Assembly (NCBI RefSeq): GCF_000143415.4 | Contig: NW_003314279.1 | Span: forward strand, 1,332,659 to 1,396,658 | Source of the DNA: Selaginella moellendorffii | Taxonomy: Eukaryota > Plantae > Lycopodiophyta | Direction: 5' to 3' | DNA length: 64,000 nt | Shown here: piece by piece, positions 1 to 64,000 of the stretch | How the letters are laid out: every line of letters begins with the position of its first letter | Numbering within the stretch: the stretch's first letter is position 1 | The notes under the pieces: generated by a model | Told to the model about the DNA's origin: nothing | Database searches by the model: none | The model's input: the letters and a program-made list of their open reading frames with translations, nothing else | Translations under genes and position numbers: made by a program

Positions 1-407
1 GGCATGAGCGCGAACACTCGCCGCGCCTCGTCGGGTTGCCCGGCGTGCGCGCAGGCGCCCACCATCGTCGCCCACGAGTTGCAATCCCTGCTGCCGCGCA
101 TCGCTGCGAATGCGTCGCCCGCGTCGCGGAGTCGGCCATTGCGGCCGTAGGCGCTGATGAGGATGTTCCAGGAGTAGGAGTTGGGCTTGTCGATCGAAAG
201 GAAAACCTCGCGTGCGAGACACAAGTCCCCGCATTTGCCATAGGTGTCGAGCAAAAGATTGGCGAGGTAGCGGCTGCGCCGGAATTGGGGGCTATGGCGG
301 ATGAAAGAATGGAGGCGGCGGGCCTGCGCTAGATCCTTGGCGGCGCCACTGCCGCTCAAGAGGCGGCCAAGAGCGAAAAGCTCGCGCCTGACACTCTCAT
401 CGGTCAT
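1..407 (-). CDS. PLS-class pentatricopeptide repeat protein, 5' part (runs off window start)
   Basis: Manual translation from ATG at 407: MTDESVRRELFALGRLL...RYLANLLLDTYGKCGDLCLAREVFLSIDKPNSYSWNILISAYGRNGRLRDA...DCNSWATMVGACAHAGQPDEARRVFALM. Typical PLS PPR motifs; not in the ORF track. Confidence 0.85.
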   Translation of the reverse strand, partial: MTDESVRRELFALGRLLSGSGAAKDLAQARRLHSFIRHSPQFRRSRYLANLLLDTYGKCGDLCLAREVFLSIDKPNSYSWNILISAYGRNGRLRDAGDAFAAMRGSRDCNSWATMVGACAHAGQPDEARRVFALM

Positions 408-414
408 AAAACCC

Positions 415-485
415 AGTCAATGAGTCCACTCGTAGACTGAAAAAGTCGTCCACTCCTTGACTAAGAAGTCAACTCAACCAGTCAA
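415..485. promoter_or_regulatory. Bidirectional promoter with four W-box (TTGACT) matches
   Basis: AGTCAA at 415-420, 467-472 and 480-485 and TTGACT at 457-462, inside the 123 bp between two divergent PPR start codons. Confidence 0.45.
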
Positions 486-530
486 AGAGTCCCACCTTTT
501 GGACTGTGCATCGCTCGCGCGATCGCGTTC

Positions 531-2561
531 ATGAGCAGGATTCTTCGCCAATTACTCCGGCAAGAGATCGATTCTTCGCCTTGCTCGCAGCAGTCCCCCG
601 CGGATCTAGATCTACATTCACTGATTCGATTGCTCCACCTCTCCCACGATCTCCCCTCCCTCCGGCGAGCCCACGCCGCGATCACGCACAGCAAACACGC
701 CCACTGCCGCTTCCTCGCCAATCTCCTCGTCGATCTCTACGGCAAATGCGGGAGCCCCAGGGAGGCGCTGGCGGTCTTCAGCGAGATCAGCGATCCAAAC
801 TCCTACTCCTGGAATTTTATGCTCCGGGCCTATCTCCTCGGCGGACAGATGATCGAGTTCCAGCAATTCTTCGATAAAATGCGCGCGAGAAACGCTGTTT
901 CCTGGACGACTGCTGTGGAGGCTTATGCCCAGGCAGGGTATCTAGGGGAAGCTCGCTCATACTTTTCAAGGATGCCACACCACAGCGTAATCGCTTCTAC
1001 GTCCTTGATGGTAGCTTACGCGCAATATGGTTATCTTGATCAATCAAAAGAAATGTTTGATCAAATGCTCAGAAAGACAGAGGTAACTTGGAACGCTATG
1101 CTAGAAGCATATGCCCAAGACGGGCAACTTACTTATGCAGAGTTTATTTTTTATATACAGCCTAGGTGGAGCATAGTCTCGTTTACAACTGTAATTGTCC
1201 TTTACTCGCAGTTTGGCCAGATAGTAAAAGCCACTCAAATGTTTAACGAAGTCGCTGACAAAGATGTTGTTGCTTGGGGAGCTCTCCTCTCGGCAAATGC
1301 CGAGAACGGGGATTTGCAGACCGCCGAGAAGATTTTCTACCTCATGCCCGGCTGGAGCGTCGCGGCTTGCAACTCCGTCGTTGCGGCCTATGGAAACGAA
1401 GGTCTCGTCGACAAAGCAAGGCTCGTGTTTGATCGAATGCCCGATCGAAACCTTGTCACGTACAACGTCCTCCTCTCATCTCTCGCTCAGCATCGATTCC
1501 ACGACTCCAAGAGCCTGTTCGACGCCATGAAGCAGCGAAACATCATCTCATGGAACAACATCCTGCGAGCTTTCGTCGAGAGCCAGCAGCTGGACGCGGC
1601 GGAGGGTCTGTTCTTCGCAAAGTTCCCACACTACAACCTCGTGTCGTGGAACATCATGCTTGGAGCTCGCAAGGATTCGAGTCGAACTCGGCAGCTTTTC
1701 GATCGAATGCCCCACAAGGACGTGATCTCGTGGTCCGTTCTCCTTCAAGCTTACGCCGACGCCGGCCACTGCTCGCTTGAGGCCAAGCTTGTCTTCCTCC
1801 GGCTCCCTCGCTGGAACTCTTTCAGCTGGAACGCCGTGATCCAGATCTACGCCCAGGCACGCAAGCCGGACGAGTGCTGGGAGCTCTTCCAGCGATCGCC
1901 CAGCAGGAACATCGTCTCCTGGAGCCTCATGATCCAGGCGTTCTTCCTAGCGGATCGAGCCGCCAGAGCCGTGGAGGCCTTTAGCCTGATACCACGCAGG
2001 AACTTGCTGCTCGGGAACTCGATGATCGCCGCCTTGTCCCACCGCGGCCATCTCGAAGTCGCCTTGAGCGTCTTCGAGCAGCAAGCCCCCTCGTCCGACA
2101 CTTTCTCCTGGACGTCCATGATCCAGGCCTACGCTCGAAGCTCACAGCTCCACCGCGCTCTCCGGATGCTGGCGAGGATGCTGCTCGAGGGCGTGGAGGC
2201 AACGGAGGCGACGGTGACGGCGCTGCTCACTGGGTGTGGATTTGGCGGCGAGGTTGACGAGGCGAGGAAGCACTTCTTGCGGATGGAGGATGACTTTGGC
2301 GTGAGGCCGAGCTTGACACACTTCCACTGCCTCGTGGACGCGCTGGGGCGAGGCAAGAAGCTGGATGAGGCGGAGGAGCTCGTGGAGACGATGCCATATC
2401 TGCCGGATAAGGTGTCGTGGGTGTCGCTGCTGGCTGCGTGTAGAATGCATGGCGATGGCGGGCGAGCGAAACGAGCAGCCTCCAGGATTCTAGAACTCGA
2501 CTCGCAAAACACGGCGGCCTCCATTCTTCTGGAAGAGTCAACTAGAGTCAGCGCTTGTTGA
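531..2561 (+). CDS. PLS-class PPR protein with C-terminal E domain (RNA-editing factor type), no DYW
   Basis: 676 aa intronless ORF with tandem short PPR motifs (xxVSWxxxxxAYAQxG). Ends with HFHCLVDALGR...MPYLPDKVSWVSLLAACRMHGD, an E-domain signature. Confidence 0.93.
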   Translation: MSRILRQLLRQEIDSSPCSQQSPADLDLHSLIRLLHLSHDLPSLRRAHAAITHSKHAHCRFLANLLVDLYGKCGSPREALAVFSEISDPNSYSWNFMLRAYLLGGQMIEFQQFFDKMRARNAVSWTTAVEAYAQAGYLGEARSYFSRMPHHSVIASTSLMVAYAQYGYLDQSKEMFDQMLRKTEVTWNAMLEAYAQDGQLTYAEFIFYIQPRWSIVSFTTVIVLYSQFGQIVKATQMFNEVADKDVVAWGALLSANAENGDLQTAEKIFYLMPGWSVAACNSVVAAYGNEGLVDKARLVFDRMPDRNLVTYNVLLSSLAQHRFHDSKSLFDAMKQRNIISWNNILRAFVESQQLDAAEGLFFAKFPHYNLVSWNIMLGARKDSSRTRQLFDRMPHKDVISWSVLLQAYADAGHCSLEAKLVFLRLPRWNSFSWNAVIQIYAQARKPDECWELFQRSPSRNIVSWSLMIQAFFLADRAARAVEAFSLIPRRNLLLGNSMIAALSHRGHLEVALSVFEQQAPSSDTFSWTSMIQAYARSSQLHRALRMLARMLLEGVEATEATVTALLTGCGFGGEVDEARKHFLRMEDDFGVRPSLTHFHCLVDALGRGKKLDEAEELVETMPYLPDKVSWVSLLAACRMHGDGGRAKRAASRILELDSQNTAASILLEESTRVSAC

Positions 2562-2692
2562 GGAAGAACTCACAAGTTTTTGTTGCTGGAAAGTCACATT
2601 TTTCTTCGTTGATGCTGCTTGAGATGAAAGAGAGACAAAGTGGATCAAGAAAATACAGAGTTTTCATAAAAAAAGAACTTACCACTGTGCTG

Positions 2693-4355
2693 CTATGAAT
2701 CCCAGGACGACACACCACCGCCACCAATGTCAGGCGCCTCCAAGGCATTTGCCAAAGATGACGGCGCAGTGAGCTCGGCTTTGGGCTTCTTGGGCTTCTT
2801 GCGTGTTTCTCTGCCGCCGCCCTCGATGATGGAAACCACCTTAGAATCTTGCTTGGGCGCATCCTTCCGTTTTTTCTCACGGGGTTTCTCCGTGTTGTCT
2901 TTAGCAGCAGCGCTAACAGCGTCGGCGCTCGATGCAACAAGCTCGATGAACGGCTTCGCCTCTGTCAATTCATCGCGGCTGTCATCTTTGACACTTGCGG
3001 CAACTGTCTCTTTCTGCTGTCGTATTGCGCGCTGCTCGGTGGTTTGCTTTGGCTTGTTCCTGTGTTTCGTCCTCTGTTTGTTGTCTGTGGGCCGGCCATC
3101 GAATACTTGCAGGTCAGGAACTAGACTCTTTACCTGAGTACAATCAAACAAACATCCGTGTAAGCAAAGATGAAAGACCAAAAGCTTACATCGTCAGGAT
3201 AATTAGCCTCATCGCAGAGAGGATTTCCTCGCAGGCTCAGGTTCGCCAGGGATTGCAATTGTTTCAAGACCTTCGCTAAAAATTCAGTTGAGTGCACGAG
3301 CAGAACTTGGATTTACGTACCTTGACACATTTGAATGTTTTAATACTGTTGTGTCCCACATCAATAATCCGCAAACGAGAATTTAGCCCCAGTTCCTTCG
3401 GGAGTTTCTGCAGGATAGAAAAATCATAATAATACGATCATCCGGAAAAGAGCTACCTTTAAGTGATTATGTGCAAGCCGAAGCTCTTCCAAGAGCAGAC
3501 AGTTACTTATCGAGCTTCCCAAATCCTTGATCTCGCAATGAGAGAGGGATAGCTACAGCAAACATTCTAGTTTACAAGAAGACTGCCGGAAAAGAACAAA
3601 ACGCTTACCTTCTTAAGTGATGTAAGCCTTGTCAAAGATGTCCCAAGGCTGGAGATGGGGTTTTGGGAGAGAACTTCGTAGCAAGCACGGTTAGAGTTGA
3701 CAGATAAAACTGAAATCCAATCTACCTAGAGTGTCGAGGTTCACAAGTTCGTCAAAGGCTCCGATAGAAGTGATCTGATTATCTGTATGAACCGTCTTAC
3801 TCAATCAAAAAGACTCGATAAAGAACAGACCGTTCAGAATCAGAGCGCGAAGCTCTCTAAGCTTTGCAAGCATTTCCGTTGATGTAAGCTCGTTTTTGCT
3901 ACAGTTGAGAACCTGGAACGAAACAAACACAATGAAAGAGAAGCGAGGAAGAAATACGAAAGAAAAGAAAGAGCTTTACTCACTGAAAGATTTTTCAGGC
4001 CCTCTAGACCCTTCAAAGACGTGAGCTTGTTCCCAGAGAGTGAAAGCCATTTCAACTTTTTCAAAGGAGCAAGAGCCTAACAATGGAGCGACCAGTTCCT
4101 CAGAAATGAAAGGAGAAAAACCCCTATTCACATACCTCAACACTCGTGAGAAGATTCCCAGAGAGGTCAATGCGTGTGAGATTGCCGCAGGAATGCAGCT
4201 CATCCGAAATCTATCGAAGCACTGTTTTAGCAAGATTTTCCTCCGCCAATGTCATCACAACACACCTCATCAATCTTCCGGCGAGCAAGCGCCAGCTCGC
4301 CCAGCGCCGGCGCGTCGCCGATCCCAGAGATCAGTTTGCCGTCGAGAATCACCAT
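2693..4355 (-). CDS. Leucine-rich repeat protein (SDS22/PP1 regulatory subunit-like), multi-exon
   Basis: Exons encode LxxLxLxxNxL repeats (LKWLSLSGNKLTSLKGLEGLKNL, LRLAHNHL, LRIIDVGHNSI), an LRR cap (VKSLVPDLQVFDGRP) and a Lys-rich tail ending GGGGVSSWDS. Start MVILDGKLI at 4355. Confidence 0.8.
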
Positions 4356-4435
4356 CTAAAGCCCTAACCTAAACCATTCCCGCCAAAAACGTTTATAAAG
4401 AAGATAAAATCCTAAAAAGAACCCTAAAAACAGAG

Positions 4436-5683
4436 TCACCAGCTAGTGATCCACTGCTGCAATTCTAGCGAGCGCTTCCTCCACCACTTGGGCTTCTTCT
4501 TCCTCACTGGTATGTACACAGATTTTCCCTTGTACATCGACGCCAGGCACTCCCTGGGCGCGCTCCATCGAAAATCCCCTGCTTCCTTCGCAAAGGACGA
4601 GTTCCGGAAGCGATTGTGCGAGCTCCGGGAGCGATTGACATAGCCGGCCCAATCACTGCTCAGCAGCTGCAAATCCTTGACCTTGCGATGCATCCCAATG
4701 CAGCAATTCGCGTGCATTGTGCAAATCTCGCCCACGCGGTGCTTGGCCTGGCAGAAGCTCCCAAAAAGCTCGGTGCGCAAGAACCTCGTCTTGACGCCCA
4801 TGTCCCAGTACTCGTCCTTGAACATGGCGGCGGTGAGGACGTCTTGATCCGGCTGGCCCGGGAAGGCGAGGCGGGCATGATACCAGTACTTGTAGAGCTG
4901 GAGCGTGCGATTGTTCGCATGGGCGTGCATGAAGCCACAATTTGGATATGCTGAGTCGCCGTGATGGACGGGGTAGTAGTCACAGGCCATCTCCAAATCG
5001 GCATCTGGATGGAAGTGCTGGAATGGATCACGGAACCACATCACATCGGCGTCCTGCAAAGATCTCTCGAGAAGAATTAGGGTTGGGGGGTAATTTTAAA
5101 AGTTGAATTTTAGGGTTCTTACCGAGAAGACGAAGCTATAGCCGAGCTCGAGGACGACGCCCAAGAGGTAGATCCGGCGCCACATGAGCTGGATGAAGTC
5201 GTGGGTCATGAATCCCTTGGCGGAGGCGAAGTCGAGGCCGGTGGTGCGCAGCGCGTAGCAGTGGCTGTGGATGGCCAGGCACAGGTCGTGCGAGATCTTG
5301 TCCACCGCCACGATGAGGAGGTGATCCAGCAAGGGCTCCGTCCCCTGCCCCGCCCGGAAGCTCCCTAAAAAGAGATCCAGGATGCCCGCCGACACCCACG
5401 CCCGGTTGAGCGTCGTGATGATCACCGTCCTGTTCCGGAACGCCGCGGCGCCCAGAGCTTGCTCCAGTCCTCGCAGCTCGCGATGGCTCTACACAGTGGC
5501 TGGATTCCCGCGATCAGATCGAGCAAGAGCTTATCGACTCACGAATTCGGAAGAGAGAACGCGCGTCGGCGATCGATCGCCCAGGTCCGGGGCGTGGAAT
5601 TGCCAGCTCCACAGCGAGCAGAGGTTGTAGGTCCCAAACACCATTAGGGCGATGGACGCGAGCCTCACGGCGCGGCGAGCCAT
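4436..5683 (-). CDS. Nucleotide-diphospho-sugar transferase (GT77-like family), 3 exons
   Basis: N-terminal signal anchor MARRAVRLASIALMVFG, then VIITTLNRAW...MWRRI...LGYSFVFS|DADVMWFRDPF (DxD motif), DQDVL and CTMHANCCIG. Confidence 0.9.
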
Positions 5684-6271
5684 CTCGGGTTGTGTCACTA
5701 GGGCAAGAAACCGGGGCCGTTATGACCGTTAGAAAAGGAATGTGCGAGGGATATGCTGGGTATTCCCGCCAAGATGCTCGGAATATGGGGCCACTGGGCA
5801 AGATGCTCGGGTACTTCGGTGTACGACACTCCGGCTCTGGTGGGTCAATGCATTACGAATGCGCGCGCGCTGCTAAAGCTAGCGGTAGCGAGACGTGTTC
5901 TCCTCAAGTATTGGAAGCGGCGATACCGGGGCGTCTTTATTTTTCCAAGATTCCCGTTTTTGTCGCGTTGCTGGATCTCCATGCATGATTGTGTCATGAC
6001 AACCTTAGACAATCGCGTTGGAGGGCCGATCCAACGGCCAGAGTTCGGTTTTCGATTCGCCCAGGCGTTTCGCAAGGGGGAAAAGAGAGGGAGAATATGC
6101 GAGGGATATTCACCGGTGGGGGTCAACGTGGACAGCCTCCCTCGTCTTCGGAAAAGCTCCGTCACGCTGTGGTGAATATTCACGCGTGGTGTGCGTGGCC
6201 GTGGCCCCCGCCGTTGGATGGGTCGCTAGCGGCGGATGCCAACGGTGGATTTCGCGCCCACCATTTTGTGA

Positions 6272-6300
6272 TGAGAGAGAGAGAGAGAGAGGAGAGAGGG
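6272..6300 (+). repeat. GA-rich microsatellite upstream of NLP
   Basis: gagagagagagagagagaggagagaggg seen directly. Confidence 0.7.
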
Positions 6301-6484
6301 CAAAGTTCCAGAGGATTTTGGTTAGCGGATTCGATTAGATTGTAGCTAATAGGCACTCCTTTTCTTTCTGTTCGTTTTTTCTCACAGATTCGGTCGTGGT
6401 GGTGGTGGTGGTGGAGTCCAATTGCCGCACGATTTCCCGGTGAAATCGACCACCACCGCAAAGAAATGCCCACCTTGCCCAGGA

Positions 6485-9400
6485 ATGTCTGAGAGAGACG
6501 ATGGATTTTTCCAGATGGTGTGCGAGCTCTTGCCAGGAGAAGGAGGAGGTGGAGGAGGAGGAGGAGATTGCTTCATGGATGATCCTGGATTCCCCAATTC
6601 AATTCCACCTGCCGCGGATTGGGCGACCAATTTCCTCACATCGCCTCCATTTCAGTCGGGCAGCTTCTCCTCTCTCTTGGAAGATCTCCTCCTTGCGGAG
6701 CCACCGCCAGAGGATACCGCCGCGTCATCGCAGGATCAACGGGAGGGCGTGGCGGCGGAGGAGGGGGAGGACGAGAAATCGAAAGCGCGCGGCCGCAAGC
6801 CCCACAAATCCGAGCTGTTGGGCGACGTCTTGCGGAGAATCTCGTGTGAGAGAACAGAATTCCTGGCTCAGGTATGGGTGCCCACGATGCGAAACAGCAG
6901 GGTCATGCTTACCACGCAAGACCAGCCATACGCCGTGCAGCCCACCAAATGGGACCTCGTGCGGTACCGCACGCTGTCCGCGCGGTACGCCTTCCCGGTG
7001 GCTGGCGGTAGCATTGGTGAAGTTGGTGGTGACGTGCTGCCCGGGCTGCCGGGCCGGGTGTTCAGCCGTATGCTGCCGGAGTGGAGTCCCAATGTCCAGT
7101 TTTATGACTGTAAAGATTTCTTGCGAGTCCAAGACGCCGCGCGGTGTAACGTGCGGGGAACTCTGGCTGTGCCGGTGATCGAGCCCAATGCTAGAGAGTG
7201 CCTGGCAGTGATTGAGCTTGTCGCCAATGTGGAGAAGGTCGGGTATGAGTCCGAGATGGGAATGATTTGCAAAGCGCTCGAGGCAAGTTTTGTTCTTTCT
7301 TGTGATTAGATTTTTCCGGTTCTTTCATCGATCAAAAAAGTTTTTTGCTTGATCAGTCCTTTTCTCGTGATCGTTTTACTCATATCGTCTCTTCATTTTC
7401 TCATTAGCTTCCAAGCTTCCATTTTGTTCTTAGCTTGATCAAACTTTCTTCTTTTCAGGACATAAATCTCTCGAGTTGGCCCAGATGCGGAGTACCCGAG
7501 GTACGTGACACAACTTTAAGGTTCGTTTAGCTCTAAACACATTCTCACAAACTTTAGGTGCCAAAAGCTGGACGAGAGGCTGTGTTCGAGGAGATCTCCG
7601 GAGTTCTTCTAGCAGTGTGTGAGTACCATCAACTTCCACTAGCACAGACATGGATTCCATGCTTCCAGTCCTCCGGCAAGAGCTCCGGGAATAAAAACCT
7701 TCCGTGCTTGGTCGCGAGCCACGCACCGTTTCACGTAAGGGACTCGTCGCTCGAGGGATTCCACCGGGCCTGCTCGCAGCAGAAGCTGGAAGCCGGGCAA
7801 GGCGTCGCTGGGAAAGCCTCCACCACGAACCAGCCGAGCTTCACGAGAGACGTCAAGAGCTACTCCATCGCCGAGTATCCACTAGTGAATTACGCTCGCT
7901 ACTTCAAGCTCGGGGCCGCGGTGGCGATCCGGCTGAGGAGCCGGCTCACTGGCAGCGACGACTACGTCCTGGAGTTTGTTCTCCCGCTCGAATGCACGGA
8001 AGAGGTCGAGCAGTGCAAACTCCTGGACGCTCTCTCGGTCACCATGCAGCAGGCTTGCCAGAGCTTGAGGATGGTTTCTAGCAGAGAAGTTTTGGAGCAG
8101 CGGAGTGTGGTTAGCTCTCCTCGATTCCTGGAGCTTCACAGTGGTGACGAGGAGATGTCGGGTGTTGTGTTCGACAACAGTGGATTGAGTGTCACCACCA
8201 CCGCCACTACGACCACGACGAAAGCTACGGCCAAGAGGAAGAAGTTATGTGGAGATGATCAGAGCTCGTACTGGAGTGCTTGCTCGATTCAAGGCGATGG
8301 CTCCGGCGCTGCCAAGAAAAAAGCGGGAGAGAAGAAGCGTGCCACCAACGAGAAAACGGTGCCTTTGGATGTTCTCCAGCAGCACTTCGCTGGGAGCTTG
8401 AGAGATGCTGCGAGGAACATTGGAGGTTGGTAAAACTTGGATAGTTTTTCGTTAGATTTCCTAGCAAAGAGAAGAGTTCTCTAACTTCGAAAACCGTTTT
8501 TCTTTTCGTCTCCAGTGTGTCCGACGACATTGAAACGGATATGTCGACAGTATGGGATCTCGCGGTGGCCGTCTCGAAAGATAAACAAGGTGAATCGATC
8601 GCTCATGAAGCTGCAAGGAGTTATAAACTCGGTGGAGGGCGCGGACAGGAAAGTGAAGCTTGACATACTGACCGGAGAGATCGCGTCGGCTGCTGCTGCT
8701 ACAGCTGCGATCACATCCAAGACGAGCAATTCAGGTCTTGCAAAGTCAAATTTGTCCTTGCATTTTTTCTCTAAACTTTGCTCTTACAGGTCCATCAACG
8801 AGCAAGAGTTCATCCGAAGCTAGCTTAAAAGCCGAGACTCCAGCAGGAAAAGAAGGTCTCAACGTTTTCCCAGACGGCGGTGGCACTGCTACTTCTCCAA
8901 ACGAAACTCCGGAGATTCACACCACCGAACCGAGAGTGAACTTGCTACCGGCGATCAAGATCGAGCCCCGGGTTCACGGAAGCCACGCAGCTCTCTCGGT
9001 CCTGGATCAACAGAAACTATCTCCCGAGCGCTTGATAGCGAAAAAGCAATCCTCTTCACCACCACTACCACCGCCACCACCACCACCACCAGGAACTCAA
9101 GAACATCAAAGTTTCTATCACCAAAACCAGGCGAGCTACATCGACTGGCCAGCGCTGTCGAACCGAGTTCTATGCTCCAAGGAGGGAACCAACTGTTTCG
9201 AGGAGCGGGCGATCACGGTCAAGGCAACACTGCGAGAAGACACGATTCGATTCAAGATGGGGATGGAGTTTGGATTCGACACGCTCAAGGGCGAGGTGGC
9301 ATGGCGATTCAAGCTGGACAAGGAAGGTTTCACGCTCAAGTACATGGACGACGATGCGGAATGGGTGGTGCTCAATGGCGACGCCGACTTGGAGGAGTGC

Positions 9401-9514
9401 TTGGACGTGATGCGTTTTAGCGGCTCGCGGGTGATCAAGCTCGTCGTCCAGCCTGTGAGCAATCCAAACGCCGGATCGCCGATTTCGCCCAGCTTCTGCA
9501 GTGTCAATTCGTGA
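6485..9514 (+). CDS. NLP: NIN-like protein (GAF-like + RWP-RK + PB1) transcription factor, about 5 exons
   Basis: [14 protein letters not shown]...[37 protein letters not shown]|[26 protein letters not shown], and PB1 domain [12 protein letters not shown]...[11 protein letters not shown]. Start codon approximate. Confidence 0.95.
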
Positions 9515-9777
9515 ACTTGATAGATGTGATCTTGAGTTGTAGCCTAGTTTTCTATTTTCTTCGTTTGTACAGGGGCAAAGTTCTGGTTTTGTTAGTGGGA
9601 GAACGCAAAAAAAAATGGAGATAATTGTGAATTTTCTGTACAAGAACGCAAAAAAAAAAAAAAAATGATGAAAATTTGTAAAATTTCCAAGGGGTCTGGG
9701 GTTCGAATCACGGCGATAGCACACTTGGTTAGGGTTTCTCAAAATCGCGTCTCCAGGGTTTGCGAGAGCGCGCGGCC

Positions 9778-11838
9778 ATGGAAATCGATCTGGTGGTGAC
9801 TGGCGTCCACACGAGGCTCTTCGACGACGATCCCGCAGCTGCATTCGTCGCCTCGGACGAGGCGCTGGTCCCCTGGAGCGAGGATGCCGACGTTCTCATG
9901 GATCGCTACGATGTCCGCCACTTGATCCACGACGCCAGTGTTTTCCAGCGCCGGCACCGCCACTCCAGCCCCGTGGACGAAGGAATTTCGCAGGAGGAGC
10001 TCGATTACGAGCGGTATAGGGATTTCCACGAGGCTAGCCGCGAGCTTGAAAGAGGTAAGCGTGTGGTTTTCTTCGTTGTGTGTGACTCGGATTTATTTAC
10101 TTGCTTGTAGATAAAGCTGGGAACGATGGAGCCACGGCTTCCACCTCTGGCCTCTACACCAGCGTCCCCTTCGACTATCCCAAAGAGAAAGACAGCGAAA
10201 AAGAGAAAGAGAAGCAACCGCCGCCACCCGACCAAGAGGAGGCGCTCTTTGTTCCTGGCTTTCCCGTCCCGGACCATTTGCAGCCTCACCTTGTAAGTAG
10301 AAACTCCCCACGGGCGCATGAGAATCAAAAGCACTCTTTTTTTCTCGTCTAAGCCGTTCTCTCGAGTTGCAGTGGTTTTTAGCATGGAAGATTGCTGGCG
10401 CTGTGCTGGTATGGTGGAGAATTAATGGCTTTGAATTGGCAAACTGATGGCACACACAGGTGTGTGATTGCGAGGGGATGCGTGCTGGTAATGGGTAGAA
10501 CACCTTATCTAAAATTTCCAAGCTAGAAGTCTACTTCCTTGATTCTTTCTTTTCTGAAGCTTTCTAACTTGTGGATCTTGTGGATTGTGTTTCCAGCCTA
10601 GGTCCCAGAAGATACACCAGATCATCAGCGGGACTGCCAAGTTTGTCAGCGAGCGTGGTGGACAGGCCGAAGTTATCCTCAAAGTAAAGCAGGCAGGCAA
10701 TCCAAAGTTTGGATTCTTGCTATCGGATCACGTTCTCCATCCTTACTTCCGGTACCTGGTGGATCACCCGGAGGTGACAGGAGCGATGCTCAGATCTTTT
10801 CCACCGCCACCGCCATCACGGCTTGGCAGCGCTTCCATCACGAAACCAGCGGAAGGACTGAGATTGCTGGGCGAAGTCTACGGAGAGAACGACGAAGAGA
10901 ATGACAAGAGCTTGAGCTTGCCACCAACAGTGGAGATCAGAACTATCAAGGAACCACCTCCATACATTAAGACGGTCATCGACAAGATGGTGGAGTTCAT
11001 CGCCAGGAACGGGAAGGACTTCGAGGACGTTGTCCGGGACAAGGATAAGTCAGACGAGCGCTTCCACTTTCTCCATCCATGGCACGAGTATCATCCTTAC
11101 TACTTGAGGATGCTGCAAAACGCTGACCAGGTAGCTTTCTCTCTTTGTTTCCTTCTCATTCTTTCCAGTCCAGTGAAGTTTTACTCTCTTACTCTCTTGT
11201 GATCACAGGCTACCTCGAGACGGCGATCGAGTTTAAGCAAGCATAGACAAGCGTCCAAGCCACCGGCGAACCTCAAGGCGAGCTCGAGTTCTTCCTCCCA
11301 GGAAGTAAATAGCCGGCAAAGACGGAGAAGCACTCGGTTTGATGTTCCTCCCCCAAGGGATGAGACCAAGACAGCACCTCACGGGGCACGGGGCGGTCTT
11401 CCAGTGGTTTCCAGTGAGGACGAGTTCGTCAAGGACATCGAGTCGAGCAGCAGAGGTATCGATTGGAACCAGCAACAGCAGTCTGGGATGAGCTACGATG
11501 ATGCTCTAGCGGCAGTCCTGGCAGCAACCCGAGGGATCCAGAAGCCAAGGAAAGCTGTCGCGGAGGCCACGAGCAGGACGGAGGAGGAGATCAAGGCGGA
11601 TATAAAGGCCGAGAGGTTGAAGAGAGCAAAGATGCTTGTGAGAGAAGGTGGCGGCCCGGGGGACAATAGCTCAGAGAAGTCCAGTGAGAAAGACGAGCGG
11701 AGGAGGCTGCGGGATGACAAGGTTGAAAATGGACACGAGCGAAAGAGGAAGCACCATCACACAAATGGCCAGGGGGTCGAGGGAGAAGTACCGGATGATA
11801 TTCGAGCTAAAGTGAGAGCCATGCTTCAGCAGCTATGA
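9778..11838 (+). CDS. SWAP: Suppressor-of-white-apricot splicing factor homolog (DRY_EERY + two SURP domains)
   Basis: MDRYDVRHL...DYERYRD N-terminal domain; SURP motifs IISGTAKFV...FGFLLSDHVLHPYFRY and IDKMVEFIARNG...FLHPWHEYHPYY; KAERLKRAKM. Telo-box ttagggttt at 9729. Confidence 0.9.
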
Positions 11839-14800
11839 CAACGAGGACGTTGTGAAGCTCTTTATAGTTTTGATGTTCTAGTTTTATTGCTCTGACTGCT
11901 CATCTGAGAACCTTTCCATTAGTCAGTGAACGAAGAGCAACCATTCTAAGGTGCTTGCTCGGATTAATGAGGCTGGGGCGAGAAAAAAGCAAAGCGTACA
12001 GCCTCGTAGTTAAGTCACTAGTGCCAGGATCATCAAGAACACGAATGTGAGGATTTACTACCCTTCCGAAGCCATATTGTGGAGAGACCATGTAAATATT
12101 TATATGGTGAAAATACAAAGTGGTAGTAACAGAATGTGTAACTACCTCAGAGTTTTAAGAGCCCAGGCTACTGGCACTTGGGGGGGTGGGCTTGGTGAGA
12201 GCAAGTCCTTCTACTTGCTTTTTCTTGTGTTTCCTTTTTACTTTTTCTCACAACAGTGTTGACAGAGTGCATGATGTTGGGGTAGTCGTGGGTTTCTTGT
12301 GCACAATTGAGTCTGGCACAATCCCTTGGCACTTGTTAAGGATATGCATAGTATTTTAAGTGAGATTCTCGAAAGAGCTTCTAAATTGTGTTTCTCTCAT
12401 ATAAGTCCCAACACATCCACTAGCCAACCATGCTAGACAGTAAGTGTTTCAATTGCTTGATGTTGATTTTCTTGCATCTTCTTCTGCAATTGGTCATTCA
12501 CATGTTGGAGAGTGGCTTGTGAGCAATGAAAAGTTCCAGAATAAAAAACCACAAAAGGGAAAAACTTACTTGACACTCTACCCAAACTGAAGTAGGAAAC
12601 AAAGCAAAAAAGAGAAAGGGAATAAGAAAGAAATATGAAACCAAAATGAGGACAATTACTTACCTAGAATTCCACCTCAAGGTCTCTTCACCTCTAGAAA
12701 GTTCCTCAACAGTTGCCTGGTTGGACTCAGTCCAAAGGACATAGGTAGAGTAAATGTGTTGCCCATAAATGGTAATTGTAGAGCAATGAAAGATGGCAGC
12801 TGAATGAATGGATTATGAGTAAATGTGATAGCTAATTGTGACGTAGTGGTAGTGGAAGAGATTTGGGAGCCTCTGAAAATTGTTGAAGTGGTCTACAGCT
12901 TATGTGCTTATTGTGGGAGAAGAAAAAGCCCAGTCTTTATCAGTGTCTGTATGGATAATTGTTTGTGCTGAAGGAGCTAATCGGGAAGGGGAATAAACAT
13001 CTGCCCATAATAGTGTATGGTCTTCTATGTGCATTAGGTTCAACTGACCTCAGCTGCTAAGTGTCTTGGATTTTCTCAAATCCACTGAATTAAGATAGTC
13101 ACCTTTATATCTTGAGTTTGGCATATTATATTTGGCTGCTTCATGGTTAGTTTTCTGCATTTATTGATGCTAAACGAGGTCCCCAAATTCATGTGCAAAT
13201 GGTGAGAAAAGTGGTTGGAAAGTGAAACTGTAGTGAGTAAGAAACAGTGTTGAAGTAAAGGGATGAATGGATGATGACTGTGAGTGATGGAGAATGGTGG
13301 TGGTAATGTGTGGAATGCAGTAATGTAGTGAACCTTGAGAAATAAACTGGAAAATGCTCAAGCTTCTAGGTAAGAGGGGTTGATGCAACCTTGAATTGAA
13401 AATCCATGCTTCTACTTGCTCTATCATGGGATTATAAGAGAAGAAAAGAGGTAAAAGCAAAGACAAGGAAAAATTCACTACAAGTTGGTGGTGATGCTGG
13501 GAGCCACTTGGTGTAGTTGGGTGGAGAGAATCCTAAAAAAGTCCAAAGATGCTAATAAAGCTAGTTATGTTGCCCTCTAGAGCCAAACATCATATAGTAG
13601 AGTGAAGGAGGGCAATAGTGGTCTCACAACAAAAGCTAGAACTTTATTGTGTGTTGCAAGCTAGAGAGCTCCTATGTGTTGGGAAGAACTACCTCCAAAG
13701 TTTGAAAGGCTACTTAAGTAGATTGTGAAGATTTGGTGGATTAGTGAAGTGTTGGTGTTATAGAAGATGCTGTAATTGTTGCAAATGATGCCATGGTTAG
13801 CATCTAGTGGATATGGTAAACTATTACATAATAATAGGGGTTTCCGACACTAGCAAGTGCAAATTAGGAAACAAATTCCTCTAATTAGGTAAAATATGCA
13901 TGACTAATAATATTTAGGAATTTTATCCTTATGCTTATTTAATCAAGTGTATATTGGGTGGAAATTATAAAAGGAACCATAAAAGAGTATTAATCTCCTG
14001 CCATTATGGTAGTAAGGAGAGAGTGTTTATAAAAACTAATTGACAAATATCTTTTGATACCCAAAGTCACATTTGTGATAGTTTCCCCCCTTTAGGGAAG
14101 ATCAATATTTTTATGGAAACAATTTCAAAAGTTAATAGAAAACACACTTTGTGAGAAACATACTAACTTAAATGAGTGGGAGAAGTACTTTTTCTCTACA
14201 TCCAAAAACACTAAAACTCAAACACTCTCTGATCGTCACTGATAAAGAAATAACCACCCTTACTACTTAGGGTACCACTTCGCTTACAAAAGAATGATAC
14301 AACCCTATAGGGATATAAAGAGAAACCTAGAGACCCAATTCCCCTGAGAATAAATTAACCCTATTGAGAAGATTTAGATAACTATTATAAACTAATAGAT
14401 AAAGTTGTTTATATGACCATGCCCCTTTCTTAAAAATGGGTCAACAAGAGAGAGGCAAGGACTTGTGATCAATCTATAATAATTATCTCCATGGTTGTGA
14501 ATTAAACCCATGCATTGAGTCAACCTACTAAAATTGACCTAAAACTGACAAACAAAAGAAACTTTGGATTAAAGTGTATTAGTTTATTGATTTGTTATAA
14601 TTTTTTAATTTTTAGTACAATTCTCATACTTTATAACAAGCTCACAGGCATATGTAAGATTACTAAGAGGTTCCTATATTAATTCACAAGATGGGTAAGC
14701 TTTCCATTTAATTAAATATTCTTTGGTGTGACCACCACATCTTTGACAACATAACAAAATGCTTTCAACTTCATACATTTGGTTGTAGACAAATCTCCCC

Positions 14801-17149
14801 TTGGCATGCAACATCCATAGTGTACAAAGTTAATAAATTGGCATGAAATACATTATGAATATTGAAGGAAAATCTAATTGATAGGATACATCACCAACCT
14901 ACTTTAACACCCAATAGAAACTAATATATTTTAGTAATAACTTTTGGGACAAAGATCCCTTAGCATTCAAGTTTTACGAGGATAACCAAATTTAGTTCCC
15001 ATATGATAGGTTACATCCCAATAATGTTAATTTTTATCATATTAATACCTACCATAAGCTTTACCTATCACCTTAGATACCTTGGCATAACTACTCTACA
15101 TAAGTTTCAATGGCTAAGACCAATATTTTGGACATTAATTTCAATATAACAATTTGTTAAGGAACCCCATGAATATTCCCTTGCAATATCTCTCATGGAA
15201 AACAACCAATAGTATTGTGAAATATATTGTTATAATAGATTCTATTGTGTCGAAATGCCCAACCTAATCGTATTGGTTCACCACAATATAGTACTATAAA
15301 TAATTCTCAAGCTAAGCATTTATATGTTTGGTTTACCCATCTATTTGAGGATGATAAACTGTATTGAATTTCAGCTTGGTACCAAATAACTAGAATAGTG
15401 TGCCCCAAAACTTTCCCTTAAATCTTAAATCTTTATTTGAGATAATCTCTTTGGGAAGATTATAAACCAATACTACTTCATGGAAAAAGAGTTTGGTTGT
15501 TTGCTTTGCATTCATTGTTTCCACAGTTGGAATGAAGTGCGTAATCTTTGACAATCGATTCATAACCACTATCAAAGTGTTATAACTTTTAGACTTTAGC
15601 AAGCAAGTGACAAAGTTGAATGTCACACTCTAAAATGACCATATTGGTGCTAGAATACATTACAACTTCCCAACCTACTTTTCAATTCTTCACTTATACT
15701 ACTGATAATTAGGGCAATAATGAATATAATCTGTTATATCATCTTCCATACTAGACTAAAAAAATCCCTTTTTCAATGAAGCAAGAGTCTTTTATTTATT
15801 GCCATGTCTTGTTGCTGGAACATTATAATGTCCCTCAGAAACAATAATTGCAAGATACAATCTTTCTTGCCTATAATATTTAAGCTTATCCTTAATTGAG
15901 AAGTAAAGTTTTGCATTGGTATGACTAACAACTTTCGCTGTATCACTATTAAGGTTCTACTTCAACAACTCTACATAGTGCAATATCACCTTTGCCAACA
16001 GATCACTTCCATATGAAGCTAGAACATCCTCTAACAAGTCTAAATTGATTGTTAATATTGCCCAAAACTAAGCCTAATGACTCAATAGATCCGGAATAAT
16101 ATTGTTTGTATCAGGTTTCTAGATGATTTCAATATCAAATCTAATGAGCTTCTTTTGTCAACGAACTTGCTTTTGCATAAGTATTGGTTGTATTGCAAAG
16201 TAGCTCAATGTGTTACTATCCCTATAAACCTTTGTATATCCATCCAAATAATGTCTTCAATGTTCCAATGCCAACACTACAATAAGCATTTTTTATCTCA
16301 TGTATAGGCCATCTTCATTGGGTTTCATCCAATTTCTTAAAGTAAAATGCAATGAGACAATCACTTTAGTGTAACACCACTTGCATTGTCACAATTTTGC
16401 TATAACATAGCACCTATAGCATAGTTAGATGCATCAAAATGCACTTCAAAGGGTTAATCAAGATCTAAGATCATGAGAATATGAACCATGGTCAAGATCT
16501 CCTTCAACTGTACAAAAGCACACTAACAAATTGGTGTCCAATAAAACATTATACTACCCTTCATTAACTTAATCAATAGAAAAACAAAATTGTAAAAATT
16601 GCAATAAAATTTTGATAATATCCTGCCAAATCAAGAAAAGAATGAACATTTGATATAGTGGTCAGGACTTCCCAAAACTTCACTTCTTCCAACTTTTTTA
16701 GATTCACCTCGATTACACCACTACTAATTATATGCCCGAAAAAATTCACATGCAATTGACTAAATACACATTTACTCTTCTTAGCATATAGTTTGTCTTT
16801 TTAATAACTTCTAAAATACTAACTCCAAGTGTTTTTTGTTCCAATGTTTCATTGAAGACTAGAATATCATCAATATAACAACAAATATATCTAAATAATT
16901 GTGAGACATAAATCCCTATGCCCCAAAGTAGAGCCGAAAGGGTGTTATATGGTAGTGGTTGAAGAAAAAATTCAACAAGCATAACACGCTTGGATCAAAA
17001 GCTCCGACTAAGAAAGTCAAGAGAGGGAGTGGAACTCCTAAAGAAGGGCTTAAGGAACAAGTACAAAACAATTAGTGAACAAGTCTCTAGAAAAGGACAC
17101 AAATATGGCAAGTGTTATGATATGAAGAAGTGTCAAGATTGACTTCAAG

Positions 17150-17465
17150 GAGGAGTTTGAGAAAAAGGCCGAGATGGAGTCTAAGATGGAGTTTGAGAAG
17201 GAGTTCAAGAAGGAGTATAAGAAAGAGGCCGAGATGGAGTTTAAGATAGAGTCTGAGAAGGAGTTCAAGGAGTCTGAGATGGAATTCAAGATGGAATCTA
17301 AGGAGTCTAAAATAGAATCTGAGATGGAGTCAAAGAGTCTAAAAATGAGTCTAAGATAGAGTCCAACATAGAATTCAAGAAGGAGTCTGAGATGGAATCC
17401 AAGATGGAGTCCGAAATGGGGACCGAGACTGGGACTGAGACTGCAACCGAGACCAAGTCTAAGTC
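17150..17465 (+). repeat. Degenerate short tandem repeats (GAGTCTGAGATG-like) inside the LTR
   Basis: Repeated gagtct/gagatg/aag units; an inverted homolog lies at about 22285-22440. Confidence 0.8.
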
Positions 17466-19382
17466 CGAGGGTGAAAGCCCAAAGTAATCGTCTCCTAGAC
17501 GTTGAGTGGTTTGGTGAGCTCCAAAAGGATAGTAAGAGGAAAACTCTAGTGGAACTAGTTTGGTGAAGAAAGGTCAGTGTGACTAAGGAAAGTGTAAGTA
17601 ACTAATTTTTCCATTCTACTTTAGTTACTTAACCACAACTTTGACCATATGGAGGAATTTCACTCACAACTTTGACCATATGGAGGAATTTCACTCTCAA
17701 CCTCCATAATTTTTATTCTAGATTTGGGGACTTGCTAGCCCCAAGAATGGCATTTATGCCATTCAACTTTTGCATTTGGTTCAAATGCTCCACATGTCTG
17801 ATCCTATAACCGACACCCAAAGGTACCACCAATATATTAATCTGTTATGCTAAGGCCATGCTCATTCAATTTTGTTACACTAGTGCTCCAACACCATTTG
17901 TATCATAGTCCCATCTTTTAAAAATTGGGCCATCTGTCAACGAGTGATCATCCTAGATCCACTCTTTAGCATCCTTAGAATGCCCACAAACATGGGGAGT
18001 AACATTCCCCAATATCCCTTTTCCAATCCCTACCAAATCCCTTTCTGTCCACGGCTGTATTCGTCAACATTGTCAGTAGGTCAAGACCCATATACTTAAC
18101 CACTATGTCTCAATAACTTCTAGGACTTCCTTGCTATATAACCACATCCTTGGTCACCACACAAGTGGATTGCTTTTCTTCCTTTCCATAGTTTGGGACT
18201 CTGGGATGACATTTCGAAACACCACAACCCTACGTGAGCCTTGTGGGTACTCTTCCCATCATCTGCTTTTGGGTACCCTAGTTAGGTGGCTAGAGCAAGG
18301 TTCTAATAAGCCATGCCAAGTATCTAAGTAAGTAGTGCCACTCACAATTGGATTGAGAGCATTGACTATTCGATCTCTTAGGGAGCTAGAGCCAGCTCTT
18401 GAACACTTCACTAAGCTACTTCACTTATCTATCCGTATTCACTTTAGTATTGGACTTTCCAGTGGTTATATTATCACCTAACATGTGGGTATAGCCTTCT
18501 TAGGCCACACTAGCCTTTTCTAACCAAATTGGCTCCCCCCCCACACTCTTTAGTATACTTTTGGAACCCCCTCCCCCTCCATATGCCATGTGTCATATGC
18601 CACGTGTCCAAAGGATAGTGGTGTGGAACCCGAGTTTTAAGCCCTTAGGCCATTGAATGAAGGAACAGAGCCAAACTCTTAGTATAGAGCCAAAGAGTAA
18701 TTGCATTGGAGCAGGGAATGACTCCCGAGTGTACAGCCTAAAAGGGACAGGAGCATGGAGCAATTTGGAACAATCCTAGAGTATCTAACATCTTAATGCT
18801 AGGATCAACACGCAAAAAGAAGTTAAATGGAGTCTAATGTTATTTCAGCATACCAGTAGCCTAAAGCGAGGACATGGGTACTCCACCAACTAGCATGGTA
18901 TGGAGCTTAAGCTTAAACCCAAGTTAGATGCAAAACAAGAACAAGCATGCAACCATGAGCTAGACTATACCTTAGGTTAGTTAGCCATGCCCAACTTACC
19001 CACTATCCCTACTATACATTTGAACTTCCCCACCACCCCCCCTTTTGAGGAACACACACTTTGGGCTTTCACCCCAAGCCTCCTTTAGTACTAGGAGTTA
19101 GTCTCTAGGATAAGCTCTAAACTTACTAAATATAAAATATCCTTAGATTGCGAATTTGGACATGGGACGAATACTATTGTGTTCATCTCCACATTCCGTA
19201 AATATGCCAAATAAATAAATCTAGACACTTTCCATAAATAGCATTTAGGACTGAAATGAGACTAAAATAAAGGGCATGATAGCAAGAGTGTTTAGCAGAC
19301 ACGGTAAACTATCATGTAGCAATATTAAGAGACTAGTCTCAATATATGAGGGTTTTTGTCAAGCTAGTGCAAGATAGAGTAT

Positions 19383-20056
19383 TGTAGCGCACCTTATCTC
19401 TCTCCCCTTAAGCCAACTGGAAAAGGGGCAATTGCTTGATGAGAGAGCCCTTAGTGGCTATTTTATCCCCATTTATCTCCCAAGGTTCCAAGGATCCACG
19501 GTGATAGTATATCCAAATCTCATCCCATGATCACATGCGCTACACTCACCCCCCCTTCAGAGATGTCAATGTCCTCATTGACTATTGACTAACAACCCCT
19601 ACTGAGCCAAGGGGAACCAGCACCTCCATTTCCGCACTCAATCTACCAATCCTTCCATTGTGTAGACCAGCTATTCCATGTGAGGCAACTAGTCATCCAC
19701 TCGTACCGCAGTCCCACGGTGGATACCTTCGTCCGTGGATACTCCACACAAGAGGAAGGACGTACGCATGGATGCCCAATACGTACGATTTCAAATTTAG
19801 GGGTAGGAATATACCTTGCTCAAGGGTATATTATATTTTTAAGTAGCCACTAATCAATGGGAATCGAACCCGTGCCATTTGCTCCGATACCAACTGTAAC
19901 GCACCTTATCTCTCTCCCCTTAAGCCAACTGGAAAAGGGGCAATTGCTTGATGAGAGAGCCCTTAGTGGCTATTTTATCCCCATTTATCTCCCAAGGTTC
20001 CAAGGATCCACGGTGACAGTATATCCAAATCTCATCCCATGATCACATGCGCTACA
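19383..20056 (-). mobile_element. TRIM (terminal-repeat retrotransposon in miniature), young copy
   Basis: 162 bp LTRs at 19383-19544 and 19895-20056 with 2 mismatches and TG...CA ends. tRNA-Met-type PBS TGGTATCGGAGC (19881-19892, minus), PPT AGGGGGGGTGAG next to the other LTR, non-coding 350 bp interior, perfect 5 bp TSD AGTAT. Confidence 0.93.
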
Positions 20057-22567
20057 AGTATAAAAAGCTAGGCAACATATACTTGGCTAAATAGACATTT
20101 AGGAATTCCGTCCTTATGCTTGTTTTGCCAAGTACAGATGCAAAGTCTAGTTTACTAACACTTGAACAAAAGGGGTTAATAAAGGATCCAGCAATATCAA
20201 CTTTTTGCTATCATAGCAATAAGGAAAGAATATCCAAAAGAACAGCCGATAGATAACTTTCGATACCCGAAGTCACATTTGCGGCAGTTTTGTTCCACTG
20301 TCCTTTAGACACGTGGCATGTGGCACATGGCATATGACACATGGTATATGGAGGGTTTAGGTTCCGCTTTGTGGTTATCCTATGGTAAATCACTATAGAA
20401 TGAAGGGTGAAAATCACATATGCTACAATCCCAAAGTTGTTCGCAAATTGGCCCCTTTCTATCCATCACATTGCTAACATGTTCACTTATGAAGTAAGAT
20501 GGAAAGTTATGCCCTTTTGTTATGCTACTTTTTGAGGATAGGCCCACTTTTGGGACTTTTCAATGCCAAGACAAGTGGTGATATACTTGACCACCAATAA
20601 AAGCTCCAATACCAAATTGTAAGTGACTAATTTTTTCATTCTACTTTAGTTATTTAACCACAACTTCAACTACATGGAGGAGTTTCACTCTCAATTTCCA
20701 TAAGTTCTATTTTGGATTTAGGGACTTGCTAGCCCCGAAAATGGCCTCTATGCCACTCAACCTTTATGCTTAGTCTACGTGCTCCATGTGTCCGATCCCA
20801 TGACTAACACCTAAAGGTACCATCGACATATCACCCCATTACACTAAGGCCATACCCATTCACCTTTGTTACACCAATGGTTTAACACCATCTGCATCAT
20901 AGTCTTATCTCTTAAAGATTAGGTCATCCGTCCATGAGTGATCATCCTAGATCCACTCCTTAGCATCCTTAGGATGCCTATAAATATGGGGAACAACCTT
21001 CCCCAATATCTTTTTTTCAATCTCCACCAAATCTTTTTCTATCCACAACTGTATTCACCAATATTGCCACTAAGTTAAAGCCTACAAGCTCAACCACTAT
21101 GTCCCAATGTCTTCTAGGACTTCCTTGCTATATAACTGCATCCTTGGTCACCATACAAGTGGACTACTCCTCTTCCTTTCCATAGTTTAGGACTTTGGGA
21201 TGATATTTTGAAACACTACGACTCTATACGAGTTTCATAGGTACTCTTCCCACAATTTACCTTTGGGTGCCTTAACCAGGTGGCTAGAGAAAAGTTTCGA
21301 TGAGTCACACTAGATATCCAAGTAGGTAGTGCTACCCACACTTGGATTGGGAGTATCGACCATTTAATCTCCCAAGGGAGCTAGAGCTAGCTCTTGAACA
21401 TTTCACTAAACTACTATCCGTATTCACTTTATCCTTGGATTCCTAATGGTTATATTATCACCCAACACGTGGGTATAGCCTTCCTGGGCCACACTGGCCT
21501 TTCCTAGACAAATTTCACTGAAGTCCAACCCCCACACTCTCCTTGCTATACTTTTGGAACCCCCTATAGCCCCTATAGTTGTCCACACTGGTGGTCCAAC
21601 ACCATCTACATCACAGTCCTGTCTCTCAAAGACTGGACCATCCGTCTATGAGTGATCATTTTAGATCCACTCCTTAATATCCTTAAAATGCTCACAAACA
21701 TAAAGAACAACCTTCCCCAATATCCTCTTTTTAGTCCCTATTAAGCCCCTTTCCATCCATGGCTACATTCGCCAATATTGCCACTGGGTCAAGACCCACA
21801 AGCCCAACCACTATGTCTCAATGACTTCTAGGAGTTCTTTGCTATATAACCACATCCTTGGTCACCACACAAGTGGATTGCTTTTCTTCTTTTCCACCAT
21901 CTACCTTTGGGTGCCTTAGTTAGGTGGCTAAAACAAAGTTTTGATAAACCACATTATGTATCTAAGTAGATAGTGCTACCCACATTTTGATTGGGAGCAT
22001 CAACCATTCAATCTCCCAAGGGAGTTAAAGCCTGTTCTTGAACACTTCACCAAGTTGCCCCATTTGTCTATCCGTATTCATTCTAGCTTTGAACTTCCTA
22101 GTGGTTAAATCATCATTCAACACGTGGGTATAACTTTTTTGGGCTATATTGACCTTTTCTGGCCAAACTAATTCCACTAGAGTCTAACCCTTACACTCTC
22201 CCTACCATACTTTTGGAACCCCATGTAGCCCCCTCCCCGAGGGACGATCACTTTGGGCTTTCACCCAATAACTTATATTAGTATTCGGACTCAGACTTGA
22301 ACTTGGACTTGGCCTCAAACTTAGTCTCGGTCTCAGACTTGAACTCAATCTCAGTCTCGGTCTTGGTACCATCTCAGACTCCATCTTGGACTCCATCTCA
22401 GGTCCATCTTGGACTCTATCTCAGACTCCATTTCGACACTTCCATGTGTCATATGTTGATCCTCTTGTGTCCCTTTTTTAGAAACTCACTTATTGCTTTA
22501 TGCTCATTCCTTGAGCACTTCATTGAAAGTTCCACTCCTGCTCTCAACTTTTCAAGTCGGAGGTTTT

Positions 22568-23267
22568 TGTAGTGCACCCTATCTCTTTCCCCTTAAGTCA
22601 ACTGGAAAAGGGGCAATTACTTGTTAAGAAAGCCCTTAGTGGCTATTTTATCCCCATTTATCCCTTAAGGTTCCAAGGATCCACGGTGACAGTATATTTT
22701 AATCTCATCCCATGATCACATATGCTACACTCACCCCCCCCCCCCCCTTGCCCTTTAGAGATGTCAATGTCTTCCATTTCCGCACTAAATTTACTAATCC
22801 TTCCATTGTGTAGACCAGCTATTCCATGTGAGGCAACTAGTCATCCACCCGTACCGCAGTCCTAAGGTGGATACCTTTGTCCGTGGATACTCCACACAAG
22901 AGGAAGGATGTACATATGGATGCTTAATACGCAGTCCCACGGTAGATACTTTTATCCGTGGATACTCCACACAAGAGGAAAGACGTACGCATGGATGCTT
23001 AATACGTACGATTTCAAATTTAGGGGTAGGAATATATTTTACTTAAGAGTATATTATATTTTTAAGTAGCCACTAATCAATGGGAATCGAACTCGTGCCA
23101 TTTGCTCAACACACCCTATCTCTCTTCCCTTAAGCTAACTGGAAAAAAGGGTAATTGCTTGATGAGAAAGCCCTTAGTGGCTATTTTATTCCCATTTATC
23201 CCCCAAGGTTCCAAGGATCCATGATGACAATATATCTAAACCTCATCCTATGATCACATGTGCTACA
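22568..23267 (-). mobile_element. TRIM, older second copy of the same family
   Basis: Homologous LTRs (22568-22728, about 23108-23267), PBS deleted, internal tandem duplication of about 75 bp, TSD GTTTT (22563-22567 and 23268-23272). Confidence 0.88.
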
Positions 23268-25954
23268 GTTTTAGTCCAAACGTGTTACTTTTGTTTGGCT
23301 TCCACTTTGTCCACTATTGTGTGGCACCTTTCGGCTTCACTTTTGGGGCTCTGGGATTTGTGTCTCATAAAAAGTTATACCTATTTGATAGGTGATGATA
23401 TAACCATTGAGAAGTCCAAAGCTAAAGTGAACATGGACAAATAAGTAGGGTAATTTAGTGAAGTGTTTAAGAGCTGACTTTAGCTCCCTTAGGAGATCGG
23501 ATGGTAAATACTCCTAATCCAAGTATGGGTGGCACTACTTACTTGGATATCTAGCATGGTTCATTGGAACATCATTCTAGCCACATGGCTAGGGCACCTT
23601 AAGACGGAAGGTGAGGAGTGTATTCACAAAGCTTGCATAAAGCCATAGTGTTTTGAAATGTCATCCCAAAGTTCTAGATTATGGAAAGGAAGAAGAACAA
23701 TCCTCTTATATAGTGACCAAGAATATGGTCATATGGTGTAGTGGTTGGGTCTTCAAGCCTTGATCCAATGGCAATGTTGGTAAATATGGTCATAGATGGA
23801 GAGGGATTTGGTATGGACTAAAGAAAGGATATTGGAAAAAGTTATTCCTCATGTCCTTAAGCATCCTAAAGATGCTAAAGTGTGGTCTTGGGAAGACTAT
23901 TTATAAATAGATGGCCTAATCTTTGAAAGATAGAATTATGGCACTAGACTACTAATGAAGCAAAGGTGAATAGACATAATCTTAGCATAATGGGTAAATA
24001 TATCAATAGTACCTTTTGTGTGTTTGTTGTGGGATTGGCTATATAGAACACTTGGACCAAGTGCAAAGCTAAAGTGGCATAGAAGCCATTCATGAGGCTG
24101 GCAAGTCCCTAAATTAGGAATAGAATTTAAGTAAGACTCCTCCAAGTGGTAAAAAATGTGGTAAAGTAAAATAGAAAACTTAGTTGTTTACAATAATCTC
24201 TACATATTCTATCCATCATTGTATTGAACATAGCCAAAGTATTACATAAACCAAATGGCATAATAAAGAATTCATAGAATTTGTAATAAGTATTATATAT
24301 TGTCTTCTCTACATCTTAATCTACATCCATATCTAATGATGCCCAGATTGTAAATTAAATTGTGTAAATTACTTAACCTTTCTTTATGCAAAGATGCCCA
24401 AGTCACAAGCTACAATATAATGGCAAGGCTAAAGCACCATAGGAGCTATTTTCTGGTTGGCATTCCATTGTAAAATCTCAAATGAGCACTTAGGCACTGG
24501 ACAAGAAATGGCTCTAGTCAACAGCTTGCTTGTGCATAAAAGTACTCAGGATTTGATAATGGGAGGATTTTAGGTAAAGTTGGATGGGACATGGATTTGG
24601 AGGAAGATACCCAAACCTTTGTAATCTAGCAGCCCCTATTCCATCCATTTCCACTTTGAGGAACTTTTCATTGTGGTATAATTTACTAAATGCAAACTAA
24701 AATCAAAACCCTCTTCTTATGTGATTCACTCCAGCCTTATATGGGAAGATCATATGGCAACTCCTCTTATTAAGATGCTAATCCTTAATTCTAGAATTTT
24801 TCCTCTCACCCTTTGTGGTCATTTGATGGCTCCTAGAAAGCTTTGGATTTCCCTTAGCTTCCTGACTGTCTAGTTTTTAATGTGGTTGTTGTTAATGATG
24901 GTGTTGTAGCACCTCTTATAGGTCCATTGAAGGTTAACTGAAATCCTATTGCCATCTCCTCTTTATCTCACTTTTCCTCATTGATTTCTACCTAAGTGCA
25001 CTACTTGGATTTCCTCGTCTTCTAGCCTTCCAAGAGTTGAGCTCCCTTCTGGCATTTAGGAGGATACTCCTTTCCAAAAATCTTGGTCTATAGACCTCTT
25101 TATCTATCACTGAACTTAGCCTTATTGGCTTATGTCACTACTGATATTCTGCCATGTGGCCAGGTGTGTGGTGAGTCCCTCCAAAAACACTGAAGCACAA
25201 GGTAAACAGAAATTCCAGGCAGAGATCCAGGATTTTAAGTGCTTTATTTAATGATGATTTATTTCATATAATACCAATTTGAGGGGTGACAATTGGGCGA
25301 CTCCCTCCACGTGGGAGGTTAGAATTCTGTGACCTACATTGCTGTCACTTGGATTGCCAAATATCAATTGCTAGGTGAAATTGTAAGTTCATATTTTTAG
25401 TTTCTCATAAGTATTGGAGGAAATTGCCTTCAAACTCGGTCTACAAACTCTGAAACTTAAGCAGAATCAATATGATGAAGTTATTGCAATCTTTTTTTGA
25501 CGTGCCATTAGGAATTAGGAAGAAGAGCGGATGGTCTTGGTCTCCCTCCATTTGGGAGGTTAATGGGAGGATGTTCGATGTACTTTCAAATGTATCTGAA
25601 ACAAAGAACTGGTGTTTGAAGACCAGCTGCAAAACCAGGGGGAGGGGGGGAAGTAGTTCAGTTGGTGTCCAAAGAGATCTTTTGCTTGCATGGAATCCCT
25701 CAATAACCTCACTGTGAGAGTTAGTAACAGGAAATTTCTGGAAAAAAGAGTTGCAATTCTCTTGAACGAAAAAAAATGTCCCTCTCCTTTCTTCAAAGTG
25801 GCAGCCTTCTTCTTGGCAAAGACCGCTCTTCTTTCACATGATTATGCCTGTAATCACACGTGGGCGAAACTGAACATTTGTTTCTCTAATTTTTGTCCTA
25901 CTATCCAGGCTTTACACTTGCATGCAACAATGCAGGTTTTCTTTGGATGAAGCT

Positions 25955-27805
25955 TCAAGATTCAAAGTACCTGTTTGTGAGCCAAGTCGAATCGCTTCTT
26001 ACAGCCTCTCCGTCCTGGTTACGGTGCCAATAGTAGAACGCATGCGTCCTGTTTTTGATCTCGAGCATTGCGTGACCAAAACTCGCCTCGCGATATGCCG
26101 AGTAGTTTGGCTGCGGTTGCGTGAAGCTGGGAAAATGTCCGTATAAATCTCACAGGGCCGGAAAGAGAAAACTAAGAAAAAACCACCTACTTTCCAGCGA
26201 GCCCTTCTATGTTTCCTCCATCGCCGACTGTTATGTAGACAGGCGCAGACTCGTTGCGGGATGGAGAGCATTGGCCGTTGACAACGTTGTACTCGATATT
26301 AGAGACGCGGTGCTGTGGTCACAAAAGCATTAAGAAGAGAAAGCAAGAAAAGAGAGAACAAAACTTACACTCCGTTCGTATGCATGAACGTGCCCGGCAA
26401 ACACAATGTCGACTCTGTATTGCACGAACCATGCTTCGAATTGCACACGCATCGTTTCGCCCTCCATGTAGTGATGGGTGTTACTGTTGTACCACGGGGA
26501 ATGCATCAAAACAATCACCCACGGGGTTTTCTTCCTGTTTATATTCTGGAGGTCATTCTGCAGCCATGCCCACTGCGGGGTATATTTCCCTGCACGACCG
26601 TTGCTTATAAGAAACATTAGTTCAGCAAACCATTCGCAAACCATATGCGGAGTATGAAGACAGCACGATGATGTGCGCTGACGCCCTGTTGATCGAATAC
26701 CAGAGCTGCGATGTACTCTTTGATGAACGATGGGGTGTTTGATAGCGATGAAGATACGGCTTGAATGGTATCACCTCGCTCTGGAAGAAGTTAGCACCGC
26801 CGGAAACTTGTAAGCTATATAACCTGGTAGAGTCTAGAATGCGCACTAGCTTACGATTGCTGGACGGTAGTCTAGCTCGTGGTTTCCCGCCGTCCAGATC
26901 CAAGGTTGATACGCGGTGCTCGGCTCCACCAATCGACCCCAAGTGTCCCAACGATTATTGTCGTCCAAGGGATAATGATCGGCGTATGAGAGGTCTCCGA
27001 CGTAAAGAAGAGTCTGTCCGCTGCTGTTTAAGTAGTGCTGAAAGGTGTTGAGGGAGTCATACGTCTGTCCGAGATCTCCTGCAACAGAAGCAGTTGTCGG
27101 TTTCGAACGGATATAATAGACACAAACCTATGACGCCAAATGTGTACGCAACGTCGGGGCCAGATTTCGGTGGAGTGACGAACCAGAATTCTCGAGCGCA
27201 TTCTCCATCGCCGAGCCTGTAGTAATACTTCGTAGCATACTTTGGACAAGGAAGCAAGAACCAAAAACAAGGACACAACAGTGAGTCGGCCAGAAAACTG
27301 TAGATCATATCAAACACACCTCGAGATTAGTGAGCTTCACATGGTGGATGTAGCCAGATGTGTAGTTCGCGTACTTATACCTTGTGATGTTTCCAGTCGC
27401 CGTCCTTGAGTACTTTGCGGTCTCGTTTCCAAAACTTACAGCCAACGATCCAGGTTGCGACGGAGTAACCCAGGAAACGATCGTGGAATCCGCAGTAACA
27501 CTCCCTTGCGTTATGTGGACCTGGAACACAAAGTCCTAATCAAACCGAGGAGTTATCGCAAAGAAAACCTGTTCTGGCGCATTTCCACAGCCTGCTAGAT
27601 TAGGAGGTCGCAGAAATTCGCTGCCGACGGGCAAATCCTCCGAGGCTTGGAGCCTCCGCCGGTAAGAGCTTGTGATTCCCGAAGAGCCGCATTGGAGCTG
27701 GAGCTGGAGGATGATCGTGAGAAGCGGCAGCGGCAGCCCTGCAAAGCATGGCTCAAGAATCGCTGGCTGCAATGCCGCACTGATCGGCGCTAGAGAATGT
27801 GCCAT
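25955..27805 (-). CDS. PAP: Purple acid phosphatase (PAP10/12/26-like), about 8 exons
   Basis: All metal-binding blocks are present: GDLG, GDLSYAD, GNHE, VLMH, GHVH. Also NAPEQ|VHITQG and C-terminal [28 protein letters not shown]. Start may be 27805 or 27832. Confidence 0.95.
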
Positions 27806-27989
27806 ACCTGAGGCGAGAGCATTGATCGCCATCCACGCTCGCGGGCCTTCGCAGCGCGCCTGCGATGGAACTTTATATGAGTCAACAGGCGGCACATATT
27901 CGCATCTATTCGTTTGCATGTCGTGCTAATATAAAATACTCATCTACGCGCAAAGGTCGGCTCCGTACGAGGACTGTCATGGACCTTCC

Positions 27990-29320
27990 CGTACGGCCAT
28001 CGATACCTTGGACTCCAACAAGCTCATCGAGACTTATGGAAAGAATGGAAGAATCGCCTTGCCTGCATCACAAGAGGTGGCCTGTTGGCTCCAACTCCGT
28101 CTGCCCAGTTGATCTCGTTGTTTCATAAACGCTGGATACAGTGCCCTTGGCAATCCTTCCTCCATAGCCCAGCCATGCACGCCGCACGTAGCCTCCCCGC
28201 TGCTTGTCTCGCCAACTTTCACCTGGTGAGCAGCCTTTAGACACTCCACCACCTTGCCCCGGAGATTTTCCGCATCGCTGTGGCAGTAAAGAAGCTGCCA
28301 GCATTCCTCAGCATCCCATTACCACCGCTAGCCAGCCACGCGGCACCTCTCGAGGTTCACCATATATCGGGGGTGCGTCGACCCACGCTTTGTGGACTGC
28401 ATACCCGTACAGCTGAACACTGCAGTCTTCGCATTGCTTGACAAGATAGACTCGCTTATCTGGATGCATTTGTTCCACTGTCGTCCCAGAATTCATAAAG
28501 CGCCAGATTGTTGGTAATACTCCCGCAGCCCGAGAGCCGCCTGCTTCACCGCCGCACAAACAACCGCACCGTGCACCCTGATCATGACTATGAATCGCTG
28601 CGGGAAGGAGCAAGCCAGAGGCTGGTGGCCTCAGCAGCACCAACCTGAAGCAGCTGTCCAACACGCTCGAGGATGAGTACCGGGAAGCATGTATCAGGCT
28701 CTCCTCCCGGCAAGTGCTATAGTAGAGCTTGTAATTGAGTAATGCGTGTGACTGGGGCTCCGTCTTCGCCAGTGACATGCCCCGCTCCAGTTTTGTGAGT
28801 ACCAGAAGAGCCTCGCTCTTCCCGAATACCCAAGTCTATGCTTGTTCTCTTCCCTGTGCACGACTCATCTTCCAAATGCAGCCCAAGGTACTCCTTCCAC
28901 TGCCTCCGCAGCGCACTAGTCATTTCGAACTCGTCATCATCAAAACGCGGATGCAGCGACCGTGCTTACACTGTCCAGAAAGGTTCCAAACACGGGATGT
29001 ACAAGCTGCGGAGGCGCAGCCAATGCGGGCCGGAAGTTGAGAACCTCGGCATTGTTTCCTGACTGCTCCTCCTTGACGAGGCCATAATCCTGTTTTGAAG
29101 GCCGCCCCACTTTGCCGAATTGCGGATCACGTAACACATCTGAACAGAAAAGAGGGCATGGCTCAGGAGGAGTAAGTAACCTAGATGTACAAACCTGGGG
29201 GGAGCGCGTAACTGTAATCGCCCTCAGGGAGTGCTCGTATAGATAATTCCATTCACGTCGACCAGGCGCGGATCTTTCCTTTGGCCAAACCTTGCTTCGA
29301 CTCGATCGAACATTTCCATG
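27990..29320 (-). pseudogene. Frameshifted relic of a Crinkler-like protein (restriction-endonuclease-fold + kinase)
   Basis: Across several frames: NFRPALAAPPQLVHPVFGTFLD, SIDLGI...LLVLTKLERG...EPQSHALLNY, YGYAVHKAW...APPIYG...VPRGWLAVVM, CGVHG, ALYPAFM. Motif order matches the nuclease+kinase family as recalled; frameshifts and deletions present. Confidence 0.55.
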
Positions 29321-29507
29321 GCCGAACCGTGGAGAACATCGTCACCATTCTAGTAAAAAGGGCTTTCGTTTTAGAATTTTAAAATACCTTTGTTCACGGA
29401 GAATCCGCAGCAGCCCGGATGATATGCGAGCCAAAGTTCAGCAGCTATGGTCTTTGCTCCCTACAAAGAATCTGATCGTTGTTTCCGGTGTTCGGTGTTT
29501 CGGAGTT

Positions 29508-31500
29508 TTATGCTCTGACAATCACAATGGGTGTCTGCTCATCCGAATTCCCTGCAAACGTTTCAATTAGTCAGTGAACGAAGAGCAACCATCTTTCAGC
29601 TCACCAGCAGGATTGTTGATCAAAGCTTGCGATAAGGTGTCGTGGTCCACACCGTCGGATGCCTACACACGATGAGGTTGGATCGGTCTCCAAAACAAAG
29701 CCAAGCATCCATTTACATACGGCTAGTATTTGGACTTTCTTCAAATCGTTCACGTCCACGACAGCCACTTCACATCCTGCGAAGGTAAGCTAGACAATGC
29801 TAGACAATCCATCTCACACGATTACCTGTTTTAGCTTTGAGAGCATCCACGGTGGCTTTAGTGTGAACCTTCAGGAAAACTGGGTCAAAGAAGAAATCTT
29901 GAGAAAAAAATATCTTGCAAAAACTGTACCGGCCCAAGTGTTATGAATTGATCGTAAGGTGGGAGAGTTCCGGTAACATCATCGATCAGCCTAGCCTGCA
30001 AAATAAAATCTGAAGTAACATGCATGAAAATCACAGAGTCGTACCTGTGCCCCGGCTAGTCGGTAGAACATGCCTCGCTGCCCAAATAGTCTACGAATGT
30101 TCTGCAACGCGTAATATCGTCAAGAATGATTCGATTTTTTCTTACCTTGCAATAACTGCAATGACGACCGCAAAGACAATCCTGAGCTTCCCAGATATGT
30201 CAATCAAAGCCTGTGATTATCCGAAATAAGCGTAATGTACTGGGAAAGGAAAGCTTATGTACCTGCATACCACATGCGGTAGCGAGGGACGATGTTGGAT
30301 GGAAGAGACGACACACCAGCTTTGCAAGAAGGCCAGGTTGCAAGCTTGTAGGATGACGGTAACGCCCTGAAAGGATGTCAGCTCGCTATTTTCCATACAG
30401 TTACCTTGCATTATGGCAAGTGGCGTCTCTCCTATGGCGATGACATCGCCCGGCTTGACGTATGGAAGCGCGTATCTTTTCTTTTGCAGCGTACATGATC
30501 AGAAAAAATAAAAAATAAAAAACTAACCATGTCAAAGGTATCTCACCTTTTAAGAACCTCCAGAGGATCATCTAGATGGCACAGAAGATGTGTGCAGATC
30601 GGCTGTATCTTCAACGCCTCCCTAAAAGCAAAAGTAGATTAGAAAACTGTGATGAGACTCGGAACTTGCTTACGAAGCCTTGGAAGGCGAATCGGGGTAG
30701 TGCGTTGGAAGAACGACGTGTTGAGAATGATTTGTCCGTCCATGAGGACCATAACAAACATACTCCATCTCGACGCAAAGAGCCTGCATATTGTTTCATC
30801 AGCTTACAACAATGAACGTCAAAGGTACGTGCCTGCAAATCCGAGAGGAGCAAAGGACTATGCGATTCGACATCGACCACCACCTATTTATTCATGAACA
30901 GATTCAGTACCTGAGAGAAAAAGCTACACACACACCTCTATCGACGTGCTTTCTCCAGCTCTAGTTATGTAAGCAGGCCAGTAGCAATCGTTCCTCGGCT
31001 CTGGCTTGTTTCCTGGATGTCTAGAAAGAATCTGCGATGAAAAGCTACAGAATAGAGAAGTTGAGATTTATCAAAACAATACGAACCTTGAGCTTCGTTT
31101 TGATCGACTCGACTGAGCCTTCCGAGAGGAGCTGGAGCTTCCCTTGGGTCTCGGCAATGAACAGCTCGTGGCGTCTCGTCATGTTAGAAAACCTTCGAGG
31201 AAATAAACCAAAACAATACAAACCAAGAGAGAAAAATGCTAGCCATTCACCTCATAATCCCTCGAAACTGATAGTGGCAAGCCTCGTGACGATCCCAAGA
31301 CCATGATCCACGGCTAAGAACAAGACCATTGCCAGGAAGATTTCTCTGCGAGAGAAATCACAAGACAATACGTGTGACAGATCGATCCATACCTGCATTG
31401 AGAGAAGACGGGGGAGCTCCTGCGAGAGCCACTGCGCATTGCGCCCTCCGTACGTGCACTCCGCCGCGGCGGGCGCTCCCGCCAATCCCAGAGACGCCAT
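29508..31500 (-). CDS. F420-0:gamma-glutamyl ligase-like (CofE / F420_ligase fold) protein of cyanobacterial type, 16 exons
   Basis: Manually spliced in frame: ...[50 protein letters not shown]...[16 protein letters not shown]...[32 protein letters not shown]...[15 protein letters not shown]...[18 protein letters not shown]. Confidence 0.85.
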
Positions 31501-31681
31501 GGCGGGCTTTTAGGTAGAGCCCTAAACTCTGAGGAGCTCCAAGAACAATGCTGTTGTCTCAAGCATTTCCCTCGAATCCTCTCTGCCAGGAGCTATTCCT
31601 GCCAAGAACCAAGCACAAGGTGAGAGATCGATGAAATATCTTGCCTGAATCGAGATTTCTCTGGATTTCCAGCGATCGTCG

Positions 31682-32071
31682 ATGATCATCCAAGCCGGGG
31701 GATGGACGGGCAAATCATCCGGCGAGCCCGGCAAGAATCGCAAATCCTGGAAGCGCGCAACGGAGAAGTACATGAGGCCCTTCTCGATCGATGTCTACAT
31801 CTCCGCGCGCTACGTGAACGCCAAGATCGTCCACCGCGTGACGAGCAAGACGGTGGCCGTGGCGACGACCAACGCCAAGGATCTGAGAGCTTCGCTGCCA
31901 TCGCTCACCAGCGCCAGCGCCTGCGAGGTGATCGGCAAGCTCATCGCGGAGAGGGCAATGGAGGCGGATGTGTACGCTGTGACGTATGTGCCCAGGAAGA
32001 ATGAGAGGCTGCAAGAGAAGCTTGAGATCGTGCTCAACACTGTCAAGGAGAATGGCGTCGCTGTGCTCTGA
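31682..32071 (+). CDS. Organellar ribosomal protein uL18 family protein
   Basis: 129 aa: IDVYISARYVNAKIVHRVTSKTVAVATT...ACEVIGKLIAERAMEADV, the L18p signature. Confidence 0.85.
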   Translation: MIIQAGGWTGKSSGEPGKNRKSWKRATEKYMRPFSIDVYISARYVNAKIVHRVTSKTVAVATTNAKDLRASLPSLTSASACEVIGKLIAERAMEADVYAVTYVPRKNERLQEKLEIVLNTVKENGVAVL

Positions 32072-32465
32072 TCGCAAGTGCCGTTGGAGATTTGCCCGTG
32101 GATGCCTGGAATCGATCGATCGATAAGAAGAACAGGAGATTCCCAGACCGGGCATCTTGCCATGTGATGATTTGGGGGCAAAGGAGAGAGCCGATGCTTT
32201 CTGGAAAGAAGTGATGGATGATTTTGAGATTTATGGAGAGAGAGAATGGCCAACGATGTGTTGATCGTCCTCGTCGCCTGGGGGATTCTTTTTTGCGAAG
32301 ACCAAGAAGCGCTCGATTCCTGCATGGCAATGCTGTGAAAATTTCCCTAGATTTGAGAGCGATCCAGGAGTTCTACCTCAGATAACAGTACCAGTGATGC
32401 CGTGATCCAAAAAATCGACGCTCTTGATCACAAAATACCTCTCTCCACCTCTCGATCGATCCGAT

Positions 32466-32952
32466 CTAGATGCTGTAATATCGGAATGGGCATGTTCTTC
32501 CGCCGCTCCCGACACGCTGGATCTTCTTTTGCTTCAGCAGCCTGGAAAGACGAGGAGATCCATCAAGAACGCGAGAAGATCGAAAGAAGAGAGGGGAGAA
32601 TGGTTTACAGCCGAAGCGCCTTGCTGGTGTCGGGATTATTGCCGAGAAGCTCCCGGATGATCTTCTCGGTGGGGAGCAAGTCCTCGCTGTCCGATAGAAC
32701 CCCAAGAACCACGGCGGCCGTCCGCTGGATGCGAGTAGCATCCCTCGCCCTGGGAGCGCGCCGCTTCTTGTGGAGGTGGATCGCGGCGGCCAGGCTCGGC
32801 GAATTCAGAGCGCATGCAACCGCGGCAAGACGGAGCAGATTCTCGCAATTTTCCCTGCGACCGGGCAGCTGTGGAGGCGGATCCCTGCGAATGCCGGCGT
32901 TGCCGCTGAGGAAGAGCGCCAGTTCTTGATCCGCCATCGCCGCCATCGCCAC
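32466..32952 (-). CDS. Small plant protein with C-terminal helix-turn-helix/winged-helix-like domain, 2 exons
   Basis: EKIIRELLGNNPDTSKALRL|LLKQKKIQRVGSGGRTCPFRY after splicing one short intron. Resembles a conserved plant motif (LGDSPDTSKALR...GxGGRxDP). Confidence 0.7.
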
Positions 32953-33164
32953 AAGCTCGCTGGAGAGCTCGAAACAAAACCTCGACAGAATTTGAATTTA
33001 AATTTGGGCGGGCTGCCGGCCTGCGGATGCCATAGAATATGCCTCTCTTTTCCTTCTCGAGCTCGGGCGCGCGGTACGATGCACAAGACTTTTCGATCCC
33101 GCGCGGTATAATGGCGGTAGACGGGCAGTGCCGCACGGTACGAAGCACAAGAGAAGAAGATGTA

Positions 33165-34369
33165 CTAAGAAGGAACGATTTTTAAGAGCTCGATATCAAA
33201 CAAAAGAGTCTTGTCTATGAGTCCCTGGTTCTTGAGCACGAAATCCAGCGCCCTTTGTCCCTGGAGAGATTGAAGCATTGGTTACTGTATCAATCGAAGT
33301 AGTTGAGCTTACAGAGAATGTGGTTGGCTTGGGTTCCTTCTTGTTGTAATCGTTCTCGGGATACCCCAGCTCCGGTGGGACGATTATCCTGTTGATCGAA
33401 AAATCTCGTCAAACAAGCTCGCAAGTAAGATCAAGGTACCTTCTCACTCCACCCACGGACATGGATGCTACAGCCTCTTCAAACGCGGGGATTACCTAGA
33501 AGTTTGGAACGAGTCATGGAGGTTTTCAAGGCTAGAGATTTAGTACCTCGCTCCTTCCGACTTTGAATCGAAAGAGCTCTTTCTCGTTTCCCTGGAAAAC
33601 CAGTAAACGTTGTCCACGGATCATATAAAAAACTATGTACCTCAAAAGATCCTCCCTTGGCTTTGTTCCGTGCTTCGAAAATGCGACCGTAGTAACCAAT
33701 CGTGTAGCCAGCCCAGTCCACCTGAGAAAGTTCATTGAGAGCTTTACAAGTCCAGTTGAAGGTTTCAGATAGAAGATCGCTTACCACTACAGTTTCACCA
33801 GGCTTTGGAATGGGACCTGTTCCCATCTTTAGATCCTGAAAGAAATCGTCGTCGAGAGCGACTTCATGCAAAAAATTCTTCTGCACTACCTTAAACTGCA
33901 GACCGGATGGAGTTTCTTTGAAATCCGGATAGCGCATCTTCGTCTTCCCATAGTCCTTTCCTCTTAGAGCGGGCACTGGAAAAATAAAGAGCAGCTTTAG
34001 AAAATGAAAGCAAAGAATGAAAACTCGTACTATCTGCAAATTCTGCGTCAGCAGCTCCAACTCCCAGTAGTATAGGCACAAAAAATCCGGCTATAAATTC
34101 CCGGCGATGCTTACACAAGTCTTCTCTGTAAACTGATTGCTCAAAGTTAAGAAGGAAAACTTAGCTTTGGGAGCTGACCTTCTGGGAGCCTTTGAAGGCA
34201 GATCTTCGTCCGGCTCGCAACGTCCGCTTGTTTCTGAAGGGAACAAATGAAATGGGGCAGTGAGAAACTGAATCACAAGCAAAGTGATATAGAGACTTAC
34301 AGCACAATTGTCCTGTTGCGAGAGATTCTTGAAGGCGGAAGAAGTAGAAGCGTAGAGCATCAGCGCCAT
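33165..34369 (-). CDS. FKBP19: Peptidyl-prolyl cis-trans isomerase FKBP19, thylakoid lumen, multi-exon
   Basis: ALRGKDYGKTKMRYPDF, VDWAGYTIGYYGRIFEARNK, VIPAFEEAV, IIVPPELGYP, GQRALDFVLKNQGLIDKTLLFDIELLK; twin-Arg signal RRREF. Confidence 0.93.
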
Positions 34370-34431
34370 ATCTCTTTATCCCGACCTAAGCGAGCACCAC
34401 GTAAGCAAGCATTCGGCTTACCTGCAAGCTC

Positions 34432-36927
34432 TCAATCCCACTTTCCAGTTATCCATTCGTTCCACGAGTAAATATCCCAGCCTTCGGTTTTCGCCGTGTT
34501 GTTTGCCATGGCCGAGAAGGTGCGACAGTCGGGTTGGACACCCCTCTCGACAAACCTCTGGAAAAGCTCACGAGCTTCGTCAAGTCTCCCGGCAAGTCCA
34601 AACCCGTTGACAAGAACGTTGCACGTGAAGTTATTGGGAGCACATCCAGCAGCTCTCATGTCCACCTCGAAAACTTTGCGGGCCTCGTCCAGCCTGCCGA
34701 GAGAGCACAGCCCCGAGATCAAAGCCGTGTACATCACCACGTCCGGCGTGCCGCCTTTGTCAACGAGCATGCAGAGAACTTGTCTGGCTTGATCGACTCT
34801 GTGTGCTCTGCAAAGCCCGTCCATGAAGGTGCTGTAAGTAACCACGTCCGGCTTTGCCTGTCTCTTCACCACCTCCTCGAAAACTTCTCGGGCTTGAGAG
34901 AGCCTCTTGGCCTTGCAAAGCCCGTTGATGAGGATATTGCAGCTAACATCGTTGGGAGTGCAGCCTCTGTTGGTCATGAGCTCGAAAATCCTCCAGGCCT
35001 CGTCCACGCCTCCGTACTTGCAAAACCCGTCCATGAGGCAGCTGCAAATAACGACCGAGGGGCTGCCTCCGCTTTCAAGGTAGCTGAAGAAGATCTCTTT
35101 TGCTCGAGCAACCCGGTTCGCCTTGCACAGGCCATCAATAAGAACTGTGAACGTAACCTCCTGAGGTCGGACGCCATCTTTCTCCATCCTGTTGAAGAAA
35201 AGCTCGGCCTCGTGAATTTTCCCCTTCTTGAAAAGAGTGTCGATGATGCAGTTGTAAGGAGCACTCGTCACCACACCACCTCGTGCCACGAGCTCGTTCA
35301 GCAGCTCCACAGCTTCAGGAACTCGGTCTGCTTTGCAGAAGCCGTCGACCAAAATGTTGTAAGTGATGAAACTGGCTCCAGCACCAGAGGAAAGAAGACG
35401 CTCGTAGAACTGCTGAGCTTCTCCGAGCCTTTCCACTCGACACAAGCCTCCAATCAGTGTGTTATAGGTGGAAGTAGAAGGAGCACAGCCCGGTGCCTTC
35501 ATTTCTCCGAAGAGCTGGATGGCCTCGTCTATGCGTTTCGTCTTGCAAAACGCGTTGATCAAGATGTTATAGCTGACGGTATTGACAAGGCCACGAAAAT
35601 CCTTAAGCTCTTGGAACCACGATTCGGCCTTGTCGATCATGTCTGACTTGCAAAGGCTGTCGATCGTAATGTTGACAAGGTGGCGCTCCCGCAGCTGCTG
35701 CCTGTCAAGCATCAGCTTCACCACCTTTAAGCACTCCTCAGCTCGTCCCGCTTTGGACAGCTCGCGGACGAGCAAATCTGCCGGTAAGCCGCAACCATCT
35801 GAAACCAGACTGTGGAAAAGCTCCAGTGCTTCGTCCAACTTCCCAACGTGGCAGAGACACAATACGATATCGGCGTTCATTGCTGCTGTAGGAACACCAC
35901 CGATGTCAACGTATGTTTCCAAAAGTTCCAGCGCTTCCCTGAACCTGTGACCCCAGACGAGCCCTTGAAACAACATTGCCAAGGCCGAACCGATGCTCCG
36001 AACTTGCCCGTTATCAACAGCTTCCTGGTAGAAATCAAACGCTTCATTGAGTCTGTTCTGCTCAAGAAAAACTTCGATGATAATGTTGTAAGTGCTGGAG
36101 CTTGGAGTCATGCCTTCCCTCCCGAAAAAGTCCATAGCTTCCTGTATCCTGTCCGATGCAGCCAGTCCCCGAACTACTGTGTTGAAAGAAACCATGTCTG
36201 GACCATGCAGCTTGTTCGCCACTTTCAAAACTTTCATCGCATCATCCACCTTGTTGGCCTTGCACATCTTGTTGATGACGAGACGAGATGCTTCTCTGTC
36301 AAAAGTGCACCCTGTATCGATCATAAGACTGAGCTGCTCAAGCGCTTTCACTAGCCGGAAAATAGTGAGAAGGCACTTGACGATAGAAATTCCCATATCC
36401 TGCTTCCCGGAACATAGCAGATGATTAAGCAGCCAATAGCCTTTGTGAAACTTGCCTGCCTTGCAAATGTTTTCCGTGATAGTCGTAAAGGATGTTACTG
36501 CTGGCTTGTCTAGCTGCATAGACATTCTTTTCAGCATTGCAGACGCTTCACCTCTGAGGACCCTGAAAGCCGTTGACGCATCGCCTTCCCAAACGGCAAT
36601 GCGGAGCTCGAAACCATTTTGCAAGCTTGCAAAGCAGTGCGGTTCACTTTTTCGGCCATAGCCTTCTTCCAGAAGCATCCTTAGATCTGGAAGACACCAA
36701 AACCTCTCATCCTCAAGACATTGTGGCTGCCGAAGAGCAGCCCACGAGAAGAAATCCAAAGCTAGCTCTTTTGTATTGAGAAAACTCGTTACCTTGGCAA
36801 ACGACTCACCCACAATCCCTGAATTATGCCCTTCACGTGTATCCGATAGCGCCCCGGCACCGGCATTGCAGCTATGCATACATCTCCATTGCCTGTGAAA
36901 GACGCCGCACTGTCGTCTCACAAACAT
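34432..36927 (-). CDS. P-class pentatricopeptide repeat protein
   Basis: 831 aa intronless ORF with 35-aa repeats (VSYNILINAFCK, TYNTLIGGLCR, VTFTVLIDGLCK), LALDFFSWA N-terminal motif and an Arg-rich targeting-like N-terminus. Confidence 0.93.
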   Translation of the reverse strand: MFVRRQCGVFHRQWRCMHSCNAGAGALSDTREGHNSGIVGESFAKVTSFLNTKELALDFFSWAALRQPQCLEDERFWCLPDLRMLLEEGYGRKSEPHCFASLQNGFELRIAVWEGDASTAFRVLRGEASAMLKRMSMQLDKPAVTSFTTITENICKAGKFHKGYWLLNHLLCSGKQDMGISIVKCLLTIFRLVKALEQLSLMIDTGCTFDREASRLVINKMCKANKVDDAMKVLKVANKLHGPDMVSFNTVVRGLAASDRIQEAMDFFGREGMTPSSSTYNIIIEVFLEQNRLNEAFDFYQEAVDNGQVRSIGSALAMLFQGLVWGHRFREALELLETYVDIGGVPTAAMNADIVLCLCHVGKLDEALELFHSLVSDGCGLPADLLVRELSKAGRAEECLKVVKLMLDRQQLRERHLVNITIDSLCKSDMIDKAESWFQELKDFRGLVNTVSYNILINAFCKTKRIDEAIQLFGEMKAPGCAPSTSTYNTLIGGLCRVERLGEAQQFYERLLSSGAGASFITYNILVDGFCKADRVPEAVELLNELVARGGVVTSAPYNCIIDTLFKKGKIHEAELFFNRMEKDGVRPQEVTFTVLIDGLCKANRVARAKEIFFSYLESGGSPSVVICSCLMDGFCKYGGVDEAWRIFELMTNRGCTPNDVSCNILINGLCKAKRLSQAREVFEEVVKRQAKPDVVTYSTFMDGLCRAHRVDQARQVLCMLVDKGGTPDVVMYTALISGLCSLGRLDEARKVFEVDMRAAGCAPNNFTCNVLVNGFGLAGRLDEARELFQRFVERGVQPDCRTFSAMANNTAKTEGWDIYSWNEWITGKWD

Positions 36928-36968
36928 GACTTAAACCCTATACCCAAAAGAAAAACTTACCCAAGCGT

Positions 36969-38110
36969 TTAAGGTGTTCGTGCACACTTGCCAGTCGCGT
37001 CGTCACAGAATCCATCCTTGTCGAGAAGCCTCTCGGGTGGGGCACTCAAGATTGGAGCGGACGGTGTACCGTAGGCATTTCGCCGAGCGTTCCCGCAGCC
37101 AAGGCTTTTTCGCGTGTCCATGCCGGTGACCGGATTCACTCCGTTCGCGTATTTACACAAAGCCTGGCAGAACTCGAGAACACAAAGAAACATGAAACAA
37201 CGATAACAACAAAAAGGATAACTCACTTGTTTTTGTGCAAGATCTAGGACAGCATCACTGAAGTCGGCACCCTCGATTTTGGCACCACCAAGATCACTGC
37301 GGGTAAGAACGGCTCTGACGAGAAGTGCATTGGTCAAGTCTGCTTCGTTGAGCACCTGGTAAAAAAGAAATGAAATGTCAGAACTCGTGAGTGAAAATCT
37401 AGTGTCGCTCAATTACCATCCGGTCCATAAGAGTGTCGCTCAAATCCGCACCTGGCAAAGGAACAATTCATGCTCACAGAGCGATCTACAAACTCTTTCC
37501 ATTGAGTGTACCGCTAAAATTCGTGCGATATGCAACAGCCTTCTCGAGATAGCCACCGTTGAATGTGCTCCCACTGAAGTCCGCTTCTCTCATATCAGCC
37601 GATGTAAAATTTGCTCTCCTGCTCATCCAAAGTTCCATAGAATCTAGCGATGGTATTAAGTTCTTACCTGAAATTCTCGTTTGCGTGGCTTGTCTGCCTA
37701 CGATATGAAGCGAAGCTAAGCATCGAAGAGAAAATATTTCACTAACAGTTACCTTAAATCTGCCGAGCCAAATTGCGCTGCTGATCCTATGCCAAACTCC
37801 CCTCGAGATTCGGCCTCGAATTTATTCAGCTCCGCCCCGGCATTCATACCCGTCGCAAGAACTGTCGCCGCAAGCGTGAATGCGGCCGCTCGAGATTGCC
37901 AGGGCTTGGATTCTTGATCAAGAACCACACAGGATTTACGATATTTCCAACCGAGCGATCACGCATACCTGACTTCCCTCCATCGTCATCGCGACCGGCG
38001 GCAGCGCACCGCAAAGAGCCGCCCCGGATCCTCGCATTGTGAGACGCCACGCCATAGCCGCCGCTACCGAGATTGGAGACCGCTCCACAGCACCACGACG
38101 CCATCGCCAA
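36969..38110 (-). CDS. TL20.3: Thylakoid lumenal pentapeptide-repeat protein TL20.3, multi-exon
   Basis: ELNKFEAESRGEFGIGSAAQFGSADL, NFTSADMREADFSG, VLNEADLTNALLVRAVLTRSDLGGAKIEGADFSDAVLD, ALCKYANGVNPVTG...RKSLGCGNARRNAYG. Confidence 0.92.
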
Positions 38111-38311
38111 AATAAAACCCCCTCTTTAAAACCCGCCCTAAATTTCAAATCGTTTCTAAGAAATTCCAAGCATATTCCTGCACGGATGGAATACGCCTAC
38201 ATTGTTGTTTCCACATGGTTTTGATATTTAGGGCAAGCTAGTGGGGAGTGAGTTTTTAGGAGGGGGAAATGGAGGAGGGAGCGAGAATCGCTCCGATCGT
38301 TTTGGAGCAGC

Positions 38312-38438
38312 NNNNNNNNNNNNNNNNNNNNNNNNNNNNNNNNNNNNNNNNNNNNNNNNNNNNNNNNNNNNNNNNNNNNNNNNNNNNNNNNNNNNNNNNN
38401 NNNNNNNNNNNNNNNNNNNNNNNNNNNNNNNNNNNNNN
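38312..38438. other. Assembly gap
   Basis: Run of N. Further 100-N gaps at 44760-44859 and 48790-48889. Confidence 1.
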
Positions 38439-38843
38439 AAAGGAAGAAATTTTGTACATATAGCCTGTGTGCTGCCGCCGCTCGAATTGTGATGGATCTG
38501 TTTTAGAGCATCCCGATCTAAGTCACTGTCCCTTTTCTTCACTGCCTCTGCGCGTTTTTTTTTTTTTTCTCTTCTTTTTTTCTGCTTGCTCTTTTGTATA
38601 GCCCCGTGTGTGTGTTCTCTTCTTTGTTTTTTGTTTTTCGGTCTTTGTAAGTACCACCAAGTGCATGCGCCCGCGTTTTATGTGGAAGGGTGTCATACGC
38701 ACTTTATCAACACCAAGAAATTGCGTTTATACTTGACCCTTGGTCGACACACTTGAGCAGGCCGAGCTACTGTCTTCCTTGCTACCTCTAGAAGAAGCCA
38801 AGTCACTCTTGCAACATTCACAGAGTAGCATTTAGCTAGAAGG

Positions 38844-41800
38844 ATGAAACGCTACACTAGGGAGTTTCTTCTGTCCTTTGCGGACAGTGAGAATTGCCGG
38901 CGACCACCGAATGATCTCGATCCAGCAGTGAGAAGGTTAGTATGTGTCTTACTGCTGTTGTCAAGCATCTGGGCTAAATTTTGTGGAAGGTGTCTGCAGA
39001 GACTCCCCCTCACCCGACTTAGTGGACAGTGGGGTTTCTCCTGGAACCAAGTTCTTACACCGTCGAGATCGTGACTTTGGTCACGATGTTCCTGAGTGGC
39101 GAAATAGGAACTCTGGGAATGGAGGGGGGCTTCTTTCTCAGGGTCCGGCTAGGAGGAAAGCTTATGACGAGGAAGGATCTTCTTTTTCAAGTCCGTTTCG
39201 TGCTAGTGGTAGTCGACAAGGACCGGGTCAGACTAGGTGGGATCATCGTAGCTCTATTGATCGGGAGAGGGAGAGGGGTGGGCGACACTGGGATGGAGCT
39301 GCCTCTGAGCACGATGGTTTGCTTGGAAGTGGTGGCGGTCTACGTGGGGCTTATCCTGGAGGTCCCGACCGCTTCGTTGGAGGTGGCAGAGGATCTCGGA
39401 ACAATGCCAATGATACGCGTCCCAACAAAGTAAGATGTTTGACGATTTTGTGTTCTCTTTCCAAGCTGAATTGCCTTGGATCAGTTTTCTGGTGGATATC
39501 GGAATGATCTAGACGCTATTGATGGTGAAACTTTCGGAGAGAAAAGTTCTACTGAGGATAGAGAAGAGGAAGAGCGCAAAAGACGAGGTAATTTGCTGGA
39601 ACTTCGTATTTACGCTCATTCTTGTCTTTAACTTTGCAGAGTCGTTCGAGTCGATGCGAAAGGAGCAACAACAGGAGAGGAAACGTCAGGAGGAAAAGAA
39701 ACGTGACGACGATACTAAAGTACTACCAGTAGAGCAGAATGCGAAACAGGGATCGCGGCCTTTGGTACCTCCTGGCTTTAGTAAAAAGACGAGCGCCAGA
39801 AAGGAGCAGAACAACGAAGAGGTAAAGCTTCAGTCTTATATCAGGTTTCTGATGCTCTTAAGGCATCCAGGCTAAAGAAGAAAAGGCTATCGGTGGCGAC
39901 GTTATACCGCTTCAGCAATCATCTGGTGCTGTCAATCCACTCGCAATTGCCATCTCGTTAACGGAAGCCGAATCCTTCGCGCTTACTAATGATTCTGGCA
40001 ATGGAAAAATCTCAAACAGCACTGGTGCCATGACAGTTCCTTCCTCCAGCCCCCAGGTGGTAGTCAAGTTATAAATTCAATGCAGCGTCTGATTTTCTGT
40101 GCAGACTGAGAAAGTGGATGCGCGCCTAACCAGGACGTCATCGAAGTTTGCTCATCTGTTCAGCTTTGAAGGTACTCTTTCCTTTCACATTTTCGCATGT
40201 TCTCATTGAGTTTGGAGCAGATGATAACTCTACCATGGAATTCCTGTCCTTGTTTGGTTCTGCTGGGAGTACATCAAAAGATGGTGGCCAGAGTCCACGG
40301 TCTCCTGCTCTTAAAAGCTCCGGGATGAAACCATCGTCTGAGGTTGTTCAGCACGGGCTGATCCTACCCATGCCAGTCGGCCCGTCACTTGAGGACATCG
40401 AGAAAGGTTTCGACAATGGTGCGGGTTCGGATCACCATGGAAGCTCCAGCACGTTCCTTACATGTGAGGATATAGAGCAATCACTACTGGCCGAGGCAAA
40501 AACTGAAACGCACAATGAGCAATTGAACGACAACTGGGGACATTCGGTTGCGAAAGAAGCGGATACGGATGCTTCGCGACATTTACTGTCTCTACTGCAA
40601 AAGGCATCCTTGAAGCCCGACAACGAACACAAGGCACCTCCAGTGGAAGCTAAACCGTGTGATGGACAGCGTGAAGCCAGGGATGGAAAAGAGTCTGGTG
40701 CCGCAACGCTAGAAGCACTGTTTGGCATGTCGTTTATGATGGAACTCCGGTCGACTGATGCGCCGCTTTCCGCAAAGGTGGCGAGCGAGACGAACAATCA
40801 TCTTTTGCCGAAGAACGCTGCCACAGTTCCTGAAAAATCGAACGCTGCGTCAGAGGTACTGGATGGGATGTACATGAACACCAACAGTCATCACCCGAGC
40901 TGGCCAACCTGGAACAAGCAGCCAGAAGTGCCGGAGAAGAGCTCCGGAAACTCTCAGCACGTCATCGCCGACACTTCGCCGGGACAGGAGCTCCGGAAAC
41001 AGCCTTCGGAGGAGCTTGACAGTGGCGTCTTCAACGATTTCCTCAAGTTCAAGAAGGCCATGAAGCAGCGCAGCAGCAAGGCAAACGATCCTTTCCTCGG
41101 GGTGGCGAAGGACAGTGGCTCCCAGGAAAACTCGTCCAACGAACGGCCAGAGAACCCGCTTGACACGTCCAGCAACGGAGGAGGAAGCCCAGCAGTGACT
41201 ACTCCAGCAAACCTCTACAGGTCGCACTCTCCTCCGCTGATCAACCAGAAGTCGTCCGCGCTGCAGCTCCAGCAGCTCCAGCAGGCCTTGGCGTCGCAAG
41301 GCTCGAGAGCATCGATCCAGGCAAAGCAGCAAGCGAACGGCGAAGCGAGTGCCGGATACTCCCGAGCGGCGAGACCATCATTCTCTCGACAACAGCAGCA
41401 GGCACTGTTTGAGCAGCAGCAGCAGCAGCTTCACGCTCATCACTTCCACCAGGGAGGAGGCTTTGCTCCGCCACCATCGTCGGCCGCCGCTTTCGGCCAC
41501 CATGATCTTCACCACCACCTCTTGTACAGTTCCAAGCAGCAGCAGCGGCCTCACAGCTTCTTCCCTCCAAATGGCTCCAACCAGCAGCCGCCACTCCCCC
41601 CGCTGGCCAGCTTGCATCTTCCACCGGGTCACAGCGCTCCGCCAATGAGTTTCGGACATCATCCTCCTCTCGCGACGCCTGGCGCCTTCCTCGGCTTTCC
41701 ACCTCCCAACGATGCTGGCTTTCTCGTCGCGGGAGAAATCGCCGCCGCCGCTGGTGGTGGCGGCGGTGGTGCTGGTGCTGGATTGGATGCGCGATGGATT

Positions 41801-41899
41801 CCTGGCAGAGATCATCCCATCGGTTTATATCATCACCACCATCAGCAGCAGCATCACCAGCAATCGCAGTTTGGTGCGCACGAGATCGGCTTCCCGTAG
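38844..41899 (+). CDS. CBE1: CBE1-like eIF4E-binding protein, multi-exon
   Basis: N-terminal YTREFLL (YxxxxL-phi), HDGLLGSG, ETFG...EDREEEERKRR|ESFESMRKEQ, RPLVPPGF, SKFAHLF, LTCEDIEQS, ASRHLLSLLQK, TLEALFG; Q/H/P-rich tail. Confidence 0.82.
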
Positions 41900-42364
41900 A
41901 GAGTTTGTATCGTTTGTGGATGGATTGTTTTGGTGTAAGCTCGTTGGAAAACTCAAGATCAAGATCAAGCTGGTCCTTCTCTTATGCATTCTATGATCTC
42001 TTTGTGTTTTTTCTCTTGGTTTTTGTTATTTTTGGTTTCTTTTTCCAACTTCCAAACAGAAGAAGCTTTGGAATGTTGCAATCAATCGAATGCAACGTGG
42101 AAGTGTATCCATTTGACCACTCATGTGTTTGGAATAATTCCCAGATTCCCAAGTACTCTCTCTGGCTGCCACCTCCACATTTGCGTTTACTGCGTGTTGT
42201 GTTGTTCCACTTTCACCCCTGCTCATGTTGTGATCTCGCCCGGGAGGAAACGCGGCGAGGGGACGATCGAATTCGCGCAATCCGAGGAGATGGGTCGCTC
42301 CGGGGCAGCAATCGATAACTTGGGTCGCGGCGCAAGCAGGTGATTGTCTCGCGCAGGCAGAGAA

Positions 42365-43977
42365 ATGGAGACGATCCTTCGCGAGGAGGAAGACTATGGC
42401 GGCGGCGCGCGAGGAGCAGCAAAGGATCCATCGCGAAAGCCTCACGTCGTGGCGCTCGCGTACCCAATGCAGGGCCACATCAATCCCATGATCCATCTCT
42501 GCAAGCGCTTGGCGTCGCTGGGCCTCTCCGTCTCGCTCGTCAACACCCAGACCAACCACGACCGCCTCGCTCGATCGCGCGGCGCCGCGCTCGAGCAGGG
42601 GCTCGACATCGCCATGCTCGCGCTGGCCGACGACGAGGAGGATACATCCGCCCACCAGGGGGGGGCTGGCGCCGGCGGCGACGACGCCCTCCAGCGATCG
42701 CTCGTCGCGGCGGACGCCATGGAGCGGCCGTTCGTGGCGCTGCTACAGGGCTTGCTGGATCGCGGCCGGGGAGTGGATTGCATCCTTTCGGATGCGTTCC
42801 TGGGGTGGAGCCAGGACGTCGCGGATCGATTTGGGATACCGCGAGCGGCGCTCTGGGCGTCGTCCACCGAGTACTGCCTGCTCAATTTCCATCTCCTGGA
42901 GCTCCGCACGCGAGGGTACGCTCCAATTCGAGGTGAGATTCGCGAGAATTTGGTCGGATTCGATCGACCGTGTGGTGTGCTCTGTTCTTGACAGATGCGT
43001 CGGTGCTGGACGATGACAGCCACACGATCGCCTTTATCGACGGCGTAGCGCCGCTCCATCCCAAGGACCTACCGTCTATTCTCCAGCGCTACAGTTCACA
43101 CGATCCAGGGTTTGAGAAGCGCTACGCGAGGACGCGGCGGCTCTGCGATGCGTACTGGATCCTCGGCAACACCTTCCAGGATCTGGAGCCCGATGCGCTG
43201 GACGCGATCCAGCAAGCGATCAACGGTGATCCAACCAGCGCCGCGAAGAAGAAGAGGAGGAATTTCTCGCCAGTGGGTCCTCTGCTTCCATCGGCGTTCC
43301 TGGGGCTGGGCGGCGACGATCTGGGGTCTGGGAATGGGCTGTGGATCGAGGACGAGCGCTGCGTGAATTGGCTGGACAAGCAATCCCCCTCGTCAGTCCT
43401 CTACGTCTCCTTCGGGAGCTTGGCGGTGATGAGCTCCGCCGAGATGCTGGAGCTGGCCGCGGGGATCGAATCGAGCCGGCAGCCATTCCTGTGGGTGATC
43501 CGCCCCGGCAGCCATCTCGGGAGCTTCGATCTGGAGGGCTTCGTGGAGAGGACTCGACAGCTAGGGCTCGTCGTGCAGTGGGCGCCCCAGCTCCAGGTGC
43601 TCTTCCACCCCTCGGTGGGCGGATTCCTGTCCCACTGCGGCTGGAATTCGACGATCGAGAGCATCGCCATGGGCGTGCCGATCATCGGGCTACCTTGCAT
43701 CGCGGAGCAAAACCTAAATTGCAAGCGCGCTGTGAAGGACTGGGGCGTGGGATGCAAGCTCCAGCAGCGCGGCGATGGCGATGGCGATGCGATCGTGGGG
43801 CGCGAAGAGATCGAGCGCGTCGTGACACGATTCATGACCGGCGAGGACGGCATGGAGCTGCGAATTAGGGCGAGGGAGCTCCGCGAGGCGGCACGACGGT
43901 GTGTGATGGACGGCGGGAGCTCCCACAAGAACCTGGAAGCGTTCGTGGAGGCCGTGAGAATCAACGGTCTAAGATAG
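42365..43977 (+). CDS. UGT: UDP-glycosyltransferase (family 1), 2 exons
   Basis: PHVVALAYPMQGHINPM and the PSPG box WAPQLQVLFHPSVGGFLSHCGWNSTIESIAMGVPIIGLPCIAEQ; intron about 42933-42994. Confidence 0.95.
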
Positions 43978-44304
43978 AGAGATCTATGGTTGAGATGCCA
44001 CCGTCGATTTAAAATAAAATTTGCCGCGTAGGTACAGGTGGATGCCACGCGGCACAAAAGATTCTCCTTTAAGGATGACTAGGCGCCACGTGTTCCGGGC
44101 ATTGTCTTCATCTGAGCAGCGCCAAGGCGGCCTGGCGGCTTGGAAGCGCGAGAGAGAGATCCCATCGCGGAGATATCTCGAATTTCTTGCAGGATCGGTG
44201 TCTGAGGTAGCTAGAATCGGTGGATTGAGCGCCATCAAGCGCGATCGAGGCGAGAAAACTGGGCAAAATTTCCAGCAACAGTGTTTGCGGCCTAGGGTTG
44301 GGAA

Positions 44305-45627
44305 ATGTCCACAAGCGGGGGCGATGGAGAACCCAAGGTAAGCGATTTTGCAAATCTAGAGACCATTTTCCTTGCTTTCCTTCTCGTGCTTGGAAGAAAA
44401 TCCCAGCTTGGGCATTTGTATGGTGGATTTGCTTCTTTTTCGCACGATTCCATCATTGTTTCTTGTTCTTCGTGACTTGACAAGTGACAATGCTGTGCTT
44501 TTTTGGCCTTTATTTCTCGTGCTCGAGTTGCTTGGTTGACATTTCTATGGAAGATTTCTTTCTTGTTCTAGTGAGGAATTTTTAATTCTTTCTCACCCTA
44601 TGAACCTTTACAGCTTGTTATTCCACCTTACATGGTCGCCGAAGCCATGTCTTCTCTCCACGGGCTGGATCTAAGGTGGTCAAGTCCGATCACTCCCACG
44701 GAGATGCAATACGTGGAGCAATATGTAAAGGCCCGGTATCCAGAGTTTTTCGCGAAAGCNNNNNNNNNNNNNNNNNNNNNNNNNNNNNNNNNNNNNNNNN
44801 NNNNNNNNNNNNNNNNNNNNNNNNNNNNNNNNNNNNNNNNNNNNNNNNNNNNNNNNNNNCTCCCAGTCTTGACAGAAGATCAGGAGTACATTGACGAGAA
44901 CGGCAGAAACACTCCAGGAGCAGCAGGCCCGGACGAGTTCAAGAGGAAATCTCCATCCGCCGGCCAGGCAAAAGAATGGGGAGTGAAAAAAATGCCTCTG
45001 GAGCAATCGCGGCTGCTAGACATCCTCACTCAAAAGGCCACCTCCATCGCCACTTACACCGACAGCCTGAGCTCCATCCCGGAGATCCACGCCAGGAACA
45101 CGCTTCTCAGGCATCTCGGGGTCACGGACGAGGACTACCTGGTGGTTTTCACATCCAGCCTCAAGGAATCCATGATGATGGTCGGGGAGAGCTATCCGTT
45201 TTGCCGCTACATGAACTTCATGACGGTGCTGAGCGAGGAGGTGGACTGGATCCGAGAGTTTGCATCGTACAAGGAGGCCAAGGTGATCGTCGCTCCATCG
45301 AACTGGCTCAACCTCAGGATAGCCGGCTCGCAGCTCAGCCAAAACTTCCGGAGGAAGAGCAAGCAGCAGAGCCCAAACTTGAAGGGATTGTTCGCGTTCC
45401 CGGCGGCGGAGAATGGTGGCACCAGGAACTCGCTCCACTGGGTCTCGGAAGCGCAGAGGAACTCCTGGCACGTCTTGCTCGACGCGTCGAATCTCCGGCT
45501 TTGCGACGATCAGCTCAACCTGACGTTCCACAAGCCCGACTACGTGCTGTGCACGCTCTCCGGGGTCGTGGGACACTCCACAAGCATGACTTGCTTGCTC
45601 GTCCGGAGGAGCTCGTTTGGATCGTAA
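44305..45627 (+). CDS. Conserved plant protein of the PLP-dependent transferase / Moco-sulfurase-like superfamily (spans a gap)
   Basis: MSTSGGDGEPK|LVIPPYMVAEA...GLDLRWSSPITPTEMQYVEQYV, YLVVFT...MMVGESYPF, KGLFAFP...SLHWVSEAQRNSWHVLLDA, HKPDYVLC. Confidence 0.8.
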
Positions 45628-46420
45628 GCCGGGAGCCGGAGTTTTCTTCCAAAAGATTGATCGATTTCTAAGCGAAGAACACACTGTGCTGGAAGGAAAG
45701 ATCGATCTCTAAACTCTCTTTGGCTATAAAACCAACCGATGGACGTCACAATCCTACTCGCCTGGCTAGAGAGATTTTTTCTTCGAACGCTCGCAAGGTT
45801 GTATTGTATAATTTTTTTAGTGACTGGCAATCATACAGTGGTAGTCGCCATCGAGGCAATAGTGTATGTTCTTGATCATAGTCTCCTCCGTACTAAGTTT
45901 TCCTGGTACGTTTGGCATATTCTCTGCGGTTTTGTTTTGTAAAAGCTGACGCGACTGACGTACGATCAGCGACGCTGCGCCGTCGATTCTAGGGCTGCTA
46001 GCGGCATGCGTGGGATATTCCGTCCCGTCTTCCTACTGTGGGGGGGTTTTCAGCTAACTCCAGCTGTGTGTCATCTCTCTCTGTCTTTCTCTCGCCATGG
46101 AACGTCAGTTCTTGCGCGATCTCTCAAGAAGGCGCTGGAGAGATCATGGATTTCGACCGCGGCTGCCTCAATTCGCCGGATCGCTGCGGAAAAATGTGGA
46201 TTCCAGGCCGCGCTCTTCCGGTAATTCGTCTTTGCCCGCTCCAGTGGCCCTAGTCCGTGCAGGTTTTCGTCACGGGTGCTGACTCTGGTCGGCGACAGCG
46301 AGCGCTGCATTGGAGCTGGCGAGAATTGGCCAGTGAGCGGCAGCGCGGCAGCGCATTGGAATCTTTCAGGTGGAAATTTCGGTGGGATAGATCTTGATGA
46401 GGCTGCTGCTGGTGTAGACG

Positions 46421-49400
46421 ATGCCGCTAGTGAGATATGAGCTCCGTAGTGAGTATGAGCTCGCCAATCGAGAGCTCTACAGGTCGGCACCGAAAAATGA
46501 CCCGGAGGCGATCCTCGAGGGCGTCTCCATGGTCAGCCTCGTCGGCATTGTGAGGCAACTTGGAGATCTAGCAGAGTAAGAGTTCTTTCTCTCGGCTCTT
46601 CTCGGACTGACCACTTTTTTTGTGAATTTTCTCTCCAGGTTTGCGGCGGATGTGTTCCACGAGCTCCATGAAGCCGTCATGACGACTGCTTCCAGGAGCC
46701 ATGACCTCGTCGTGCGTGTTAGTCAGCTGGAAGGAGAATTGCCTGCGTTGGAGAAGGCTATACTATCTAGAAAGACGAATCCTCTCCAGTTTCCTTACGC
46801 TCCAGGTACTCCCGAGTTCTCTCCTTTTGTTTTCTAAAGCTCGAAAGGTGGAAACTGGATTGGATTGGCAGGTCTTGAGTGGCATGCAAGCATTCGAAAC
46901 GATCAAAACCTTTGCACGCAAGGCGACTTGCCTCGCTTTATCAGGAGTTCTTACGAGGAATGTCGGGGTCCTCCGAGGCTTTTTCTCTTGGACAAGTATG
47001 CAAATCAGATCTAGACTTCGTGACTCGGTATAAATTAGAATTTGACGCACGATCTCTTCTTCGTCTTCCAGGTTTGATGTCGGTGGTGTTGGAGCTTGCC
47101 TGAAGCGGTACACGGATCCATCGTTTTTTAAGATGGAATGGGCGAGCTCCGAAATTATGAAAGCGGAGAAGGCACAACAAGACAAAAAAGCTCGAAGAAG
47201 CAAAGTAAGTATTTTATGGAAATCTCGAAGTTTTGAAACATTTTTGCGTTTGCATGTGAAGAAACCTCGACGTCGGAAGGAAGGGGAGGTAAAAGACTCG
47301 AGGCCTCCCCCTGTCCAGTTTCAGCACCCGAGGTATCTCGCCTTCATCTTCGATCTATGAGAATTTTAACATGGTATTTAACAGGGCGCGATACTCAACT
47401 ATAAGCGTCTCTAGTGTCGATGGCCTATCTGAAAGCGCCACCACTCCCTTGACGAACATGGCCGTAGAGAGCGACCCATCCAGCAAGCCGTTTCCATTTG
47501 TCACTTTTCTGGGAGGATCACAGCAGAGCTCGAAGGAAAGCACAGTCAGCCTAAGCGGCAAGTCCCCCATGTCAGTAAGAAAATCAGTATCAAAGCCTGT
47601 GGCTGCGGCGGATAAAGAGGAAGAAGATCGGGTCTTTAAAGAGAACAGCAGCAAGACAATAGAGGGAGATACTGCGACGAGGAAGGAAGAAAAAGTTGAT
47701 GATGCTGCAAGTGACACGGAGCAATTTTTGGATGCCATGACGACCATGGAATCCGAGACAGATTCTGAACCAAGAGAGAAGCGGGGGCTTTCAAATTTTA
47801 GACAATCCAAGGTGGTGAGAACTAAGAAGGCAGAGAACGACGAAGACGCTCCTTTCGAAGATGCTAGAAACTTGGCAATCGATTCAGAGACCGAAGCTGA
47901 GTCCAAGTACAGCCTCGACTTAACACCGATTTCAGTAGAGCCTCGATCTCCAGTTCATCACGAGAACGTTCAACTAAGTTACGAAGTAATGAACGTAGAA
48001 AACGATGCGAAGGTGGATGTTGATAGGCCAGATGAAGTACCCGACCATCCAAACATTTCTGAAGACTTGAGGCTGGAATATGAAGACAGAGATTTGACCG
48101 ACGATGAAGGGGAGTATCCAGAGAAAGATCTGCCACCTGAGGATGAAAACAGGCTGGAATATCCAGAGGAGGAGGATTTTGAAGTTGAATCAAGAACCAC
48201 AGATATGAACGACGTCTTGGAATTGGAAAATGAAGAAAGGAAGCTACTTGAGCTTCATCAGGATAGCTCTGGCGTTGTCGAAGATGTAAACAGAGCAACC
48301 TCACCGGCGAAAGCGGCATCTCGTACCAGCATCGAAAAAGACGTGAATGAAGGTGATGATCTAGTGGATGAAGCAGCTTTGGCATCGGACAAGGACTACA
48401 TCGAAGAGAGCCCTGACGACGAAGGAGCTGCTCTCGAGTCCACAGAAATTTCTGACGCAGAAGTGGACAAGCAGAAGGCTGAAGAAACTGAAGAGCAGAA
48501 GATTACCTCGGAGCTGGAAGACGAGGAACCGTTCGATGTCGAAGTTATTCAAGTCATTGGAGATAATGGGGACACAAAGAAGGAAGTTGAATTCGAGCCA
48601 TTGCTTGCATCTGATGACGAGGGAACCATTGAAGACAACGAGAAAAGAGAAGACGAAGCAGACGATCATGGAGAACGTCTATCTGACACCAAAGCCAACG
48701 TTCATGAAATTGCTGATACTTCTGATGCTCCGCGGCAGACTGAAACAGTGACTCGGGAAGAATCAGCTAATTTTCTGGTTAGAGAGGACNNNNNNNNNNN
48801 NNNNNNNNNNNNNNNNNNNNNNNNNNNNNNNNNNNNNNNNNNNNNNNNNNNNNNNNNNNNNNNNNNNNNNNNNNNNNNNNNNNNNNNNNTGCGACAGAGG
48901 TGGCAGAGCAGGCGGTTTCAGGGCACAGTCGTGATACTAATGCTATCCAAGAGGATGAACTTGAGCAGCATATCATCGGTTTGGAAAACGTCCAAACAAA
49001 AGCAGCTCCCGCCCTTGAACGAAACGAAAGCTTGCAAGCGAGCAGTCCCATGGATGTTTTCGAGTCTGCAAGCAGCCAGGAAAACTTTTTCAGCGAGGAA
49101 ATCTCATCCAGGTTCAGTGCGTTTTCCGACGAGAACAACACCCCCAATAATGAATTGGAGGTCGAGGAACTTTACTCCATGCACGATGGGTACTCGGCAG
49201 ATGACGACTCAATGAGAAATGGTCATTCAGAAGCAGCATCGGAACTACATTGGACACCTGCGGGGTCTACTGCTCCAAGTGGAGATGGAAAGCTGGAAAT
49301 TCAACAACAGAACGAGGCAGAAAGAGATCTCAGCAAAGATGGGAAAGAGTCAGATGAACGTGAAGGTTCCACGGTGGACGTAAACCAGCAGCTTTTATCT

Positions 49401-52147
49401 CGACTTCACGATTTAAGTGCGCAACAACACGAGGACGAACTGGTACACAGTCTTCCCTCGGATGGTAAAGCGCAAGGAAACGAAATCGGCAATCATAAGG
49501 TGGACTCCGATGACGACAACGAGGTGGATCTCGAGCAAGACGTGGAAGAGCATCAACAACACGCTGAAAGCACTATTTCCAGCAGTCGTCAGCTGGAGGA
49601 AATCGAACGTCCCACAAGTCAACAAGCCTCTCCGAAGTTGCAAGCTTTTGACACCTCAAAGAGCGATGGCGATGCTATATGGGCAGCGGAAGACAACACG
49701 TCTGACAAGTCGGAGGAATCTTTGAGCTCCTCCCCAAGGTCTCCAGTTTTCGGCGTCCTGTCACCCGCTAAATCGGCAGACAGCCTTGAAAGCGAAGTTG
49801 CAACGATACTGGCGCCGAGTTCTCCAACGTCCCAGTCGATGCCGTCTCCAATGCCGGAAGAAATGCCACCGCTACCTCCACTGCCTCCACTAAGGTGGCG
49901 GACTTCGTTGTTCATGCCAAGGGACAGCGGACTATTCCAACGCGAGCCTCCAAGCTTGGAAGTTGGCGCTGGTGATCATCTCGCTTCAGCGCATGAGCCT
50001 CCTCCACAAGTATTGGTGGCGTCAGAGACTTCTCCATTCCAAGCTGTAGAGTCGCCGGAGCCTCAGCCACTGGAGGATACCATCGACAGGATTTCCTCAC
50101 AGCCAGAAACGTTAGTCGACAAGCCACTTCCAGATTTACACTTGCCGGATCCGGAGCCACCTTCACAACCTTCCAGCTTCTTGTCACGGTCAATCGACGT
50201 GGACAATTTGGAACAACATCCAAGCTCGCAAAGCTTGGCCAACAAAAATATTTCAAACGACGATCCAGCTGATGCCATTCCTGTGTCTACAATGGATGAG
50301 TTTCGGGAAGAGGCTGAATCGCAAGAGCCGAGTGATCCAGAAACATCTCCTAGGACTGTCCCGTTGACGGTGGCTGACGTACCTCCAGCGCTACTCGTTG
50401 ACGACAGCCAGTCGCTCGCAGCAACAGGCTTGTCTCATCCGGATGACAAAACTTGTCCCGATGCAGCAGTGCACGAATCCTTGGTGCCACCTCCAGCCGA
50501 CGACAATGAGGTGCCTACAATTGCATCAGCCAGAGAAGATTTGTCACATCTCGACGACAGTCAACCGCTTATGGAAGTTTCGGTGTTCGCTCCCGCTTCA
50601 CCGCTCACGGAACAGCTCCCCGGTCCAGGACCTGTGGCAGAAGCTCGCGGCCTGCCAGAATCATCGCTCCCACCTCAATGTCACTCGCCTACAGATGCTA
50701 GCGAATCTCCACAAGCTCCTTCGTCACCAAGAACTATAGACGACTTGCGGGAAGCGTCTGTGCCACCTCAAAGCCACTCGCCAGGAACTATCGACGACTT
50801 GCGAGAAGTGTCCGTGCCACCTCTCAGTCACTCGCCTACAGCTGCTAGAGATTCTCCACAAGCTCCTTGGTCGCCAGGAACTATAGACGACTTGCGGGAA
50901 GCGTCTGTGCCACCCCAAAGCCACTCGCCAGGAACTATCGACGACTTGCGAGAAGTGTCCGTGCCACCTCTCAGTCACTCGCCTACAGCTGCTAGAGATT
51001 CTCCACAAGCTCCTTGGTCGCCAGGAACTATAGACGACTTGCGGGAAGCGTCTGTGCCACCTCAAAGCCACTCGCCAGGAACTATCGACGACTTGCGAGA
51101 AGTGTCCGTGCCACCTCTCAGTTACTCGCCTACAGCTGCTAGAGATTCTCCACAAGCTCCTTGGTCGCCAGGAACTATAGACAACTTGCAAGAAGTGTCC
51201 GTGCCACCTCAAAGCCACTGGCCTACAGCTGCTAAAGAATCTCCACGAGCTCCTTCGTCACCAGGAACTATAGACGACGTGCGAGAAGTGTCCGTGCCAC
51301 CTCGTAGCCCGTCCCCGACAAAGGAGTTCCCAGACGCATCCTCGCCAGTTCAAGCTGCTCAAACTCAACCTCAGTCGCCTGTACGAACAGAAGTATCCAT
51401 ACCATTACAGGGCCCGGAGTCGTTCACGGCGTCAAGGGACTCGCCAGAGGCACTCGTGCCACATCCAGTAGGAGAGCAGTCGGTGGATCCACCAGAGGTT
51501 TTGAAGTCACCTCCATCTCGTCCTGTCGATGACAGCCCGACACCCCCACCACTACGAGGCAATCTGGACGAGGAGCCAGAAACTTTTCCAGCTGATGCGC
51601 CATCACCCTCCAGGAAAGATTTGCCGGGTGATGCTCTGATACAAGCAATCTCCGTGCATGACAGGACCAAGGTAACGTGCAATCACGGGAAGCGTCGTAC
51701 CTATGCTGATGGTTTGCTATATGTCACAGCTCAAGAGGGTGCCGTCGGACGTCCCGGGTGTGCCAAAAGCTCCTGACGAACGGGAAGTTTTGCTGGAGCA
51801 AATCCGTTCCCAGGTAAACATGATTGCACTTGAACTTTCTCTGTTTTCTATTCTTTTCTTCTGCTATCTCGTTGTTTGTTTGCTGAGCTACAAGTCGCTC
51901 GTCTGCATGTTTCACAGTCCTTCAACCTCCGGCACACGATCGTAGAGAAGAAGGAAATCAAGGAGACGACCCCGCGTCTTGTCACAAACATTAACGTGGC
52001 TGCCATCCTGGAGAAAGCAAACGCGATCAGACAGGTACTCTTTCTACGGTTTGCTCTTGTTTTCACTGGAGAGGTTCTCAAATCATGGTTAATCTCTTGC
52101 AGTCTCTCGCGGACAGTGAAGACGAGGAAGACGATTGGAGCGAGTGA
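46421..52147 (+). CDS. SCAR: SCAR/WAVE family ARP2/3 activator (SHD, long acidic/Pro-rich middle, WH2-C-A), spans a gap
   Basis: [12 protein letters not shown]...[26 protein letters not shown]|[26 protein letters not shown]|[44 protein letters not shown]|[17 protein letters not shown], acidic DDWSE*. Confidence 0.95.
50660..51305 (+). repeat. In-frame 147 bp (49 aa) tandem repeat inside SCAR
   Basis: gaactatagac anchors at 50731, 50878, 51025 and 51172. Each unit is a 54 bp plus a 93 bp subunit, both starting TIDDLRE. Confidence 0.92.
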
Positions 52148-54472
52148 CGTTCGCTACTTTGGTAAGGCCTCCTTGTTTTATCTGTGAATATGTTATACAT
52201 ATATGTTCTTTGGTCAAGCGCTTCCAATTGGAAGAACTCTTGACGGATCCAAAATTCTATCGCAACATTGCAACGTTCCAAAGGAGGGTCAAAGTTTACG
52301 CCAGAGATTCTTCGATGTTCTCTTTTTCCCGGTGGACTGTCGCTTTTAACTCTGGATTTCCCTTGTCTCGCGTTGTCTAGGAGAATGAGATTCATCGTCC
52401 TACAAAGATGATTATGGTCGAGAACGTACAAGAAAGGAAAACGTTAACAACTTTGTGAATCACACGGGAAATACATAACACTCGAGCGCAGTAAACATAA
52501 ACGCGTCCCTGCCACTCCAGCTTAGAAAGAAGGCTACCATCACCACGGCGCTCGACTTAAAGCCACTTACTTCCAAGCGCCTCCTTTTGCCTCTGGAAAG
52601 ATTTTTCGCCTCTGGAAAGAACAGGACGTTGATTCTTACTCGTTCCTGAGGCCGGTGGAAATCTTCCTCAAAACCAGAGTCCCCAAGGAGAGAAAGATAA
52701 ATCCCGGCGTACTTCACAGCGGTCGACCGTAGCGATACATTTAAGGAAGGCTGCCTGTGCGAAGTCTCTTGCCAGGAGGCCCCTGTTCTTGCGAGGTCTA
52801 CCATTTTTTTTTCCTTTTTGTTCTTGCGCTCTTGTCTTGTCAAGATGGAAGCGTAAATGCTGCTGGTGACGAAAAGACCAGCATAACCACCACTGGTAGA
52901 TAGCTCCCTAAGCTACGAAGGCCCCAGAAGAGCTTTGCCATTCTCCAGCAAGCAAGAGAAAAACCGATTTTTTTTAGCTGATCACGAAAGAAAGAGATCA
53001 AGAGAAAACATTTTAAAACAGTACCTGAAAAATGCGATGCCACCGTATCCGTGCGGGAGGATTTGTTTTCGGGTTGGCGTGGCCATCGTGATGCTAGTAG
53101 GCTGTCTATCATCTTTCTTTTCGTGTATGGATCCCAGCAACACGGTGTTTCGATCTAGTTTTCAAATACAAGTTAGCTAGCACATTTAAAACAATCTTGT
53201 CCCTGTAGCGTAGAACACTGTGTTTGTTTCTTGTATAGAAATCCCGAGTTAGCTCGCATGGAGACACCAGATCTAAAGCAATCTCGTACCTGTACTGTAG
53301 AACATCTTATATGGCTCTCGTACTGCGATTGGCGGAGCGTTTCGGTGCAGTGGCTGGCCGGAACGCCAACCCTCCGTGTACACACTGCGGCCTGGAAAGA
53401 ACAACACAGCTATGTCTCCGGACCATGATTGGAATTGTTGTGGTGAAAATCATTCAATTTGGAATTGCCTTTAGCATTTCCAAATCGCTAAAGGCAAATT
53501 CCTTGTCTTCCATCCAAGCACTGTAGCGTAATATATAGCGTTGAATGAAGGAGCTTCGTCTCGTCCCTGGAAGAAGGAAGAGACAAGAAAACGAATATTA
53601 GTAATGCCATCCACTCTAATCCCGGAAAGAAACCATGCCTCGGTTTCTATGGTTTCCAGTCCCGCTAATTCCCACCACTTACCAGAAACCACGGGCGACG
53701 ATAGCGAGTCACGACGATGGAGAGGAGTTGAATAGGACTGCAGTAGAGAGCGAGTGAGTGACCACCAAGAATAGAGTAAAATGTAAATGGCTTACGGACA
53801 GAAGGAGTCACATCTTTGGCAGCTCAAGTTGAATGCTCCTGCTCCTGTGCGCTTGCCGTCCATCCATGATCCATCCATCCCTTCAATCTCTTTCCTTCGC
53901 CATTTGTTGCATTAAGCTTTGGCAATTTGTAAGTTCAGTTCATCCTCCCCTTCGTCTTGTTAGCCGTGTCGCTAATCTCGCTGGCCTGCCTGACCGACGG
54001 CCTCGCTCCAACATTTATATCCTTGCATATTTTTCTCTTTTCTTTCTTCCGCTTTGCTTGCCATCCCACGCTCTAGAGCAATCTGTTCACTGTGATGGGA
54101 ATTGCCGTGCGCCGACTGCTGGAATTTGGTGACAGCAACCCCTGCAGCAACATAAAGCTCTCCTCAGCCAGGGCGGGATATAACACAATGGAAAAAGAAA
54201 GGAAAGGAAGAGAGGAATTCAAACCTGTTGAGTTGCGGGAAGTGTAGTTATGGCATAGATAGCAGAGCTGGGCAGACGTAGCAGCAGCTGCAGACAAACA
54301 GCTTGTTGCCTTCGTTTGAAGTGTCCATTGCTTTCAGAGCCAGATGAGGGGATTAAAGTCCGTCCTCCCCTCCCCCCCTTGATCATGTTAACCACCTGCT
54401 GTTTGGTAGGCTCGCCCGGAATATGAAATAAGAAGGCCTTCTCCTCGGTCAAACTCTTCCAAAAGAGAGCTC

Positions 54473-57400
54473 ATGTTGTCTACAGCACCAATCCACGAGC
54501 ACGCTGCTAAGTTGCTACTGCTTCTCGTCGTCGCTTTTGTTCTTCCGCAAGTCAATAATGCGACCACCGCCGCCACCATCGCTGTTGCCTCCGAGCCGCA
54601 AATCCTCTTGAGCTTCAAGGCCAGCATTTCCGATCCGCTTGGTCACCTCGGAGACTGGCAGCTCCCTCAGAATGGCTCTTCCTCCTTTGAGCATTGTTCC
54701 TGGTCCGGAGTGTCGTGCGATTCGATTTCTCGGTCTGTCACAGGCTTGGACCTCCAAAGTCGAAACTTATCCGGAGCGCTCGACTCGACGGTTTGCAATC
54801 TCCCCGGCCTGGCTTCTCTGTCGCTCAGTGACAACAACTTCACGCAGCTCTTCCCTGTCGGCCTCTACAGCTGCAAAAATCTCGTCTTCCTGGACCTCAG
54901 CTACAACAACTTCTTCGGCCCCTTGCCGGACAACATCTCGTCCCTGCGCTCCTTGGAGTATCTCGACCTCGAGTACAATGCTTTCACAGGTCCCATGCCG
55001 GACGACATCGGGAATCTGTCGCAGCTCCAATACTTCAACGTGTGGGAGTGCCTTCTCACGACGATATCCCCGGCACTGGGAAAGCTCTCCAGGCTCACCA
55101 ATCTCACGCTCTCCTACAATCCTTTCACCACGCCCTTGCCACCAGAGCTTCGCCACCTCAAGAGCCTCCAGTCCCTCAAGTGTGGCGGCTGTCAGCTCAC
55201 AGGCAGCATTCCCGACTGGCTTGGAGAGCTGAAAAATCTCGACTTTCTGGAGCTGACATGGAATTCTCTGTCGGGCATCATTCCATCTTCCATAATGCAC
55301 CTCCCAAAACTCACATCCCTGGAACTCTACAGCAACAAGCTCACAGGCCCCATTCCTTCCGAGGTGGAGTTCCTGGTGTCGCTCACGGACCTCGACCTCA
55401 ACAGCAACTTTCTCAATGGCTCCATTCCGGACACGCTTGCGAAAATTCCCAATCTTGGACTCCTCCACCTCTGGAACAATAGTCTCACCGGAGAGATCCC
55501 CCAAGGCCTGGCCCGTCTGAGTAAGTTATACGACCTCTCCCTGTTTGGCAACCAGCTCACAGGTATCATACCGGCCGAGCTAGGACTTCACACCAGTCTC
55601 GAGATATTCGACGTCTCCACAAATCTTCTCACCGGAGCGGTTCCAAGCGGCTTGTGCACCGGGGGTCGACTTCAAAAGCTTATCTTCTTCAACAACAGCC
55701 TTTCTGGAGGAATCCCGTCGGCCTACGAAGACTGCGAGTCCCTCGTTCGTGTCCGAATGTATCACAACAAGCTGTCTGGAGCGCTTCCGAGCGGGATGTG
55801 GGGACTGCCTCGTATGACCATCTTGGAAATTTACGACAACAACTTCCAAGGCTCGGTGCCGCCGCAGCTCGGGCATGCCACTAATCTCGAAACGTTGAGA
55901 ATCCACAACAACAAGTTGACCGGAACGATTCCCACGGACATTGACAAGCTGCAAGTACTGGATGAGTTCACGGCATATGGAAATAAACTCTCAGGTACTA
56001 TACCGGACAATCTGTGTAAGTGCTCCTCGATGTCAAAATTGCTGCTGGGATCAAACCAGTTGGAAGGAGAAATTCCAAGCAACATCGGGGACTTGAGCAG
56101 CCTTGCCATCCTCGACTTGTCCAACAATCACCTGTCCGGTTCCATACCACCGTCGATCGTAAAGATGGTGTCACTCAACTCGCTGGACCTCTCCAGGAAC
56201 AACTTCAGCGGCGACATTCCTCCGGTGCTGACCAGAATGAGGCTCAAAGATTTCCTGCTCTTCAACGTCTCGTATAACGACTTTTCCGGAGTGCTTCCAC
56301 AAGCACTGGACGTCCCCATGTTCAACTCGAGTTTCATAGGCAATCCCAAGCTTTGCGTCGGGGCTCCCTGGTCTTTGAGGAGGTCCATGGACTGCCAAGC
56401 GGATTCCTCTAGACTCCGCAAACAGCCTGGCATGATGGCCTGGATAGCAGGAAGTGTTCTTGCGTCGGCAGCGGCAGCGTCAGCCCTCTGCTCATACTAT
56501 CTGTACAAAAGATGCCATCAGCCATCGAAAACGAGGGACGGGTGCAAGGAGGAGCCATGGACAATGACCCCGTTCCAGAAACTCACGTTCACGATGGACG
56601 ACGTTTTGAGATCGTTGGACGAAGACAATGTCATCGGCAGCGGAGGTGCTGGAAAAGTTTACAAGGCAACGTTAAAGAGCAACAACGAGTGTAGCCACCT
56701 CGCAATAAAAAAGCTGTGGTCCTGTGACAAAGCGGAGATCCGGAACGACTACGGCTTCAAAACTGAGGTTAACATCCTGGGAAGAATTCGACACTTCAAC
56801 ATCGTTAGGCTTCTCTGCTGCTGCTCGAATGGAGAAACCAACCTGTTAGTATATGAGTACGTACCAAATGGCAGCTTGGGCGACGCCCTGCACCACCCCA
56901 GCACAAAAATCTCCGGAGTTCTCGACTGGCCAGCTCGGTACAGGATTGCTCTCGGCGCAGCACAGGGGCTCTCGTATTTGCACCACGACTGCGTTCCGGC
57001 CATCCTCCATCGTGATATCAAGTCGAACAACATCCTTCTCAGCGACGAGTACGACGCACTACTAGCTGACTTTGGCATCGCAAAGCTCGTCGGGAGCAAC
57101 TCCTCCACCGAGTTCTCGATGTCGGTCCTTGCAGGATCTCATGGCTACATTGCACCCGGTACGTATCTTTAGTCACATAGCATTCTTCGCATTTTTCAAG
57201 AGAACTTCAACATCCAAATGCATAGCATTCTCTCCTCATTTTTCTTTCTCTCTCTCTCTCTCTCTCTCTCGTGCATTGCAAGCTATTTCATTTTTCTCCT
57301 CCTTTTTTCCATTTTTCTCCTCCTCTTTCCGTTTTTTTTCATTCCCGTTATGCAGGCAAGAAAGAAAAGCAAGAGAATAGATCACGCATTTCATTCCAGT

Positions 57401-57813
57401 AGCATCACCAAGAAGCACAGGGAAAAAGAAAGAGCTAATGCTTGTGCTTACCATTTATTTTGGCAGAGTACGCCCACCGGATGAAAGTGAACGAGAAGAG
57501 CGACGTCTACAGCTTCGGCGTCGTGCTGCTAGAGCTCGTCACGGGCAAGAAGCCGGTCGGAAGCCCTGAATTCGGCGACAACGGCGTGGACATCGTCACC
57601 TGGGCGTGCAACAGCATCCAATCCAAGCAGGGCGTCGACGCCGTCATCGATCCCCGCCTCTCGCCCGCGATCTGCCGCCAGCGCGATCTCCTCCTCGTCC
57701 TCAAGATCGCCCTGCGCTGCACCAATGCCCTAGCCTCCTCCCGCCCATCCATGCGCGACGTGGTGCAAATGCTCCTGGATGCCCACCCCGGTTCGAATCC
57801 CCCCAAAAAGTAA
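54473..57813 (+). CDS. LRR receptor-like kinase, LRR-XI (HAESA/HSL-like), 2 exons
   Basis: Signal peptide, HCSWSGVSC cap, about 20 LRRs, TM, WTMTPFQKL, IGSGGAGKVYK, HRDIKSNN, DFG, GSHGYIAP|EYAHRMKVNEKSDVYSFGVVLLELVTG. Confidence 0.96.
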
Positions 57814-57891
57814 AGAATATGCGCACGCATCTTTACAGAACATTCCTTTCCGAAAGAAGGTATCTTACAGACATAGTAGCAAAGTGGATGT

Positions 57892-58437
57892 CTAGATGAT
57901 CAAACCAAGCTCCCGCAAGAGACCCTCGTCCTTTAACAGGAACTTGGATGCTCTCGCTGGGCAGGCCCTGTTCTTACACTTGTATCGCGGCTGGGAGATC
58001 TTCCTGTTGTTGAAATCGCAGAAACTGGAGGGCTCGCCACAGGTCTTGCAGGGCGGATTGATCGATCGAGCGCGCTCGAAATCCCAGCTGTCGGGAAGGC
58101 CCCAATGGACGGGCGTGAACGGCGGATGGTTCTCTCCCCCAGGGGGCCGCCCCCTCTTCCTCTTCTTCACTGCCGGAGGGATCGCCGGCCGATAACCGCG
58201 AGCTTGATCCGGATCATCCTCAAACATCGCGGTGGGCGCTGGACGCGCGGGCGCTACCAAAGGCTTGATCTTCTCCTCCCGTGGCCTGGAAGCTGGAGGC
58301 GCGGGCGCTGCCAAACGCTGAATCTTCTCCTCTCGTGTCCTGGAAGCCGAGCGCCCCGGAAGCGATGGTGGATTTGGGGGAAGCTCGAGTGGCGGAGGCT
58401 CGTCGAGCTCCAGATAATCGGAGACCTCCCTGATCAT
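57892..58437 (-). CDS. Small Pro-rich protein with AT-hook-like motif and divergent Dof-like C4 zinc finger
   Basis: 181 aa ORF: KKRKRGRPP, then CKTCGEPSSFCDFNNRKISQPRYKCKNRAC. (TA)n run at 58505-58521 and telo-box aaaccctaa at 58490 upstream; a paralog at 61729 keeps the four Cys. Confidence 0.65.
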   Translation of the reverse strand: MIREVSDYLELDEPPPLELPPNPPSLPGRSASRTREEKIQRLAAPAPPASRPREEKIKPLVAPARPAPTAMFEDDPDQARGYRPAIPPAVKKRKRGRPPGGENHPPFTPVHWGLPDSWDFERARSINPPCKTCGEPSSFCDFNNRKISQPRYKCKNRACPARASKFLLKDEGLLRELGLII

Positions 58438-59524
58438 CGGGGAACACTGCTTCGCAACCCTGGACGAGATCCCACTTCGACCGTTGTGGAAACCCTAACC
58501 CTCGATATATATATATATATACCCAGCGTTTTAAAGGTGGTTTCTATTTCAATTTTAAAGATAAAACGGTTTAAGAAAATGTATTGAATAAAGTTTGTCT
58601 TTATCAAGTGTCCACCCTAATGTGGCTGCTTCATTCAGCACTTTTTCCGTGGTCCAGATTTCGTTTGGGTTTTTTAACGGACAAGATTTTTTTTAATAAC
58701 CATGCACAATTAAATTCTTTTGCTTTAATAAAAGTTTACCATATGATTGTGAACAATATCAAATGGTATAGTGTACGTTTTAATGTTTAATCACTTCAAA
58801 TATTAGTAGTTTGTTATAATTTACATGCTTTTCTTCGGGTCCAAGAATTAATAAATACAAAAGCTGAGCTTGGAAATCGCTCCTGCTGGGACTTCTTGAC
58901 ACCCTTGGGAGCCTCCTAAATAGATCATACGCTGGTCTTGAGGGCCATGCCAAAATGTTGTCATACTTTCCAATCCCAAGTTCGTCTTCTTTTGCTTGGA
59001 GCCTGATAACCCAGGCCACGGAAGAATTGAAAAGCAAGACTCACTGAAATGCTGGCTGTTCCCGAGACACCCTTCACCACCTTCCTCTCCCGCATAGTGT
59101 CTCCTTTAACGTGAGCAGTCACGGCATAGAGCACTGTCTCCCGGGTCCGCTCACCACAACGTCTACCAGATTATTCGAATTATACCTTGTATTGTGCATC
59201 TTCTCTATGATAAAAGAGGATAAAGCATACGAGAGATTACAACATTTTAACAGAAAAGACTAAACTAATACTGATAATACACCCTAAAAGAAAGATAGAT
59301 ACCTGAAATTATAATTAATTGTTGTAATTATAATTAAACAGATGACATTGGTTATGATGAGAAAGATTAATGCAATTAGAAAGGTTACAAGGTGGTGACT
59401 TTAAATGCAAATCTTACTGAGAATACAGAATTGATAATGATAAGGTTCTTACCTTTGGAAATAAACACCACATACCTACTATACATTGGCCACATACAAA
59501 GCACATAAACGTAAATTCATATGC

Positions 59525-59620
59525 GACCCCAGGTTTAACACCGGCAATGGCGTGTACGAGCTAGGCTGTGGACTTGACAAGATAGTCATGTCATGGGGCC
59601 ATGACGAGTATCTGTATCAG
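59525..59620 (+). pseudogene. MIOX: Isolated myo-inositol oxygenase exon fragment
   Basis: DPRFNTGNGVYELGCGLDKIVMSWGHDEYLYQ followed by a GT donor; no other MIOX exons recognised in the window. Confidence 0.8.
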
Positions 59621-61728
59621 GTGTGTGTAAATACATAAATTACAAACTTTATATTTTACAATTTTAAATCTGCTAGAGTCAGTCATTGAATATAAAATTT
59701 CTAGTAAATATTCTTTTAGATCTGTAAATGCATCACTGGTGAAATAGATCAATATAGTCTTATGGTCTCATATTCTTCCATTTTGCAACTCATCAACAAA
59801 ACATAAAGTTCCAAAAGTTTAAACGTCTTTATCTTTTTTACCCAAATCTTCTTATATGCTTGCTCTGTAATCCAAGAAATGGCATTTTCAAAACCATCTG
59901 CCCCTTTGAGTGGAATTCTCTCATAACATTTAATAATAAAAGTTTTGGTAAAATTGATACACCCATTTGTGTTGCCCAAAACAATTTAGCAGTATTGAAT
60001 CTTTGTATATTTATGATAGTATACAGAGACATAAACACGGGAATACATGGGGTTTTCTTGTTCACTAGCATGGCACTATATATATATAATGAGTAACATA
60101 TCGTTTATATAAAAGTAATTTTTATTACACCAAATATAAAGATTTTACTAACTAAATAGAATAGAACAAGAAATATCCTACAACACCAAACAAGAATGAA
60201 GGAGAAAAGCATAATTCTAAACACTAGAAAGAATTGCCAAAAAACCTTACTCTTCAATCATGCACCTGGATAAATTACTTTCTTTCCTGTCTTTACTTTA
60301 TAGTATTATATTTATATACACACATTTATTTATATACCTTAAAATATATAATATCCAGGTGTAATAAATGGAAAAGTTTTATTCAAGCCTTTAATAGTGA
60401 ATCAAATTGTCCAATAATATATATAAAGTTATTTTATCCCAATTATTTCAATAAAATAATTAGTGAAGATAATCTAAAACTTTAATTGAAATACAGATCA
60501 ATTTAAATATTAATTTTTTACTTTGCAATAGCACAAACTACATAAAAAATTATAAACATTAGTATTGTGTAAGAAAAAAAAGACATTAATTTGAAATATG
60601 GTCAATAAAAGTTAAATGTAAAATAAAAGGTTTATAAACAAAATTGTACCCATTTTTTAATCAGTTAAAGGTTTCAATAATTAAGCATCTTTGCTTGGGT
60701 TTAAGTAATACTGGTTTAGGTGACATTTTGAAAAGTTTAAAGAGTGAATTTTTATATATTATTTAATCCTTTATACTTTTATTATTGTAAATGTAAATGT
60801 GACTTAAAACTAAAGACAAGAACTATTACAAAAATAATTTATTTATAATTTGTTTCAATGCTAATTATATTTTGTAATACTTTCCTTGAAATATTAAAAT
60901 ATTGTCAATATTTATTTTTTATTTTATTATATTTATCTAAATCATTAGAAATAGTTTTAATATATCAGCTTTATATAATCAATAATTAATTTTACTAGCA
61001 ATAAGATTATGATGTAATGTTAAAAAATTTAGAATGTACTTCTACTATTCTTTTCATTAGCATCAATTGGATTAATAAATAGGAATAACATTACTATTAG
61101 CAAACCAAATGTTACTTCATATAATGCACAACAAATTATTAATATTTTAAGTTTATTATTTCAATAAAAAATATTACCATTGGTAAATTTTACAAACACA
61201 AATGGTCTGGTGTTCATAAGTTAAAATAAATTTGTCAGAAATTTGCCGATTTCATCAACACAAAGGATCAAACTTTGATGGCAAAGAGAAAACATCTTGT
61301 TCACATCTGTTTCGTCAAGGCTCTATGAGATAGTAATGTTTTCATAGAAGTACTAGAGCTTTCTTAAGAAATTGCATGTGGTTTTGACTAGATCTGTACT
61401 GAACATTTACTATCTTTATGTGGTTGTTTGTACCTCACTCTTAAAACTATTTTATATTCACTTCAGTTGAAGTCTCCTGCAAACATAAAGTCACACCTAT
61501 GTTTTTTTCCCTCATCATACATTCATGCATCTTTGTAATTGAAAGTGAGCATCTTTGGGATAAACTTTCTTAGTTAATTTACCTTCATCATACCAATGAC
61601 TTGGGAGGGTATTTTCAAATAATCATCTATTCATTTTTTAAAGGTTGAAGTTTACCAGATGGAAAATAAAGGTCCATGTGCTCACTTACTAAAGCTAGTA
61701 ATGAAAACTATCATATTTAATAATTACT

Positions 61729-62010
61729 CTAGATGATCAAACCAAGCTCCCCGTCCTTTAACAGGAACTTGGAGTCACGCTTACAGCAGACCTTGTTCTT
61801 ACACTTGTATCGCGGCTGCGTGATCTTCTTGTTGTTAAAATTGTTGAAACTGGAGGGCTCGCCACAAGTCTTGCAGGGCGGTTTGATCGATTTTGCTAGC
61901 TCAAGATCATCGCTGGTGGGAAGGCCTTCGTGGGCGGGCTGGAACACTGCATGGTTATCTTTCCCAGGGGACCGCCCCCTCTTCTTCTTCACAGCCGGAG
62001 CGATCGCTGC
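61729..62010 (-). pseudogene. 5'-truncated paralog of the Dof-like zinc-finger gene
   Basis: KKKRGRSPG...PPCKTCGEPSSFNNFNNKKITQPRYKCKNKVC...LLKDGELGLII*; aligns to 57892-58190. Confidence 0.75.
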
Positions 62011-62028
62011 CTGGAGCCCCCCTGTCTT

Positions 62029-63905
62029 TGGGATTGCCTCGTATGACCATCTTGGAGATTTACGACAACTATTTCAAAGGCTTGGTGCCATCGCAGCTCA
62101 CTAATCTCCAGACGTTGAGAATCCACAACAACAAGTTGACTGGAACGATTCCCACGGACATTGACAAGCTGCAAGTACTGAGTGAGTTCAGGGCGTATGG
62201 AAATAAGCTCTCAGGTACCATACCGGACAGTCTGTGCTCAAAGTTGCTGTTGTGATCAAACTATCTGGAAGGTGGAATTCCGAGCAACAGATGCATTCTT
62301 AAGCTTTTACAGGGCAAATGAAGGCTTAAATCTGTCAGAGCGTGCGGGAGAACTATCAAGCCAACCCCCAGTAAAAACACTTTCCATTTCTTCTTTTCTT
62401 CATCTGATTCTTCGTCTGAAAATCAGACGAATCCAACCAGCTGCTCAATGCATGTGATCCAATAAGCCAGACAGTAGGGCATGCATGTGAGATGGCCTGC
62501 GTAATCTTCATTTCCCAGTGCCTGTCTTGCACGGTTGAGGAAACCTTTTCAAAAATCTAAAGGCTGAAGATAACAGGTGTTAGAACCCAGCGACAAGTAA
62601 ATGATCCACACCTGTTCCGCCATGGAACGCCTTTCATGAACGGGCTGGAGAGTGAACTGCGACGATTTGTGGCAAGCCGCCGGATGATGCTGTCAAGTTC
62701 ATATGATCATCGCCGGAGGCGATCAATGACTAGCTCGAGGCTCCAGTGGATCGTTTCCACGTCCGAGGAGGACGGGGAGGGCGAGCTCAAGATCTTCAAC
62801 CACATACGAGCTCTGCCGTTCAACGCCCACGACTTCCACTGCGTGGTTGGACGCGACGCCGACTTGATCATGCTGGCTCTCGCTAGCCCGCTCTCCAGGA
62901 AGATTAACATCGTCCACCAGACGCCAAAGGACGGAGTGATGATTTACAAGCTCATCAGCATCGAGACGCTCGTGTGTGATTTCGAGGTGCAGATGGAAGA
63001 GCCGTGCTCTGTGCGGCTGCGGTCCACCATGAGGGATCTCGTGTTCCTGTGCTTCCTTCTGGGGAACGATTTCCTGCCTGGCCTGGAGGCGCTCACAATC
63101 CGAAACAATGGCATCGACAAGCTCCAGCAAACGTACATGGAGGTTTTCAGTGAGGCGGGGGAGTTTATAATCGACTGCGATGGGATCGGAGACTTGAGCA
63201 GCCTTACCATCCTTGACTTGTCCATCACCTGTCCGGTTCCATACCACCTTCGATCGTAAAGATGGTGTCACTCAACTCGTCCAGGAACAAGCTCAGCGTC
63301 GACATTCCTCCAGTGCTGACCAAAATGAGGGTCAAAGATTTCCTGCTCTTCAACGTCTCATATAACAATTTTTCTGGAGTGCTTCCACAAGCACTGGAAG
63401 TCCCCATGTTCAACTCGAGTTTCATAGGCAATCCCAAGCTTTGCGTAGGGGCTCCCTGGTCTTTGAGGAAGTCCATGGACTTGCAAGCGGATTCCTCTAG
63501 ACTCCACAAACAGCCTGGCATGATGGCCTGGATATCAGGAAGTGTTCTTGCATCGGCAGTGGCAGCTGCACCCACAGCATTCACCATTTTTTCTCTCTTT
63601 TTTCATTCTCTCGTGCATTGTATTTCATCCTTTTTGCCATTTTTCTCTCTTTCTCGAATAGATCACGCATTTCATTCCAGTACCATCACCAAGCAGCAAA
63701 GAGAAAAAGAAAAAGAGCTAATGCTTGCTTACCACAGAAATCGGATCATCAAGCTGCTAGAGCGTCACGCAAGAAGCCAGTCAGAAGCCCTAAATTCGGC
63801 GTCACCTGGGCGGCATCTAATCCAAGCAGCAGTCCCCACGAGCTGCCAGCACGATCTTCAAGATCGCCCTGCTAGCCCACCAAAAGTCCAAAGAATATGC
63901 TTTCT
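62029..63905 (+). pseudogene. Broken duplicate of the LRR-RLK gene
   Basis: 62029-62289 matches about 55799-56083, 63186-63570 matches about 56084-56480, and about 63575-63905 matches the intron and a degenerate exon 2. Has a stop, frameshifts and a deleted kinase region. Confidence 0.9.
62561..63185 (+). pseudogene. XRN-family 5'-3' exoribonuclease fragment inserted in the RLK duplicate
   Basis: HGTPFM, GEGELKIFNHIR, HCVVGRDADLIMLALA, DLVFLCFLLGNDFLP, NNGIDKLQQTY. N-terminal catalytic part absent. Confidence 0.85.
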
Positions 63906-64000
63906 AAAAGGTAAATCAATATTTTCAGTATGTTGGTTCTATAAATGACTATTTTGCCAATCGAAATGGAACCTGATCATTTTAAGATGGTGTTTACATT

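What the first reader, a model, noticed from the sequence alone, without database searches (positions are those of the whole stretch)
29508..31500. Hidden 16-exon gene for a cyanobacterial-type F420:gamma-glutamyl ligase (CofE-like) protein in a land plant
Seen: 16 small exons splice in frame with no stops into a protein of roughly 400 aa (one intron needs a GC donor, CAG|GCACGT near 30830). The ORF track misses it. Knowledge: the C-terminal half ([66 protein letters not shown]) matches my recollection of cyanobacterial proteins annotated as F420-0:gamma-glutamyl ligase. The N-terminal half (PGN..., [15 protein letters not shown]) resembles their extra domain. Plants are not known to make F420. 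CofE-fold enzymes ligate glutamate to cofactors, and a chlamydial homolog acts as an alternative folate glutamyl ligase. Inference: this is an endosymbiont-derived or horizontally acquired, fully intronised enzyme for an undescribed cofactor or metabolite glutamylation, possibly lost in seed plants. The 36-aa first exon is not an obvious transit peptide.
Basis: partly seen in the sequence, partly recalled or inferred. Interest (0 to 1): 0.85.

Follow-up and report, generated by a model that had tools for sequence, protein, structure and literature searches.

The report
Orphan CofE-fold gene in Selaginella
The 16-exon gene is real and expressed, and it encodes a cyanobacterial-type protein with the fold of the F420 glutamate ligase CofE but without CofE's F420-binding parts; the family is kept from green algae to conifers, has not been found in flowering plants, and its function is unknown.

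Summary
Observation confirmed. On the minus strand, 31500..29508, 16 exons join in frame to a 397-aa protein. All 15 introns (38-71 nt), including one GC-AG intron, appear as joints in contigs of four runs from four studies.

The window is Selaginella moellendorffii. RefSeq already annotates the locus (LOC112346945), but as a 308-aa protein that uses an acceptor 11 nt upstream and is cut short by the frameshift.

The 397-aa form aligns end to end with Marchantia and Sphagnum (64-69% identity) and with cyanobacterial proteins (about 50%). It keeps all 41 family-invariant residues.

An AlphaFold model of the Marchantia ortholog shows an N-terminal beta-sandwich and a C-terminal CofE-fold domain (2PHN, Z 13.0, 180 residues, 18% identity).

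The family is not a true CofE:
- It has no NCBIfam hit, and its Pfam F420_ligase scores are below cutoff.
- CofE's invariant K/S/K residues are replaced.
- The two elements that contact the F420 ring are absent.

The family occurs in more than 556 cyanobacterial species genomes, prasinophyte-grade green algae, streptophyte algae, bryophytes, lycophytes, ferns and a conifer. No angiosperm was found.

Cyanobacterial members carry a membrane anchor and sit directly upstream of a tandem-GNAT acetyltransferase gene.

The most likely function is a metal- and nucleotide-dependent amide ligase for an unknown, non-F420 substrate. This is inferred, not shown.

The parts
29508..31500 (-). Whole coding region of the 16-exon gene (S. 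moellendorffii LOC112346945), 397 aa
   Evidence: Splice model; joints; end-to-end homology; identity to XP_024532736.1 for residues 1-294.
31393..31500 (-). Exon 1 (36 aa). Only 14 residues precede the conserved CTYGGRN..LSQEL helix region. There is no hydrophobic anchor and no long presequence.
   Evidence: In-frame TAA 12 nt upstream. Contigs run unspliced from 31393 to 31619.
30674..31345 (-). Exons 2-6 (31345-31251, 31192-31087, 31031-30936, 30883-30833, 30783-30674). They encode the N-terminal beta-sandwich domain, with invariant N71, W121 and the YGPHGR motif.
   Evidence: AF2 model of the ortholog (strands 73-232). VIA-align Z about 9 to GAE/adaptin-ear and ApaG-type sandwiches. Invariant residues.
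30784..30832 (-). Intron 5, the GC-AG intron (49 nt)
   Evidence: Joint 30781|30831 with 7-nt ambiguity in all four runs; only the GC..AG placement is a usable splice-site pair.
29508..30621 (-). Exons 7-16 (30621-30547, 30475-30405, 30366-30263, 30210-30146, 30090-30045, 29995-29930, 29868-29826, 29776-29721, 29662-29605, 29551-29508). They encode the C-terminal CofE-fold domain, about residues 191-397.
   Evidence: CofE 2PHN Z 13.0, rmsd 3.4, 180 aligned residues, for ortholog residues 226-434. Foldseek E 9e-6. PF01996 below cutoff in 29 of 54 members. hhalign E 0.006 against 0.16 for the reversed control.
30263..30366 (-). Exon 9, holding the family-specific insert with the invariant [12 protein letters not shown] motif (C256, C269). 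It has no counterpart in CofE.
   Evidence: This exon alone retrieved 43 cluster representatives from 1.84 billion proteins.
30091..30101 (-). 11 nt included when the alternative acceptor (AG at 30103-30102) is used. The result is a frameshift, the tail [15 protein letters not shown] and the 308-aa RefSeq protein.
   Evidence: Loose ends at 30103 and 30092 in run X4; the conserved joint 30090|30146 in X1-X3; tail of P0161/P0002.
31501..31619 (.). Shared 5' region. It holds the 5' UTR of this gene and exon 1 (5' UTR) of the divergent L18p-family gene. Contigs join the two.
   Evidence: Contigs of X2, X3 and X4 run 31393-31619 and then continue with sequence from 31673 onward. This implies a plus-strand GT..AG intron at 31620-31672.

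Best explanation
This is an expressed, intact Selaginella moellendorffii nuclear gene for a 397-aa two-domain protein of cyanobacterial ancestry. It has an N-terminal beta-sandwich and a C-terminal domain with the CofE (F420:glutamate ligase) fold. It belongs to a separate, uncharacterised sister family of CofE. That family occurs in a wide range of cyanobacteria and has been inherited vertically through the green lineage, but it is missing from angiosperms. Most likely mechanism (inferred): the CofE-fold domain uses divalent metal and a nucleoside triphosphate to activate a carboxylate and join it to an amine. The substrate is not F420-0, because the elements that hold the deazaflavin in CofE are missing and a family-specific insert ([12 protein letters not shown], with two invariant Cys) is present. 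In cyanobacteria the enzyme is tethered to the membrane by an N-terminal anchor with its bulk on the cytoplasmic side. It is encoded directly upstream of a tandem-GNAT acetyltransferase, so the two probably act on one small amine- or carboxylate-bearing metabolite or membrane-linked precursor. Eukaryotic members lost the anchor, and most gained a presequence-like extension that suggests plastid import. The Selaginella protein has almost none. Shown: gene structure, expression, homology, fold, phyletic range, synteny. Inferred: ligase chemistry, partnership with the GNAT, location.
For: Gene and expression. Identity of locus and species. Intactness: all 41 invariant and 54 of 56 near-invariant family residues are kept. 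Full-length homology: 64-69% to bryophytes, about 50% to cyanobacteria. Fold: AF2 pLDDT 84, pTM 0.84; CofE is the top hit in Foldseek (E 9e-6) and in VIA-align (Z 13.0, 180 aa, rmsd 3.4; next unrelated rows about 9, and those match the other domain). Sequence link to CofE: PF01996 in 29 of 54 members at E<=0.01, best 7e-7; hhalign E 0.006-0.015 against 0.16 for the reversed control. Kept positions in that alignment: the GD..GR motif, D116(CofE)=D350 and D158(CofE)=D391 in Marchantia numbering. Not F420: the segment equal to Af-CofE G153-C155 falls in a gap, and the C-terminal tail with R234 is absent. Af numbering was mapped, and the role of these residues is from PMC10861534. No F420 is known in eukaryotes (PMC8498797). 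Range: more than 556 GTDB species genomes, with the best 80 cyanobacterial wherever the organism is named; eukaryotic range. Tree: land plants 97*, streptophytes follow the species tree, filamentous cyanobacteria 99*. Anchor: 101 of 101 cyanobacterial members against 0 of 17 eukaryotic ones, with net charge +1.8 after it. Synteny: the partner lies directly downstream in at least 70 of 83 loci, picocyanobacteria-type contigs included. The partner is a tandem GNAT (2WPX Z 20.0, MshD Z 17.7).
Against: No biochemical data exist for any member in the literature searched. CofE's invariant K47, S50 and K51 align to T, A and I, and E53 aligns to Q, so nucleotide use may differ or be lost. The profile-profile score is weak (probability 3-6%), and residue pairings beyond the first 107 columns come from a relaxed alignment. 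No residue-level structural superposition was available, so conservation of the metal ligands is not established. Gene adjacency to the GNAT may be only a conserved gene order: ruvX, DUF3727 and yceG follow in the same string and are functionally unrelated. Whether plants keep the GNAT partner could not be tested. The fold model is of the Marchantia ortholog, not the Selaginella protein, because no reference exists for a spliced sequence.
Confidence: 0.6

Rival explanations
1. It is a genuine F420-0:gamma-glutamyl ligase, as the database labels say, and plants and cyanobacteria make glutamylated F420.
For: NCBI and UniRef names. CofE fold. Weak PF01996 hits. Cyanobacteria and some algae make the FO chromophore for photolyases (PMC8498797).
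Against: No hit to the cofE equivalogs TIGR01916, NF009809 or NF009810, whereas true CofE scores 239-306 bits. PF01996 scores are mostly below the 25-bit cutoff. The Af-CofE G153-C155 segment and R234, which contact the F420 ring (PMC10861534), are missing. There is no evidence of F420 in eukaryotes. The extra beta-sandwich, the membrane anchor and the insert are foreign to CofE.
Confidence: 0.03
2. It is an alternative folate (dihydrofolate or folylpolyglutamate) glutamyl ligase, like the chlamydial CofE homolog CT611/FolC2.
For: CT611 of the same superfamily complements E. coli folC (PMC1971073). This shows that CofE-fold enzymes can switch cofactor.
Against: No hit to TIGR04132 (folate-type gamma-glutamate ligase), which true CofE proteins do hit weakly. 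From my own knowledge, cyanobacteria and plants already have FolC/FPGS. Loss in angiosperms would be odd for a folate enzyme. The membrane anchor and tandem-GNAT partner do not fit.
Confidence: 0.05
3. The CofE scaffold has been re-used for something other than amide ligation: a different enzyme chemistry, or a non-catalytic binding or assembly role at the membrane.
For: CofE's invariant K47/S50/K51/E53 are replaced. About 30 residues of the CofE core between ITDT and the last strand are missing. Two new invariant cysteines lie in a new insert. The added beta-sandwich resembles protein- or ligand-binding modules.
Against: 41 invariant positions, rich in Asp, Glu, Asn and Gln (D224, E230, Q237, D314, D315, D324, D353, N355 in the Selaginella numbering), look like an active site. 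The GD..GR motif and two Asp aligned to invariant CofE Asp are kept.
Confidence: 0.27
4. Artefact: a pseudogene, a contaminant bacterial sequence, or an over-fitted splice model.
For: RefSeq's protein is truncated, and one run shows the frameshifting acceptor.
Against: 15 spliceosomal introns seen as joints in four studies. Plant genes on both sides (L18p, PPR). A second S. moellendorffii RefSeq locus (LOC112343386), probably the other haplotype, is 97% identical over 296 aa. All invariant residues are kept. Placement among land plants in the tree.
Confidence: 0.01

Closest known systems
CofE / FbiB N-terminal domain (coenzyme F420-0:L-glutamate ligase; Pfam PF01996, TIGR01916; structures 2PHN, 2G9I, 7ULD)
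   Same: Same fold for the C-terminal 200 residues or so (Z 13.0, rmsd 3.4, 180 aa, 18% identity). Shared GD..(x)n..GR motif and two aligned Asp. Weak but repeated PF01996 hits.
   Different: Extra N-terminal beta-sandwich, plus a membrane anchor in cyanobacteria. CofE's K47/S50/K51 are not kept. The FGRPWRxG segment (Af G153-C155) and the C-terminal tail with R234, both F420 ring contacts, are absent. About 30 residues of the CofE core between ITDT and the last strand are missing. A new insert, [12 protein letters not shown], is present. No hit to the cofE equivalog models.
Chlamydial FolC2 (CT611) and TIGR04132 'putative folate metabolism gamma-glutamate ligase'
   Same: A CofE-superfamily member in organisms that lack the rest of the F420 pathway, so a precedent for a changed substrate (PMC1971073).
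   Different: No TIGR04132 hit. Different architecture. Different genomic context: tandem GNAT, ruvX and cruF/cruG rather than folate genes.
Ligase plus tandem-GNAT pairs in small-molecule synthesis, such as mycothiol MshC/MshD
   Same: The conserved downstream partner has the tandem-GNAT fold of MshD (2C27, Z 17.7) and of the clavulanate-pathway tandem GNAT (2WPX, Z 20.0). Pairing an amide-forming ligase with an N-acetyltransferase has this precedent (my own knowledge).
   Different: The ligase fold is unrelated to MshC. No shared substrate is known. The functional coupling here is inferred from gene order only.

Membership tests
CofE (coenzyme F420-0:L-glutamate ligase, TIGR01916 / NF009809 / NF009810) | Scores above the curated cutoff of the equivalog models | tested here: not met
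   Five full-length members gave no NCBIfam hit at E<=0.1. Control CofE proteins scored 239-306 bits against a cutoff of 180.65.
Pfam PF01996 F420_ligase | Score at or above the gathering threshold (25 bits) | tested here: not met
   The members whose scores were listed reach 12.6-18.7 bits. 29 of 54 match at E<=0.01, best 7e-7. A few cyanobacterial members carry a precomputed PF01996 hit. The window's own exons give nothing.
CofE-like fold (structural superfamily) | Three-dimensional similarity to solved CofE across the domain | tested here: met
   Model of ortholog P0007, residues 226-434, against 2PHN_B residues 2-222: Z 13.0, rmsd 3.4, 180 aligned. Also 7ULD Z 12.5 and 2G9I Z 11.8. Foldseek top hit E 9e-6. 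Tested on the Marchantia ortholog (64% identical), not on the Selaginella protein.
CofE | Elements that bind the F420 deazaflavin ring (Af-CofE G153-C155, and R234 of the partner subunit; PMC10861534) | tested here: not met
   Af numbering was mapped onto the CofE alignment. The FGRPWRx segment lies opposite a 7-column gap. The family ends 1-10 residues after the ..V(L)IR strand, so the tail with the invariant Arg is missing.
CofE | Invariant QK-x-x-SK-x-EGR motif (K47, S50, K51, E53 in the 20 CofE sequences of alignment A2) | tested here: not met
   It aligns to [11 protein letters not shown]: K47->T, S50->A, K51->I, E53->Q. D40, G54 and R55 are kept.
CofE | Acidic residues of the two-metal site, and GTP dependence | tested here: inconclusive
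   The invariant CofE residues D116 and D158 align to D350 and D391 of the ortholog, but the alignment there is low-confidence. The identity of CofE's metal ligands could not be read, because Nocek 2007 is not held.
CofE | Co-occurrence with the rest of the F420 pathway (CofC/CofD, FO synthase) | not testable with these tools
   No whole-genome presence/absence tool was available. The literature reports no F420 in eukaryotes and says cyanobacteria use FO in photolyases (PMC8498797).
Folate-type CofE homologs (TIGR04132, chlamydial FolC2) | Match to the family model; folate gene neighbourhood | tested here: not met
   No TIGR04132 hit. No folate-pathway gene appears among the called neighbours of six cyanobacterial loci. 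The 88-locus scan used only markers for the partner, CruF/CruG, RuvX, DUF3727 and YceG.

The most novel reading that the evidence does not exclude
The family is a missing tailoring enzyme of the cyanobacterial and plastid peptidoglycan pathway. It would be a membrane-face ligase that joins a free carboxylate of the stem peptide (on UDP-MurNAc-peptide or lipid II) to an amine, and the neighbouring tandem GNAT would prepare or cap that amine. From my own knowledge, the precedent is the N-acetylputrescine amide on D-isoglutamate in Cyanophora cyanelle murein. This would explain the cytoplasm-facing membrane anchor in cyanobacteria. It would also explain the ligase-acetyltransferase pairing and a phyletic range that resembles that of plastid peptidoglycan. 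That range covers prasinophyte-grade algae, streptophyte algae, bryophytes, lycophytes, ferns and gymnosperms. No member was seen in angiosperms, nor among the named hits from core chlorophytes other than Tetraselmis. It would supply the 'unique modification' of streptophyte peptidoglycan postulated in PMC9434261. Nothing here tests it directly. Other traits lost in angiosperms share much of this range, and some eudicots are reported to keep all the critical Mur-pathway genes, although a PBP has not been confirmed (PMC9434261).
Probability: 0.07. Interest if true: 0.85.

Novelty: new variant of a known kind. Interest (0 to 1): 0.55.

Why it matters
This is a strongly conserved gene (41 invariant residues) of unknown function. 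It is found in a wide range of cyanobacteria and has been kept for over a billion years in green algae and non-flowering land plants. It is mislabelled in databases as an F420 enzyme and is truncated in the Selaginella RefSeq annotation.

The family is distinct from CofE: the fold is the same, but the deazaflavin-binding parts are missing and there is a new insert, a beta-sandwich and a membrane anchor. It also has a conserved tandem-GNAT operon partner. Together these define a concrete two-gene problem that can be tested in Synechocystis or Synechococcus and in Marchantia.

Loss in angiosperms puts it with the small set of plastid-related functions that flowering plants gave up. It also explains why it escaped Arabidopsis-centred catalogues.

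Practical outcomes: a corrected gene model for LOC112346945, and a caution against propagating the 'F420-0:gamma-glutamyl ligase' label.

Tried and rejected
- Exon-by-exon Pfam scan: nothing useful, the exons are too short.
- The spliced protein has no reference, so I did not send it to any search tool. I reached the family by running exon 9 alone through the search of protein representatives. After that I worked with orthologs that have ids, and compared my model with them only inside scripts.
- Profile of the family against PDB sequences: no CofE hit even at E<=10. Single members P0111 and P0092: none.
- NCBIfam: no hit.
- hhalign in global mode failed.
- Nocek et al. 2007, which gives CofE's metal ligands, is not held, and other papers did not list the ligands.
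- The search for plant homologs of the GNAT partner was swamped by cyanobacterial hits. The protein atlas showed only bacterial clusters. Earlier findings had nothing on it.
- Literature searches found no paper on this family in plants or cyanobacteria.
- A link to myxoxanthophyll genes (cruF/cruG lie divergently upstream in about half of the loci) was considered and set aside, because plants keep the family without those genes.
- A link to mltG/yceG was also set aside. From my own knowledge, ruvX-DUF1292-mltG is an old gene string also found in Firmicutes.
- The remaining unnamed cluster representatives added no new named lineages.
Full report
**1. The observation**

The gene lies on the minus strand. 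I read the strand directly and built the splice model independently.

- There are 16 exons: 31500-31393, 31345-31251, 31192-31087, 31031-30936, 30883-30833, 30783-30674, 30621-30547, 30475-30405, 30366-30263, 30210-30146, 30090-30045, 29995-29930, 29868-29826, 29776-29721, 29662-29605 and 29551-29508.
- Together they give 1194 nt and 397 codons, with no internal stop, and end in TAA.
- The introns are 38-71 nt long, and none has a length divisible by three.
- Fourteen introns are GT-AG. Intron 5 (30832..30784) is GC-AG.
- A TAA lies in frame 12 nt upstream of the ATG.
- The mechanical ORF list shows only fragments of 82-90 aa here, so the gene is indeed invisible to an ORF track.

**2. Expression**

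Twenty public runs from ten studies hold parts of the stretch, with word shares of 0.2-0.41. That is what spliced transcripts of a gene with such short exons would give.

I laid the contigs of four runs from four studies on the region.

- All 15 predicted joints are seen. Fourteen appear as joints in at least three runs.
- Joint 31031|31087 appears as a joint in X4 and as matching loose ends in X1-X3.
- The joint over intron 5 has a 7-nt repeat at both sides. Among the eight possible placements, only GC..AG is a usable splice-site pair.
- The tool only guesses that these runs are RNA. The intron-less form itself is the evidence for transcripts.
- Run X4 also shows a second acceptor 11 nt upstream of exon 11 (AG at 30103-30102), which shifts the frame.

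**3. Identity of the locus**

I therefore searched with exon 9 alone against 1.84 billion representatives, which gave 43 hits. All comparisons with my model were then made in scripts.

- P0161 (XP_024532736.1, 'uncharacterized protein LOC112346945', Selaginella moellendorffii, 308 aa) is identical to my model for residues 1-294. It then continues [15 protein letters not shown], which is exactly the product of the upstream acceptor.
- P0002 comes from a second RefSeq locus (LOC112343386), probably the other haplotype. It is 97% identical over 296 aa.
- So the window is S. moellendorffii, and the gene is annotated but truncated. The last 100 residues, which hold half of the conserved domain, are missing from the RefSeq protein.
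- The 397-aa form is the conserved one. It aligns over residues 12-396 with Marchantia P0007 (64%, E 1e-171). It is 69% identical to Sphagnum P0048 and about 50% identical to cyanobacterial proteins of 385-400 aa.
- It keeps all 41 invariant and 54 of 56 near-invariant positions of a 54-sequence family alignment.

**4. Phyletic range**

A Marchantia query found more than 3000 proteins. Named eukaryotic members are:

- Liverworts: Marchantia, Riccia, Calypogeia.
- Mosses: Ceratodon, Sphagnum.
- Lycophytes: Diphasiastrum and Selaginella.
- Ferns: Adiantum, Ceratopteris, Psilotum.
- A conifer: Cryptomeria japonica.
- Streptophyte algae: Mesotaenium, Closterium, Klebsormidium, Chlorokybus, Mesostigma.
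- Early-branching chlorophytes: Chloropicon, Pycnococcus, Pseudoscourfieldia, Pyramimonas, Tetraselmis.

With the conifer protein as query, the nearest hits are four unnamed transcript clusters at 72-74%, then bryophytes at 63%. No angiosperm stands above the cyanobacterial level. The family is therefore present in at least one gymnosperm and, by strong inference, lost in angiosperms.

Wherever the organism is named, the best 80 are cyanobacteria. Picocyanobacteria-type marine contigs also carry the gene.

In a maximum-likelihood tree:

- Streptophytes follow the species tree. Land plants have support 97*, and Zygnematophyceae are next to them.
- The Selaginella model sits among land plants.
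- Filamentous cyanobacteria form one group (99*).
- All eukaryotes lie on one side of a branch, but with weak support (67).

This fits one ancient acquisition of a cyanobacterial-type gene followed by vertical descent. Endosymbiotic gene transfer is the simplest reading. The root and the donor lineage are not determined.

**5. Structure and relation to CofE**

The AlphaFold model of the Marchantia ortholog, built with the family alignment, has pLDDT 84 and pTM 0.84. It shows an all-beta domain (residues 73-232) and an alpha/beta domain (about 226-434).

- CofE of Archaeoglobus fulgidus is the best match to the C-terminal domain. Foldseek gives E 9e-6. VIA-align gives Z 13.0, rmsd 3.4 and 180 aligned residues at 18% identity, covering model 226-434 and chain 2-222.
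- The N-terminal domain matches generic beta-sandwiches (GAE/adaptin ear, ApaG) at Z about 9.

At sequence level the link is faint.

- PF01996 scores of the members that were listed are 12.6-18.7 bits, below the 25-bit cutoff. It is matched by 29 of 54 members at E<=0.01, best 7e-7.
- The NCBIfam cofE equivalogs and the folate-type TIGR04132 give nothing.
- A family profile finds no CofE among PDB sequences.

To compare residues, I fetched true CofE genes from metagenome contigs with a motif pattern. I confirmed them with TIGR01916, where they score 239-306 bits, aligned twenty of them (A2) and ran hhalign. This gave E 0.006-0.015 over 107 columns, and 180 columns with a relaxed threshold, against 0.16 for the reversed control.

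Kept:
- The GD...GR motif.
- Two Asp aligned to invariant CofE Asp residues (CofE D116 and D158 in A2 numbering).

Not kept:
- CofE's invariant K47, S50, K51 and E53, which align to T, A, I and Q.
- The FGRPWRx segment.
- About 30 residues of the CofE core between ITDT and the last strand.
- The C-terminal tail.

Mapping A2 onto Af-CofE numbering shows that G161-P163 equals Af G153-C155 and that R243 equals Af R234. According to the liganded CofE structures, these elements sandwich the F420 ring (PMC10861534). The family instead has its own insert with the invariant [12 protein letters not shown] motif.

Conclusion: the family has the CofE fold and is probably homologous, but it is not a CofE and cannot bind F420 in the CofE manner. 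This agrees with the statement that no eukaryote is known to make F420 (PMC8498797).

**6. Context in cyanobacteria**

- All 101 cyanobacterial members tested start with a hydrophobic 19-residue window (Kyte-Doolittle >=1.6). It is followed by net positive charge (+1.8 over 12 residues).
- None of 17 eukaryotic members has such a window, and neither does the Selaginella model.
- By the positive-inside rule, the bulk of the cyanobacterial protein faces the cytoplasm, tethered to a membrane.
- Most plant members have a 30-100 residue N-terminal extension instead. The Selaginella protein has only 14 residues before the conserved region, so its location is open.

In 88 cyanobacterial loci, the gene directly downstream on the same strand is one conserved family in at least 70 of the 83 loci with enough flank. 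It is followed by ruvX, a DUF3727/DUF1292 gene and yceG. In about half of the loci, cruF and cruG lie divergently upstream.

The downstream partner is a tandem GNAT: AF2 pLDDT 75, 2WPX Z 20.0, mycothiol synthase MshD Z 17.7. Whether plants keep this partner could not be tested.

**7. Mechanism**

What is shown: an intact, expressed, vertically inherited gene with a CofE-fold domain, a membrane anchor in the bacterial members, and conserved adjacency to an acetyltransferase.

What is inferred: the domain still performs CofE-type chemistry, which is metal- and NTP-dependent activation of a carboxylate followed by attack of an amine. It would act on a different, possibly membrane-associated or small-molecule substrate, together with the GNAT.

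I put the gene, family and fold statements at about 0.95 and the ligase mechanism at about 0.4.

The main rival (0.27) is that the scaffold has been turned to another use, because the K/S/K motif is gone. True F420 ligase (0.03) and folate ligase (0.05) are unlikely. An artefact is excluded.

A speculative but testable reading is a peptidoglycan stem-peptide tailoring enzyme. Its basis is a phyletic range that resembles that of plastid peptidoglycan (PMC9434261), the membrane-face location and the ligase-acetyltransferase pair. I give it 0.07.

**8. Novelty**

Literature searches found no study of this family. Databases carry it as 'hypothetical' or as an automatic 'F420-0:gamma-glutamyl ligase'.

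The gene is not new to annotation, and the superfamily is known. What is new here:
- The corrected gene model.
- The demonstration that the family is a distinct architectural variant lacking the F420-binding elements.
- The anchor-to-presequence switch between cyanobacterial and eukaryotic members.
- The conserved tandem-GNAT partner.
- The range: kept in a gymnosperm, lost in angiosperms.

**Limits**

- The fold was predicted for the Marchantia ortholog, not for the Selaginella protein.
- Residue correspondences with CofE beyond the first 107 columns rest on a relaxed profile alignment.
- The absences in angiosperms, red algae, glaucophytes and most core chlorophytes are absences from ranked hit lists, not from whole-genome screens.

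Noticed in passing
window 31501-32071 (+): A divergent neighbour gene of the Ribosomal_L18p family (ORF 31682-32071, PF00861 E 1e-8). It has a 53-nt GT-AG intron in its 5' UTR (31620-31672). Contigs join its first exon to exon 1 of the CofE-like gene, so the two 5' ends appear to overlap head to head within about 120 nt.
   Followed up: partly
window 30091-30103 (-): RefSeq XP_024532736.1 and XP_024522509.1 (308 aa) use an acceptor 11 nt upstream of the conserved one. This frameshifts and removes the last 100 conserved residues. One of four runs shows both forms. It is likely a minor or unproductive isoform chosen as the reference model.
   Followed up: yes
window 29508-31500 (-), all 15 introns: None of the 15 very short introns (38-71 nt) has a length divisible by three, so retention of any single intron would shift the frame.
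   Followed up: no
window 34432-36927 (-): An intron-less 831-aa pentatricopeptide-repeat gene (PPR_2 E 6e-121).
   Followed up: partly
window 26330-26644 (-): An exon-sized ORF with a calcineurin-like metallophosphoesterase match (PF00149, E 1e-10) whose sequence looks like a purple acid phosphatase. It is probably part of a multi-exon gene upstream of the region studied.
   Followed up: no
window 12001-26000 and 60001-62000: Blocks of low G+C (0.28-0.44, against about 0.50-0.56 elsewhere in the window). The cause was not examined; repeats or transposons are possible.
   Followed up: no
L001-L008, L128-L207 (cyanobacterial loci): A conserved gene string: CofE-like, tandem GNAT, ruvX, DUF3727/DUF1292, yceG. 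cruF-cruG (myxoxanthophyll genes) lie divergently upstream in about half of the loci. In the picocyanobacteria-type contigs the partner has lost its recognisable GNAT motifs (no Pfam hit).
   Followed up: partly
P0045 (Riccia sorocarpa, 488 aa), P0034 and P0353 (Closterium, 857 and 569 aa): Some annotated eukaryotic family members are longer or carry foreign domains, such as the UBP zinc finger PF17807 in P0045. These are probably merged gene models rather than real fusions.
   Followed up: no
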